A DNA stretch of 63,106 nt, the filler included, from Intoshia linei (lineage: Eukaryota; Animalia; Orthonectida): assembly GCA_001642005.1 (NCBI GenBank). It is 7 parts of 7 records of this genome, joined end to end, with 100 filler letters (N's around TTAATTAATTAA, not from the genome) between each part and the next. Parts side by side here need not be neighbours in the genome. Positions count along the whole stretch, not along the records: positions 60,570 to 63,106 come from LWCA01002284.1; 6 more parts are not named here. One strand, given 5' to 3'. The notes beneath the pieces were generated by a model. It saw only the letters and a list, made by a program, of their open reading frames with translations. It did no database searches and was not told the DNA's origin. The stretch's first letter is position 1, and the number at the start of each line of letters is the position of its first letter. This document shows positions 1 through 63,106 of this stretch, in pieces. Made by a program: the position numbers and the translations under genes.

Positions 1-90
1 TAATTTAGAAAAACTTTAAATTGAAAAATATCGCATTTATATTTCACGGAACCCTAATTAAATTTCGCGGAACACGGGTTGAGAGCACTG
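1..90 (-). mobile_element. Terminus of hAT-type MITE (same family as 56998-57529)
   Basis: Reverse complement is near-identical to 56998-57085 (cagtggttttcaacccgtgttccgcg...gaaatataaatgcgatatttttcaatt); ends in ...gagcactg. Confidence 0.8.
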
Positions 91-1354
91 GTCTAATGAG
101 TTCATGTAAGGTATGTCTATTGTGCAACCGGCAGATGTTTTTCCAAAAAGGTGTGTATAGATGGTTATAAATGGAGATGTTCAGCCCGTGTAGCGAAGTA
201 TTATCGATAAGGAAGGATACATTTTTTTAAATAAGTTTTTATTTTAGATTTCAAATATTATACAGATTGTTTTAATATAATGTAACCATTTAATAAGCGT
301 ATTGTAACAATTAAACATTAATTATGTATTTTTTAATTCATTGATTAATTGTCATTCCTTTTTCTACACTTTCTTGTTATTTGATTAAAAATTACATTTA
401 TCAATATTATTTTTAGTATAAAATACCATTTTATAACAATTAAAAATTAATTATCGATAAAATTAGAAAATACGTCAAGTGTGAATTTTTATCTTGTCTA
501 TTTGTAAACTAAAACAACTTTTGCTATCACTGATGTATATTGTTAACAAAGAAACAAAATTTTATTTTTTCAATAAAGTTTATATAAAATTTTCAAACTA
601 TTGGCTCTAAAATACGAAAGACCCGTACGTGGAAAGTACGACTTTTGGCACTGTTCCAAAGTCGTACTTCTGGTCACACCAACTATGATAGTACTACTAT
701 CACTTTTAGTTTATTTGAAATAATTTTTATTCGTTTTTTAAACATCTAGATAAGTAGTTTTGGTTTTACATTTGTCACCAAATAAACTAGAATTGATAGT
801 ACGTATTTTTTCTGGTCACTTTACATTAATGCAAAAATGGCATTAAGTAATAAAATAATAAATACAATGCAATTACACATGTTGTTTTAAATTTTACAAC
901 ATATCTCATTTCGAAATAACGAATATTCCTCAAAGGATTAACAATAAAAAATTTAAAATAATATTATTAACATAGCAACCACAAAAAGGTGCAAAAACCC
1001 AGATTATTTTTTTTTCAAAAATGAAAATAGACCTAGAATTCTAAAAAAAATACAGTTGATAGTTATATCCAGTTAACTTCCACAAAAAATTTCAATCTGA
1101 CAAAGTGACTCCTTCATAGTCAAAAAAGCACTTTTGTATTCATTTTTTTATTTGTCGTTGAATTAAGAATTTTTTCTCGTACGCTTTGGTAAAATTGAAG
1201 TTTCGAAAAAATTTAGGAAAAGAGACTTTACCTTAACTTAAGGTTTAAGGGTTTGTAAAATTGGATTTTTTATTTTAGAGTTGTTTTTTCTCACAAGGTT
1301 TTTAATAATATTTTAAGGGTTTTTCCAATGGACTTGAAACGGTACTTTTTATTA

Positions 1355-1488
1355 TTAGGTCGTTCCGTAAGTAATGTCGTTTTTTTAACAAAATTAAAAA
1401 GTTTATTTGATTACATTAAAAATACATTTATATTATAAAATATTCACCATTGCTTTCCAGTCTTTTGTCAACGTTCTTGTAGTCTATT
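1355..1488 (-). mobile_element. Mariner 3'-terminal fragment (TIR plus end of transposase)
   Basis: ta-ttaggtcgttccgtaagtaatgtcgttttttt TIR; reverse complement matches ~9778-9913. Confidence 0.8.
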
Positions 1489-1580
1489 AACATAATTTTG
1501 TGTTATCCCATAATACAGGGGTTCTCAACGAGGGCCATGTGCCAAATTTTCAACATTAAAAAAAATTTGGTGTATTAAGC

Positions 1581-2718
1581 TAAAGTGGCCAGATTTTTAA
1601 CGTACTAAATACGTACTCGTTACTTAAAAACCAAAATGAAATTAAATTTAAAATCTCAGTAATTGAATTGAATTTAAAATTAATATTTATTTATACATTT
1701 ATAAAAATCAGAACAATTTTTTTGACTATTTTGAATAATTCTTAATTACTAATTCAATTTAAAATTGGAAAATATTGATAAAGTATGCTTTTAATTTAAT
1801 TAGAATTGAAAAAGTTTATTTCAAATAAAACGTAAATAAACATCTTTCTATACAAATTTATACACTAAAATTTTTACGTTTACATAGAAATTATCGAGTA
1901 CGTATTTAGTTAGTGTCCAGATTTTGCCAGAGTTTACATACGAAGGTTGTCGGTTTCATATATTAGACCTTATACGTAAACATGTTTTTTTATACTGTTA
2001 TTCAAGTTAATACAAATTGGCTCAATATTTCATTTTCGTTTGTAACAAAACTTTTGTTATTATAAAATCTAAATATATCGGAGAAATTAATATAGAACAC
2101 AATGCTAGTTTACAGGGAAATTGGCGTAATGACTACAAAGAATTATCTGAACTAATAGACGCTTATAAAACTAATAAAATGCCAAAAATATCCAATTATT
2201 AAATTTAAAAAGCCGGTTGCATTTCTAATTTTCGTTGGAATGCAAAAGTATTATATGCATTGAAATCATACATCTTTAATGTAAATAGAGCACCAGAGAT
2301 GAAACAAATTTGTGATTTTATAGCAAATTTTTGGTCTAAATGTTGGTTTACTTGCAGATTTCAAACATTTGCAGAATGGGATTCATTAGAAGCTGAATTG
2401 CTATTAAATTATCTAACTGTAGCTAAATTTATGACTATTTAATATGATGAAAAATTGGAACAAAGTGTATAAAAAAATTTAAAATGAATTTTTATCTAAT
2501 TATACAACTATAAAGATACATTATGTTTTTAATATTATAAAATAATAACTTTTAATCCATGAAAATAAACTTATATTCGTTTAAATTTATTATTTTTTTT
2601 ATAAAATTAAGATTAAACTATAAATTAAAAGCGACATCTTACATTGTATACAAAATGGGACATACAGTCAAAAATACTTTTTGAATAATAAACAAAAATG
2701 TTAAATTGGGACACTCTA
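1581..2718 (+). mobile_element. Decayed hAT-like (possibly hATm-type) DNA transposon with transposase remnants
   Basis: Termini taaagtggcca / tgggacactcta. The 5' 80 nt recur almost exactly at 17682-17761. Broken ORFs 2017-2442 read NDYKELSEL...AGCISNFRWNAKVLYALKSY, resembling the DYRELLEL...ARWMAKAIY transposase motif. Subfamily assignment is from memory. Confidence 0.5.
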
Positions 2719-2934
2719 ATACACATATTCATGAAATCAGTAAATTTCAGCCAATACGTATATAGGTGGATTCAAAATATAAGAAAATTTCAAACAAAAC
2801 ATACATATGTGTATTCAAAATTTTTTAAAAATACGAAAAGGGTTTTATATATATTTTAAACTGATAGATATTGAAATTTAATAAAAATTTTCAGATGATT
2901 CTTCGGATAGTTCATATTATCACGCCAAATTGAT

Positions 2935-3788
2935 GTATGATATTCATAAAAACAAAGGTAGACACATAATGACTTTAAACACACTATACAGTGGGGTCTT
3001 TAGAGTATTCTTTATATAATACACATGAATTGTGAATTAACATTTGTATAATATAATTAAAAAATTTAACTGTTCATTTTTCATTTCGATATTTATAAAA
3101 ATATGACTTCAACATTTGGTCGAATTTATCAACTCACCCATATAAAAATATATTTCATAAACTCATCTTTTGTCAAATATTCATATTTGGTTTTATTTAC
3201 AAAATTATCTTTTCTGATTTTTTTTATTCTTGCATTTAGTTAAGGAATGAAAAAATTGACTAATTCTTCCGTAAAAAAGAGATGAAAAATAATCATTAAA
3301 TCATAAATATTTTCATTCTTTTGTTACCCATAAACTTTGGTAAATTTATAATTTTTATCTTTCGAGACCATCCATCTTCCAATAGTTCAATTGGTTCAGT
3401 TTCAGATTCTCTATTTGTTATATGTATTATCAGATTAATTTTATTACCTGTTGTAAAGTTAAATCATTTATTTCCTCATCGCTTTCTGACAGCGGGTCGA
3501 ATTTTAATATAGATTTTAAATAATTCATCAAAAAATGTGAAATTATGGTGTAAAATATACGATAATGGATCAAAAATATATATACACTAGAAAGAATATT
3601 ATGATAATTTCGCTTTGTAATTTTTACATCTGAGATAAATTTATTGATTGAATGACATAATTGCAATGATTGCATTTTAACATGCATTGTGTAATTTATT
3701 ATTTAATTTATCATTCTTATTACAAATTTGGACAAAATACATAAATTTATATTTTTAAAAATTTATCCAAAATTCCTCAAAGGGTTAA
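2935..3788 (-). mobile_element. piggyBac transposase remnant
   Basis: Terminus ...ttcctcaaaggg-TTAA at ~3773-3788. Minus-strand pieces IFHLFFTEELVNF (N-terminal piggyBac motif) and HCIVCLKSLCVYLCFYEYHT (C-terminal cysteine-rich domain). A truncated similar end lies at ~860-940. Confidence 0.65.
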
Positions 3789-4693
3789 GATAATGTTAAT
3801 GATTTAAAAATGTATCGCAAAATTTGTTTTATTAAATTTTAGGGTTGATTTTATTTTTAAACAAAAAAGCAAATTGGGTTTTGACCCTGGAGGGTTCAAA
3901 TTTGGAAACTCAAAAATAGATATAAAATACACTCTGGAAAAACTGTATTAGGAATTGAGTTTTTTAAATTCTACAATGGTCAATTTTTTAAATATACGAT
4001 AACAGAGAGATATACAATTTTACATAAGTAAAGAACGTTATTGGAACTGTGCCAAAAATATACTTTAGAAAACTTGCTTATGGCGTACTAATTAAGCACT
4101 AGTAATTAAAGCCTCATAGTATAAGGTTATTTTATCGTTATCATTAGTTAGATTTTATATTATCTAACTTGTATAGTAAATTATTATACATTTTAATTAA
4201 AATAAACAAAAATATAAGATATCCTCTGATTTTGAGACAAATACTAAGAATAAAAATTATAGCCGCCATGTAAACAAAATGTTTTAATCATGTCAACAAA
4301 AGTCATAATTAAATTCCATTTAAAACAAAGTAAAACAAACATAAAAATACAATTGACAAAAAGTGAATAAAGAAACTTGCACAATTCCATATCGACTAAA
4401 ATGTAGTTATTATTTATTTAATTTAGACTAGACACCAATGTCAATTTGTATTTAAATATTTTGACAATTTAGTCTGTTTTTAACACAACGGCTAATTTTT
4501 ATTGCATAAATGAAATGTGTGTTTAATACAAAATGTGTACATAATGAGTCATTATTATCATTATATATCTTTAAATTTTGTGGACGTGCGTTGTTAAACA
4601 ATAAGAAATGTTTCGTTGTCAATGAATGTCAAAAACGACTTTGACCGTTTTTAACAAGTTGCTAAAAACAGACTAAAAATTGATACGATATTG

Positions 4694-6118
4694 CAGTTGT
4701 TCTCAACGTGGGCGGTAGCGCCCTCAGGGGCGTTTTCAAAATTTAGGGGGCGCTGGAAATAATATTATTAAAAATTTCAAATATGTTGTTTTTCATATTG
4801 TCGACAAAAAAATTTATGTAATTTAGTTTAAACATTTATTGTGAACTTTTTTATAAATATTTAAAATGTATTAATTATGTATGTGATAAACGCATTTAAA
4901 ATTAAATAATTTAACATTGAGAATATAAAAATGTAATTAATATAATATAATAAATCAAATATAACTTATAAAATTCAAAATTTTCTTATCAATTAAAGTA
5001 TAATTGTTTAAATTCTTCAAAATAAAGTAGCTAGTCATAAGAATCAAAATTTTTTTATTTTGCAAGTTATCTATCATTGCACACTATTTTTTATATACAA
5101 AAATAATAATTATTAAATATTATCTGAAAGAATCTACTTACAAAGAAAAAATGATTATGTTAGACTTCTTTTGCACACTGAAATCAGGTGGTTGTCAAAG
5201 GGAAATTGTTTGTCTCGTTTTGTGTCTCTTTATGATAGTATTGTAGAATTTTTTAAAAGAGAGGGAGATGAAAAATGATCCGAACAAATTAAATTGAATA
5301 GGAACAATATATATTATTTTTCTTTTATTTTTGGTAAATTAAATGATTTTACCCTGCGTTTACAAGGGACACTTATCATATTAATAGACTGTAAACGTGT
5401 TCTAAAAGCATTCAAGGAAAAAATTAGTTTTTCGCAGAAATATGAGATAGGAATTTTAATAATATGCTGGATATACAAAATTCCATATCTGATGAAGACA
5501 TATTGCATTATTGCCATTATTTGACAACATTAAAAGAAGGTTTGGAGGGTAGATTCAAGGATTTATTTAATTTACAAATTCATTCATGGATGATAGATCC
5601 ATTTAACTGCAACATTAATGATGCCCACTGTACAGTTGTTGAAGAATTAATAGAATTGCAATGCGACGAAGAAGCCAAGTACCGTTTTAAGAAAGGTGGA
5701 AATTTTTTATTGTTGAGATGTGAGCCATTCAGAAATGTCGAGGATATTTTTGTGTTTTCCAATCTCTTACATGGTTGAATTATGTTTCTGTTAATAAAAT
5801 ATTGACTAAAGATAGAAACAAAATTAATATTTGTCAAAGTGGAGATATTGTTATGAAATTAACAAGAATAAAACCAAGAATTAAACAGTTGGCACTCAAT
5901 CACCAGGCGCAAGGTCACATGGAAATAAATTAAACATTTTCATCAATTTTGTTATATAATTTACCCATCGATTATCTCCACAATTAAATGTCCTACATTA
6001 ATTGTGTTTTTTTTAATTTATACTTCGTATATTTACATTTTTTTCCATTATTGATTTTATAAAAATTCTAGTTCATTTTATGATGGGGGCGTTAGTTGAA
6101 AAAGGTTGAGAACCCCTG
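4694..6118 (+). mobile_element. hAT (Buster/Charlie-like) transposon, internally deleted, with transposase pseudogene
   Basis: Perfect 8-bp TSD cgatattg (4686-4693 and 6119-6126); TIRs cagttgttctcaac / gttgagaacccctg; broken ORF LLLHTEIRWLSKGNCLSRF...EELIELQCD...HQAQG. Confidence 0.92.
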
Positions 6119-6639
6119 CGATATTGTATTCACGATATGCATGATTTGCAGTGTAAAATTTACATTTTGCATTAAGAATTGTATCTAATTTAGACATGCA
6201 CAATAAAAATGCAACAGTTAAAAAATGTGCTAAAAACAGACTAAAAATGCAGTCAATTTCTGGTTGCTCTAATTTAGACTCTGAATTAAAAAAGAATGTT
6301 CAATTAAAGTTCAATCACATTTGAAAATAAAATTTTAGCCAAACGTGAATAAATTTACGTCCTCCACAATTTATTAAATTAAAATTTGTACATTCAATGA
6401 TTGAATGTACTAATGTTGACTAATAAATAGGTTGGCATGCATTCGTAAGTGTATTTGCGTGCTTGTTTTTATGAAAATATAAATTACACCTTTTAAATAA
6501 CGTACTTACACTTGCATATGATGTTGACTTAAATTTAAAGCTTAAATAATTTACAAATTTACACTTTTAAATTTTCATTTTACACTCTTATTGCGATAAT
6601 TAATTTAATTTTATCTAAAATTTAAATTTAAACCAAAAC

Positions 6640-8346
6640 ATGCCAATTCATAGCGGACAGTTCATGGTCATGTCCTTGAGTGACAACGAAGACGACAAGC
6701 CAAAACCTCACAAAAAGCGCAGTTTAAAATATTGGTCTATCCGTGCATCCACAAAAAAGAGTATACACCGATCTGCAAACAGAAATGTAGATGGAACTGC
6801 CTCATTGACGCGAACTGGTTCAGATTCGTCGATACATGTGGATAATGATAAAATCGATTTCAGTATTGAAAAGTTGACTAAATCGTTGCAATTGTTTCAA
6901 AACAACTACAAGCCATCAAACGAAAACATTGAAAATTTGGTAATGTCGCCAAAGTGGAACAACTTTCTTGGCACATCGTTTAATGTGCGTAGAATTATTA
7001 GACTTAATAATATCATCTGGCGAGAGTGGTTTAGACAAAATCAACTTAAATTGAAACCACGTGTGTGTAAATTTGTCAACCAGTTGAATCGAAAGGAATG
7101 TAGTTTTTATTTGGGAAAACATCAATTTTTACAGAAATTAATGTATGTGCCAAGAGAATACCGATATTTTAGACTTTTGTATTTGCAAAAGCATTGCATT
7201 GAAACTCAAAAATTGTCATACTCTCCAATTGCCTTATGGAACCCTAGAAGTATTATTTGTCGAGACCAAGACACTAGACAAGAGGAGATTAATTTCGAGA
7301 ATGGAACCGATAATTATTGGGACATGAATAATTATCACCATTATGCTTTTCAAGCTTCACCTGCTCAGCAGCTTAATAAATTATCGTCGGCATATGCTCA
7401 TACTCGACCTCTTTACGAAAATCCAAATGATCAAAATTCTAATCCAATGGAAATGTATCAACATGATTATCTTGATAATTATCAATATACACAGAAGAAC
7501 AATTTCTATATGCAGGACGCTTTACAACATCATTTCAGCACTTTTCCAACATCCAATTATTCTAGTAATCCGAACCTTTCAGAGTATGATGTAAATTCTA
7601 ATCTTATACATGATGATTTGAACAGTTTTTCTAATCTAAACTACAATATTAAATCCGTAATTTCATACAAATGCACATTTCTGTGTCCAATGACATCGTC
7701 TTTTGGGAACCCTTTTAACATTTACAGCAGGGATTCTTAATATTTTAAGAAAATAATATCAATTTAAAAAATAAGTTTATTATTAAAAACCACCCAAAAT
7801 GGGCGATATCGTTGAGGTTCAGTATCCCTGATCTACAGTTATATTTTTGACTAAGTTTAGCAAAAATTGGTGCAAGCGACGCATTGCGATTTTCGATGGT
7901 GCCATTGGGAGTATTGATATTTTTTATTTTTTATATACAATTTTAGGTTAATACTCATTTCAATTGTCAATTTCAACAGAAACCCCAGTTACACAACTAC
8001 AGTAAATATTATAAAATCAATTATGATTGTGTGATCGATGCGATGAATAAAAATAAACGTATTAAAGTCGAAAATGAAAAGACCGAATTTCAAAATGTAT
8101 CGATTGGTGACACTGAATTTAAAAAAAGCTTTCAAAATTATGTAAATTTTTATGAAAAAAAAGCTACCAGTCAATGTGATGAAAATAAATTTTATAATCA
8201 ATACATGGCTAAAAATAAAAACAAAAGCAATAATTTGTTAAATACACCCGGGCGATTTACGCAGGACAAACCTATCAAAAAATTCCACTCTCCTTTACAA
8301 AATTCAGAAAGCGACTTTTCTGGTATTGGAGATATCAAACTCAATG
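6640..8346 (+). CDS. MLXIP: Mondo/MLX-interacting protein (ChREBP/MondoA family), 5' part; exons 6640-7656 and 7947-8346; bHLH-Zip exons not in this contig
   Basis: Mondo conserved regions: IHSGQFMV (cf. IHSGHFMVS), VMSPKWNNFLG (cf. VSPKWKNFKG), IRLNNIIWREW (cf. IRLNNAIWRAW), PRVCKFV, REYRYFRLLY. A GT-AG phase-0 intron at 7657-7946 keeps frame with the 8031 ORF. Confidence 0.85.
7728..7830. mobile_element. 103-bp hAT MITE in Mondo intron
   Basis: TIRs cagggattct / agtatccctg; TSD atttacag / atctacag (7 of 8 identical). Confidence 0.75.
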
Positions 8347-8908
8347 TATTTTTATTTTTTTTACATTTATGTATATTTGTACAATAATGGCACCATATTG
8401 GTAACTAACCATTTTTTCTTTAGTTAGATCAGTGCTTTTCAACCAGGTGGTTACGATATTTATCAGCGCGTCGTGAGAATTTGAAAATTTTATGAATACA
8501 TTTATTTAATTTTTTTATTTTAATATACAATGGATAAAACACGATAATATTAAGATATAGTTAGTATAACTATCAATATTGAAATTATATGATCATTATC
8601 GAATTATATTGAGTAGTATTGAAATTAACGTTACTATATGACTACCGATTGATTTTATAGAAATATTGCATAAGAGATGGTATTTATTCAATATCTATTA
8701 ACATCCGTTTCTAATGGTTACGAACGAATTTTACAAGTGTACATTTGAATTAGACATACCATAACTTTCATGATGCAAGTGAATAATTTAATCATGGAAA
8801 CATTTATATTTTGATCAATTAAATTAAAAATTAAATTTTCAGGTTTACGTTAATAATTTTTATTTATTTTGTGATTTTAACGCTTTATCACCTCAATTTT
8901 TAAACCTC

Positions 8909-9008
8909 NNNNNNNNNNNNNNNNNNNNNNNNNNNNNNNNNNNNNNNNNNNNTTAATTAATTAANNNNNNNNNNNNNNNNNNNNNNNNNNNNNNNNNNNN
9001 NNNNNNNN
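8909..9008. other. Artificial contig linker
   Basis: N44-TTAATTAATTAA-N44 (stops in all six frames). Identical linkers at 14736-14835, 38038-38137, 44277-44376, 54924-55023 and 60470-60569. Confidence 0.98.
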
Positions 9009-9913
9009 AAATCACTACTTGAAAGGCTTAAAAATGAATCATTTTTAGAATAAATTATCACAAGAGATGAAAAATGGGTATTATGGGATAACACAAAATT
9101 GAAAAAACAATGACTTTCACCAAATAAATCTCCATTATGTACCCAAAACCCAATTTACACTGTAAAAAGATTATGTTATGCATATGGTGAGATATGGAGG
9201 GTGTGGTATATCATGAATTTGTAAAAAACAAAGAAACCATTAATTCTGATAAATACTGTGAAAAATTAGAAAAATTAAATCACAATATTTACCTGAAAAG
9301 ACCACAAATGTTTCGTAAAGGCAATATTATTCTACAACAAGACAATGCTAGACCTCACACTTCTAAAAAAACCTATCATCTTCTAAAGGAGTTAAAATTT
9401 GAAGTATTACCACATCCACTGTATTCACCAGGCTTAGCACCATCTGATTATTACCTATTTAAAGNAACAATTAGAAAAATTAAATCACAATATTTACCTG
9501 AAAAGACCACTAAAGTTTCGTAAAGGCAATATTATTCTACAACAAGACAATGCTAGACCTCACACTTCTAAAAAAACCTCTCAGCTTCTAAAGGAGTTAA
9601 AATTTGAAGTATTACCACATCCACCGTATTCACCAGACTTAGCACCATCTGATTATTACCTATTTAAAGCTATGAGTAACCATTACTATGGTAAAAAATA
9701 CACTTCAAATGAAGGGTTAAAATTGGACAGAAAAGTTTTTGTCCAATAAAGTAGCAAGTTTTTATGCTAATGGTATAAATAGACTACCGGAACGTTGGTA
9801 AAAGACTGTGGAAAGCAATAATGAATATTCTATAATATAACTTTATTTTTAATGTAATCAAATAAACTTTTCAATTTTGTTAAAAAAACGACATTACTTA
9901 TGAAACGACCTAA
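9009..9913 (+). mobile_element. Mariner (DD34D) transposase pseudogene with 3' TIR
   Basis: ITRDEKW, KKIMLCIW, QQDNARPH, HPPYSPDLAPSDYYLF motifs; several stops and frameshifts; 3' TIR ...acgacattacttatgaaacgacctaa-TA. Confidence 0.95.
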
Positions 9914-10179
9914 TAATATATATATTTATTTATATATGACATAATTAGTACTATGATGTAGTTTTGTCGTGATAGATCATTAATAAACCATATTTGCAGT
10001 TCGGTATGGGGTGGAAAAATTTGATAATTTTTTAATTATCAGAAAGTGAAAATCACATAAATTATAATAGTAATCAATATTCCAAAAACACGATTATACT
10101 CACAGATTGAATACAATTGCCAACCCCAAACGAACTATTTATATCGTAAATTATTATACTAATGAAAAATGGATATTAC

Positions 10180-13100
10180 CCATTATTCCCATATCCAATT
10201 TCCCTGTCGTTTTCGCTTTTTCTGTAAAATACACCAAAGCAAGGTCAAAATATTGATAAATGGCATTCTGAAGAAGCACATTGAGACCAAGAATTCGATT
10301 CAAAAACTTGTTTATATTATTAGAGTCTTTATTCAATTGTATAATAGCCTGTTTTGTTGGTTCAGCGATATTCGAATTTTGTGTATTCACAGAATTTAAT
10401 AGTCCAACATCGACCAAACCATTTTGGGCATCTTTGAAAAAATCTCCTTTATAATCAGGTTTTTCAACATCGCGTGTAAAAAAATCGCTTTCAACAGTGC
10501 ACAAGTAGTCGGAAGGTTCATACATGCCGCCATATTTTGGAACGGCACTGGATATTACCCTCATAACTTGATATAATGCTCTCTGTCCATATTTACTATC
10601 AACATTAAACTGTCCTAAATCACGCATATCAGCCACACGTCGGTCCCCGTGAGTGAGGGCACCAAGAGACTCTAGTTTTTTTGAAACACTTGCGGCAAAT
10701 CGTCGCTCTCCAGCCAATTTTGATATAAGGAATACATATTCTGGTGGTTCTGTTTGATTAGAACGATGCGACCTACCAAACTGTTGAATTGCGCGGTCTG
10801 CACTCCAAGCCAACTCCATAGTTATATGAATACGTTTGGAATTATTTTTTACTCGGCGATCTGAATGAAGAGATATTCCAGAACTCGCAGCTTCAGATAT
10901 AATTGTAATTTTCTTCTTACCATCCATAAACCGTTTCCTTTCCATTAAATTGCACGTTTCAATCGATGCTTCATCATCAGCACGATTTAAAAGTAAGGTT
11001 TCACCAGATTTGGTTTTCACAGTTCTACTTTTTCGACCCGTCATTTCAGCAACCTTTTTAGGTCCGCCCAATTTTTCCATCAGTAAATCCAAAGTGTTTA
11101 AAGGGAAACTATCATCCATGTCATTTATACATGTCAAAATACATTTTTTCATGTTATTGCAAACTACATTATGATTAGTGTGATTGTAATTCAATCCAGC
11201 CTTAAGTTTATCCACCATTGCCATACTGGAATGTAATTCTAGTTTTGATTCTTTTGCATTTTTTTGTTCCATTTTCACAGATTCAGTATCAGACTTGGAA
11301 TCTGATTCAGATGATGATTCTGATCCATCTGATGCCTCGGAATCTGAATCATATGCAACTTCAGAATTTGATTCATTTAAGCTATCCGAACTTTCAGAAT
11401 CGCTATCAAATTTTTGTTTTTTCGATAAAGTTTTAGAGTTGAATATAGTTTTTCTTTTTCTTTTTGAATCTAGAATATTCTTACAAAAGGATTTACAAAA
11501 ATTTACATCGTCGTCCGATTCAACAGAATCAGATGAAGAAGGAAACCACTTTTTTACAAACTGACAAATGACGCATTTAACGATAGACACATGACGTTGC
11601 AAGTTTCCATTGAGTCTGTCGTACTCTTCCAATGTTTGAGATTCACCGGTTGATTGTAATCCAATTATAACGGATTTGCCTTCATGTATATATCTTTTTA
11701 CAATATCAACACATTTTTGTACTTTGGATGAAATACACACATACTTAAAGAATCTCTGATGTGCGGACCAAAATTGAGACCATATGTGTTTGCAATCAAA
11801 ACTTCCATTAACTTCGGTCATTTTTTCAATACCTCTTTCAACTAATTTCAAAGTATAGGCCCATAGAATGACATATTTATTATAATTTTGTATAAATTTA
11901 TCGGTTAAATCAATTTCTTCTACCCTAAAACTAACACCTTTGAAACTCAACTGACGCGCAACATACATTCCTCTCATTTTCATGTCCATTGCAACCAATT
12001 CCATAGCACCAACTCCTCTTTTTTCCACGGAATTAATAAAACTATCAAAACAATTGAATGGAGTTCCTTCGCCCCAAATGCCTAGTCTAGTCATGTATGC
12101 CATTTGCCTCGGTTCAGTAGCTCCAGTAGCCGAAGAATAAACGATTCTGGCATTTTTAAGGTTTTCCTGGATATTTATAACCATTGTAGCCGTTTTCGTG
12201 TTGAAAGCACTATTTTTGTGTTTATAATTTTTAGCTCTATGACATTCATCAAAAATTATAAGTCCATCAAATTTTTTACCCAACCAATGAACGATTTGGT
12301 CATATCTCGTTTTAAAATAAGTATGCGTTGTGGATTCTGCTATAAAGGATGAATACGTAGTGAATAAAACACCAGATTTCATAGCACCGTTATGTAATGA
12401 TGAAATTTTGTAATTATAAGACATTTTGTTTAAAGCTGAAACAGGAATCCACTCAGAGTCAATATCCTTTAAATCGCGTTCAGCGTCGACTTTTAAATCA
12501 TTTGAAACACTTATCCACAACGTTTTTTTTCTTCCAGCAGCATAATTTTCCAGAATTAAACCTGCAATAGTTCTACCTTTTCCTACTCCAGCACCGTCTC
12601 CAATAAGAAACCCGGCTCTACAGCCGTCCTTTAAAAATGTAGCGTGTTTTTGAGAAGCGTAAATGATTGATTCCAACTGAAGGGCTGATAATTTTTTTTT
12701 CTGTATGATTTGGGAAGGTAAAGACAATGAGTATATCGGATCCGGTGGTTCAATATTAGAAAGAGAGCAAGATTCAACAACGGCATCAGGGTGTAGTCCG
12801 CCGATATTAACTTTACTAGGCATATAATTAGCAAATGTATCTGATAAAGTAAAATCATCCTCATCAAATTCAAAGTGCTGAGTGGCGTCACCATCCTGAG
12901 CATTTCCAATAAACCTATTAACACTTAGCTGTGACGCTTGGGCAATTCTATTAGTTTCTGTGATTTTAAGCGGGTCCTGGTAAACCATTAATTGCTGTTT
13001 CCCACCTTTATTGGTTAAAACTAATTTAGGTTCAGCATTAGCGTTGCCTGCATATTTTTCATCGCAAAGAATCTTGGTTAACAATGAATTTTCCATATTT

Positions 13101-13504
13101 GACTTATTTACTTTAAAAGTTACAAGTTGAACGGTTAATTTACCGTAAGCATCAGGTACAAAAACTTTTCGTGTCAAAATTTGTTCATTAACGTTGATTG
13201 GTGCAATTTTTTGTACAGTAGGTGGTATGTATTGGCGAATGTTTAAATTTGGAAGGGTAGGTGGTTTTATTATAACATCATCATCCGAACTTAGTATATC
13301 GTCTTTTTCTGTCAATTCTTCAGAATCTAACGCATGTAGGTCTGCTTTAGATAATTTCAATTCATTATTTATTCGATCATCAAATTTACTGTATACTCTT
13401 ATTTCATCTAAATTTACAGCATCGTGACCGTTTAGTTTATCCTAAACTCAAATAAATTTAATTTCACTTAATCATACATTAAGTTTATCTTTATCAACAT
13501 CCAT
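10180..13504 (-). CDS. SBNO1: Strawberry notch homolog; exons 13504-13478 and 13441-10180; C-terminal exons missing from the contig
   Basis: LSALQLESI, GFLIGDGAGVGKGRTIAG, IIFDECHRAKN, YSSATGATEP, AEMTGRK, ISEAASSGISLH, WSADRAIQQFGRSHRSNQ, FLNRILG, DMGIM. A 36-nt GT-AG intron at 13477-13442 joins ATG 13504 in frame; donor GTAAT at 10179. Paralog number not resolvable. Confidence 0.95.
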
Positions 13505-15797
13505 TTATTATTAATGTTTTGTTAAATTTTTTGTATCTGCAAAAATATTCAAACCAATATATTAAGATAACATTATTCTGTTACAAATTGTTGATTTTTA
13601 TTATAATTTTACCATAGAATCTAAAGTATCTATAGTTATTAAATACTATTGACATGGATAATTTCTGTTTACACAATTTGTTTTTACACATAATTATTTT
13701 TTTAAATTTTTCAGTTTATTTTAAAAATTCATATTTATTTACAAATTTTTATAGATATTTAATTGAAAGCTCTTAGGTAAGTAATTTTTATCAAAAAAAT
13801 TTTATTTTAATATTTAATTTAACAGAAAATTTTTTATAATTACAGTTGGATACTATCATAAATGCAATATTTTGTGATCTATTTTGTGTACAATTTAAAC
13901 TGGTTCCAAAATGCCGATTTAAAATGAATTTTTCATTGGCTAGTGCTCGACGTTTGTGATACTGCTAAACTTTAATTTTAGTGTTAACTTAGGGGTTCCC
14001 ACACTTTTTTCACGAAGGACCGATAATAAATTACAAAATTAATAAATTGCGAACCACCAATACGGCATTACTAGGTAACATAAAAATTTTTGATAAAAAA
14101 CGTAATAAATTGACTTTTAATTAGTAAATTAATTTTTTTAAGGTTATTTCACGGACCGGCATTTGGCAAATTACGTGGGTTAAATTTGAATTTATATTTT
14201 GATCGGCAATGCCGATTCGGCATACCATTATGCAGTTTGTAATGCAAACTTCAATTTTTTACAACTTCTACGATCAATATGTATTTACTTTTATAATTTT
14301 AATTTGTAAAATATATTTCTTCTTAGTGTCATGTTGGATTACATACATTATATTTTTGTAAAATGTGCCCATCATTTTTCAAATATTGACTACTAAAATA
14401 ATAATCAAGCCAATCCTGGATAGGTGGCTCGGTCATATGACACTACGCATCGTTTGCACACAAAAAATTGGGGTCTATTTTCATTTTCTGGTAGGTTTAG
14501 TTCGGTAGTACTGTCCTTATACAATTATAAATACAAAATTGTCCAAATAAATTTTCAATGTACATTTTTTAATGCCACTGGAAATTTAACATGATAAGTA
14601 GAGTCGACATTTTATAGCACTAAAAATTGGATGATAATGCTAATTTTATTGACTTTATACAATTGTCAGCATGTAATTTTACACGAAATTATAAATGCTA
14701 GAAAGTAGTTTTTAAGTCAATAAGTTGCGTTGATANNNNNNNNNNNNNNNNNNNNNNNNNNNNNNNNNNNNNNNNNNNNTTAATTAATTAANNNNNNNNN
14801 NNNNNNNNNNNNNNNNNNNNNNNNNNNNNNNNNNNAATTTTCGATGAATACTGATCTAGTTAATATATTTACTGACAAAAATGCAATTAAAAACTGACAA
14901 ATAAGTAATTGAAAACTGATTCCAAAACTTTAATAAATATTTGTGTTATGTCAATAAGCAGTGCAAGGGAGAAAAATCTTTTTTAAGTTGGAGTAAGAGC
15001 ATAAAACTAGATGGAAGGAATGATGAAATAGTTGTGTAAATTTTTTTTAATGTTGCGGTCCGCGAAATTGGTAAAATGTATTTTTTGGTTGTCACTCGTC
15101 GTGTTTGAACCACCCTGGTATAGGTAAACATTTCCCATCTTTCACTCTGACGAGTCGGTGAAAATGTAAAATTATTTTCAAAGGTTGGTAAATGCTTGAA
15201 TACGCTCCGAATAGGTTTTAAATTTTTTTAGTTAGTTTTATTTAAAAAAAAAGAGTCAAGTTGTGTCTTTGACACTGAATGACACAATTTTTGAAAATGA
15301 AACAAATGAAAACTATCAGAAATTGGTGTTTTTTAAATATACTGTAAAACACACAAAGACATTTAATTTTATATAAGTAAATGATAAATTGCAAAGTATT
15401 ATTAAAAAAATATTAAACAATTCAATTCCTAGTATTTAAAAAAATATAACTAAATTTTCTTTGATTTTAAATAAAAAAAAAAAATTTTTCAGAATGCCCG
15501 CAAATTTTTGTTGAAATAAAGAATCCATGGAGTTTTAACTTAAACAGCTATTGACAAAAATTTCTATAAATAAAATTTTTTCATTCCTTAATTCGACGTG
15601 CTGCATGTGTCTCATGGTTCGTATTTTGGAGCAGCCCGTTGTAAACAATAAATATGTAAACATTTTCGTTATTTGAGTTAACAATTATATAAACTTTTGA
15701 CCTGTTTTTTATAAAAAAAAAGGACTATACAATATTTTTACACGTATAAAGATGTCAACACACTTTTTTCGTAAAACTACCATTAATATTAAGTGCA

Positions 15798-17066
15798 TTA
15801 TACAATAATAAGTGTAAGGTTGAGTACATTTTGAGTAAAAAAATTACTTTCATTCATAGTTCCAAACATATCTCGTATAACATCATCTGTATTAAGCATG
15901 GCAGCAATTTTAGGATCCGTAAAATCGTGTATTTTCCCATTCAAAATATTATTAATTAAATCATCCTGGTCATATATGCTTTCATTTGCATCATTTTTAA
16001 AATTATTTGGATTTGAAAATACTAAATTGTTATTATTGCAAATAACATTAGATGAATTGTTTATTCTAGATTTTTTATTTGGTGCACTATCGTTATTTCG
16101 TTTGGTTCTAGACCTAGGTAATTTGGATTGATTCGTAGATTTAACACGTCTTCTTCTTTTTCCATTTTCTTGACCGATTGATACATCTTTCGCAACGTTA
16201 TTTCCAATCGTAACGATTTGAGATTGAGATGACCCATTAAATTGTTGCATTGGAATAACATTATAAGGGTTGGATGGTAATTGAACTTGGTCGTTAGAAT
16301 TTAAATTAACAAGATTTAACGGAGGAGCATTTGCATTTGATACATTAACATTGATTTGGTTGGGACGTACATTTACAAAGCCATTAGGATTCTGAATCAT
16401 CATATTTTGACCATTAACAATAATATTTGGATTTTGATTGAAATTATTACCAGTAATAATCATATTATTATAGCCATCTGGTCGCACGTTTTGTTGGTTA
16501 TACTGATTGTGAAAATTTGGATATTGAACACCGTCAACCGTATTAATAGGCACATTAAAATTTCCTGGTAACATGGGTCTATGATTAAGATTATTCATTT
16601 GAACAGGGTAAATGAGTTGAGGTTGGTTGTTCATTTGCTGATTCTGAAAACACCATGAATCCTGACTACCCATCATGTTATAAGGAATATACGTGAGACC
16701 ATTAGAATCATTAATTTGCATAGGTAAACTTTGTTGTATTTGTGGGAATGCTTCTGCAGTATTTGTTGAAATGTGACTAGTTTGTTGAGGTTTGGGTAGA
16801 TTTGGACGAATTGGTCGGTAATAAGTGGATTTAGGCAGGGTTGGCTTATTATTAGATCGCCTACGTCTAGTTTTTTTTGCTTTAGAATCACCAATATTCT
16901 TTTCTAAAACTTGGTTGTCATTTTTTTGTTCGTGAGGTAGTTTAATATAAGAGTTTTGAAATATAATATTTTGGTCGTTATTTGCAATATTGGTATGTTG
17001 ATCACAACTCGAAACGGGAGGATTATCGTTGAGTAGAGAAAAATTTGTATTTAAATGTAAATCCAT
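15798..17066 (-). CDS. Unassigned N/Q-rich low-complexity protein with basic NLS-like patches (possibly a first exon)
   Basis: Open frame of more than 400 codons in very AT-rich DNA; first ATG at 17066 (MDLHLN); KKTRRRR and KRRRR patches; possible donor at 15827. Confidence 0.7.
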   Translation of the reverse strand: MDLHLNTNFSLLNDNPPVSSCDQHTNIANNDQNIIFQNSYIKLPHEQKNDNQVLEKNIGDSKAKKTRRRRSNNKPTLPKSTYYRPIRPNLPKPQQTSHISTNTAEAFPQIQQSLPMQINDSNGLTYIPYNMMGSQDSWCFQNQQMNNQPQLIYPVQMNNLNHRPMLPGNFNVPINTVDGVQYPNFHNQYNQQNVRPDGYNNMIITGNNFNQNPNIIVNGQNMMIQNPNGFVNVRPNQINVNVSNANAPPLNLVNLNSNDQVQLPSNPYNVIPMQQFNGSSQSQIVTIGNNVAKDVSIGQENGKRRRRVKSTNQSKLPRSRTKRNNDSAPNKKSRINNSSNVICNNNNLVFSNPNNFKNDANESIYDQDDLINNILNGKIHDFTDPKIAAMLNTDDVIRDMFGTMNESNFFTQNVLNLTLIIV

Positions 17067-19070
17067 ATGAAATAAAATCAAGTTGTAAATAAATGCAATA
17101 TTTTCGTTCACAATGTGAACGTGACGTAATTAATTATTGTAAAACATAATAAATAAAGAATAAATAAAAATTAAACTACATTAATTCAACAATTCGATTT
17201 GGACAATTAATTGTAGTATTAAATTCCTGTACACTTTCTCCATTACATTGGAATTTTCTTAAATATACCAATACAAAATTCCACCACTTGGTTTCAACGT
17301 TTAGAAAATAACTATTTTACTGTATGTCAATTTAGTAACCATAGATCAATGTTCGCGTCAGTTACATATGCAATTGATAAACAATTTCACTCTACAACAG
17401 GGTGTCATTTTCCAGTGTTTATTTTCAGTTATCAAGTACCAATTACCAAAACTAATGATACACAATATCTCAAATATAACTACAGACAATTATGTTTATT
17501 ATTACATCAGTCATATTGCAAAATATCTAATACCAATATATCAATAAAGCACACTATGATACCATAGTTGTCTTATTTTCGTACAATACTAAATAATTCA
17601 CTTGTATCAAAATTTAAAGTTGAAACGATGAATGCGTAGGCTAATGGCCGTTTAAGGTCAAATTAAAATTATGTACTAAATTAAAGTGGCCAGATTTTTA
17701 ACGTACTAAATACGTACTAGTTACTTAGAAACCAAAATGAAATTAAATTTAAAATCTCAGTCGAAATTGAATGTTCTTAAACCCAACCATTTTTACTAAA
17801 AATCAAAATTTATCAACCTTTAAAAGAAAAATCCACTTTTACAAACCCTTAAGGAAAAATCCAAATTTTACCCTGTTTAGAAGACAGAGCATACTGTTGG
17901 TTGGAGACTTAGAGTCTTATTTTATTGAGTATTAATAAAAGCATTAAAAGATATTATGTAGATTTCTAGTAACTTTTATTTCTTTTACAATAATCTACTT
18001 ACATAAATTAATGAACAAAGTTTACTTTTTCATTTGAATACTTTTTTCTTTTTTAAATATTTACTTTTTAGAAAGGTTGTAATCCTCATTTGAAATAGTT
18101 TTTTTGTCAATATTATTTTTAAATCTGTATTATCCAATTATCATAAAAGTTTGATTATATAAACTTATTTCTATAAAGTTTATATTATAAATAGTTGAAA
18201 ATTAATAAGAGAAAATCAAAGATTTCTTACATTATTTTTTGAAAATTCACTTTAATAGAAAGGTTTTAATGTTTAATATTATCATTTGAAACAGTTTTTA
18301 TGTCAATATTATATGATAAACAATGTAAAATACATTTTAAATCGAATAATACCAGAAATTTGATTCTTTAAGCTATTTTCTTTCTAGCTATTTAAATTCC
18401 CACACTTCAAAACTTATAAACTAATTTTTAAGATATAAATGTAAAGTACTTTTATTAATTTGTGGCCTTTTTTAATGAGGAGCCCTGGGCTACAGCCCAT
18501 ATTGCCCATGCTTTAAAACGGCTCATGTCGTATCCCAAGATGAGGATATTTTAAATAAACAACACAAAAAAATATACTGGACCTTCACTATTCAGTTATT
18601 CGCTAAAAATATTTACTTGGTATGATTTTTATGTAAAACTTGCGTTATTGAAAAATTTTAATCAGGACATATTACTATACCCAATGCCGTGTACTGAGCC
18701 CGTACGTGATCGTAGCTTGTGCCGAAATATCATCATATGTGAAAAGACAAAATTTTTTTCATTCATTTAACTGAAATGGCCAATATGAAATGAACAATAT
18801 TTTTAAAAAAACTAAAATAATTTTTTCAGACCCGTTTGACATAATTTCTATGGTTTTTTTAAAATTCCATATTGATCTATTTTAGATTTTTACATACATT
18901 TGTATATTCAGCCAATTTGCAATTCCAGATATTCAAGTACATAACATGACATTGTACTGAAAAAATTAATATAAAAATAAAAATTTCAAGATAATTTCGA
19001 AATTCGAACTGAGGCAAGAAAAAAATTAAATTAATTACATTTAATTCTGAGCCCAATCGGGAACAGGTCT

Positions 19071-20141
19071 TTACACGAAATTATTTTTATTTCTACAAGC
19101 AATAATTTGATTTCTAAACATTTCAACTTTTTTTGATTTGAATTTTGGTTTCAAATGAAATTTATCGCGATCTATGCTTACATCAATAGAATTTGAGGTG
19201 ATTGAATCAGTAACAGACACTGAATTATTGGAAGCTTTGTCAAAATTTGAAATTTCTAATTCATTAATTTCACTTTCATTATCATTTTCATGATTATTAA
19301 GTTTACCATTTAAATCTCTCGAAATCTTTTCCAACAAAAATCTCTCATTACATAAATGTTCAAGATTAAGTTGATTAAATTTAAAATTTGGTATATAATT
19401 TGAAAATACAGTAATATCTTTACAACAAAGAAATTTTAAAGCAAATGTTTTAAATTGATCAAAATTTTTATAAAAATTTTCCGGTTCCGTTATCAACTTT
19501 AATCCATTACATAACCGTATTATTTCAGTAGAAAAAATGTTTCTAATGTCAATTAATTTTTGAGAAACTTGTGTATTGTCATAAATTTCTGAAATTTTAG
19601 ATTCATCAGAATAATTAACTAGAAAATTTTGAATATATTCAAAGAATGATTCATTTGAAAAACAATTTAATAAATTTTGACCATTTGTAAAAATTTTTTT
19701 TGTATATTTACAGCAAAATTTTATTTTTTCATTTTTATTACAATTTCCATTTTTTGAAATGTACAAAACGCGTTTACGGAGTACGAGGGAAGTTGGTTTA
19801 TTGACATTCTTGATGTTGTATAGTTTTTTGGTGGTTACCTGTATTTTTAAAACATCTATTTCACAATTTGACAAATTAAGATATCCCATCAAGTTGAGGT
19901 TTAAAATAATGTTATTCATTTCAGAAACTACATTATCACATTCGTTTAAATTTACATTTGATGTTATTTTAGGTTTAATACTTTTTATCATGTCCAAAAC
20001 ATTTTCAAATTCGCTATATACTGATGCATATTGATTCAATAGGTCATTTCCAATTAATTTCATGACACCATTTTGATAAATTTTTGATGGAAAATATGAA
20101 TGGATAACGGAGATTAAGCTGCTTGATTCATTAAAATTCAT
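19071..20141 (-). CDS. Hypothetical 356-aa protein (possible micro first exon ATG 20215-20209 via a 38-nt intron)
   Basis: Long uninterrupted ORF with no motif I recognise; an in-frame acceptor tttatag lies at 20177-20171. Confidence 0.7.
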   Translation of the reverse strand: MNFNESSSLISVIHSYFPSKIYQNGVMKLIGNDLLNQYASVYSEFENVLDMIKSIKPKITSNVNLNECDNVVSEMNNIILNLNLMGYLNLSNCEIDVLKIQVTTKKLYNIKNVNKPTSLVLRKRVLYISKNGNCNKNEKIKFCCKYTKKIFTNGQNLLNCFSNESFFEYIQNFLVNYSDESKISEIYDNTQVSQKLIDIRNIFSTEIIRLCNGLKLITEPENFYKNFDQFKTFALKFLCCKDITVFSNYIPNFKFNQLNLEHLCNERFLLEKISRDLNGKLNNHENDNESEINELEISNFDKASNNSVSVTDSITSNSIDVSIDRDKFHLKPKFKSKKVEMFRNQIIACRNKNNFV

Positions 20142-20247
20142 GTTGTAATGTTTGTTGATACCAATAGTTGCTATAAATTAAATAACACTGAAATATTTAT
20201 GGAAATACCCAACATTTTGTACAATTAGTATTATAAATTTTATTTTG

Positions 20248-23200
20248 TTAATAATATAAACAATATATTTTACAAATGAAGGATAAATCTTGAGGGTTAA
20301 TGCATATTTTTAATTCTTTTTGGTTTAATTCCTAAATTAATAAAAATTATATATTTTGAAACATTAATATTAATACACTAATTGTAAACATAAATGCCGT
20401 ACTGTAATAAATGTAATAGATTGTTTTATATCATTTAAGCTATAAAAGAAGTGTTTGTTTTCTGCATCAATGACGTTTAATGCAACGTTGGTGAGAATAT
20501 ATGTGGAAGTTTTAGGTGATTTCTGAAAATTAGATTGCCAAATATGAATTATATCCGTACCAACCAAAAATGAGTATTTCCTAAAGTAATTAATTATGGA
20601 ACTAATAAACCATTTCATTTTTAACATGATTAATTGCTAGCCAATATTTACGGATATGACAATGATGAAAAATATCTAATGCTAGATATAAAAACCAAAT
20701 TTATATTTTTTGAGAAGACTGTTCAAAAAATTTAAATTAACCAAAAATATGATAAATTTCTTCATTTTTTGAAAACATGCTAGAAATTAATTCTAAAAAT
20801 TCCATGAAAATGAAAATTTAAGTTTTTCATACTACAGGCTCTGCAGTGCAGAGTATAATAAATTTATACTAGAAAATTCACGTGAAACGTTATATATACC
20901 TTTGTAAAAAATTGAATGACTGATACACTATTCTATCAGAAAAATCATGTTTCTTTAAAAGAATTGATTTTGAATCTACATTAAATAAACCAAATATCCC
21001 TGTACAAAAGTCAGCTATTCCTATAGTTGGTTTAATGAATAAGCCAACAGAACCAGAAATCAATCCAATTGCTAAATTTTGTGGTACATTTAAAATACTC
21101 TTGGATTCATATGTTTTTTTTATCGGTTCAATGATAATTCCCGTCAATCCATCTAAAATAATATACATTATTACATTAGCAAAAATTATTAGAAACAATA
21201 TAAAAAGTATTAAATCTAACCTATTGTATTTCTACCCAGAGATTCAACACCATGCCACATTTTTGTTGATTTTTTAAGAGACAGTGAAGGGTGGACAGTG
21301 TTTTCATTGTGATCAATTAAATTGTTCAAATTTTTTGATATACTATCTGTTATTCCGCTCCCAGATATATAAAATCCTAAAAAATTAAATATACAAGAAA
21401 AAGATAAATGAATAATCATAATATAGAGTTATTAGGGATAAATCCCGATCCGTAAAATGCCCGTCAAAAATTACCCGTACACATTTTCCATAATAAAAAA
21501 ATTTTGAATGAGAATAAATCAATTTTAATGAACAAAATTAGCCATAATTAAACGAGGATTTGATCAGCACTATAACTTAAATATGAAAAATAAAAAATTT
21601 CAATTAATTGAAGATTGATAACAATATCAATCATTTTTAAAAAACTGTCATGTGGTTATAATGAATACAAGGATGCTCTTTGTTCGAAATACATAAAAGT
21701 CAAGCTAGTAGGTTAAATACATCATTTTTCTGGTGACAAACCCGTTTCTATTTTTCTAAAATTGCATAGAATAATGAAAAGTGGTTAATATTTTATTATG
21801 CAGTGTCAAACTATTTTAGTTGCATTATATTTTATTTGCAAAATAGTATTTAGAAAATATTTTCATATTATTTATTTTATTTCTTTCTTTGAATTTGGAA
21901 ATAAAATTTTTTCTGAAAATAAATAAAGCATGGTGGGACTGTGATACGCTACAACGAGTGTTGACAGTGTCAACTTGACACCTTAATATTATATTATTAT
22001 AAATTATATGTATAATTATTCATTTAATTTTTGAACTACATAAAAAAATTTAATTAATTTTTTCATCAGACCATTCGTCAATAAAAGGATTCAATCTATG
22101 TTTTTTCAGTTATATGAAAAAAACCAATTAATTGAAAATTATCTTTTCATTTTTTAATTAATTGAAAAATTAATATTTAGCAAACAATTAATTGGTTTAT
22201 ACAAAATAATTGATTGCAATCAATTATTTCCAATCCCTGTTAGTGTATATTAAACAAAATTTCAAATTTTTTCAATTTTCTAATAAATTTTGTTCAAAAG
22301 CAGATCCGAACCTACCAAGCTTTAGGTCAACCGAAAATGAAAAATAAACCTTAGAATAAATATTTGCAAACGATATATAGTACCATATAGCCCAGGGTTT
22401 ACCCATGCATTTTTTTAAATAAACGGTAACACAGACATTGAATTTTATATAAGTAAAGGATAATTATTTGTTCTTCCTTATTGACTCAATTCTAAATTTC
22501 TAGAGTATATAAAAGAATCGAATAAAACATTTCAAATTACTAAAATGTTTAATTTATTATATTAAAAAAATTTAGTAAAAATCCTAAAAAATTATGTCTT
22601 AAACAAGGTTGAGAGACCCTGATATAGCCCTATCCACCTCTCAAAGGCTCTTAATTTGATATTTAAATTTAACAAACACAAGATTCTATATTCAAGAATA
22701 AATGCTGAATTTAAAAAAATCAGTACTTTTACAAAAATTTCATCGAGCTATCATACACTTCGAAGAGGGTATCTGGTACGGTAGGTTCGAAACTGTTCAG
22801 AATGGCATTAATTTACCACCTTTACTAGTTTACATTCGGATTTAAGTTTGATGATTTCATCGACTCTTATTTTTGTACCTTTGGATAATCCTTTAACCAA
22901 ATGCGACGATCCATTCACAACTCCAATGAACGTTTCTAACATTCCCAGTTTATAACCACTAATAACTTCATTGGACATTTCCGTCAATCCATTATAAATT
23001 GATTTGATAAACATGGCTGGATTGCCAATAATTGATAGGGAAGCAAAATATAAAACTAAACATTTTAAATTTATTAAAATAACAAAGATATGGGGATACA
23101 CAGATGGACTGTATCAATAGTCATAACACGGTCATAATTAGGGATTGGAACCGAATCGATGCAAATCGAATTGCAAGTGAATTATATATTTATTAGGATT

Positions 23201-26200
23201 TTTTAATAAAATATTTACTAGTCGATTTAAGTCGACTCCGACAAAAAATATCGACACCGATTTTTTGATTCGGTTCCAATCCCTAGTCATAATCAATTTT
23301 AATCATTATTTATATAATATTCTACGTAATATTTGTTTGTGTGTGTGTTCTACTTTATTTCAATAACTAACAGTATTAGAATTTTATAAAGTCCACATTT
23401 CAATGAAAGTTTTTTCCGGGGGTGTTAGCAAAATAAATTTTAACCCCCCCCCTCCAAACTCACATCTTACGGTTCAAAAACACCAATTGTCCTTTTTTAA
23501 AAAATCAAACGAATTTGAGAATTTAAAAAAATATATATGCTAATATGGATTTTAAAATCATAAGCATTATCATAAATTTAAATTTAAAAAAATTATATCT
23601 TCAGGGCCAAAACCCCAAAGAACCCTTCTTTTTTTAATGAAAACAGATCTAGAATTTAAAAAAATGTACAGGTGGTACAATTGTACCCTGTTAACACACA
23701 TAAAAAATTTCAGTCCGAATAAGTGACGACTTTAGTTAGTTGCTGTTTGTACCAAGTACAAAACAGTCAAGCTAGTTAATTAGTATAATCATTAGTTTAA
23801 AAAATTACACACATTCTTCCATGCCTTTTCAAGATAAAAAGAAAACATCAATTGAGCAATATCGGTAAAACAAGATTGATAAAATCCAATTAAATGTAAT
23901 TGAGGAAAAGACAAATTTACATTATCAATAGAAATGTAAAACAGTTTATTAAACCTAAAACTAGCATCCACATCAAAACTTTCAATTTTAATCTGATCAA
24001 TAAGAAACTGAAAAGATTCCTGAACAACCGAAACATCAAAAGATAAAAATTCGACAAAATAATCGAAAATATTGAAAATTTCCATTAAATACTCTTCTTC
24101 GACATTAAAAATAAATGGAGAAATTTTAACATAAAATTGATTAATTTGAATAAATAAATTTAAATCAAATGTACAAAATACACTAAAAAGTGTGTCTGCA
24201 CAATTCTTTTTTTTAAAAACATTGACAAAATTAAAACAATCACTATTTTCTGCAAATGGACATAAGACGGATAAATCCGACATGGTCATGTAAAAAGTAC
24301 ATGAAACAATATTATCAAAGGATAAATCTGAATCAATTGACAGACTTTGAATATTAACAAATAAAAATTCACTGAAATTATCAATATCACAACATTGTTG
24401 AAAACTGTCTTTAAACTGTTGATAAAATTTAAACTGAAAATTTGAAACTTTAAAAAAAATTTCAAATTTTGTCTTTTTTAACGAATTATGTAAAGGCACA
24501 GACGATTCATTAGGCAATAAATTAATAAAAGAATTTGATACACGAGAATAGATTTTTTTGGAAATAAAATTAGAATCTTTGGATAAAAATGATAATTTAT
24601 TATTTGGTAAATAAAAATGAGGATTGTTGCTAAATTTGACCATATCAGGCAACATCAAAGTAGATAAATTTGCAAATTCAAAATCACAACCTATACCATT
24701 AAATATAAGAGTAACATCAACTAATATTTCATTTATAAAGGTTTTGTAAATTTTAAATTTTCCATAAATATTTTTAAAATTTTCACAATGAATAGAGAAA
24801 TTAAATTGCTTTTCGGTATCATTAGAAAAGAATTTATCAATATTAGAAAAATGACAGAAATTTTCAACATCAATACAATCCACAGAATCATTTAGAGGTA
24901 TAATTATGTATAAACATTTGAAACAATTTATAAAATTATCAATTATAAAATTTTGAGAGGTTGACTTTTGAATAAAAATGACTGTATCATCAAGATCAAG
25001 TAAAGATGATATTTTAAAATTTGATTTAATTTTGAAATTTAATAAAATTAAATCAAAATTGTAATTATTTTGAATAAAAAAATTTGTAATAGGTAAATTG
25101 TAATTAATTTCAACATTAAACCGAGACACAAGTGAATTTTGGTTTTTAAAATGAATTTTTGACCATTTAAAATTTACTGAAAATTCAACTTGATTTTTCA
25201 ACTCGTATTTAAACCCTCTTTTCAATTCGACATATTTTAAAATCTTCAAATTTTGTGGTTCTGTACAATTCCTTGTAGAATCTAGAGAATTTTGTGAAAG
25301 ATATTTAAAATTTTTACACAAAAATATTGGATATTTAGATATAAAACAATTTTCATAATTTAAAAAACCAGATAACCCTTTTAAAATTGTATTGAGCTGC
25401 ATTTCACATTTAAAATTCACATAAAGAATGGAAATGTACATTTCTTGCAATAATTCGTTTTGAGAAAGTGGTAATTTCGTTAAATTTTTTTTCAATAATG
25501 TAAGGGTAAAAATATTTACAAATCTGCAGCATTTTGGTGGTATATAGATATAACAAGGTGTAATTTCTTTTAAAAATGTATTCAATTCATAATGTACCAA
25601 TTTTTCAACATTATCAAATAATAAAAGACAAATTGATATACCAAAATCTAAATTATTGTAAAACTTGACTGGATATTCAAATTTTATGTGTAAAATTTCA
25701 AAAGTATTAAAATTGAAAAAATTTGAAATTTTAACAATAGACATAACATGAGGATATATAGTTTGAAATGGTACATATAAAGATGTATTTTCATTGGTTT
25801 TAATGTTATATAAGCTTTTAGAATTATTTTCAATTAAAAACAAATGTGTTTGTAAAATATTTTTAAAATAATGAATCACATTTTCATTGATACAATTAAC
25901 TCGTGAATTTGCGGGGAAAATAAAATTTTCATTAAAATTTTTAAAAATTAAATCAACTTGTATACAATTCAAAACGTTACATAAAGTTGATATAAAAATT
26001 ATATCCAATATACCACATTTGAAATAACTTTGTAAGCATTTTTCATTTTGAATAATTAAGTTTTTTTCAGATTCGTCCAATTCATCTTTTTTTTTGTTTG
26101 ATTCAAGAAAAAATTGTTTCAATAATAAAATTGGTTTAAATAATAATAATTTTCCATCAGAATTATAATTCAAGTATAAATGACGTTTTGATGATTTGAA

Positions 26201-29200
26201 AAAATCATTACAATAAAATTCATCAAAAATATTTAAATTATATAATGCTAATTTTTGAACCACATTAATATATTCACAAAAACAATCAAATGTCCAAGCT
26301 TGCACCATATTCAAATTTTTTTCACTTTTTTCAACATCTTTTGAAATTTTTGAAAATGACTGTGCTTGATTTAATTTATCTAAACTATACCATGTGCATA
26401 AATCTTGTTGAATATTAAAAGGATTAACAAGATAAATTAAAGGTAAAAAATTTACAGAGATGATGGAAAACTTGATTCCATCAATACAAAATATTCGATC
26501 CGTTACACTAACTTTTACATAAACTCCATCACACATTTGTTTAATATAGATAATATTGATTCCGTAAATTGACAAATTTTTATTGTCTATTTCATTTTCT
26601 AGATTTGTAATATTTGTATTAAATTCCAAAAATTTTAAATTTTCAGAAAAATGAGTCAAAGATAAAACTTTTTTAAATGTACATTGATTTAAGAATAACG
26701 TTTTATTGGTAAATGCAAAACATTTACTTAAAATGTTGAATTCATTTAAAATACACATTTCTCGGCCAGGAAAAAGTTGTACACTTATTCCTTTAAAATT
26801 ATTATTTAAAAAGTGTATATATAACGGAAAAGTTGTCCAATTTTTAACTTGTAGTGTAGATTTAATATAAAACTCTAAAGTATTAATATGAGAATTAATT
26901 TCAATATAAAACAAAACTTTTGAATCAATAATAATTGGAATAGTTTTTTTATTTAAATCAAGATAAAATTTAAACTTTTTATCACTAGTTAAAACCAATT
27001 CAACATGACACGATGAAATTAAATTACATTTTGAGTATTTTTTACAAAAAGTTGTTACAAGAAATATTGAATCTATAAAAGTAAAATCACAATTTGTTAA
27101 ATTAATCAGAGTTGCAGTAGATATTTTGACATCATTTATATCAAAATCATTAATAATGTGTTTATAAAACATGTAAACATTAAAAATTGATTTCATACGT
27201 TGTTTGTCCATATTAACCAAAACTGAAGAAATATCAAATTTTAAACAATCACAAAGTGACAAATTTAAATCTTGACATTTAAATATATTAGAAAATTGTT
27301 GACTTAAAATATTCATAATAAATATTGAGATACCATTGAGTTTTGAATAATGAGATTGAAAATTTGTACTAAAAGAGAATTCAAATAATTGTAGTTTGAA
27401 ATATTCTTGAACATTGAATGTATGATTTAAAGCAAGTTTTGTTTCACTATTTATTAAAGAAAATTTAAATAGTACACTTTTAATAATAAAGTGAATAATA
27501 GATAAATTTACACTGCTGCAATTATTTTTTAAATCATTAATATCATCAAACATTCGATTTTTAGACGTTTGATATTGATTAACAAAATTAATAAGAAAGT
27601 TTACCAAATATACATGAATATTATTTAAATTAATGAAAATTTCATCAAGCATGATATAATTGACAGTTTTATGATTAAGATTCATTCCAGCATAAAGTCC
27701 ATCAACAGTCAAAAGGTTTATAAAGGGACAAACAATTAAAGGAATTGATTGATTATTAATTTGAATTAATAAATCAATTAAACTAATCTTTTTAACAAAA
27801 CTAGAAATTAAAATTTCCAAAGAAAAATGAAAAACAATTTCTTTACAAACCAAATCAAAGGTATCTTTTAAAAAGAGCAAACATTTAGGTAAAAAAGAAT
27901 AATTTTCATTAATCCTTTGTAAAACAGATTTGGTATCTTTATCCACAAATAACGAAATTTTGAATTTATCAAAAAAGAAATGACAATAAGAATTTTGAGT
28001 TAAAATTACATCAAAATTTAATTTCAACGTATCGGTAATTTCATTCTTCAAAAATTTGAATTGTTTCAAATTTATTTCATTTTCCCAAGATTGAAAACAT
28101 GTAATATACAATTTGTAAAAATAAAACAAAACATTTAAATCATGAATATTAACCAAGTATTCATTTTTTAGAGAAACTATGATCCAATCAATACAATTCA
28201 TCTCATTTTTATTAAAACATTGAATAACTTTAACAGATTTAAAAAATTTCAATTTTGAATTACCTTTATAAAAGTTTTTTTCCTCTTTTGGATAAATTTC
28301 AGAGATTAAATCGAAATTTGATACTTGGCATGTGTAAATCAATTTAAAAGATTTGTTTATCAGATTTATATATGTTTTAGGAATTTTATTGTAATCATCC
28401 GTAGTTAATTCAGTACTTTTCATTTCCATTAAAATTAACACTATTGTCCTGTTTATATCTCTTAAATTTAAATAAAATTGCAATTTTTCTACAATAATAT
28501 CAACATTATAAAAAATTTTATTATTTTTATCAATTTTTTTTTCTTTATTGAAAGGCACAAAAGGTAAAAAAGTAGATTGATATAAAAGTGCACAATAAAT
28601 CAACTTTATAAAATCAATATTAACATCAACATTAAATATTAATTTGCAAAATTTAAATATCACAGAATTATCGCTTTTTGAAAGAGAAAAAAATGCAGTA
28701 TATATAGATTGATCAGGTTCAATAGATATGAACAATGTTGAAATGTATTGCAATTCACAGAGAGAATTAGCTTTTACATGATTATAAATGTTTTCATCAT
28801 TGATTGATAATTTTGAAACTTTTAAGAGAATTTCAAAATCAATTTTTCCACATTTAAAAATAACATTTTTTAGTTTACTGCTTTTGTCCATTTTAAATAA
28901 CATTTTTAAATTTTTTTTTAATTCATGTAAATCATTTTCTAGTTTTATGTGACGATTAAATAAAATTGTAAATAAACATTCCATACTAATCATTTTTTCA
29001 AAATACCATTTAATCTGCAAATCAAAGTTCATTCGTAAACTGAATAAAAAAAAATTTACTAATTCAGTTGAACTGTAAATATTCATATCAATTTCATCAT
29101 CAAATTTGATTGAATTTTCAAGTAATACCATTGAACCCACAGAGTCAAAATCTTTTGTTCTAATAATCAGTTTACTTTGAATATTTAATAAAGTATTGTA

Positions 29201-32200
29201 AATAAATGCACAATTGTACAAAAATCTTACATATAAATTGATACAACGTGGAAAAACGTGAAAAAGAATCAACATGGATTGCTGTACATCACTTTGTTTA
29301 AACATTTTATCGTAACATGCAAATATATCACTAAAATATGATAATGAATCTCCAATATTAAAAAAATCGTCAATTTTTAAAACATGATGGCAATGATACC
29401 ACCTAGATTCTAGATAATTCAAAATTTCCAAACAAATTTCAATTTTTATCAACATTTTCGCTTCAATTTTTTTTTTTAAATCATAAACAAAACTTAAATC
29501 TTTTAGATACAATGCCAATACATTTCCTATTCCTTTATCCGTCTTATCCTTAACATTAAACATTTCCTTAACTAAATTTAATTCACTGAAATTTTCAATA
29601 AAAAATATTGACGAATGAGAAGCAATTAAAACAACATTATTGATAGAAATGTCAAAATTTTCTAATATTCCCTTTTCTTCATTTAAATTTGACTTTTTCT
29701 TCATTTCATTAATTTCATTTCCACATTTCTTTGATTCAAAATGTTTATAATCAAAAATTGAAAACAAATCAAATTCACTACTTAAAATAGACATCATTAT
29801 CAAAATTTGATGTAAATATAAAAATGTACCTTTAAATTTAATTAAACAATAAATTTTTTCGGTAAAATTCAAACTCATTTGAACATTTTTTTCATTATTT
29901 AACGTTGAACATATTTGAAAAATTGGAATACATTTTTTAGTAAAATTTTTAAGATAATCTTCACAATATACAAATGCGGAATCTAGATTAAATCTAATCA
30001 TGGAAATTTTAGATTTCGATTTATCCAAAAATTTCATAAAAAGAAAAATTTCATTGAAACAGAAATTATAGTTGCGATATAAAATATTTTTGTAATAATC
30101 AGCATCATCACCTGATAAACAAAGATAATTTTTAATATTTTTTAAATTAATATGATATACCGTACATTTCAATGTAGCAACAGATATTAAAATATTATTG
30201 TACAAATGTGAGCAGGAAAAATTTTTTTCAAATTGATAAAGTTCTCTAACCCTAAAACGTACATCAGCAGATAAATTTTCATTTGAAATTGTGGAATAAA
30301 TCATTCCGAATTCATGTATAGTAATTTTTAAGAGTTTATTGCAATGTTGAAAACACGTTGAATCGCTGTTTAAATTTATGTATACATTATCAATTAGTAA
30401 CTTACATACATACTGATTAAAACAGTATAAATATAAAATATAATTAATTTCCATCTTTTTAAGATTAATTTCTAGACCATTTATATAATTTGAAACAATT
30501 TTAACATTAAATATTATCATTTTAAAATCTAACCATGAATTATTACAAATGTTACCAATGTTTGATAATAAGGGTTCCGTTTTAATAATAATATTCTCTG
30601 TTGAATCCATATAAGGCTTGTAGCGTTTAATATAAACTGAATATATCAATTTTAGCGTATATACAAAATGTTCATTAAATATAATATCTTGATTTGCAAT
30701 CAATAATAAATCTTTACGAATATTAAACATTTCACAATCATTTTGAATAAGATGGATAAAAGATGTGTATAACATGGCAAAATTACACTTATTCATACAA
30801 AAATTTACAAAATTTGACACATTTCCAGAAAAAGTTGTCAAAATGTATGAAAATATAACATTTAGCTTTGAATCATTTTCAATGTGTTTGTTTCCGTTAA
30901 TTGTATATACGTCATAATTTTGATTATTATAATTAATTACCGTATTAATATGGTCTATAGATATCGCTTTAAAATTTAATATACCCAAGTTATCCGACAA
31001 TATATTGAGATTCATATTGGATATGGTTAAAAAAATTTTTCGATCAGACAAATCAAACCTCTAAATTTTTTATTTAAATTTAATTTCTTAAGTTAATAAC
31101 ATTTTAAATCAGTGGTCACATAACTGCGACCAGCGACATGTTATTTATGATGATTTTTAGGTTCATAACCAGGCTCTTCATAAAATAATTATAAGCGCAA
31201 TTATAATAATTGCTTATTATTAATTTATAACATTTATATACATATTAAGTTATATCCTAACTTATATAATATGCTACGCAATTTTTGTTTGTGTGTGTGT
31301 GTTACGCTTTATTTAAATAACTATCAGTGTAAGAATTTTTTAAAGGCCACCTTTCAATTACAGTTTTTTCTGGGACGTATAATAAGAGAAATTTTAACCT
31401 GCCAATTTCACATCTTACGGGTCAAAAACCCCAGTTGTCCCTCTTTTTGAAAATCAAACGATTGGAGAATTTTAAAAATTCTATACGCTGATACGGATTT
31501 TAAAATTATAAACATTACCATAAATTTAAATTTAAAAAAATTATATCTTCAAGACCACAACCCCAATTGACCCTTCTTTTTTTAATGAAAATAGCCCTAA
31601 AATTTCAAAAAATTTACAGGTTGTACAGTTGTATCCTGTTAACACACAAAAAAAATTTCAATCCGAATAAGTGACGACTTCACGGTCAAAAAAACATTTT
31701 AGTATTCATATATTTTTTTTTCGAAATATTTTATTAAAACAAAAAATGTAAAATAATTAACGGTCCGAAAATTAAAAAAAAGAAAGATTATTCTGATAAA
31801 GCTTATTCCAGTTGATATAAATACAAAATTTCAACCGAGAAATCTAAGCATTCCAGATGAAAAATAATTTTTAATATATTATCAACCAATATTTTTCAAA
31901 TATTTTGATTAAAAAGTAATATGATGGTTCCATCTGACACAAATTTGGGAACCACTCCTTTAAAGGATTGATAATAGTTAATAGTAGGATTTTTAAGTTA
32001 GATTTTCAACGTGAATTTATTTTTTAAGTATAATAAAAATGTGCTCTCGGCAGAGCTAGGTCCTGTTTGTACGTAGTATGTAAATTTATTTTTTGGTAGT
32101 ATAAAAATGTTCCCTCGGTAGAACTAGGCTACGGGGATTGATAATAGTGAATAGTAGAATTTTTAAGTTAGATTTTCAACGTGAATTTTTTGCTATCATA

Positions 32201-34467
32201 AAAATGTGCCCTCGGCAGAGCTAAGTGCTGTTTGTACGTAGTACATTAGGGTGCCACACACATCTGAATTTTAATTGCGCGTAGTGAAAATTCGTTGCTC
32301 TTAAGCAATGTATTCACTATGTCGTTTTTAAAATTAACTAAAATGATCTGTTTGATCTGCAGGCTTTAATCAAAGTTTTACAAAATTTGGAACTAATAAA
32401 CATCAGTTCAAACTATTTTACATAATTACTACTTTTAATTCTAATTTTCATCACCTCTACTCGAAATGATTGACAATATAATAAAATTTGTCCATTGTCT
32501 GAAGCGACATACATTTGAGCGATACATCTTAAAGCGAAATAATAATCGATTTCACTAATTGATTATATCACTAGTTGACTGTTATGTACCACGTACAAAC
32601 AGCGTCTAGCTCTGCCGAGGGCACATTTTTATTCTACCAATAAAATGAATTAACAATAAGAAAGTCTAACTTAAAAATGATGCTATTCACTATTTTCAAT
32701 TTTGTATCAATAATTAACGGAATCAGCACGTTAAAAACATGTTTCTGGTAAGTTTTACCAACATTGCAAAGCATTGTAATAAAAATAAAAATAACAAAGT
32801 TGTACTTTTTTGTTGTAGTTTTAGACTAAATGAAAAAAAATCCGAAGGAATCAATTATATAGATTTCCACCCACATGTCATTTTTTATTATCATAATATT
32901 AATGAATTTAAAACTTTTTATTAGAATGTGTACTTTTTATAATTCTAGGACGAGTTTGAATTTAAAAACAAACCACAATTTTATTATTATATTATTATTA
33001 TTCAAAATTTCAGAAATCATAATAATTATTGCAATAATTTATTTTTTCAAATTTTTTTTGCAATAAAATAATGATTGGGCCTGCTCATTATTATAATTGG
33101 ATTGTTTTTAAAATTTGACTATCATTGTCAAAAATTAATTAAAAAATTGGATTTAAAATTAAAAATTCAGTCCTACGTAGAGAATCTCCTGTTTGTACAA
33201 AGTACATAAAATTCAAGCTAAACACAATATAAATATAAAGCTTGAAATCGATTGGAAACTTCACAGAAAGATTAAATAATAATTATAAACATACCTGTTT
33301 TGGTAGAATGAGAGAAAATTTTAAGAGTAAAATATTGATATTGCATAAAACTATAAAATTGGTTGAATCTTTGGAACCAAGACTAGAAGAATTACAAGAC
33401 ACATTATCTGAATAGTGAATATTTTTTTTATCAGCATGTTCATTTTTTCCATAAAAATCTTTAAAAATACCATCAAACCAATAATTACTATCTGTCGTTA
33501 AATCATCAAATTTATCAATAGATTTATCTTTATAACTTTTCTGTTTATTAGCATTAATTTGAGAAATTTGCATTATAACATGACTAACGGTGGAAACTAA
33601 TTTTTTAAAAATATTAAATTTAATAGACGTAATAGATATTTCTGCAAGATTAGTCTGTAAAATATATTTATCTCCACCAACCACATCATTAAAAAAATTA
33701 GCATAAAAATCTGACTTTAAATCATCACCTTGTGTGGATTCAGTTGTTATATATTCATTTTTAATTTTAATAAAAATGGTATCAAAATGTAAATCTTTAA
33801 TAAGGTGCAATTCTTTTAACTTTGAATTTAAATTTTTAAAATAGACATTGCAACCAGAGCAGGATAGCATGCGAGTTAAAATTTTACAAGATTCATTAAA
33901 ACATTCATTATAATTTGATGTATCAAATAAACTATCATTTTGATCGAAATATGTAGATTCATCGTCTGTACATACAGATTTTATAACAACATCACTTGCA
34001 GTCATATTTAGTATAGTTTTCTCTTTGATATCAACGTAAACAAAATTAAAATTTTTAATCTTGTATTTTATATTTGACATGATGGAATTGTAGTATGATG
34101 ATAAATACGAATCTTCTTCTACATTCACATTAACATCATTTTTATCTTCAAAGTTTGATCTAACATTCGTCATACAATTGTCTCCCAATGAAGATGATTT
34201 TAAGGTTAGGTTTGTAATTTCTACTATAATTGGTTTTGACATGATGTAACGCCATTGAATTTGAACTCGGAATTTATCAATTATACCTGATATCAATTGA
34301 ACTGGTAAATTTAAAGACGATTCAAGTTGGTTCAGTTTAATTGATACATTTGATAAATTAAGTTCTCCCGTCCATAAAGAAAATGACAAGTTTAAATTGT
34401 CAGTATCTATAAATTTAGAAATGTATCTTATCAATAGAGGCTCGATATAAGAAGATATGTTAAACAT
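20248..34467 (-). CDS. VPS13B: VPS13B-like bridge lipid-transfer protein, ~3090 aa; exons 34467-33295, 31060-23809, 23055-22879, 21376-21221, 21152-20900, 20580-20403, 20331-20248
   Basis: Chorein-N start SYIEPLLIRYISKFI...FSLWTGELNL...LNLPVQLISGIIDKFRVQIQW matches the VPS13B-type N-terminus. C-terminal ASLSIIGNPAMFIKSIYNG...LVKGLSKG and GSVGLFIKPTIG match the VPS13 C/ATG2-C region. All introns are GT-AG with compatible phases; exons sum to 9273 nt. The last two exons are less certain. Confidence 0.85.
23139..23285. mobile_element. 147-bp hAT MITE
   Basis: TIRs tagggattggaaccgaatc / gattcggttccaatcccta; perfect 8-bp TSD gtcataat. Confidence 0.9.
23309..23775 (+). mobile_element. Non-autonomous Helitron-like element
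   Basis: 3' hairpin ctgtttgtac-caa-gtacaaaacag followed by CTAG|T; body similar to 31255-31690 and ~960-1140. Confidence 0.7.
31255..33220 (+). mobile_element. Composite Helitron-like cluster in VPS13B intron 1 (tandem sub-terminal duplications, inverted copy starting 32571)
   Basis: A|TC 5' start at 31255; repeated ctcggcagagctaggtgctgtttgtacgtagtac blocks at ~32046 and ~32211 and inverted at 32571-32630; degenerate 3' hairpin at ~33188-33220. Confidence 0.65.
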
Positions 34468-35662
34468 ATTTAAAATTGATCAATTATTAACATTCTAAAT
34501 GTTTTGTATATCAAAAAAATATACAATAACAACTTTACTTTATTTAATTCAAAAATTCAATTAGTATTTTACTTGTGATGTTACGTAGAATAAATTATAT
34601 TAAAAGTTTGGTATGTTTATATTTGATGTTTAAAATACACTATAACATGACACACATGTAAGGCATATGACAGAAACCACACACATTTAGTATGAGTTAA
34701 TGATTAACTTAATCGAATCAAATATTATACATCAAAGTATCCATAGAGATATGCCGCTCCTTCGAGCATACTAGTTTGGGCTGTGCTGTGTTAAAAATTA
34801 AATATAATAAATTGATGTATTCAATTTTTTTATTATTTTTAATTTTCAATTATGTATACGTGGATAGCTTATCAACGGTGATATTTAAATTAATCACTAT
34901 TTTTTGATATCTACAGAATCTTTTTTTTACAATTTTTTTTTTGTTAATAATTTGTAAATCAAATTTTTCTTTTATAGGTCGATGTTACCTTTAATCGTTC
35001 TCATTACACACTAAGAGTATTCTTTCGGAAATCTTTGTGATAAGCTATTACTATATAATGTAGTTACTTATATAATGTCTACATGATTTCAATTTAAATC
35101 TTGAATAGATGCGATTATAATCTTTTAAAATGGTATGCCCATTATTCAGGATTTTTAAATTTTTTATAATTATGGAATTGAATTAATCACTTAACAAGCT
35201 CAATTTCTTTTTGAAATTTAAATAAATTTCTCGCACAACTGATGCATCCTATTCGAAAGGATTCAAGTTTTTAAAGTACAATTATCGTTAAGTTAGCCGA
35301 TAAATCTACACCAATATTAAGTTTTAAATTGAATTGTCCATTCAAATAATTTTTTTGTATACCCGCGGATGTTAAAAATGTTCTGTACTAGATATTAACC
35401 TAGGATACTTGGGCTAATTTTAAAATGTATATTATTTTTAAGGGTCCATCCTTCAAATATGATTTTATCTAATATATATGATAATTTTTTGTAGTTTTGA
35501 TAATAATATTCTTTGGGCTTAAGTTTCTAAATTTTGATATATTTTAAAATAAACTGTATACTAAAGTCCCTACTTATTGACAAAATTTGAATTTAAAATT
35601 TATAACGAATCGTGGGGGTTTAAGAATTTAGTGTAATTATGAAAATCCTGTAATTGTAATTA

Positions 35663-35913
35663 CAGTATTCTCTCCACAGCTCGCCAATTCTCTATCTCGC
35701 TATTAATTTTAAAACCGTTTTTCAAAATAAGTTGAGTTATTTTGTATTAAATTTTACAATTTTTATTACAATTTACATTTTATAGCAATTTATCCTTTAA
35801 TTTAAAGGTTTTATCTACTGTTTCTATAGTTTTAAATTCTCTATCTCTCCAAATTCCCTATCTCGCCAACTTTTTCTAAATCCCAAGAATGGCGAGTTAT
35901 AGAGAGAATACTG
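35663..35913. mobile_element. Tigger/pogo-type MITE
   Basis: TA-cagtattctctc...ctcgcca / tggcgag...gagagaatactg-TA terminal inverted repeats. Confidence 0.8.
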
Positions 35914-36508
35914 TACATTGTAATTGTAAATTAACCATGATTTATTTTTAAATTTTGTGGGTTAGTTTAGTATTTTATTACAAAGGAACTGCTCCAAATG
36001 ATAGATTTATCATGAAGTTTACAAATTTCATGACCAGAAATTAAAAAATTAATTTTTCATAAAAGTAAAATAAATTTACTCCTCTAAATCGGTCATGTCT
36101 TTCACTATTAAAAATATATACACTATTCGCCGATTACGTGATTTTCCACTGATTAATGTCCAGTTTTCATTATTTTCCAATAATTTTTCAAAATAAATCA
36201 AAAAAAATTTTTATGGCATGGTCCCCTGCTAATACAATAACATTTTTAAAAAAATAATTAAGATTTGCTAAAAATAGGATGATATTTATTGTTATAGATG
36301 TATAGGCACAGTCTCAATTTCTAACAATTTAGTGGAAGTAATTCCATTACAATCCACTCGACCCACAAATTACCCAAATTAACAAATTAGTTATTAGTTT
36401 TTTTTATTTTTTATAAAACTTGTTTTATACTTAATTTTAATTAAAATTTCTTATTTATAAATAAATTATTATAAATACATCTTACTAATTAAATATTATT
36501 TAAATTAG

Positions 36509-36657
36509 TATCGATGTCATTCAAATATTGTGACAAAAAAGAATTTTTACAATGATATTATGTCTATGAATTTGATAGAACGCAAAAAAATTGGAATTTG
36601 GCTTGGCGGTTGTACTGCTCTTGTTTGTGGTGCAATAACATTGGGCGGTTATGTTAG
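36509..36657 (+). CDS. COX15: Heme A synthase COX15, single exon (first transmembrane segment); remainder not in contig
   Basis: KKIGIWLGGCTALVCGAITLGGYVR then GT donor, cf. COX15 [23 protein letters not shown]. Not in the ORF track. Confidence 0.75.
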
Positions 36658-37289
36658 GTTTTTATTATACATGTATTTATATTGTTACTAATAAAGTATT
36701 TATTATTAATACATTTATTAAAAATAGTATATTGCAGTGCTACCGAACTACAAATATATACAAAAGGAGTGTGTTCAACTTTTAGTTATTTTAGTGTTTT
36801 TTTAGTAACAAAATTAAGTACTAAGTACTTAGTTTTACAAAATTAAAAACTCATTAACTACTTTTTTTTAAATTTTAGTAAAAGTACTTTAAAAAATTTG
36901 ATGAATTTTCAGTTTTCGTTTACAAAACGTAGAAAATTCAAAACATAAAATTAATGTTTCTGATTTTCAATAGAAATAAATTATATTATGTACAATAAAT
37001 AAATAACTGATATTTAGAGTAAGATAATATTCGAATTTTATTAGAAACTACATATAATATAGTAGTATCATTAAAAGTAGATAATTAAATTTTTTATTAA
37101 ATGTTTCTTAAAAAAACATAATTATCCCTCAATACCTCTATTGAATCTTGCTCTAACAAACGAAGTGGCCGAACGTGGAATACACAGAGTCCAATACCTT
37201 CGTGAGAAGGCGTCAGTCAAGTATATTGATGATGAATTATTAAGTAACAGTGTTAATCATCTTAAAAATTATTAAATTAACAGTAATAG

Positions 37290-38037
37290 TTAATACTGCA
37301 AATTTATTCAATATGCAGATGACCTAAAAATTTACTCAGTAATAAAAAATTTTGCAGACAATGAAAAAATACAGAAAGATATTGACTCAATATATGAATG
37401 GAGTAATAAACATAATTTACCGTTAAACTTAAGTAAGTGCAACGTCATGCACTTCACACAAAACAAAAACGACTTTTACCCCACGTTAAAGATCCACAAC
37501 CACGTACTACCGAAAATAACCTCTGTCAAAGATTTGGGAGTCACGTTTACAGATGATGGGAAATTCGACCAACACATTGAACGCGTTGTACGTGCTGCTA
37601 AAATTGAGACATTCAGAATTAAAAAAACTATTGCCTTGCGACAACTCAAATATCTACTTCTTCTGTTTAAATTATTTATTCTACCAAAAATCGAATACGC
37701 GAGCCAAGTTTGGAACCCATCAAAAAAGGATATAAAACGTCTCGAATCTGTAAACAAAAAAATCTATTCTGTTCTAATATGTCACTTCAACATAGAAGGT
37801 CACTCACATTCACTCATGGACCTCAACCTCATCCATAAAATACTAAATTCAAATATAATCTCACCTATCCAATTTAACTACACAACAACCCGAAAAAATA
37901 TTTAAAAAACGATTTGCGACAAACCTCCACAAAAATTTTTTCTACAACCGAATAACGAACTACTGGAATCAACTACCCAAAGTAATTACATCACTCAAAT
38001 CCTCAACAGTTTTCAAAAAGCAAACCACAAAAGTTAA
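37290..38037 (+). mobile_element. 5'-truncated CR1/L2-like LINE reverse transcriptase fragment
   Basis: QYADDLKIY at ~37309, then WSNKHNLPLNLSKCNVMHF, VKDLGVTF, PKIEYASQVWNP; frameshifted 3' part with YWNQLP. Confidence 0.92.
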
Positions 38038-38137
38038 NNNNNNNNNNNNNNNNNNNNNNNNNNNNNNNNNNNNNNNNNNNNTTAATTAATTAANNNNNNN
38101 NNNNNNNNNNNNNNNNNNNNNNNNNNNNNNNNNNNNN

Positions 38138-38365
38138 TTTTTATTCTATCAGAGAGTCTAGGCTTAGCACCAGCTCTTTTTCTTCCATCGTCATATCTTT
38201 GGGTATCACTTAAAAATGATCGAACATGGAATGATCTATTTGTTGAAAAATGACGGTTTAAAAGAGCAGCTATTTTTCTATAAGACCTGCGCTTTTAATT
38301 GTCACAATATTTTGCTCCAATAATAAATTTTTTTCGTTTTCTGACAATTTAAGACCTTTAGGCAT
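38138..38365 (-). mobile_element. Tc3/Tc1-like transposase N-terminal HTH remnant
   Basis: MPKGLKLSENEK...SYRKIAALLNR...FLSDTQRY...AGAKPRLSDR resembles the Tc3 paired-like domain; internal stop. Confidence 0.7.
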
Positions 38366-39430
38366 ATTCTATCTTAATAAAAAATATAAAATTCATAATA
38401 ATAGTATACTTACTATGTAATTATGATTGGTGTTGTTATAATTGTGGACACGTTATTGAATGTGATTTTAACTTTTTTATTAATAACTTTTTTAATTTAG
38501 GTTTTTCAAAAATACGAAATTAGTGGACAGAGTGTATGAAAAATCATTTTTTAATTTAATTTGTATCGTACAAATTGTATGTTATTCAAAAACTCGTTTA
38601 ACCATCATACCTAATACTGGTTAAGAATAAATTTGATAATAAACTAAACTATAGTAATATATCTAAAAAGTGATAGATTTTTCATTCCAACCGACTACTT
38701 ACAAAATACGTTAGAGTACAAAATACAACAGCTTCCACTATAAGATATATCTCTACCAAATTATTAACATGTATATCAATAGATAAATTTTATATTATAT
38801 CATAAATACTTTGATTTCCACATTGTCCCAATTGCAAAGTAATTAATTCTCTGGGCATTTTAATTTTTTTTAAAATTAAAAAATTTTCAAAACGTATAAT
38901 TTATTAAATTGAGGTGGAAACACAAGTTTACTTTATTTTCAAGTTGATGCTAATTTTTAAATTTGAAAAACAAAAAAATGTATACAATTTTATTTGTACA
39001 TTATTTATTAACGATACGAATGTACATTCAAGTTTTAATGTTTCTAATAATGGAATCCAAAATTCAGTAATCTTAATCAGTTACATTTTAAATCAGCAAA
39101 TAAACTTATTCAAATTAATATCACATCTATTATCTTATCCATATTTATCCAAAATGCACTTTTGTAATTTTGTTTCAAGTAATATTTGCAATATGGGTGG
39201 CATTCTGTTATTAAAAAGTTAATCTTGCATGTAATCAAGATCTCAAACGATCATATGAAATAATATATGAAATTTTCCAAAATTTTGAATCATCGTGGAC
39301 ACCCACGTTTATCTGCCTGACTTGTTACAAGATAACCAAATCAGGTGAAGCTAGATTTCTTAAACCACGGACATGGTCACAACCAGTTAAAAAATAAAGT
39401 TGTTATTTTTGTTATATTAATGAATCCAAT

Positions 39431-39900
39431 ATGAATTTCCAACGTCGATCAAAATATGAACAATACCCTGAAATACTATCTTCAACAAAATCAATTAACA
39501 AAAAATCTGAAAACGGAAAATTTAGTAAACATTCTCAGGAAAGTGTAGCATCATGTTCTTCCAGTATCTTATACCCTAGTTATAATCAAGACACTAGAAA
39601 ACCATGTCAAAGCGATTTAGATAGTTTGGTTGTAGAATTAAAATTACCCAAAAATAAATCTGAAGTTCTTACAGATTTTTTCAAAAAGAGAAACTTTACT
39701 GATGGGCAAGTATTGAGCACATCACATCGAAAAAGAAATTATAAATTTGCTTCATATTTCGAAAGAAATGGATATTGTGCATGTATCTAATTTTAATGGA
39801 TTGTTAAACAAACTAAAAATAAATTATATCAGTAATGATTGTTATTTATTCATGGACTGTTCCACAAAAAGCTTTAAAGTAATATTGATAGACTCAGGTC
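39431..39900 (+). pseudogene. DNA-transposase remnant, probably Chapaev3-like (CMC)
   Basis: QSDLDSLVVELKLPKNKSEVL...RKRN...(frameshift) GLLNKL...YLFMDCSTKSFKVILIDSG resembles the ELNDLVRDL...WRLFIDSSKRSLKAVLLHNG family. Superfamily assignment is from memory. Confidence 0.5.
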
Positions 39901-40465
39901 GAATTGTTGGCGTGCTTTTAATCAAACATAAATTTATTTTCATTTTTTTTAATAATTTTTTCGTATCTTATATAAATATTTCAATAACTACGCTATGGAA
40001 ATAAATGAAACTTAGTCATCCATTAGAATGCGATTTCTCAATTGTAGTGGTAAAATTTTTTTGTTGCGCATCCGAAAAGTTTAGTTTCTGCATGATTCGA
40101 TAGGGGTTTTCGGCTTTCTCACTTGATTCACCTGTAACTTTTCATATATTCGACATCTACGTATTCGATAACTTTACATAATAATTTAAACCATCAATGA
40201 ACTCTATCAAAAAAATAAATATTGAGTAAATAGTATTCTCATTATCAATTAATAAATATTAATTATTTTTAAATTGATGCAATGAATTTCAAAATAAATT
40301 TTAATTTACAAGATTATTATAAAATATCTACAATTTGAAGCTAAAATATTGGTGATGCGCGAAAATTTTTTTTATTTTGTTGGACCGTGTAATAATACGC
40401 TTATTCACTTTATTATTTAAAATTTGCAGAGTAACAATAGTAACGGTTAATTTTTTAATCTATTC

Positions 40466-41208
40466 CAGGGGTGCACAACCTTTTCATCAATTCAGCCACA
40501 TTGCTACTTTTCTCAGATACTAAGGCTGCAAAAAATTTAGATGATTGTAGGCTAATCTACAATTTTCAACATATTTCATTGAATCATTTAATTTAATATT
40601 CTTATTCATCCAATCTAAAAAAAAATTTATAAAAAACCAAAATTTTACCAACCCTTAAGGATAAAATCCCTTTTTACCAATACTTTTTTTAAAAACTACC
40701 CTATCTGATTCCAAAAAAAACTAAATTTTACCAACCCTTAATGAAAAAAATTGCTTTACCAATATTTTTATGAAAACTCCCATTTTACTAAATTTTTAGA
40801 TCAATAATTCTTCTGATTCCATAAGAAAAAACCTGATTTTAAAAAAAATTTGACAAAAAATCTCCTTTTACTAATATTTTTTTGAAAAAACAATAATCAT
40901 TAATTTTTCGGTAAATAATTAATAATAATTAAACAACAGAAAAAAGTTCCATTAAAAACCGATTTGTTAATACATTAGAGTGGAAGACATAATAAAAATA
41001 TGTAAATATTAATAATGACATAAAAAAGATATCAATGACTGCCTTGATATGCCCTTCGCTAACATTTGAGAAACTGGGCAAAGTCAAGAATGTAACTTTG
41101 TGAATGACCTTGAATAAAACCTCATTTTAACTTTATTAATTTGAAGTAAAATGATATATTGCATTATAATCAGATGTATTGCCCACGGCCGCACGTTGTG
41201 CACCCCTG
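40466..41208. mobile_element. hAT MITE with internal short repeats
   Basis: TIRs caggggtgcacaac / gttgtgcacccctg; perfect 8-bp TSD atctattc. Confidence 0.92.
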
Positions 41209-41679
41209 ATCTATTCATTTCAAGTTGATAATTCCAACAATATTTCCAAGATTTTATCAAAAGATTACATTTATTAACACCAATTCTAAATAGCCAAACC
41301 TGAATCAGGATAATACAAGAAAGAATTTTCAATGTTAATTTTTACAGAATTGCACCAAAAAAAAAAATTTCAGTTAATTTCCATCAAAAAATAAATAATT
41401 TTTATGGATTATAATATTACTATACCATATATCTGAAATTAAATGTTTCTTTAAATCCAGAATGGTATCTTACATTAAAAGTAAATTTTTTAATTTGAAA
41501 AAGACATTACAAGTTGAAATTTACAACACATTCTCGAAAAAAAAAATGTGGGATGAAGACAGTCTATGTTTGAATAAAAGAAATGACGTGAATATGATTT
41601 GTTGATAGTTCTACCTGAAGCCGTCAATATTATCAAGCTGTTGTTGAAGCTTCCTGTGACATTGATGCGAATTAAACAG

Positions 41680-41909
41680 TATGGTGTCACATTAAATATT
41701 TTTTTTAAGAAATTCAAAAACATACCCAGTAGATTAGATGTAATTTAATAAAAAAATGACAATCCGATGACTATGATGATTATAATGATGAGTCATTAAT
41801 GAGTATTTTTAAAAATTAGTCATCCTCTTATCATTTTTTTTCAAATTACATCTAATCTACTGGGTATGTTTTTGAATTTCTTAAAAAAAATATTTGATGT
41901 GACACCATA
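41680..41909. repeat. Foldback element / long inverted repeat
   Basis: Arms tatggtgtcacattaaatattt...tagatgtaattt and aaattacatcta...aaatatttgatgtgacaccata are near-perfect over ~67 nt and extend imperfectly to ~90 nt; TA at both ends. Confidence 0.9.
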
Positions 41910-42420
41910 TTATACAAGTCTTTCAAGCTTAATCAAGATTCAATCATATTTAGATACATAAATGACCATACAAAACTGTCCAATTTGGCTTTTTGTAACT
42001 CAATAAATTTTAAAAATAAATTCAAATTTTACAATTTATTTTAACCCTTACGAGACTATTCATTTTAACTAAAATTTACATAACATTTTCACTTCATAAA
42101 AACTTAAATTTCACAAAATAAAAGCCAAACTATTTCATAAAATTTCGAAGGATCATTCAAAGTAAACAATTAAAAGTGTCACTAATAAAATACAATACTT
42201 TACGTTCTCTGAGCTATCAAAATTGTTCTAAATGGCTTGAATTTTTGGCTTAATTTTTTTTCCATATAAACTATAATTGATGGTACTATAATAATATGGT
42301 AGCCTTACTTTAAGGGTATACTTTGTTGATATGATACGGAAAATATAAATATAATTCTAAACGTGAAACTCCTAATATAATGTAACATGTGTTTATAATT
42401 ACTGAAACAATGGTGGATAA

Positions 42421-43050
42421 TTAGTGTATTTTCATTTTTTTACAAAATATTTTGGATAATTCAATAGACATTAATTGAATTATTTCGTCATCAGTTCGAT
42501 TGCACCTCCATAAACCTGCAATATGATTAAATCTTTTTGGTCCACTAAATTAAAATACGATTTTAATTTCATGAAATAACCTTAATGGAGATGAAAACCA
42601 AATTTGCTTTGTTGGAATTTGACGGTTTATTACATATGTTCCTTTTTTATTTGGTAAAATAATTGTCAGTACTCCGTTCTAAGAAATTAAATTTTAAACA
42701 GTACAAATGTAAAATATAGCAAATTTATTTTTAAAATATAAAAGTTTTAAAATGGATTAATTGTTGAACAATAAAAATCAAAACTTGTGGACAAGTTAAC
42801 CTTTGTTACTATGAAAATAAATACCACAAACTTTTTCACATACAGTTGATTTGTTATTTAATTCGTCAGTGAACTGCACTGTTTAAATTGGGCACCCTGT
42901 ATCAATTCATTTAAATGTACCGATAAGGATATATCCATGTTTAAATTATTTTCATCTGCAAAATTTTCTAAATTTGTCGAAAAATTTTCTAAAAAATGTT
43001 CAGATATTGTTTCATAGTTTGATAGTAATCGGATTGGTGGAATTCGTGTT
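42421..43050 (-). CDS. FXN: Frataxin; exons 43050-42921, 42678-42581, 42544-42421; ATG exon not found
   Basis: [12 protein letters not shown]...DISLS | NGVLTI...[21 protein letters not shown] | GPKRF...W, matching frataxin GVLTV...[26 protein letters not shown]; includes a 36-nt intron. Not in the ORF track. Confidence 0.95.
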
Positions 43051-43146
43051 CTAGGTTATTATAATTATTTTTTGTCATGTACCATCATGGTATATACTAT
43101 ATAGCCCTTTGGCCCACTTTCTGTATTGGAACAGTTCACCTAGATC

Positions 43147-44130
43147 AGTGGTTCTCAACTTTTTTTCAGCTCATTCCTCCTTGTTATAATTTTTATAATG
43201 TGTCATACAAAATTAATGGTTAATTTAAAATTAAGTTTTCATTTGATCAACTGTTATATCATACTTATGAAATGTCGTTTAGTGAGTTTCTTTAGTTACT
43301 TTATAGTTTTTTAATAGGCTATTTTTCATTTTCGGGTGGTATCGAGTTTATTAGGTTCAACTCTGCATTGGACGATTAGCTTGTGGACCAATGAAAACCT
43401 ATATTAATTTAATTTTATTAGATAAGAGTACATAATCGGCTACTGTGACACTTACTTATCAAATGTAAGTCACATTATGTGACTTACATGTTATATATAT
43501 ATAAAATTACAAATTGTAGGAAATGTTGAATAGTTTCTTCAACATTATATAATTTCAATTTCAAAATAAATTTATTTCGATTAAATTTTTAAAGATACTA
43601 TGATGACCAGGGTTAGTTTTTAATTGTTTTAAAAAATTTAACACTATCCTATTAATCAAATTTACTAACGTAATAAGATAAAAAATTTCACATGATAAAT
43701 AGCATTTATTCTTGCGTCTAGGTCTAATTGATGTTTTATTTATTAGAAAACCCATTTTGTGCGTGGATGCCATTTTTAATTTTAAGTATTTATCACATAT
43801 TCAACGAAGAATAGATGGTTTTATTTAAAAATGTTAGAAACATACACAAAAGGATTTTCTATTTATGATAAATATGTTGGTTACCTTGAAAAAGGATATT
43901 CTCATTGAAAACGTAAAGGCATGCGCAACTGATGGGAAATATAAGGGGTTTACTGTTTTATTAAAGCAAAATATACCACATGCAAAGACTTATTTATTTA
44001 CAAGAATTTATAATTAATTTAAAAAATGATGAGGCTGCAAAATCTGCATATCGTTTCAATAACTGTAACATTTGTGAGTTTTGGCTGTGTTCATATATTC
44101 AAAATATCATAAAATTATACAAGAACATTC
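43147..44130 (+). mobile_element. Decayed hAT (Buster-like) element
   Basis: cagtggttctcaac terminus; remnants ACATDG-KYKGFTVLLK and LQEFIINLKNDEAAK...FW. Confidence 0.65.
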
Positions 44131-44448
44131 GAGTGCAAGGTTCCCATTTATATTTTTATAATAAACAATTAATTGTGTTTCTATTTAATTTTTTCTATAT
44201 TGCGTCAATTCTAAACTCGTGGAGTATATAGAACAGCGTTTCTTAAAATTTTTTAAATTTACCAACCCTAGCCAGANNNNNNNNNNNNNNNNNNNNNNNN
44301 NNNNNNNNNNNNNNNNNNNNTTAATTAATTAANNNNNNNNNNNNNNNNNNNNNNNNNNNNNNNNNNNNNNNNNNNNGAACGTTCCTTCAATATTTTAAAA
44401 ACTATAGATAGTTGCAAGAGAACAAAAATGAGTTTGACAAAATTTGAA

Positions 44449-44565
44449 CTTAAGTATTGTGCAAAAAAAAATTTGGGCTTGAGTATTGTGCAAAAATTTT
44501 TTTGAGCTTGAGTATTGTGTTGTGTATTGAGTAAATTTTTTTAGAGCTTGAGTATTGTGTTATGT
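44449..44565. repeat. Short tandem repeat, ~29-nt unit
   Basis: Four copies of ctt(g/a)agtattgtg with A/T-run spacers. Confidence 0.8.
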
Positions 44566-44719
44566 TGTGCCCATAATTTCCACCTCTACTAATGTAACAT
44601 TACTAATGTTACATTAATTTATAAATTTTTATTGCTCAAAAGCAATGACATAATACACAATGGTATTACGTGTAATTTCTAATAAAAAATTTCAATTCGA
44701 ATTGTGTTTTCTATATCCT

Positions 44720-45212
44720 AATCATCAACATTGCAACCACCAAATACAAAATATGGAAATATCCAATGAAAATATAAAAGAATGGTACAAAGAAGTAAAC
44801 CCAAACTCTCCGTTTCAATTCACTGGTAACTTTGGACTACAAAATAGCAACGATAGAAAACCTGAAAATATATTACCTATTGATATATTTAATCAAATTA
44901 TTGACGACAAAATCATAAATTAATGTTCAACTCAAAACAAAAAAAAACGACCACGGAATGTACACTTTGCAACGAAGCTCTTTGTCTACTTTGCTAAAAT
45001 CTATAGCCTATTTATCATATATAATATTAAATCATTATAATTTTTTGAAGATTATTTAGTTTATTTGATATCATTAATAAATTTGGTTAAAAAAAATCCT
45101 AAAAACCCCCTATAAAGTTTTGCTAAAAAAATAAATTTATAAGAGCATAAATAAAGTTTTACAAGATATTTACTGAGTACCACCGGTGGTTCTCAAACAG
45201 TGAAAGGGTTAA
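44720..45212 (+). mobile_element. piggyBac remnant
   Basis: LPIDIFNQIIDDKII (N-terminal motif) fused to TECTLCNEALCLLC (cysteine-rich C-terminus); end ...gaaaggg-TTAA. Confidence 0.65.
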
Positions 45213-46130
45213 GGAAGTGGTTCCCAACCGTGTGAAGATTATTATTTACATTTTTATTTTGAAATTCTAGGATTATTAATTACAACATTAATTAATAATG
45301 ATACTAAAATTTATGATAAAGCTCAATATTATAAAATCTTTCTAAGAGTGTTTATTTACTTTGACTAGTTGACATAAACGGTAATACACACGTAGTTAAC
45401 ATTCAATTTTATATAAGAAAGGACTCATTACTAATGAGCAATATAATTCACAATTAATATTGTTAACTATTAATCTATTAACATAAATCTGTAAATAGTA
45501 ATAACTATAATGTAGAATTTATTAATTTACATACATATACTTTGTTGCCTACAATTATATTTGTTAGTTTATAAATTTTAATAACATTTTGATCCGTAAA
45601 ATTACGGGCTGACTAAAGGTATGTACGATCAAGATATTTTACGGGCAGTGTAATATCCAGATTCAATCAATTATTATAATCATAAGTTGTTAAGTTATTG
45701 TAGTAAATTTTTATTCCTTATTTTGTTCTTTTTAATAATTAACTAGAGGTTATGTTACATTTTGTTTTTCCTTAAATCAGGTAGATTTGAGTCAAATAAT
45801 ACTTTAAATTTATATTCTATTTTTTTAACTTTAATTATTAACTTGCATTATAAAGTTATTCAATGTAATTAATGTAAATGATTTATATATTAGCAGTCAA
45901 ATTTTCTTTGTAATATTAAATAAATTTTTATCTATTAAAGTAAAATAACATCAAATTAATACACTAATATATAAAAAAATTTACATGTCCGCTTCGAATT
46001 TTCAATATTTTTACATAAGTCGAAGTATGAAAGAACTTACCCTTCGGGTTCGTTCATTCCAACAAACTCGTATGGAAAGTGAAAATTCTGCACTAGACAT
46101 GTAAATAACTAATACTTATTTTATAATTAC

Positions 46131-49100
46131 CTTCATTGTCAGTGTCAATGTGTTTAGAGAAATTAATACCATAATAAAATATTCAAAACCTCTTGATACA
46201 ACTAATGAATATATTTTATAATGAAAGCCTTCTTTGACTTTAGGTGATTGTTTCATTATCGGTTTTGCATATATGGCATAATCTATACATTGTTTCTAAA
46301 GTATAAGTCATTATTAAAAATTATAATCAATAGTTACTGCAAATTATTTTCACTATTTTGTAAATAACAATATGTACTCTTTCAAATATTTTGAGCACTT
46401 ACATTACTTTCAAAAACGTATTTTTTGCAATATAGGTAATTAATATTATTCTTATTTGAAATTTCAACTAGATGCGTCAAATAAATATTCAAAAGCGCGA
46501 ATTAGTTGTAACATATTTCAATAGAAGGTGTACCCAAGTAAAAATTTCTAGAGAGCTCTCTGTATCCAGACGCGCAGTTCAATAAATAATTAAAAAACAT
46601 CAAAAAGAATAACAAAGGAAGAATTCTATAAAATACCTAACGATTATATTAAAAATCTTTATGAGTCTATTCCGAGAAGATTAGATGACATATTTTCAGT
46701 AAATGGCGTAATACCAAGTACTAAAATTATTAGACCTTTTTAAATTTAATTTATTTAATTATGTCGTTTAATCATAAAATTAATCACGGGTGCTCAAAAC
46801 ATATGAACGACTAAAATTATTACAATTTAATAATATCATCATTCTCATATCTAATAATTATCTAACAGTCTTCAAATTTAATTAATAACTTCCGATCATA
46901 TTTACATTCCCTGAAATATAAAATAAATTAAACAAAAACACTTATTAATAAAATAATTAACGATTTTATAAGGTGCTCAAAACATATGGACGCGTCTGAA
47001 GATATTTGATGACTTATTTCTAAGTGAATTTCTTTCTTTTTGTAAATAAAATTTCCAAAATCAAATTGGATTTTCACTATTAAAGGAATATATAAATAAT
47101 AATAAACTACTAAAACAATTGTGTTTTAAATTAATTTTCGATTAATTTTATAATATTGCATCGCTTAAAAACTCAAGGCCATAACTCATATGTAGGTAAT
47201 ACGTAGTTTATGTGTTACGTACACTAAAGTTTTATTTTTTTGATACAATTTTAAAAATAAATAATACACGGGAAATTGTAAAATTTGATTAGTCACTACA
47301 TGTTTACTACTAATTATATTTTTTCTAAATCCGAAATATAAATATACTATTATAATTGTAATATAATGGTTATATTTATTTTTCTATATTATATAATTCG
47401 ATTAACCTGGTTTTTAGTGATGGAATGCTCTTCTAATATATTTTCACCCTCTTCTTGGAACGTAATGATAATTAAAGCAACAAAAATATTGACAAAGAAA
47501 AATGGAAATACAATGAAGTAAACAATATAGAATAGAGCTATTTCCATATGAAACCCTTTTATTGGTCCTTTATCAATATATGTTGCGTCCAGTGAATGTT
47601 GCAGTATTCTATTTAAATCATACATTTATGGTGTGTGTATTTTAAATAAATAAAACTTTATACAATAAGATGTGAACTTGTGATACTTTAGTTTAAATAG
47701 AAAAAGAATATTTTAGGGGGGTTCAAAATCTCAATTAAATATTTATTCTTTCTGAAATGTCAATTGCATTGACGAAAATAAAAAAATAATTATATTTTCC
47801 ATTAATTACTACATAAACTATACATTTACTTTAGTTACCGAATAGGTGGTATCAAAACTAATCAATATCCATTTTAAATTAAGGGCTGTGTAAATCTGAA
47901 TCTGAATTAGATTTATTTTTGCATATTCTTGATCAGTAAACCAAAATAATTTAATTTTAATAAATAAAATTTTCCACCTTTAACAAAATGCATATCCTAC
48001 TACACATATATTTTAAAAAATGGTAAGAGTATATAACAAAATTACAAATTATATAAAATAAGTATATTAAAAGTTACGATGGCCACCCTTCTCCAGTTTG
48101 TACTGTAAATAGTGTTAATAGAGCATTTGGGACATCATCATAATGAAAATTTCTTCTGAGCCAAATACGACTTTTTTTAAAGGACGCGCCAGTTTCATAA
48201 TCAAATATTATATAATTTCCTCTAATTAAATAAGTAAGATTTTAAATTAATTATGTTTTAATTAATATTTATTTGACATAATTATACATACGTAATGTAA
48301 TGTATTATTATAATTATACAGTGGAACTCGTTTAATTGCAAGCACTAATTATCCTGGTTCATTCGAAATTAATACCCTTTAAAATTTAAATAAATTAAAA
48401 TTTGTATATAATTTATACAGGGACTGGTTAATTGTGAAATTGTTTAAATTAAAGTTAAAATAAACTATTTTCTTTGTACATTTTGTCATACAAATGAACT
48501 GACTAATTTAAAATCGATACATATTTGATTCATAGATTGATTGATTTGACATAATGGATACATATTACGTTTCTATAGTATTATAATGTGCTGTCAGTTT
48601 TTGTTTTATCATTTAGCACAGGGCTTCGCAACCTTTTTGTATTTTCATGGTGATATAATATTTTATTGCCCATCTGTAGAATAATCTATTTAAAAAAATC
48701 AAAATTTATAATATATAACAGTTTTTTGTAACCAAAATTTAATGTGAATCTTGACATTGCTCTTTAGACTTTAATAATTTTACATCTGGTTCAATTCTAG
48801 TTAAACAGAATGGAAAATCAAAGTAACAAAAAATTACCAGAAGAAAATAAAACTATAAACTTTACAAAATGATTTATAACAACGTTGAAATTTAAAAATC
48901 ACCCACCAAAGATTTAAAATCGCCCAGAGGTGAGCGATATCGTCCACGTTGGGAAGCCCTGATTTAGTCTATCACGCATAAATTGCCTCTACAATCGTAA
49001 ATTCAATTTTCACGGATTTTTGACTTGTAATTATACGAGTTTCATTTTACTATTATTATTAAATTAATAAAAAAATCAAAAAATAAAATATAATTAATTT

Positions 49101-52100
49101 TTTGTAATGTATATTATAAGTTTTTATCCCTTATGATATTAAATTCTACATTTTATGAAGTATAAATACATATAAATATATCAATATAATACCTGCAATC
49201 TGCTTCCACTAATTTAGCTGAATCAGTACAATAAAAAAATTTGCCTTTTAACAATTGTACAGCAATAACAGAAAATATAAGCAAAAATAGAAGATAAACA
49301 ATCATGATAACAGTTACATTTTTGAGAGAATTTATTACACAATCAAATACAGCCTAAATTATTACATTCATGTATTTATGAATAATACAAGCAATTCATA
49401 TTATATAATATATCAATGGTTTTTTAACTGAGGATAATGTCATTTTTTAGGGATTCGGGAAAATTTCATGAAAAATAAATTAATTCATAGTAAATTTTTT
49501 TTCAATTTTTAAATTAGATTTTTAACTTATTGATTAAAATACATGTGTAATATACATTTTATATGACATTCGTTGTTACATGTACCTATTAATATTTTTC
49601 ATATTATTATGAATTATTGTGTATATTGTACATTGTACATCTTATTAATTTAGTATTAATTAGAGTCTAAATATTATTTATACAACAATTTGTATTCAAA
49701 AAATTAGTTTTGCGTACTTTCCTAAAAATTTAGTCATACTGTAATACAGTACTGTAAGTATACATTTTTGAATATAAATTAACACTTGAAATAATGATTG
49801 GTATCTTGTAATACTAATTATAGTTAGTAGTAATTTGTAATAATTTCTATTTATTGATACAGTAGACGCTGAAAATTGACAACCTCGAACTGGTTACTAC
49901 TTCGTATAGGTCGAATGCCTACCTTTTTTTGATGCGATCGACTAATAAATCGACTAGAAAATGTTTTAGATCGAAATCTATTTCAAAAAAATCGCCTTGC
50001 GGAATTCAATAAGAAATGTTAACCAAATATTTTTAGTGTGATCGTAGAAAACACAAAAATTACAATTCGGAATAATTCAAAGCGCTTTCACTTTATATTT
50101 GAAAATTATCGGCAAAACCTAGTTTAAGAAACAGTGGGCTAATTTATTTATTAGATAACGATTTAAACAAGTTACTTCGCATTTATTGAAATGTGTACAA
50201 ATTTTAACAATATTAAAAATAAATTATATACAATCAATTTACATCAATATTAAAATAGATATTATTTTAATAACGAGTATTATTAAAATAAAAAATTAAT
50301 TCTAATTTTTTAATTTTGGTGATTAACGAGAAAGTCATCTGCGATCGACAGGTTAGCCATATCTGGTATAAGAGATCACTTTTTTAGATGTTATAACAAA
50401 ATTATAGTAATTTTCATTAATTTCACTTCTAAAAAGTGACCACTTAAAATATAAATGAAAACAGAAACTACCGTACTCGAAAACCCCTTATTATTTTAAA
50501 TTTATCATTTAAAAACTTATATTTTTTAATATGTAACTGTTTGTGTGTCAAATTGAAACTGTAAACTCCAAATCTGTAAAGAGATGGCCCATTTTTAATT
50601 TTCAAAAAACCTCGAGTACCTTTAGTTAAAAAAGTGGTCACTATGCTAGAATATAGTTTATATACAGCTAATTAAAGTGCAATACAGTAAAAAGTGTATA
50701 ACCAATTGTATAATAAAATTTAAATATTTATAATTACTTTCAGTTTCGGAACACGGTTTATAGTTTTTAATGGCCTTAGTACACGAAAGACACGTAATGA
50801 TTTTATTGTGTTCAAATTTTTACCTGCAGAATTTTTATCTCTAAAAATAAATTACTTTTAAAAATTAATGCAGATTAGTATTATATATTTTATCTAAATC
50901 TAAGTATTTTATCGCGTATAATATATTATAAATAAAGCGTTTACTAAACATATATACATGACATACATACGTACATATACATACACACGTAAACATACGG
51001 TACATGAAGATAAATATAAATCATATTATTAAGTAATTATTAAATTATAATTTCGTGATAATAACGATCATTAGGGTGTCACAACCATCAAAAAATCAAG
51101 TTCTTTTAGAGTAAGTTTGATTTATTTTTTTAAATATAACTTACGCTAAAATGACACTCATCAAAAATACCAATGGGTGCGCACACCATTTTAGTAATCT
51201 TATAAAAAAATTTTATTGAAAAATTAAATTAAAATTAAATTATATTGTGAAAATATTGGAATAGAATTGACGATTGATGTTATATTAGGAAAAGTTTGTA
51301 TTTATTTATTTTTAGTGATATTTTAGAAATATAAAAATTAATCGGTTAATTTCTAAAAATATTTAACCGGTTATCAATACTAGTTAGTATGCATTTATTC
51401 ATTTAGTTAGCTTTCAATATTTGATATTTGAATTTTTATATTTGAAAAAGTTTTACGAGATTATTAAAATAACGTGCGCCGCTCTGTATGCATTTTTTGG
51501 TATCTATATTCTGAAAATAAACACATTGTACTCTAAACGCACTTTAAATTCCTAAATTTTTCAACAAATGTGACATCCTAACCGGCATGCTTAATACATA
51601 CGTAGAATATAATGTGGCTGTGAGTCTATAAAATAAATTATATGTTTAAACATCTAATAATATACAAAATAAATATCATAATTTTTAATTAAATAATGGT
51701 AAAAGTAGGAATATTTTATCTAATGCACATCAACTGAAACATTTATTTGTAAAAAATAAACGAATTTTTACACTGTAATCATTGATAAAACAACTTTATG
51801 GCATAAATAAAGAATATTGGTTTATTCACAATTATGAAGCTTACCTGGATTAATAATGAACATATGTGTCGCTTCTTAATTCCGATATTTATTAATTATG
51901 AAGATATATAATTAATTATTTGATTGATGTTTTACTTCAACATTCATTTATAATATTTTTTTAAATACTAAAAATTAATTAAAGTCATACATGTATTCCT
52001 AAACATTTAGCGAAAATTATCTATATTTTTGATCTAGTAATTTAATAGTTTCAAAATAGATTCATCATAAATCATTTATTAATCCTAAAATAGGGGTTTT

Positions 52101-54621
52101 AAAACTAAAACAAGAATAACATCTTTGTTACTTAATTAATTTTACCTTTATTTCACTAAATATTTGAAATCTTAATTATATATGTTTATAAAATGCTGAT
52201 TCCTTTAATTATTGATAGATAATTGGTATTTTTAAGTATTTATTAAAATTAAAAACATAAATTGATACTGAATATATATTATCATATTAAAAATGATAAA
52301 ATAGGTTTTATTAATTTTATATTTTCTGGAATTTATGAATATATTTTTGACAATTTTTAGGATTGGACTGTTTTTACTTTATTTTTAATATTATACACAT
52401 ACTGTCTAATAAATTTTAAAAAAAGTGACAATTGTTTTTAAAATTCTTTACGCAAATTTTAACAAAACAAAATTAAGATGGAATAATTCACTTTAAAGTA
52501 AAAAGTAATGTAATATGACGGTTTCACCTGAAACAAGTTTAAGAACCACTCCTTTAAAGGATTGATCATAGTGAATAGTAGGATTTTTAAGTTAGATTTT
52601 CAACGTGAATTTATTTTTTTTATAGAATAAAAATGTGCTCTCAGTAGAGCTAGGTGCTGTTTGTACGTAGTACATAACAGTCAACCTAGTATATTATAAT
52701 ATTTGAGGAGATTCATATTTATGTAAAATTTTTGGAATAAATTTTTTTATATAAATTTGAATGTTAGATTATATACAATGTAAATTAACTTACGTAAATG
52801 ATAATGCAATTATGGCACATATAACAACAATAGCATCAAGAATGTTCCATATATCACGCAGATAGGATTTCGGATGTAAAACAAGCCCTCTATCAATTAT
52901 CTAAATAAACGTATTAAATTTTTTTTATGAATCATAATGTTAAACTATCGTACATAATGAGGATTCGCTGATAATTATTAATAATTATAATTGCATGTTT
53001 ATTATAGCTGAAAATTATAATTTTTTAAAAATATTAATATTAATAAGCGTGGTAATTAGATTTTTCTTAAAGGAGTATGTATATATCTTCATAAATATTT
53101 TTAATCACTTTCAAAAATGTATTTTCTTTTCTAATATCGCATAAAGTATGCAATATTAGATCATGTCAAAATTTTATCGGGTTTTAATGTGTTTTTAAGC
53201 AGATGAAGTTGTTTTATTTCAATATTACCTAGTAGAATATGACCACAAAAAATATTTAAAATGATTTATTCAACCAAATCGGACATTAAAAATTAAATTT
53301 TATCAACTCTTAAAAACAAATTCCTTTTTACAACATTTTTTTGGAATAACCCAATTTAGAAAACCTTAATAGAAAAAATGCAATCATTACGACCCAAACA
53401 AATCCAAAGGTATTGACATGTTACATGTAGTAAAAATGTTAAATAATAAAAAAAATCATGTAATATAATTAAGATGTACAAACTAAATAATTTTAATTAA
53501 TGTTTTTAATTTCAAAATATATACTTATATAAAGTACATATAAGTAATTTAATGTTGTATATAGTTTACTAATTATACATCATCATTTATAATAAAATAG
53601 TGTAATAGTGAAATAAATTTGTTTGTTAAATAAAAAAATACCGGTGTAAAAAAAAATCGCCAAACTATAATATACTATATAATATTTTTAGATAAACTGT
53701 CTTCAGAAAAATTTTTTAGATAAATTGTCCGAATACCATATTGAGTGGTTTAATTTAATTATTCACATAACTCAGAAGTGTTATATTACCTTTAGAATCA
53801 TTTCAATAGTAAATATAATAGTGAAAGCATAATCTATATAATCCAATATATCGTTTCTTAAAGAATCACTATGTACAGGATCTTCTGCGGCCAGAGCTAT
53901 GGAACTTAAACATATCACTATTGTTATAAATACGTCGAAATATTTATAATTAACAATTATGTGAATTAGTTTTCTAAACCTAAGATATATGATTAGTTTT
54001 TATTAAAATGTTGAAAATATAATTTTTTTATTATTTATTATATATATATTGATACTACATTTGTATTTTAAAATTTAGACTCAAATTAGAATATTTAATT
54101 TAAATAAATTAATCTTAAAATTTAGAATCTACTGTCTTTTCTCGATTATAAGCAGACCCCTGAAATACAAATTTTCAGTGAAATTTTTAAATAAATAAAA
54201 TTTGAATATAAGCAGTTTTTGCTTGTATTCGAAAGAAAAAACTTTAAACAAAAAATAGACATTTTAATTTATTTCTAAAAAATAACTTCCTTCATACAAT
54301 AGAATGTCTAATTTATAAGTTTATACTAATTAGAAATAAACTTTTAGTGTATTTTTTATATTTTTCAAGGTCTGCTTCAAAGTCTGTTTTTGATTATAAG
54401 CATTTTTTCTTCTACTCTCGAATATAAGAAGACTTCTTATAATTGACAAAAGACAGTAGTGTATAATGTTAAGACTCTAAATTTTTGACATATGTTTGAA
54501 AGCCTGATATACTTATTAAAAATATTATAGTACTTATTTTCTGACTTCAAAATAAAAAGAGCTCTATATTGATTTGTTGCTGCTGATTTATTCGAATCTT
54601 GAGATATCATTTGCGGCTTTT
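46131..54621 (-). CDS. Voltage-gated calcium channel alpha-1, Cav2 type, domain III to IV-S1; exons 54621-54534, 53979-53790, 52900-52794, 50840-50738, 49353-49193, 48221-48078, 47608-47407, 46295-46131
   Basis: [26 protein letters not shown]4 [30 protein letters not shown], pore loop [10 protein letters not shown]6 [23 protein letters not shown] (Cav2-type wording); all splice phases compatible. Confidence 0.95.
46375..46998 (+). mobile_element. Tc1-like remnant in Cav2 intron
   Basis: [26 protein letters not shown]-terminal Tc1 motif; inverted ttttgagcac / gtgctcaaaa ends. Confidence 0.7.
48619..48961. mobile_element. hAT MITE nested in a Tigger-like MITE (~48319-49047)
   Basis: TIRs cagggcttcgcaac / gttgggaagccctg; TSD atttagca / atttagtc; outer ends ta-cagtggaactcgt / acgagtttcattt-ta. 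Confidence 0.75.
51072..51580. mobile_element. MITE with TAGGGTGTCACA termini
   Basis: tagggtgtcaca / tgtgacatccta; degenerate 8-bp flanks acgatcat / accggcat. Confidence 0.6.
52520..52689 (+). mobile_element. Helitron-like 3' end
   Basis: gctgtttgtac-gta-gtacataacagt hairpin then CTAG|T; the same block occurs at 58345-58398 and partly, inverted, at ~60170-60300. Confidence 0.7.
54132..54456. mobile_element. Tc1/mariner-type MITE
   Basis: TA-ctgtcttttctcgattataag / cttataattgacaaaagacag-TA. Confidence 0.8.
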
Positions 54622-55475
54622 CTATTTTAAAAATATTTAAAAAGTATTTTATTTATTATTTATATTAATGTTAGTAGATTTAAAATAATAATATATTATA
54701 TGATATTAAATATTTATCTTAGTAAATATTTTAAATTCAATTAATAAAATTATAAAATTGATAACAATTTTTCAATATACATCCAGACCTGGAGATACTG
54801 ATACCTGTGATTAGTCAATCTACTAAAATACATAAAATAATCTCAAATTTGTTATTAAAACCATTTTCTGCCCTATAATATATATAATATAATAAATAAT
54901 AATAAAAATATAATATAATATATNNNNNNNNNNNNNNNNNNNNNNNNNNNNNNNNNNNNNNNNNNNNTTAATTAATTAANNNNNNNNNNNNNNNNNNNNN
55001 NNNNNNNNNNNNNNNNNNNNNNNTTGCAAAGGATTGTAATAAATATAAAAATGATATTAACAAAGTTGTATTATTTTAGTTTCGTTGTTGTAGTTTTATT
55101 CAAAATGTTTTGAAAATGAGAATTTGAAATTTAAAAACTGCGTAGCAATGAAACAAATTCCGAAGGAATGAATTATATAGATTTTCACCCATATTTCTTT
55201 ATTGGAAATGTGTAGAGGTTCAATACACACTTTTTTCTGAAATTGTAGGATCAATATTTACATTTTCAATTTTTATTTTAATCGAAATATTTTGAAAAAT
55301 ATTGGTTGAATATATTAAAAGAATTTTTCATCGGAAATGCGTAGATTTCTCGAATTGAACTTTTGTATTTATATATACTGGAATAAACTCTATCATATTA
55401 TAGTCATATCATAGTAAGGATATACAAATATATGTAATTGTAATTAATAATTATACAAACTTTGTATAAACATAA

Positions 55476-58400
55476 TTATTCTTCAGAGCTTTGACTTAAA
55501 TTGAAGCTGTCATCTAAATAAAATATAAAAAATAAATATAAATTTTAATTTAATAATAATAATTATTAATCTATTATAATAGATTAATATACGATACCCC
55601 TAGATAAATTCGGAAAATATGCCAAAACTAAATAGTGTAATGAATTCACTCTATTTTCCTAATAGTGTTCATTACAGATTTTTCAAATCGTATGAACAAG
55701 TTCGTGTTGCGTATCACCATCAAAACGGACAACAAATTTTTTAAATACATTGACCAATTTTCCTAGAATTTAAAAAAAATATTCTGAACAGCTTATTCCA
55801 GTTCATACATATACAAAATTTCAATGTACATCATTTCTGAATCTAAATGTTACATCAGATTTTTTTAACATAACTTTGCAAACAAATTGAAATAAGCCAG
55901 CTGAAAAAAATAATGATACATATAATCAAACCACTCGAATCAGAGACGCCAAGCATTTCCAATAATTCGCAATCATTTACTTGTTTCAAATCTACACTGT
56001 CTGATAGTAATCTTGATTCTTTTGCTTTTTCAATATTTTTTTCGGACAAATTTGATTTTTCTATAGATTCATTATTGTTAAGTTGTTTGACCTTTCTAAT
56101 TAATGTAAATTTTACCGGAATTGAAAATTGTATGCAAGTGTAAGAAATTATGTAGTTATATTTTAGTAATCAATTCAAAAAATTGTTTAACCAAACCTTA
56201 AATAAAAAATAATTTTATAAATTCTAAGCCAAGATATTATCAATATTTGTTGTTCAGTTAAGGCTGGTTGAAAATGAGGTTTAATTGATACATTAAATAT
56301 GTACATTTTAAATGTATATTTCTATATTGTACTTTGAAAACATGTCATTAGCTTACCTGAGAATTCGTTAAAGTGGATTTTGTAGGATTGATCAAATCCA
56401 ATTACATAAGTATTACCCAATCAAATGTATTAACATAACGTTTATTAAATTATAAGGTTTAGAAAATTTTAATTTTGCTATAATTCTGGAATCTAGAATC
56501 TAGAATCTAGAATCTAGATAAACAATATAAATATTCAAACCTAGTGCATTTGACTTTAACGTTGCATGATATTTTTTCCAAAATAAATTTTTTTTCTATA
56601 GTGTCATAAATCAAAATACATTCCTTTGGTACATTTCGATTAATGTTTCCCTTAAATAAAATTCCTCGATTTGTCTAAAAGTTACTAATATATATAATAT
56701 ACTTTAATTAACAAACAAATTTTAAGCCAAAAATTTTTATACGTGATCAATGATCATAGATAAGTAGTTTTGGCTTTAAATTTCATATAAAATAAACTAA
56801 ATTGATAGTTTTATACTAAGACTCTTAGTACAACTCTTTACTACTAAGTAAAGGACTCCTTTGTAAGGATTAGGTACACCAATGTTATATTGTATTTAAA
56901 TTTACATCCTATATGTTGACAATTTAGTCTGTTTTATTGTTTTAACAAAACGGCTAATTTTTGTTGCATACATGGAATATGTGTTTACCCTTTGAGGCAG
57001 TGGTTTTCAACCCGTGTTCCGCGGAACCCAGGGGTTCCGTGAAATATAAATGCGATATTTTTCAATTTAAAGTTTTTCTAAATTACTGTGGTATGCAATA
57101 AAACAACATCATTTCTCAAATTTAAATCAAATAAGTTTTAATAAAAGTTTTATACGTTGTGAGTATGGGAACCTGAAAAATGATGTTAAAAAGTAATAAT
57201 AATTCAGATTATCTTTATGAGAAATATTGTAAAGAAAATAGGTTTTTACTGGCCCAACTCTCTTGAAATAATTTAAATAAGTTACTTACCTCTTTATAAT
57301 GAGAGATAACTAAAAAGTTATCTCTGTCGGGCCTCGATGCTTCTTCGTTGTGTGAGGTAGGCAACTGGTTTTACCGGCTAAATTCCGTGTGTTATTAATT
57401 TTTTAATTAAAAATCAAATTGTTTTATGTATGCGACATGCGAAAAAAATTTTTGATTATGCTTTTAGGTGCCGCGATTTTTTGAAATTTCATAAGGGTTC
57501 CGCTTAGTAAAAAAGGTTGAGAAACACTGCTTTGAGGAATGCATTACACATATACATGTAAATTTATTTTCACAAAGTTTATTCATTCCACATATAAATG
57601 TAAATTTAATATCATGAAATTTATCCATTCCACCGTTTCATAAAGGGGTTTTTACATAATTAGAATGATTGAATTTTTATCTTTTGATATATTTTACCAT
57701 ATTGTGTCAATTCCTGAATGATTTAATTATGAAATAAGCAAATTTCAGGTTTTAAGTATACAGTGGTTTCTGTTCAATATGAATACTGTATAATATGAAT
57801 TCACGCTTATATGGATTTCATGAAAATAAAAGTTGTTTTTGTATAATATTTATTATAAGAAAAAATTTTTAATATGAATTTGTGTAAAAAAACATCAATT
57901 TGTATTAATTTTCTATCACGTGACTTATAAATTTCAGAAAAGTAACCATTCAATATGAATTTGAATTTGAAGAGGAAAAGATTTTTAGATAAATGATAAA
58001 ATAAAATTCATTAAACTGACGAATATTCAAATCGATCTCAAAAATATTTAGCCACCAAACACTCAATTTCAGTAGGTTTGATAAATAAGTCGTTAAAAAA
58101 TCGTGAAGAAATCCTTAATTGTAATAATTTAAATTTGAATCAGAAGAGACAACCTTGCCTAAGGAAATCAATGAAAATTGAATAAGTGGTTTCAACGTCA
58201 ACGGACATTAAGTATAAGTGGCAATATACTGAAAGAAATGGCGCTGGAATAGATTAGGAATGACTTAAATGATTGTTAATAATAAGTAGCATTTTTAATT
58301 AAGATTTTATTATTGAAATTATTTTTTTGATAAAATTAGATAAGTCCCCTTGGCAGAGCTAGGTGTTGTTTGTACGTAGTACAAAACAGCCAAGCTAGTA

Positions 58401-59021
58401 CTACTATAATATGGTAGCCCTAATTTAAGCCTTCTACAATATTTTTAAAATTACTGTCTGATTTAACATTGAAATGTCTATTGAATTATCGTCAACAGTT
58501 AACGTTGAATCGGCTTGATTAAATGATTCCGGAATGAAATCGTCTAAAAATTAAAAAAAATTAATTTATTTAATTAATTATTTAATTTAATTATTTAATT
58601 TAAATTAAATTAACTAATTTCTATCTCTATATCAATCCCTGAAGGAATGGCAAGTAACGACTCCCTTAATTATAAAAAAGTCACGTAATTTTAAAATAAA
58701 CATAAACTTGTTTATAAACTCACACTACACAGACTTCATAAACTTGTTTGTTATAGTCACTAATTCAAATTCACTGAACAACCGTTTTATCTTTAAGATA
58801 AATTAACTTCAAGGATAAAGTTTAACCTTGTTGATTGTTAATTGATACATTAGTCTAATGAAATAAATTAAAGTAAAACCTTTATAAGCATAGAAATAGT
58901 AAATTAAATTGTAAAAATTACATAAATTAGTTAGAAAAGTTGAATTTTGACTTTTTGTAAAAGAATCTCCAATATAAATTTTATTTTCATTACATTGTTG
59001 CATAAAATTTACAAATTTCAT
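55476..59021 (-). CDS. EAF: ELL-associated factor (EAF1/2 homolog); exons 59021-58922, 58543-58455, 56674-56541, 56095-55932, 55513-55476
   Basis: IYIGDSF...FLTNLYDFIPES (cf. LRLGESF...FHTIRYDFKPAS); LFKGN...KECILIYD...FILEKISCNVKVKCTR (cf. VFKGN...KDCVLII...YVLEKLSSSIQVKKTR); acidic end FNLSQSSEE (cf. LQLSESGSD); phases compatible. Confidence 0.88.
56998..57529. mobile_element. hAT MITE
   Basis: TIRs cagtggttttcaacc / ggttgagaaacactg; perfect 8-bp TSD ctttgagg. Confidence 0.92.
57760..58260 (+). mobile_element. Tigger/pogo transposase N-terminal remnant
   Basis: TA-cagtggtttct terminus; broken KRKRF...SQKYLATKHSISVGLINKSLKNREEI...SISGNILKEMA (psq/CENP-B HTH-like). Confidence 0.65.
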
Positions 59022-59072
59022 TTTCGAAAAAGAAAAATTTAAAAATAAAGTTATTGTATTATAGAATTATTT

Positions 59073-59933
59073 ATGGACCTACCAAAACACAAAAAATCAA
59101 AAAATTGTATATTATTAACTAGTACTGAAGAAGAAAATTTAAAATATCAAGATAAATCAATTTTATCTACCAGATTAGCTGACAAAATTGAAAAAAATGT
59201 TGAAATAAATTGGGATAAATTTTACAACCGGAACAATGATAATTTTTATAGAAATCGATATTGGTTTAGGAATGAATTTCCGAAAGAAATTTTTTGTATT
59301 CAAAATTTACAGTTTCTAGATGTTGGTTGTGGAGTAGGCAATTTATCTTTTCCATTATACCAATATGTTTGTAAACTTAAATTAGATTGGAATTTTACAT
59401 TGATTGATTTTTCACATAGAGCCATCAAACTTGTAAAGGTAAACGTTTTTTGTTTATAAATTATAAATATAATTATTTTAATGATCACTGATTACGATTT
59501 ACATGATTTACTGATTATCGGAAACAATTTTATTCTTTTTACTAATTTATGATTTTATTTTATATTTTTTTTCTAGGAAAACCAATATTTTAATAAAGAT
59601 GAAATGACCGCATTACACTTTGATATAGTTCAGGATTTAGCATTTGATGGAAAAGTTTTGCAAATTGAAAAATTTAATTTTGTGACCCTAATTTATGTTC
59701 TATCAGCAATACACCCCAATAATTTTTGTAAAGTTTTAACCAATATTTTTAAGGTATTTTATTTTATCTATTTATAATTTTCAATTTTTAGATAATGAAA
59801 CCTGGTGGATATCTATTCTTTAGAGATTATGCCATCAATGATCATGCAATGATTCGTTTTAAGAGAGATAGAAAAATATCTGACCAATTGTACGTTAGGC
59901 AGGATGGCACAAGATCTTATTTTTTTGAATTGA
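59073..59933 (+). CDS. METTL6: tRNA m3C methyltransferase METTL6; exons 59073-59438, 59577-59753, 59792-59933; 3' exon missing
   Basis: NWDKFYNRN, LDVGCGVGN, DFSHRAI, VLSAIHP, KPGG...FRDYAINDHAMIRF, YVRQDGTRSYFF. DHAM and RQDGTRSYFF are METTL6-type rather than METTL2-type. Confidence 0.92.
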
Positions 59934-60407
59934 GTAAGATTTCAAACTTATTATATATTCAAAGATAATAACAAAAGAATTATCAAGAAAAGTTCATCAA
60001 TATTACGCTGATGAATGAATTATTTTTAATTTGATTATCTGATTACATTACATAAAAAAGTGTAATTTTTTAACTACTGTACATTAAAATTTTTAAAGTA
60101 TAATATGCAATAAGTCAAGGCCCAATTTATGTGATAATAGGTTTACTATTATATATTACGTAAAAACGGTATCTAGCTCTGCCGAGTATCGACTTTTAAT
60201 TCTACAAAAAAATAAATTCAATAATAAAATCTTAGTTAAAAATGCTACTATTCACTATTATCAACCCTTTAAAGGAGTGGTTCTCAAACTTGTTTCACCA
60301 CGGACCGATCATATCACATTACCCTTTAATTGAAATTGAATTATTCCCACTTAATTTTATTTTGTGAATCTTTGTGTAAATAACATTTTTTGTGTTATTT
60401 GAATATA

Positions 60408-60469
60408 TTAGGTCGTTCACAAAGTAATGTCGTTTTTATAACTATAATTAAAACTTCTATAATAACAAT
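60408..60469 (+). mobile_element. Mariner TIR at contig end
   Basis: ta-ttaggtcgttcacaaagtaatgtcgttttt, same family as 1355 and 9913. Confidence 0.8.
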
Positions 60470-60599
60470 NNNNNNNNNNNNNNNNNNNNNNNNNNNNNNN
60501 NNNNNNNNNNNNNTTAATTAATTAANNNNNNNNNNNNNNNNNNNNNNNNNNNNNNNNNNNNNNNNNNNNAAAATTTTCAGTTTTTGTGATATATTTAAA

Positions 60600-63000
60600 T
60601 ACATTATGGACAAAATTAAATGAGTTATTGGAGCTTCAGGGCTGTACGTAGATATAGTTGTTCTAGCAGGTCTATAAGCAAAGAAACCCGTACCAGTATA
60701 AAGTCCTGACCACCTCTTCATAAGATGGTAAAGTGAAATAGGGGCCGAACATATTTATCGGCATTTGCATCTGTAGTTTTCCCTTGTAAGCAAGCACCCG
60801 AATCCATTTGTCTGACAGCTATTTGCGGTCTAGCGAATTTAATCTCAGTATCATCAAACACTAGGAATAGCAAGTTCCAAAGCAGGAAAGGAAACCCAAA
60901 CAGCGAGTAGTATAGGTCTAATACTAGCAGCCTCAGGAGAGACAATATCAGATATCAACTGTACTTCAACTTTCCACACAGGTCTAAGCCCAGAATAGGC
61001 TGAATGTCTAAAGTAAGGTAGATCCATTTCCTCCATGTATCCCTGCACGTCAATAGTACGTGTAACTTTTAAATAATTCATGGCAAGATAAGAATAGGAT
61101 GGAGTAGCAAATATTGCAACTCGAGCCGCTATTATTGCAGATGCACTAAAATGAAAATACAATTTAACACCACTGCGTGCACAAGCAAAATATTGTGCCA
61201 GGTAACCAGCAGGAGTAAAGACGCTACTGCCTAAAAAATTATTAGATATGTGTAAAGTAAGCGTGAGGTCAAGAATTTTATTTATATTAAAGAAAGTCTT
61301 CCATGTATAAAACATTGGAATTTCGCCAATAGCTCAATCGACATATTTTCTTTTTTTATTTCTATGGGTGACTGTTTATCGTCAGCCCTATAAGACAAAG
61401 TCAAAGCATTTGAAATTCCAACCGAATGCGAGGTTGAGTAAGCGTTTCTTGCAAATAATGCAGGGCCACTTTCAGAACGAGGGTGCGAAAAACCTAAAGA
61501 CGCAGCCAAAGATATAAAGTTAAAAGCATGGCCAACAAAGGTTGTTATATCTCCCAGGATAGAAAAGAAAGTCTGAGTCCAAGTTCCAGTCATTTCTTCT
61601 TTCTCTTTTTTAGCACTGTGTCCATAAGCCAAATGTAGCAAATATTCCTCAGTAACCATAGATGATTCACTGTCTGATGTTATAAGTTGCAGAGCCTTGT
61701 CTATCTCCATAAGTCTAGCTATCTGCCTATCTACATCATCAGCTTCACTTTCCTCTTCACTTATCCCAGAGTCTGATTGCCCCCATGCAATAGCTGTAGC
61801 TAGTCCAACTTCAGAAAAATCATTATACAAAAGACCAGTTTGACCAAGATAACCAAAAAGGCGAACATTGGAAAAACGAGCCCATATCAAAATCTGAGGA
61901 GCATCGAGATCTGAGGGCTGAATAGGAGTTAACTTATAAAGATCAAAATGACAAAACTTGCTAACGTCTGAAATTAAATTACTAGTAAGATCCTGTGGAG
62001 GTTCAGTGATTTCACAATGAGTGCCAATCCAATTCAACGGGTAATGCCATTTACAAATATAAGTAACAGGTGGACCTTGCGTAATCGGAATAACTTGATG
62101 TGGACATTGAGATGCTGTAGAAACATGGTCATAAGGACTCCAATCTGATTGGTGGTATTCAATGGTAATTCCAGCTGTTATAGTAATTAGCTATCTATTT
62201 TGTCCCATTCCTGGTCTTATAACACCAAGAATTTGGCCATAATGAAACTTGGTAGCTACGACATGTATTTCGACTTCAATATAAAATCTAAAACCTCTTG
62301 CTTGAAACAATCTATCACGAATATAAGATTGGTTCAACAGGAGCATAGTGGGATTCATCCTAACAAATGGTGTTGATGTCGGATCAGTATGATCTAATGT
62401 AATAGTTTTAAGTAGAAAGAATCTCTTAAGAGACTGAGAATATTCGCGACCCCACTCAAAACTAGCATCTAACGTAAGAAGTGCAGAAGCAGTAATTGTT
62501 GGTAAATCACCTTCAAGTTCAACAAATTTAGTAAGATTTTCAGATTTCATAGTCTTTTCAATTATTCCTATTTGGGTTTGATCTATATTAGCAGATTGTC
62601 CAGTAGTAACTAATGTACTATTTTCAAGATAACCAAAAGAAGGATCCAAAACGAATTCTGAACCAATTGGCCTTTTATTACCTTGCATATATTTCATAAG
62701 AATGGTATTATAATCAATCTTTTGAAAGTCATACTTAACGATAAAATCTGAAAATTCATTCAATTGTTGATTATATACATGTTCTCCACGTTGAAAAAAT
62801 TCATAAAAAGCACACTCTAATAAGGTTTGACATAATTTTTGCATTGACCAATCTCTTGTTTCAGGAGTTCTTCTAACGTATGATATATTGTCAGTAATCT
62901 TCTTTACTTCCATTGGCATATACTAAACTCCAGATTGTTTAATAAAGTAACGTTGCAAGAATGTAATTTAATTAATGTATTTCAGATTTTGTCTATTTAT
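60600..63000 (-). pseudogene. Endogenous picorna-like (+)ssRNA virus fragment: RdRp C-terminus plus capsid VP2-VP4-VP3-VP1(N)
   Basis: RdRp motif E ITFLQRYF (62967-62944) and thumb YEFFQRGEHVY; jelly-roll motifs VVATKFHYGQI, ASQCPHQVI, IWARFSNVRL; VP4/VP3 site LGF/SHP; VP3 TPAGYLAQYF, TIDVQG, DLPY; VP1 SLYHLMKRW; no introns; in-frame stops and frameshifts. Confidence 0.9.
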
Positions 63001-63106
63001 CGTGAATAATTTGACATTTTGTCAAAATATCGTTTGTGTAAGATATCGAGAATAACCTGTATCTCTTCATAGCTATATTTAATAATTTTAATTTTTAAAA
63101 TAATTC

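Follow-up and report, generated by a model that had tools for sequence, protein, structure and literature searches.

An EAF-METTL6 head-to-head gene pair in the orthonectid Intoshia linei, probably shared with vertebrates by descent

In the genome of Intoshia linei, an EAF gene and a METTL6 gene lie head to head on a single contig, an arrangement also found in humans. We consider it likely that this arrangement was inherited from the common ancestor of the worm and vertebrates and was kept via one short promoter serving both genes. Positions refer to the window, the whole stretch of 63,106 nt analysed, which is a chain of contigs with N spacers between them. Gene models were compared with contigs from public-assembly runs: X2 is a DNA-type run, and X1, X3, X4 and X5 are taken as RNA-like solely because their contigs are spliced, none being RNA on record. 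The locus comprises:

55024-60469, no strand: contig with EAF and METTL6, 5,446 nt, between N spacers at 54924-55023 and 60470-60569
59073-59438, plus strand: METTL6 coding exon 1, with WDxFY, the substrate-binding loop and SAM motif I; joint to exon 2 in X1, X3 and X5
59577-59753, plus strand: METTL6 exon 2; GT-AG joints skipping 138 and 38 nt in X1, X3 and X5
59792-59933, plus strand: METTL6 exon 3; loose end of an X1 contig at 59933
59022-59072, no strand: gap between the start codons, 51 nt, 12% GC; putative shared promoter and 5' untranslated ends
58922-59021, minus strand: EAF coding exon 1, joined to 58543 in an X1 contig
58455-58543, minus strand: EAF exon 2, with non-local letters and AG ahead of it in two contigs
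56541-56674, minus strand: EAF exon 3, core of the Pfam EAF domain
55932-56095, minus strand: EAF exon 4; joint skipping 445 nt in X1, X3 and X5
55476-55513, minus strand: EAF exon 5 with stop codon; joint skipping 418 nt in X5

Both genes of the pair are spliced and intact. The five EAF exons have GT-AG ends and their joined translation equals OAF64524.1 (hypothetical protein A3Q56_07774, EAF domain) in every letter, and the three METTL6 exons encode the first 228 residues of OAF64525.1, named Intoshia linei METTL6 (partial) at NCBI; both records, with consecutive accessions, refer to the 5,446-nt contig. The two METTL6 joints, together with joints 2-3 and 3-4 of EAF, are present in three of the four runs compared (X1, X3 and X5, not X2), and EAF joint 4-5 in X5 only among X1, X2, X3 and X5. 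Since the X1 contig goes on past 59933 into sequence that has no match anywhere in the window, a fourth METTL6 exon must lie off the contig, and the last 13 residues of the NCBI METTL6 model are therefore probably an artefact. The divergent start codons, EAF ATG at 59021 (minus) and METTL6 ATG at 59073 (plus), are those given in the preliminary description, as is an alternative in-frame EAF ATG at 59003 (minus), and the exon models agree with these positions. The base at -3 is A for 59021 and T for 59003, and both starts fit the homologues. The span 58922-59438 corresponds exactly to the interval between the first-exon donor sites of the two genes. In EAF intron 1 (58880-58921, minus) a second AG|GT donor 42 nt in would lengthen exon 1 in frame, with no supporting contig among those aligned.

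The gap itself is covered by contigs. A 548-nt X1 contig connects the end of METTL6 exon 1 with EAF exon 2, passing through the gap, EAF exon 1 and then a spliced joint; its piece at 58922-59439 has 0 mismatches, and an X2 piece (58926-59095) crosses the middle of the gap. Because the X1 piece and one from the DNA-type X2 both span the gap, a mis-join is very unlikely. Such contigs carry neither strand nor transcription start, and one that spans two genes does not amount to a single transcript; X1 also has intronic pieces at a depth of 14-20, so that unspliced RNA or DNA could help to bridge the gap. On the METTL6 side contigs begin at 59033 (X5), 59041 (X3) and 59091 (X4). Should the X5 end belong to a METTL6 mRNA, 11 nt are left to the EAF ATG, and the two 5' ends would nearly touch or overlap. 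EAF exon 1 is uncovered in X3, X4 and X5, and EAF intron 1 is thinly covered in X1; such holes were not used as evidence. A scan for sigma-70 promoters gave scores at shuffle level, this being a bacterial model and irrelevant to a eukaryote.

The arrangement has a vertebrate counterpart. The human genes, named in the preliminary description as divergent neighbours, are indeed reported to have a common bidirectional promoter (10.1101/060327), with a distance of -163 between overlapping transcription starts (PMC3815023 Table S1) and correlated expression (R 0.68; PMC13738193). METTL6 and EAF share one block, with near-consecutive accessions, in turtle, chimaera and coelacanth (PMC8851819). In a darter, a CENP-A gene is described as inserted between the METTL6 and EAF first exons, so that linkage is kept and the shared region split (PMC3927593). 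In the supplement of PMC7530604, EAF appears in the ohnologue table only. The worm pair resembles human METTL6-EAF1 (3p25.1) in that the same two families are divergent with a very short or overlapping 5' region, but the human -163 nt lies between transcription starts and the worm 51 nt between start codons; moreover, the worm gap has 12% GC, and vertebrates possess two EAF paralogues.

How often would such a match arise by chance? Assuming an ortholog fraction and 7,800-9,000 genes in the worm, where the lower bound comes from locus tag 7774 and the upper, 9,000, is our supposition, the expected number of same-orientation matches per genome is 0.01-0.07 when tight human pairs are considered and 0.07-0.34 when all human divergent neighbours are counted. 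The tight human divergent pairs number 864-1,063 (PMC3815023). As tight pairs should give no more than about 0.07 such matches per genome, coincidence is unlikely; descent from early bilaterians is the likelier source of the adjacency, and we strongly favor it. Even fast-evolving animals retain some conserved pairs, namely 12 in nematodes, 46 in flies and 54 in Ciona (PMC3514665).

The alternative that the adjacency arose twice by chance, in early vertebrates and again in a reshuffled orthonectid genome, draws on the pair's distribution. From a metagenome scan the best 80 of 200 METTL6-family loci were kept, and 45 of these have 1 kb or more upstream. Searches with an EAF profile and by tblastn placed EAF beside METTL6 in 0 of 80. 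These loci include many transcripts, algae, fungi and near-copies, and none was recognised as a slow-evolving invertebrate. In a control with held-out EAF pieces of exon size, 70 of 77 first pieces, and 73/77 and 77/77 of the others, were recovered at E values no higher than 0.01. Held-out EAF profiles scored E 0.05 and 0.21 on worm EAF exon 1 and E 6-19 on exon 2, and since these worm exons score so poorly, the search could overlook highly divergent EAF exons. The best EAF-profile match among the loci (L044, E 9.2) was rejected as low-complexity noise. The lineages of the animal-like loci, guessed from trees and sequences, are presumably insect, crustacean, mite, rotifer-like and tunicate-like. 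Several of the animal-like genomic loci carry other genes upstream of METTL6:

L008, animal-like: PHD/zf-HIT
L022 and L056, animal-like: MAM33
L019, animal-like: ACBP-ankyrin
L024 and L025, animal-like: ZNF380-like
L074, animal-like: second methyltransferase, divergent (7649-9244, minus strand)

A scan of prokaryote genomes gave bacterial and archaeal methyltransferase-like matches only. Among the rows listed from the 49-genome table of PMC8851819, whose block method requires three genes per block, the four EAF rows are all vertebrate and all in "Vertebrata novel" blocks, and METTL6 of sea urchin and centipede falls in another block with no EAF row. The rows listed from the PMC8662637 supplement contain two METTL6 accessions and no corresponding EAF; the PMC2871058 supplement gave no match for the pair, nor did the searched part of the PMC13508932 supplement, outside which table S17 possibly falls. 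METTL6 accessions from six invertebrate species and EAF accessions from nine other invertebrate groups (20 of 84 EAF relatives) have no species in common. A literature search on both gene names returned no paper describing the pair in a non-vertebrate; Table S2 of Irimia et al. (2012) and table S17 of PMC13508932 may list it.

Two independent origins would gain further from the existence of head-to-head pairs specific to vertebrates, as PMC13508932 describes, and from the fact that scanning very many genomes is bound to yield some coincidences. Against this stand the identical genes, identical orientation and very short gap, set beside the small chance expectation above. Furthermore, the negative loci look, by tree and sequence, arthropod, otherwise fast-evolving animal, algal or fungal, and fast-evolving groups are reported to lose most conserved pairs (PMC3514665). 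We thus regard a double chance origin as unlikely. The preliminary description's notion of an ancient retained pair is likely and keeps the backing of the chance estimate, but the wider invertebrate adjacency on which it was staked was not encountered in any of the 80 loci, the pair being seen in one invertebrate only.

Under inheritance with a shared promoter, a single open, AT-rich stretch would be loaded with RNA polymerase II in either direction, and the 5' ends of EAF and METTL6 would abut or overlap. Breaking the gap or inserting sequence into it would then usually harm one or both of these housekeeping genes, and because of such damage loss of the linkage would be slowed. EAF partners ELL in RNA polymerase II elongation, and METTL6 makes m3C32 on tRNA-Ser together with seryl-tRNA synthetase, an activity predicted for the worm gene; the two proteins need not cooperate for this explanation to hold. 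No evidence was found for the functional link between elongation and tRNA m3C modification that had been proposed earlier, and in the human data of PMC3815023 divergent pairs are no closer in biological process than random pairs. The earlier idea of a promoter compressed in a derived genome fares no better, given that the human starts already overlap. Introns of the two worm genes range from 38 to 1,780 nt, some being kb-size and repeat-filled; since they reach such lengths and carry repeats, the 51-nt gap is a local feature and does not reflect general genome compaction.

Similar pairs are known as CAMPs (Irimia et al. 2012, PMC3514665; e.g., Hspe1-Hspd1), in which unrelated genes often lie 5'-5' within 1 kb in distant lineages. 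EAF and METTL6 are likewise two unrelated genes tightly linked 5'-5' under 1 kb, but CAMPs as described there need four or more major lineages, and METTL6-EAF is seen in two, vertebrates and an orthonectid. With start codons 51 nt apart and a gap covered by contigs, themselves devoid of start or strand, the worm genes would behave like a conserved bidirectional pair, a real and probably ancient one. If the arrangement was inherited, a linkage so far catalogued in vertebrate blocks only would date to the protostome-deuterostome ancestor, and housekeeping genes whose 5' ends abut or overlap would exemplify a gene-order constraint outlasting extreme genome simplification, orthonectids being highly simplified spiralian parasites. 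The AT-rich gap would also offer a small testable unit for a bidirectional promoter without a CpG island. Such pairs are well known (about 600), and this would be one further example unless the leader found at EAF exon 2, considered below, reflects trans-splicing.

The EAF protein carries the PF09816 domain at its N-terminus and belongs to that family. Exon 3 alone matches PF09816 with 31.3 bits (cut-off 26, E 2.7e-7), and 84 other proteins match the worm EAF at E up to 0.001, mostly over residues ~10 to 110. In two contigs from two studies, letters absent from 58420-59260 and then AG directly precede EAF exon 2 (acceptor 58543-58545); there are 27 such letters in an X4 contig (391 nt, depth 167) and 24 in an X1 contig. 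Trans-splicing of a leader, a first exon located far away and an artefact could each account for them. Accordingly, the pair might be old with most EAF mRNA starting elsewhere, a trans-spliced or distant leader being joined to exon 2, in which case the 51-nt gap would mainly be the METTL6 promoter. Against this, X1 has exon 1 spliced to exon 2, exon 1 encodes the conserved beginning of the EAF domain, and a leader at exon 2 would cost EAF about 59 residues. We find this quite unlikely. Even more doubtful is a composite scenario in which a pan-bilaterian METTL6-EAF pair survived in one of the most reshuffled animal genomes via overlapping 5' ends and most worm EAF mRNA bears a trans-spliced leader at exon 2. 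Were it true, that leader would give a first indication that orthonectids use spliced-leader trans-splicing, and would offer an escape from a promoter too short for two 5' UTRs. In the literature consulted, no report of trans-splicing in orthonectids was found.

The remaining question concerns the methyltransferase. In a protein search with 683 matches, every vertebrate-named entry within the best 120 is either METTL6 or unnamed, with 39-46% identity, and METTL2/8 is not among them; the top PDB match is human METTL6 (E 1.5e-49). The closest named homologues within those 120, and the closest structures, are METTL6. The worm protein has no N-terminal NAWD and contains RQDGTRSYFF, as do named METTL6 proteins. 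Two metagenome proteins (L045 and L048) display an N-terminal NAWD and RGDGTRVYFF, features that we take to be METTL2-type. In quick trees of 44 and 16 rows, where these two, labelled by motif, are the only METTL2-type rows, the worm protein groups towards METTL6, with a long branch (1.66-2.04) and in no starred clade. Grouping it with the two METTL2-type proteins is rejected by the AU test (16 rows, p-AU 0.007). These comparisons support the assignment of the worm methyltransferase, judged by sequence, as METTL6-type and not METTL2-type, and the earlier choice of METTL6 over METTL2/8 holds under the tree check.

Residue conservation was compared at 31 human METTL6 functional positions given in PMC11479938, three of which fall in the missing exon; of the 28 in available exons, 20 are identical. 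Six of eight SAM- or C32-binding residues (W45, Y49, F57, R60, D110, F158, Y190 and R213) are identical, and F57 and F158 are replaced by Y. Relative to METTL6/Trm141-type tRNA-Ser m3C32 methyltransferases (PDB 8P7B, 7F1E; PMC11479938), in a comparison that leaves out the last exon, the worm protein keeps WDxFY, the substrate loop and motif I, together with D110, Y190, H195, R199, R213 and R51, the last at the SerRS interface. The differences are F32 to R, K43 to I and K50 to N, on the SerRS/variable-arm side, in addition to the two changes to Y. Human F32, a SerRS contact, aligns to R at worm residue 34 in exon 1, a position occupied by F in 12 of 14 other aligned rows. A reading in which the enzyme is instead a METTL2/8 paralogue, or in which the contig is mis-joined or host contamination, and the human likeness false, could appeal to the long branch outside any starred clade and to the two motif-labelled METTL2-type rows, but this is most improbable and largely refuted by the motifs and AU test, by contigs of two studies crossing the gap without mismatch, by a GC content (23-25%) matching the rest of the window, and by an identity of ~41% to any homologue that suits a fast-evolving parasite.

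Several other elements were observed in the window. EAF intron 2 contains an element (56990-57537) that has terminal inverted ends, CAGTG...CACTG, and shows a target-site duplication of 8 bp (56990 and 57530); in our view it resembles a hAT-type MITE. A short repeat of very high copy number occurs in inverted copies on the two sides of the junction, at 58285-58400 in EAF intron 2 and at 60135-60249 in METTL6 intron 3; repeat-mediated inversion as the origin of the pair was rejected, as it would disrupt both genes without generating the pair. A separate contig (60570-63106, GC 28-38%) shows picorna-like capsid frames on the minus strand, with Atlas features at 0.96 to Rhv clusters (low recognition value) and no Pfam match. 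These frames are interrupted by a stop near 62191 and by further frame breaks, and the contig may represent an endogenous viral element or else a virus that was co-assembled. Further features occur on other contigs, their coordinates given jointly as 6619-8384, 10157-13441, 23795-34479, 9191-9746 and 37294-37902: Pfam matches to strawberry notch and a VPS13-like N-terminus, as well as what we take to be a Mondo/ChREBP-like frame, a mariner-like transposase and reverse-transcriptase fragments.

Follow-up and report, generated by a model that had tools for sequence, protein, structure and literature searches.

Our analysis shows that the end of the analysed stretch of the Intoshia linei assembly GCA_001642005.1 (63,106 nt, hereafter the window) holds a decayed fragment of an unclassified picorna-like virus, and we hold with high confidence that this fragment is real, viral and very likely integrated in the DNA of I. 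linei. The virus-derived element lies on the minus strand at 60570–62973 and represents, in about 2.4 kb, approximately one third of a Picornavirales polyprotein. The 2,537-nt contig that it occupies (60570–63106) forms the scaffold end and stands behind a 100-base gap. Judging from its coding content, the element should be unable to make a virus: helicase, protease and catalytic polymerase motifs are lacking, and the reading frame has six breaks.

The sequence-only reading had described a single minus-strand polyprotein opening with the motif ITFLQRYF and interrupted by a series of lesions, and most of this description stands. The motif is read from 62967 in a single minus-strand frame, and the TAG stops at 62925–62923 and 62193–62191 are present. 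The frame changes near 61320, 60855 and 60752 (the last previously placed at 60745) were confirmed by homology to the closest virus, P0003, along which the first frame can be followed to approximately 61310, the second from 61330 to 60857, the third from 60852 to 60751, and the first again from 60754 to approximately 60625; each segment was tested against 300 shuffles, and none scored as well (0/300). A fourth frame change, additional to those listed before, lies near 60622, and beyond it the final 15 codons ahead of the contig edge (60620–60576) match both close relatives in an identical register, with a score equalled by 3 of 1000 AT-rich host windows. The total is therefore two internal stops and four frame changes. 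The TAA at 62970–62968 had also been counted as a lesion; the stop is present, but it sits on the junction between virus and host repeat and may mark this junction rather than a lesion, because another copy of the repeat extends to 62974 and the 12 frame-by-relative tests of the sequence upstream of 62973 revealed no consistent viral homology (the best two were equalled by 2/300 and 12/300 shuffles, in registers not continuing the match).

The proposed order, with an RdRp C-terminus followed by capsid domains, is borne out by the alignment to P0003, of which the element spans residues 1539 to ~2337, and by the domain matches of the relatives. The polymerase part (62596–62967, minus strand; motif E and thumb) aligns with P0003 1539 to ~1660, beginning inside the RdRP_1 match of that protein (1260–1604); it contains the stop at 62925–62923, is devoid of the catalytic motifs A–D and closes at a GQ motif that is also found in P0003. 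The first capsid domain (61777–62595, minus strand), which carries the stop at 62193–62191 and has 30 or more viral protein matches, follows in the frame of the polymerase without an intergenic region, and Rhv matches occur at this place in the relatives P0006 (218–291) and P0007 (1794–1888). From the order of the domains it is presumed to be VP2-like. A peptide of 53 residues (61618–61776, minus strand) lies between two GQ-type motifs, in what would be a VP4-like position; P0003 has GQ at both ends of the matching stretch. The second capsid domain (60808–61617, minus strand) is a VP3-like jelly-roll by predicted fold and includes the frame changes near 61320 and 60855. Next comes the N-terminal fragment of a third capsid protein (60570–60807, minus strand), VP1-like by position, which includes the frame changes near 60752 and 60622 and reaches the contig edge; the C-terminal domain of P0006, its counterpart in that relative, has a CRPV_capsid match. 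GQ motifs stand at four boundaries of P0003, of which two are kept and two altered in the element, and cleavage is predicted there. Of the three jelly-rolls claimed from the sequence, two are thus complete, but the third is represented by only ~90 of the ~205 residues of the relative. The first and third capsid domains are assigned as probable jelly-rolls because the relatives homologous to them have Rhv and CRPV_capsid matches. The element contains neither end of the viral genome, where VPg and poly(A) would be expected.

Direct capsid and RdRp profile matches had been expected, but Pfam gave no match for any frame of the element; the PDB sequence search likewise gave no match to it. Of the outcomes named beforehand as speaking against a viral fossil, this absence of direct profile matches is the only one that occurred. 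Structural evidence comes from the unbroken frame 61333–60857, which was modelled on an alignment of 27 sequences (pLDDT 89.5, pTM 0.84). The model matched chain C of CrPV (Z 15.0, rmsd 3.0, 157 aligned residues) and of a marine algal Picornavirales member (Z 14.9), whereas calicivirus chains scored lower (Z 13.2–13.3). Matches to chains C of deformed wing virus, Triatoma virus and cricket paralysis virus had E ~1e-8 and TM 0.76–0.82, and the best viral fold-model matches included Fesavirus 1 and bat felisavirus (TM 0.85–0.88). According to this model, the middle capsid domain is predicted to fold like the VP3 of dicistro- and marnaviruses. A single-sequence fold of 61285–62190 (pLDDT 33.8) yielded no usable model for the first capsid domain.

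A phmmer search against 1.84 billion representatives returned 40 proteins at E ≤ 0.001. The best non-self match, P0003 (2,453 aa, Logan), is 49% identical over query residues 2–554 (E 9e-156). An RNA helicase and RdRP_1 precede the matched region in 10 of the 17 scanned relatives, nine of which also have a 3C protease, and in the closest intact relatives (P0003, P0004 and P0005) this block has the order helicase-protease-polymerase. Among the 28 of 39 non-self matches that were looked up by name were three other I. linei models, 12 named picorna-like viruses (one identified via a cluster member) and 13 unnamed or hypothetical proteins. Over the polymerase end and the first capsid domain, the element is 52.8% identical to P0003 and 42.2% to P0004. 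The phylogenetic tree of the same region has 38 rows, with the self model, P0034 (match in a different region), P0040 (repeat-like) and P0042–P0046 excluded. It placed the element together with P0003, P0004, Cryptolin calicivirus 1 and two of the other I. linei fragments in one clade with support of 100/99 and no inner resolution. Homology, tree and fold agree on a picorna-like origin, and the source virus is undescribed, as had been suggested, since its best relative is unnamed and only 49–53% identical. P0043 and P0044, unnamed NCBI proteins on contigs of 927 and 946 nt, are 69% and 74% identical to P0003 and may represent another virus close to it or endogenous copies elsewhere. A scan of IMG/VR gave four pattern matches, none confirmed.

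P0003 and P0004 share with the element a single-frame plan of helicase, 3C protease, RdRp and capsid, with the GQ motifs of P0003 at the same four boundaries; they are intact, whereas the element has about one third of their length, is broken and resides in host DNA. Two named picorna-like relatives, with 36.5% and 31.3% identity to the element, have the replicase before the capsid as well. The named relatives are exogenous and none comes from an orthonectid, whereas the element is endogenous. Cryptolin calicivirus 1 and Sphaeripse virus presumably come from trematodes. The name Sphaeripse is absent from the main text of PMC9241645. The two named relatives with 36.5% and 31.3% identity fall, according to the text of 10.1101/2025.06.19.660416, into one clade of marine-invertebrate viruses, and Fesavirus 1 and bat felisavirus are given without family assignment in PMC5364608, as far as its text goes.

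The source virus belongs to an unclassified group close to Cryptolin calicivirus 1, and Caliciviridae, Dicistroviridae, Picornaviridae and Iflaviridae were rejected on several grounds. Caliciviridae are defined by a single major capsid protein with one shell jelly-roll and a protruding domain, whereas the element has two complete jelly-rolls and a third begun, and CrPV chain C outscores the calicivirus chains. Dicistroviridae have two frames and an intergenic IRES, but polymerase and capsid are joined in one frame in the element, P0003, P0004 and P0005. Picornaviridae and Iflaviridae, with the capsid N-terminal to the replicase, disagree with a capsid that follows the polymerase. Marnaviridae are a candidate placement by their replicase-then-capsid order and by the near-best score of the marine algal chain; there was no named marnavirus among the 28 looked-up matches or in the tree.

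The element is GC-richer than its surroundings, as had been noted (37.5% over 60624–62700 versus 25% in the rest of the window), but this is a poor mark of foreign origin, since host exons match it (34.7% in SBNO) and the polymerase part of the element has 27.7%. CpG depletion is the better foreign signal: the observed/expected ratio of the element is 0.55, lower than in any of the 92 host windows free of gaps, which have a minimum of 0.57 and a median of 0.95. The third-position GC is 0.19–0.27 in the element and 0.16–0.26 in host genes.

Evidence for the presence of the element as DNA comes from two sequencing runs, X1 and X2, which belong to two studies released in 2016 and 2024. X1 represents DNA, since its contigs are unspliced across the introns of the neighbouring host gene. 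One X1 contig of 2464 nt covers 60570–63030 without an indel and crosses the junction of virus and repeat; it has no sequence variants inside. X2 holds the neighbouring host gene in spliced form together with cover of its introns; it covers 30/30 bins of the element, and among the X2 contigs listed, both stops and all four frame changes are crossed. Neither run has an indel in the viral part, and both depart from the assembly at the same two bases. These lie at 60985 and 61725, where the assembly probably has either errors or the letters of a minor allele. Because the stops and frame changes are identical in X1 and X2, they are not sequencing errors, and the view of the lesions as real is upheld by this base-for-base agreement between a DNA run and a second study. 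The sharing of the element by two studies supports germline inheritance indirectly. The claim of a germline integration thus stands as to the DNA form, the fixed lesions and the right junction, with the chromosomal germline location probable by inference. The X2 pieces listed stop at 62944 and resume at 62974, leaving 62945–62973 open, and X1 may be the source run of the assembly, so that the right junction would be without an independent bridge. X3 covers 3/30 bins of the element, and X5 covers neither the element nor the host contig; neither result is evidence of absence. Spliced joints were also found in X3.

The other genes of the window are ordinary eukaryotic ones. A SAM methyltransferase gene at 59049–59965 (plus strand), presumably METTL2/6-like by motif, has introns of 138 and 38 nt and is spliced in X2 and X3; an ELL-associated factor (EAF) gene at 55858–56674 (minus strand; Pfam PF09816) also has spliced joints in both runs. 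A Strawberry notch homologue occupies one open frame of 1,095 codons at 10154–13441 (minus strand), and a VPS13-like gene at 23792–34479 (minus strand), with an N-terminal Pfam match at 33286–34479, has an open frame of 2,422 codons with 21.5% GC. The 373-codon frame at 6619–7740 (plus strand) has no Pfam match and may resemble the MondoA/ChREBP conserved region.

The sequence-only reading had both ends of the element grading into AT-rich host DNA, which does not hold for the left end. This end is missing sequence at an assembly gap (60470–60569; 44 N, a 12-base linker and 44 N), which hides the other end of the element; the window contains six gaps of this style. On the right, the element adjoins a dispersed host repeat at 62974–63061, which is common to several contigs that part from one another directly behind the TA at 63060–63061. 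The summed X1 depth of this repeat is 146–250. Loose ends behind 63061/63062 occur in five X1 contigs and one X2 contig, with a variant end at 63038, and two X2 contigs carry the sequence from 63060 onward with a different sequence before it. Of the two host junctions expected, the right one is joined to the host repeat in X1 only, and the left one falls in the gap. We infer that the repeat is a DNA-transposon-like end at TA, of which one end is present; such a signature presumably indicates a family of the Tc1/mariner/pogo type. A search for the partner end in the window gave 4 matches against 3.99 expected, and this end could lie in or beyond the gap. No poly(A) was found at the element; flank alignments for a terminal repeat or target duplication around it were matched by 117/500 and 195/500 shuffles, and a repeat search around it revealed short chance pairs only. 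One X3 contig (159 nt, depth 3.7) joins 60570–60623 to 63016–63050 via 53 other letters, and this joint coincides with the fourth frame change. Its interpretation as an empty host site was rejected, since 60620–60576 is virus-like.

Other mobile sequences are present in the window. Two overlapping, near-repeated mariner-type transposase fragments lie at 9191–9749 (plus strand), where a tandem copy or an assembly join at N 9465 is possible; no link between them and the flanking repeat was established. A reverse-transcriptase fragment (RVT_1), which we assume to be of the non-LTR type by motif, occurs at 37294–37905 (plus strand). A short dispersed repeat family, likely a miniature transposon, has copies 74–80% identical at 60120–60330, 52499–52692, 31913–32083, 58265–58400, 32574–32699 and 32135–32246, with summed X1 depths in the thousands.

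Three further I. linei gene models of the same virus group, annotated as hypothetical, were found: A3Q56_06002, A3Q56_06784 and A3Q56_08461 (P0008, P0032 and P0034), on contigs of 14,058, 10,533 and 1,836 nt, the first two of which exceed the 8.0–8.5 kb contigs of the closest complete relatives. Their identity to the element is 41%, 46–53% and, in blocks, 57–85%, respectively. P0034 runs into unrelated sequence beyond residue ~163. Two features had escaped the sequence-only reading: the genome contains at least four fragments of this kind, and the element adjoins a transposon-like repeat end. With 2 stops in 790 codons, and 3.9–4.8% of single changes giving a stop, the decay corresponds to 1.7–2.2% substitutions per site, an estimate that rests on two events (95% range 0.2–7.8%); the element keeps 67 of 114 conserved columns, compared with 71–74 in live relatives. 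These values indicate that the element is young, with an estimated divergence of about 2% since insertion. The divergence between the fragments exceeds what decay explains, so they probably stem from different viruses, and the other three are likely separate captures; an older duplication may explain the closest one. The capsid-end bias of the fragments may be apparent only, because word-based protein searches were insensitive: with P0003 as query against shorter proteins, nothing beyond P0043 and P0044 was recovered, although I. linei fragments are known, and two further searches of this type yielded one match each.

Picornavirales have no DNA stage, and a host retroelement reverse transcriptase would therefore have copied the viral RNA into DNA; the fragment at 37294–37905 comes from such an enzyme. 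This copy was probably captured by repair at or within the TA-flanked, DNA-transposon-like repeat and inserted into the germline of I. linei, at a presumably chromosomal location, and it has since most likely been decaying neutrally as a fossil. Together with the three other diverged fragments, it likely shows that the orthonectid lineage was infected repeatedly, by several viruses from a single clade. As a refinement of this explanation, the virus piece could be the cargo of a non-autonomous TA-flanked DNA transposon, with 2–4 near-identical copies collapsed in the assembly and shorter derivatives besides. We regard this as a tentative possibility, somewhat unlikely as matters stand. The isolated contig of the element, the repeat ending at TA and the X3 contig with its joint on the fourth frame change would agree with it, as would the X1 depth of 22.6 on the element versus 2.8–8.8 on adjoining unique host pieces; this depth, however, is not a copy number, and the GC bias, which can lift it, is uncontrolled (36% GC in the element versus 25%). 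Moreover, the X3 contig is single, has a low depth and comes from a run with spliced transcripts, so that it may be a template switch, the second end of the repeat is unseen, and the X1 contig is without variants.

Integration in a different genome or none at all would have to be reconciled with the same data. I. linei lives inside another animal, and the element could belong to an invertebrate host or co-parasite travelling with the samples; X2 stands under a different organism label, and the contig is joined to the scaffold only across a gap. We consider this very unlikely, since the X1 depth does not fall short of that on genes of I. linei itself, the flanking repeat is common to many X1 contigs, the third-position GC lies within the host gene range and the label I. 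linei is carried by three other fragments. The least probable reading is that of viral DNA outside the chromosomes, or of a contaminant virus, live or defective, whose lesions are sequencing errors. The contig is short and isolated, and the 49%-identical complete virus occurs in public runs, but the agreement of X1 and X2, with no difference over the covered part, makes errors or a mutating RNA virus unlikely, and the unspliced DNA run contains the element, with one of its contigs linking it to a host repeat. The annotated 620-residue model A3Q56_08327, together with the complete cover of the element in X2, a run with spliced host transcripts, might point instead to a domesticated, spliced host gene or to a kept source of antiviral small RNAs, the latter a speculative role already suggested from the sequence. 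The two introns of this model remove core capsid strands and sit on the breaks, no splice joint lies inside the element among the contigs listed, and an X2 contig (61145–61412) continues across the second predicted intron without interruption; the neighbouring gene has X2 cover over its introns as well, so the X2 signal could stem from DNA or from precursor RNA. We consider a domesticated protein unlikely and this reading as a whole improbable, though less so than a foreign genome or a contaminant. The preferred explanation remains a decayed viral fragment in I. linei DNA.

That endogenous elements of Picornavirales are uncommon, as had been stated, agrees with a database-wide polymerase screen whose text reports eight eukaryotic sequences (PMC12548735); Intoshia is absent from this text and from two supplementary files. 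The dicistrovirus-like elements TgEVE3/TtEVE3 of horseshoe crabs, as described in the text of PMC12282059, resemble the element of I. linei in deriving from Picornavirales and in occurring in marine invertebrates, but they have arthropod hosts and similarity to a dicistrovirus polyprotein, and thus represent a different virus group. The nodavirus-like element eBxnv-1 of Bursaphelenchus xylophilus, captured inside a transposon according to the text of PMC5177903, is comparable as a positive-strand virus fragment associated with a transposon in a small invertebrate genome, with an assembly gap adjacent and as the first evidence of such a virus in its host. It differs in having an LTR retroelement and an intact polymerase frame, whereas the I. 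linei element has a TA-ended repeat, is mostly capsid, is broken and is accompanied by other fragments. One sentence in PMC6396948 mentions an RdRP gene of a viral family in I. linei, likewise with the idea of a transfer from a virus; the text does not give the virus family, and its seven supplementary files contain no accession. Since the screen reported there required a near-complete RdRP domain, which the element lacks, that gene is likely another locus. No description of orthonectid viruses or of these loci was found in the open-access papers and preprint main texts searched, among which the I. linei genome paper did not appear. The element is probably the first evidence that a picorna-like virus infects the phylum Orthonectida.

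Overall, the element and its relatives in the genome correct four "hypothetical" I. linei gene models and add to a group of elements that is rare in endogenous form, although Picornavirales are abundant as live viruses. They tie a host to an unclassified clade that has mostly been met in mixed marine samples and in faeces, sources that leave the hosts uncertain. That one small genome carries four diverged fragments indicates repeated access to the germline, which suggests that these viruses replicate in the orthonectid itself. Two questions can now be tested: the persistence of a live relative in I. linei, and the processing of the fragments into small RNAs. A more far-reaching scenario, which we consider unlikely and slightly less probable than the cargo alone, is a repeated recent capture of the capsid end from a clade of picorna-like viruses infecting I. 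linei, at least in this case inside a TA-flanked transposon that copied and trimmed it. If true, one of the most reduced animal genomes would contain a mobile viral memory in multiple copies, which might feed antiviral small RNAs.

Follow-up and report, generated by a model that had tools for sequence, protein, structure and literature searches.

A decayed, probably endogenous picorna-like element of Intoshia linei with polymerase and capsid in one reading frame

The element and its polymerase-capsid junction

The window (the whole stretch of DNA analysed, 63,106 nucleotides) consists of seven Intoshia linei contigs, the last of which is filled by a viral element. Since these unlinked contigs are joined by an artificial linker containing TTAATTAATTAA (six identical copies, at 8909-9008, 14736-14835, 38038-38137, 44277-44376, 54924-55023 and 60470-60569), the genes left of 60570 are no neighbours of the element and were dropped as its genomic context. 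An earlier note on this DNA had read the junction within the element correctly but had left out that 60570-63106 is a separate contig. The following features were assigned:

60570..63106 (2,537 bp), no strand: separate Intoshia linei contig, filled by the viral element
60470..60569, no strand: artificial linker (44 N + TTAATTAATTAA + 44 N), non-biological
62977..63106, no strand: flank without detectable viral homology, likely the host side of the insertion, with multi-copy sequence inside
62596..62967, minus strand: C-terminus of the RdRp (motif E FLQR, thumb, disordered linker), with a stop at 62925-62923
62593..62607, minus strand: predicted cleavage site of a 3C-like protease, TTGQ/S, separating the RdRp from the first capsid protein (cut position 62596/62595)
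61777..62595, minus strand: first jelly-roll capsid protein, VP2-like by fold, with a stop at 62193-62191
61618..61776, minus strand: extra peptide of 53 residues, acidic and partly helical, with putative boundaries at the predicted sites AWGQ/S and AYGH/S
61489..61617, minus strand: VP4-like segment ending at LGF/SHP (motif G[FLWYM][SACG]xP)
60808..61488, minus strand: second jelly-roll capsid protein, VP3-like, with frame changes near 61306-61330 and 60857
60570..60807, minus strand: degraded start of a third capsid protein, VP1-like, from the match to the relative P0006; boundary set by eye, contig ends inside

The GC content of the element contig was 0.352, compared with 0.228-0.311 in the six other contigs of the window, and its CpG observed/expected ratio was 0.59, compared with 0.84-1.10 in six host stretches; per frame, this ratio was 0.49-0.60 in three element frames and 0.79-1.05 in three host frames. 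Elsewhere in the window, a reverse transcriptase fragment lies on another contig at 37297-37902 on the plus strand (RVT_1, E 8e-7, narrowly below the cut-off). A methyltransferase-like gene at 59049-59933 (plus strand), which we take to be METTL2/6, contains GT..AG introns (59437-59574 and 59752-59789) that are spliced in the runs X2 and X3. Very high-copy host repeats occupy 55024-55387, 58300-58481 and 60120-60301 (summed depth in the thousands in both X1 and X2). Host genes on the minus strand presumably resemble strawberry notch (10154-13441), a VPS13-like protein, here with one exon of 2,422 codons (23792-34479), and an exon of a voltage-gated calcium channel (53781-53999).

The minus-strand frame 62922-62194 is stop-free over 243 codons and leads from the RdRp thumb, including YEFFQRGEHVYN...DYNTILMKY, into a jelly-roll capsid protein. 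Not one of 500 shuffled versions of the contig contained a stop-free frame of that length (longest, 170 codons). The earlier claim that neither stop, intergenic region nor frame change separates the thumb from VP2 is borne out. The range given with that claim (62191..62967) is indeed open at the junction, but two stops outside the junction had been passed over, one in the RdRp tail (62925-62923) and one inside VP2 (62193-62191). The other breaks are a frame change near 61306-61330 and more below 60857; there is none between thumb and VP2.

When the frame 62967-61285 was translated with X at its two stops (P0005), its first ∼100 residues matched the RdRp end of P0006, and the predicted Q/S cut fell at residues 124/125. 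AlphaFold2 (32-row alignment; mean pLDDT of the model 67.6) predicted helices at residues 21-94 (pLDDT about 85-95), a low-confidence, disordered and poorly conserved linker at residues 95-138, and a jelly roll at residues 139-371. Among the PDB matches listed for this fold, 47 of 50 were chain B in capsids of hepatitis A virus, cricket paralysis virus and other picorna-like relatives of these, a chain that we take to be VP2 by convention. For the next frame (P0003), the predicted fold was another jelly roll (pLDDT 88.7). Its matches mix chains B and C, so that the fold search does not separate VP3 from VP2, and the label VP3 was therefore given by position. Two tandem jelly rolls were thus folded from the element, and of the third only a degraded start is present: homology to P0006 spans about 62967 to 60611 and reaches residue 2320 of P0006, in the third capsid protein. 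In relatives, the third jelly roll is seen as CRPV_capsid matches in P0009 and, weakly, in P0015. Pfam matched none of the three element frames, PDB sequence searches with P0001, P0005 and P0003 returned nothing meaningful, and a word-based search with P0001 recovered nothing beyond the database record of the element itself (P0004, the I. linei hypothetical protein A3Q56_08327, on a contig of 2,537 bp).

The position of the GQ/S site that had been put forward as the likely boundary (62596/62595) is exact, and the site lines up with an AxGQ motif that recurs at boundaries in the closest relative. It reads TTGQ, not AxGQ, and its counterparts are AVGQ/A in P0006 and ADGQ/S in P0046; by alignment, TTGQ/S, AWGQ/S and AYGH/S of the element correspond to residues 1662, 1932 and 1979 of P0006. 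In that protein AxGQ occurs six times (at 884, 1150, 1662, 1932, 1979 and 2248), compared with 0.27 expected, a count reached in none of 2000 shuffles. The motif was also enriched in P0046 (three sites; 5 of 2000 shuffles) and P0008 (five sites; 1 of 2000), and was not enriched in P0007, P0010 or P0012 in the same shuffle test. GQ is absent at the junction of a second I. linei copy (P0011), and the 2A-like motif DxExNPGP is absent from all 15 proteins bearing the RdRp-to-capsid junction. The extra peptide is common to the element, P0006 (47 residues, flanked by AxGQ sites) and P0046. The motif G[FLWYM][SACG]xP followed VP2 in 25 of the 27 proteins tested; we take it to be the VP4/VP3 maturation site, as in dicistroviruses, and took the VP4 label from the dicistrovirus segment order. 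Processing at the predicted sites would yield the order RdRp, VP2, extra peptide, VP4, VP3, VP1. In Beihai barnacle virus 4 (P0031), residues 1757-1781, in the slot between VP2 and VP4, matched C2H2/dsRNA-binding-type zinc fingers, and a similar zinc finger was found at residues 474-498 of P0018.

Relatives, genome layout and phylogeny

A phmmer search over 1.84 billion representatives returned 40 matches. With the cut-offs adopted here, 19 of them contained RdRp and capsid in one chain, 19 only the capsid, and two neither. The best 12 of the 40, one of which is the element's own record, all contained both in one chain. The closest complete ones are Logan polyproteins, P0006 (2,453 aa), P0046 (2,466 aa) and P0007 (2,436 aa), each a single Hel-Pro-RdRp-capsid chain, which are 47%, 48% and 36% identical to the element over the RdRp-to-VP3 stretch, have a GQ junction like it and, unlike the broken element, are intact and near complete. 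In P0006, helicase, 3C protease and RdRp precede the capsid in the same chain, and its alignment with the element covers 557 columns (query 1-554) with 18 gap columns. The nearest named relative, Cryptolin calicivirus 1 (WOC29232.1), is likewise a single polyprotein (2,625 aa; 32% identical), but lacks the extra peptide between VP2 and VP4. In the wider clade, Beihai sesarmid crab virus 2, Beihai barnacle virus 4, Sphaeripse virus, Mute swan feces associated picorna-like virus 3 and fesavirus 1 are single-ORF, nonstructural-then-structural Picornavirales, 26-34% identical to the element. In P0011 (38% identical, on a 14,058-bp contig), the RdRp again runs in frame into the capsid. In IMG/VR, the three loci listed of the four found each have one long plus-strand ORF across the match, and a metagenome scan gave one locus, equal to L003 in length and ORF match. 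The 5′ leader of the relative L001 contains an exact 23-base direct repeat (1-23 and 272-294). Two NCBI fragments, P0076 and P0077, on contigs of 946 and 717 bp, are 71-79% identical to the capsids of P0006 and P0046.

Many of the capsid-only records of 950-1,040 aa start with Met, and the four that were checked lie on contigs of 8.6-9.4 kb, which suggests that these capsids are separate ORFs. The text available from one study describes bat felisavirus as dicistronic with a short intergenic region and fesavirus 1 as monocistronic (PMC5364608). The capsid of bat felisavirus is related to that of the element, yet its dicistronic layout differs from that of the donor. On the capsid tree, with 35 of 38 rows labelled, the label (one ORF or separate ORFs) changes at least five times. 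Layout is therefore labile across the wider clade, in which mono- and dicistronic forms are mixed.

The capsid tree contained 38 rows and the RdRp tree 33, the element filling 19% of the RdRp columns; P0001, P0002 and P0004 (the same element), P0035 (short and patchy) and the cluster duplicates P0045, P0060-P0064 and P0067 had been dropped beforehand. Both trees contain a clade of six rows (the element, P0011, P0006, P0046, P0007 and Cryptolin calicivirus 1), with support of 100/100 in the capsid tree and 100/99 in the RdRp tree; the wider clade in the RdRp tree has 17 rows (100/99). By RdRp and by capsid, the element nests in the cluster of Beihai sesarmid crab virus 2, Cryptolin calicivirus 1 and fesavirus 1, and the wider group is this unclassified cluster, dicistronic members included. 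The phylogeny of RdRp and capsid for which the earlier note had called is thus congruent and places the element with single-ORF polyproteins, which, together with the one-chain layout of the best 12 of 40 matches, upholds its proposal of a donor from a monocistronic, nonstructural-then-structural clade. Its alternative wording, a new lineage, holds only at about the level of a genus, because the three nearest relatives are Logan contigs without names.

Decay, genomic setting and origin of the copy

The element is present in two runs (0.95 of its words in X1 and 0.79 in X2), each from a different study, with eight years between them. In X1, 60570-63030 lies in one contig, though X1 may be the source of the assembly and hence not independent; in X2, most of the element was recovered in pieces, including the junction at 62563-62944. 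Only two letters differ from the window, both common to X1 and X2, and none at the breaks covered by X2. For the neighbouring host contig, introns are retained in X1, which is therefore DNA-like, X3 has spliced forms, and X2 has both, which indicates that the same organism is present in X2 but does not tell RNA from DNA. No RNA run was among those listed as containing the element. X3, which has spliced contigs only and looks like RNA, has next to no words in common with the element, a result without bearing on expression. X5 and X6 gave no match to the element and X5 none to the neighbouring host contig either, which does not prove absence.

Viral homology ends at ∼62976, where a multi-copy sequence begins (62974-63061) that has several different flanks in both runs; its depth in X1 is 146-249, compared with 22.6 for the element. 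The X1 contig spanning 60570-63030 crosses this boundary, and a profile of RdRp motifs C-E had no match in any of the six frames of 62956-63106. The element thus has 130 bp without viral homology at one end, while its other end is the contig end inside VP1. Three more related I. linei models, all hypothetical proteins, were found: A3Q56_06002 (P0011), A3Q56_06784 (P0035) on a 10,533-bp contig, and A3Q56_08461 (P0037; 1,836 bp, 59-61% identical). The 14,058- and 10,533-bp contigs are longer than the virus contigs of 7.6-9.5 kb. P0037 ends in a non-viral tail without a Pfam match. A 1,248-base contig of X1 matches 61107-61260 and 61621-61656 at ∼80%, a second diverged copy and perhaps that of P0037. 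Presence as DNA and disabling changes common to samples, two hallmarks of an endogenous element, were both found, and the element is likely an endogenous viral element.

A dicistronic donor, with RdRp and capsid brought into one frame by a post-integration deletion, is extremely improbable. Such a history draws on the dicistronic forms in the wider clade (bat felisavirus, and the capsid-only half of the matches) and on the poor conservation and disorder of residues 95-138, yet over these residues the alignment of the element with P0006 has hardly a gap. Motif E and the FHY motif of the capsid are 236 residues apart in the element and 237, 237, 243 and 242 apart in P0006, P0046, P0007 and P0008, a spacing that leaves no room for a deleted intergenic region. 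The agreement of the two trees and the same fusion in the divergent copy P0011 also speak against a deletion, as does the AU test: forcing the element into the felisavirus/fesavirus cluster, a group picked after the tree had been seen, changed the log-likelihood by -93.9 units (p-AU 2.7e-6). A deletion is thus largely refuted by the single-ORF nearest relatives. The earlier note had named bicistronic nearest relatives and a fusion by deletion as the finding that would overturn its reading; what was found instead are single-ORF nearest relatives, a spacing within 1-7 residues and congruent trees. The RdRp is in frame with the capsid because a single reading frame was present in the donor, as it is in the nearest relatives, and this layout is almost certainly native to the donor virus.

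A native layout would also be expected if the DNA copy resided in a co-sequenced organism, for example, the nemertean that I. linei parasitises. The contig is almost wholly viral, its GC content and CpG ratio are unlike those of the host contigs, and X2 carries a different organism label from X1. This origin is nevertheless unlikely: the depth of the element in X1 exceeds that of the listed, single-copy-like pieces of the neighbouring host contig (2.8-10.8), as would hardly be expected of a contaminant, although depth is no copy number; the host contig and the element occur together in X2; the same assembly has four related gene models, two of them on contigs >10 kb; and the multi-copy flank is abundant in both runs. 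Even less likely is a contig derived from replicating virus or free cDNA, with stops that are assembly errors or readthrough signals. Its composition is not yet host-like, and the spliced contigs in X2 mean that the X2 copy could come from RNA, but two in-frame stops and several frame changes are unchanged in two studies eight years apart, the frames of relatives are open at the element's breaks, and X1, with its introns, is DNA-like. Integration in I. linei itself is highly probable, even though the short non-viral flank, the depth above that of the host pieces, the GC content and the CpG ratio all weigh on the other side.

The element is, in all, very probably a broken DNA copy of the part from the polymerase end to the capsid of a single-ORF picorna-like donor, likely inserted in the I. 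linei genome. The donor would translate one Hel-Pro-RdRp-VP2-X-VP4-VP3-VP1 polyprotein, which its 3C-like protease would cut at AxGQ-type sites, TTGQ/S included, and VP4 and VP3 would, by analogy with dicistroviruses, be split at GF/SxP on maturation. A retroelement reverse transcriptase may have copied the viral RNA into germ-line DNA beside a host repeat, and the copy would have decayed since, with no working protein made.

Host and comparison with known viruses

The earlier note flagged a layout that is usual in this clade; what is new is the host. Named relatives come mostly from crabs, barnacles, clams and bird or cat faeces, and the available portions of two studies suspect that the actual source is an unseen parasite or the diet (PMC9241645, PMC7019641). 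Copies in the germ line of an orthonectid would link these viruses directly to a small parasitic spiralian. Four I. linei "hypothetical proteins", 38-61% identical where they overlap well, are viral debris. A literature search with mostly open-access coverage found no paper title on orthonectid viruses, a weak negative, and "Intoshia" does not occur in the main text of PMC11097642. We tentatively propose, with a little less than an even chance of being right, that orthonectids are natural hosts of a genus-level, single-ORF picorna-like group with several independent germ-line entries in I. linei (the first viral record for orthonectids), and that the accessory peptide is released by the protease. 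Because the slot between VP2 and VP4 is taken up by zinc fingers of the dsRNA-binding type in Beihai barnacle virus 4, this slot may serve counter-defence.

The Hel-Pro-RdRp block of Picornavirales is present in the nearest relatives, the element retaining only its RdRp end, and of the three tandem jelly rolls (pseudo T=3) the element folds two, the third being partial. The RdRp of P0006 matched PDB entries 8iib/8iic, presumably a dicistrovirus polymerase, at 1e-29, the next 3D polymerases at 1e-17, and 1khv, presumably a calicivirus polymerase, at 5e-12. Wenzhou picorna-like virus 38, Rudphi virus 2, fesavirus 1 and bat felisavirus lead the named rows among the BFVD fold matches. In the accessible part of a seabird study, Cryptolin calicivirus 1 shares a cluster with Beihai sesarmid crab virus 2, with Wenzhou picorna-like virus 38 and with Rudphi virus 1 (10.1101/2025.06.19.660416). 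Fig. S1 of PMC9241645, as available and with unsure topology, places the cluster next to viruses of flatworms and apart from Caliciviridae, Marnaviridae and fisavirus 1; the text of that study describes Sphaeripse virus 1 as from a trematode, with host unconfirmed and family unassigned. Passages in two further papers treat the cluster viruses as invertebrate picorna-like viruses (PMC8624288, PMC7019641).

The "calicivirus" in the name of the nearest named relative misleads. Caliciviridae have one major capsid protein, VP1, with T=3 (PMC7011698), whereas the element has two tandem jelly rolls with picorna-, dicistro- and iflavirus chains as best folds, and membership was rejected. Caliciviruses also have two or three major ORFs, the VP2 ORF being 3′-terminal, whereas in L001 and L003 a single long ORF occupies the plus strand, with none downstream at cut-offs of ≥100 or 150 aa (the 3′ end of the element is missing). 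No convincing calicivirus-type repeat of a 5′ motif at the nonstructural/structural junction, a feature tied to subgenomic RNA, was found in L001-L005, which are distant relatives whose 5′ ends may be incomplete. Iflaviridae and Picornaviridae were rejected as well, since the capsid is C-terminal, not N-terminal, to the replication block.

Dicistroviridae have the order VP2-VP4-VP3-VP1 and a GF/SxP motif. The element has a like gene order, its second-ranking fold match is chain B of CrPV, and it carries GF/SxP between VP4 and VP3, a motif that other families share and that is not diagnostic. Membership was nevertheless rejected: there is no intergenic region or IGR-IRES, and the frame is open in the element and in all of its nearest relatives. 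Some Marnaviridae are monocistronic with a C-terminal capsid. Posa-, husa- and fisaviruses share this layout with the donor (PMC5364608), but form separate clusters in the published trees as far as these are available. The posa-like viruses and Marnaviridae, which the earlier note had offered as examples, are therefore probably not the home clade, being set apart in the available published trees (PMC5364608, PMC9241645). In our RdRp tree, the single-ORF outgroups P0044, P0050 and P0056 are far off, named Marnaviridae or posavirus references not being among its rows. The layout shared with these viruses is probably convergent or ancestral and not a sign of membership: the donor works like a posa-like virus or a monocistronic marnavirus with a dicistrovirus-type capsid order.
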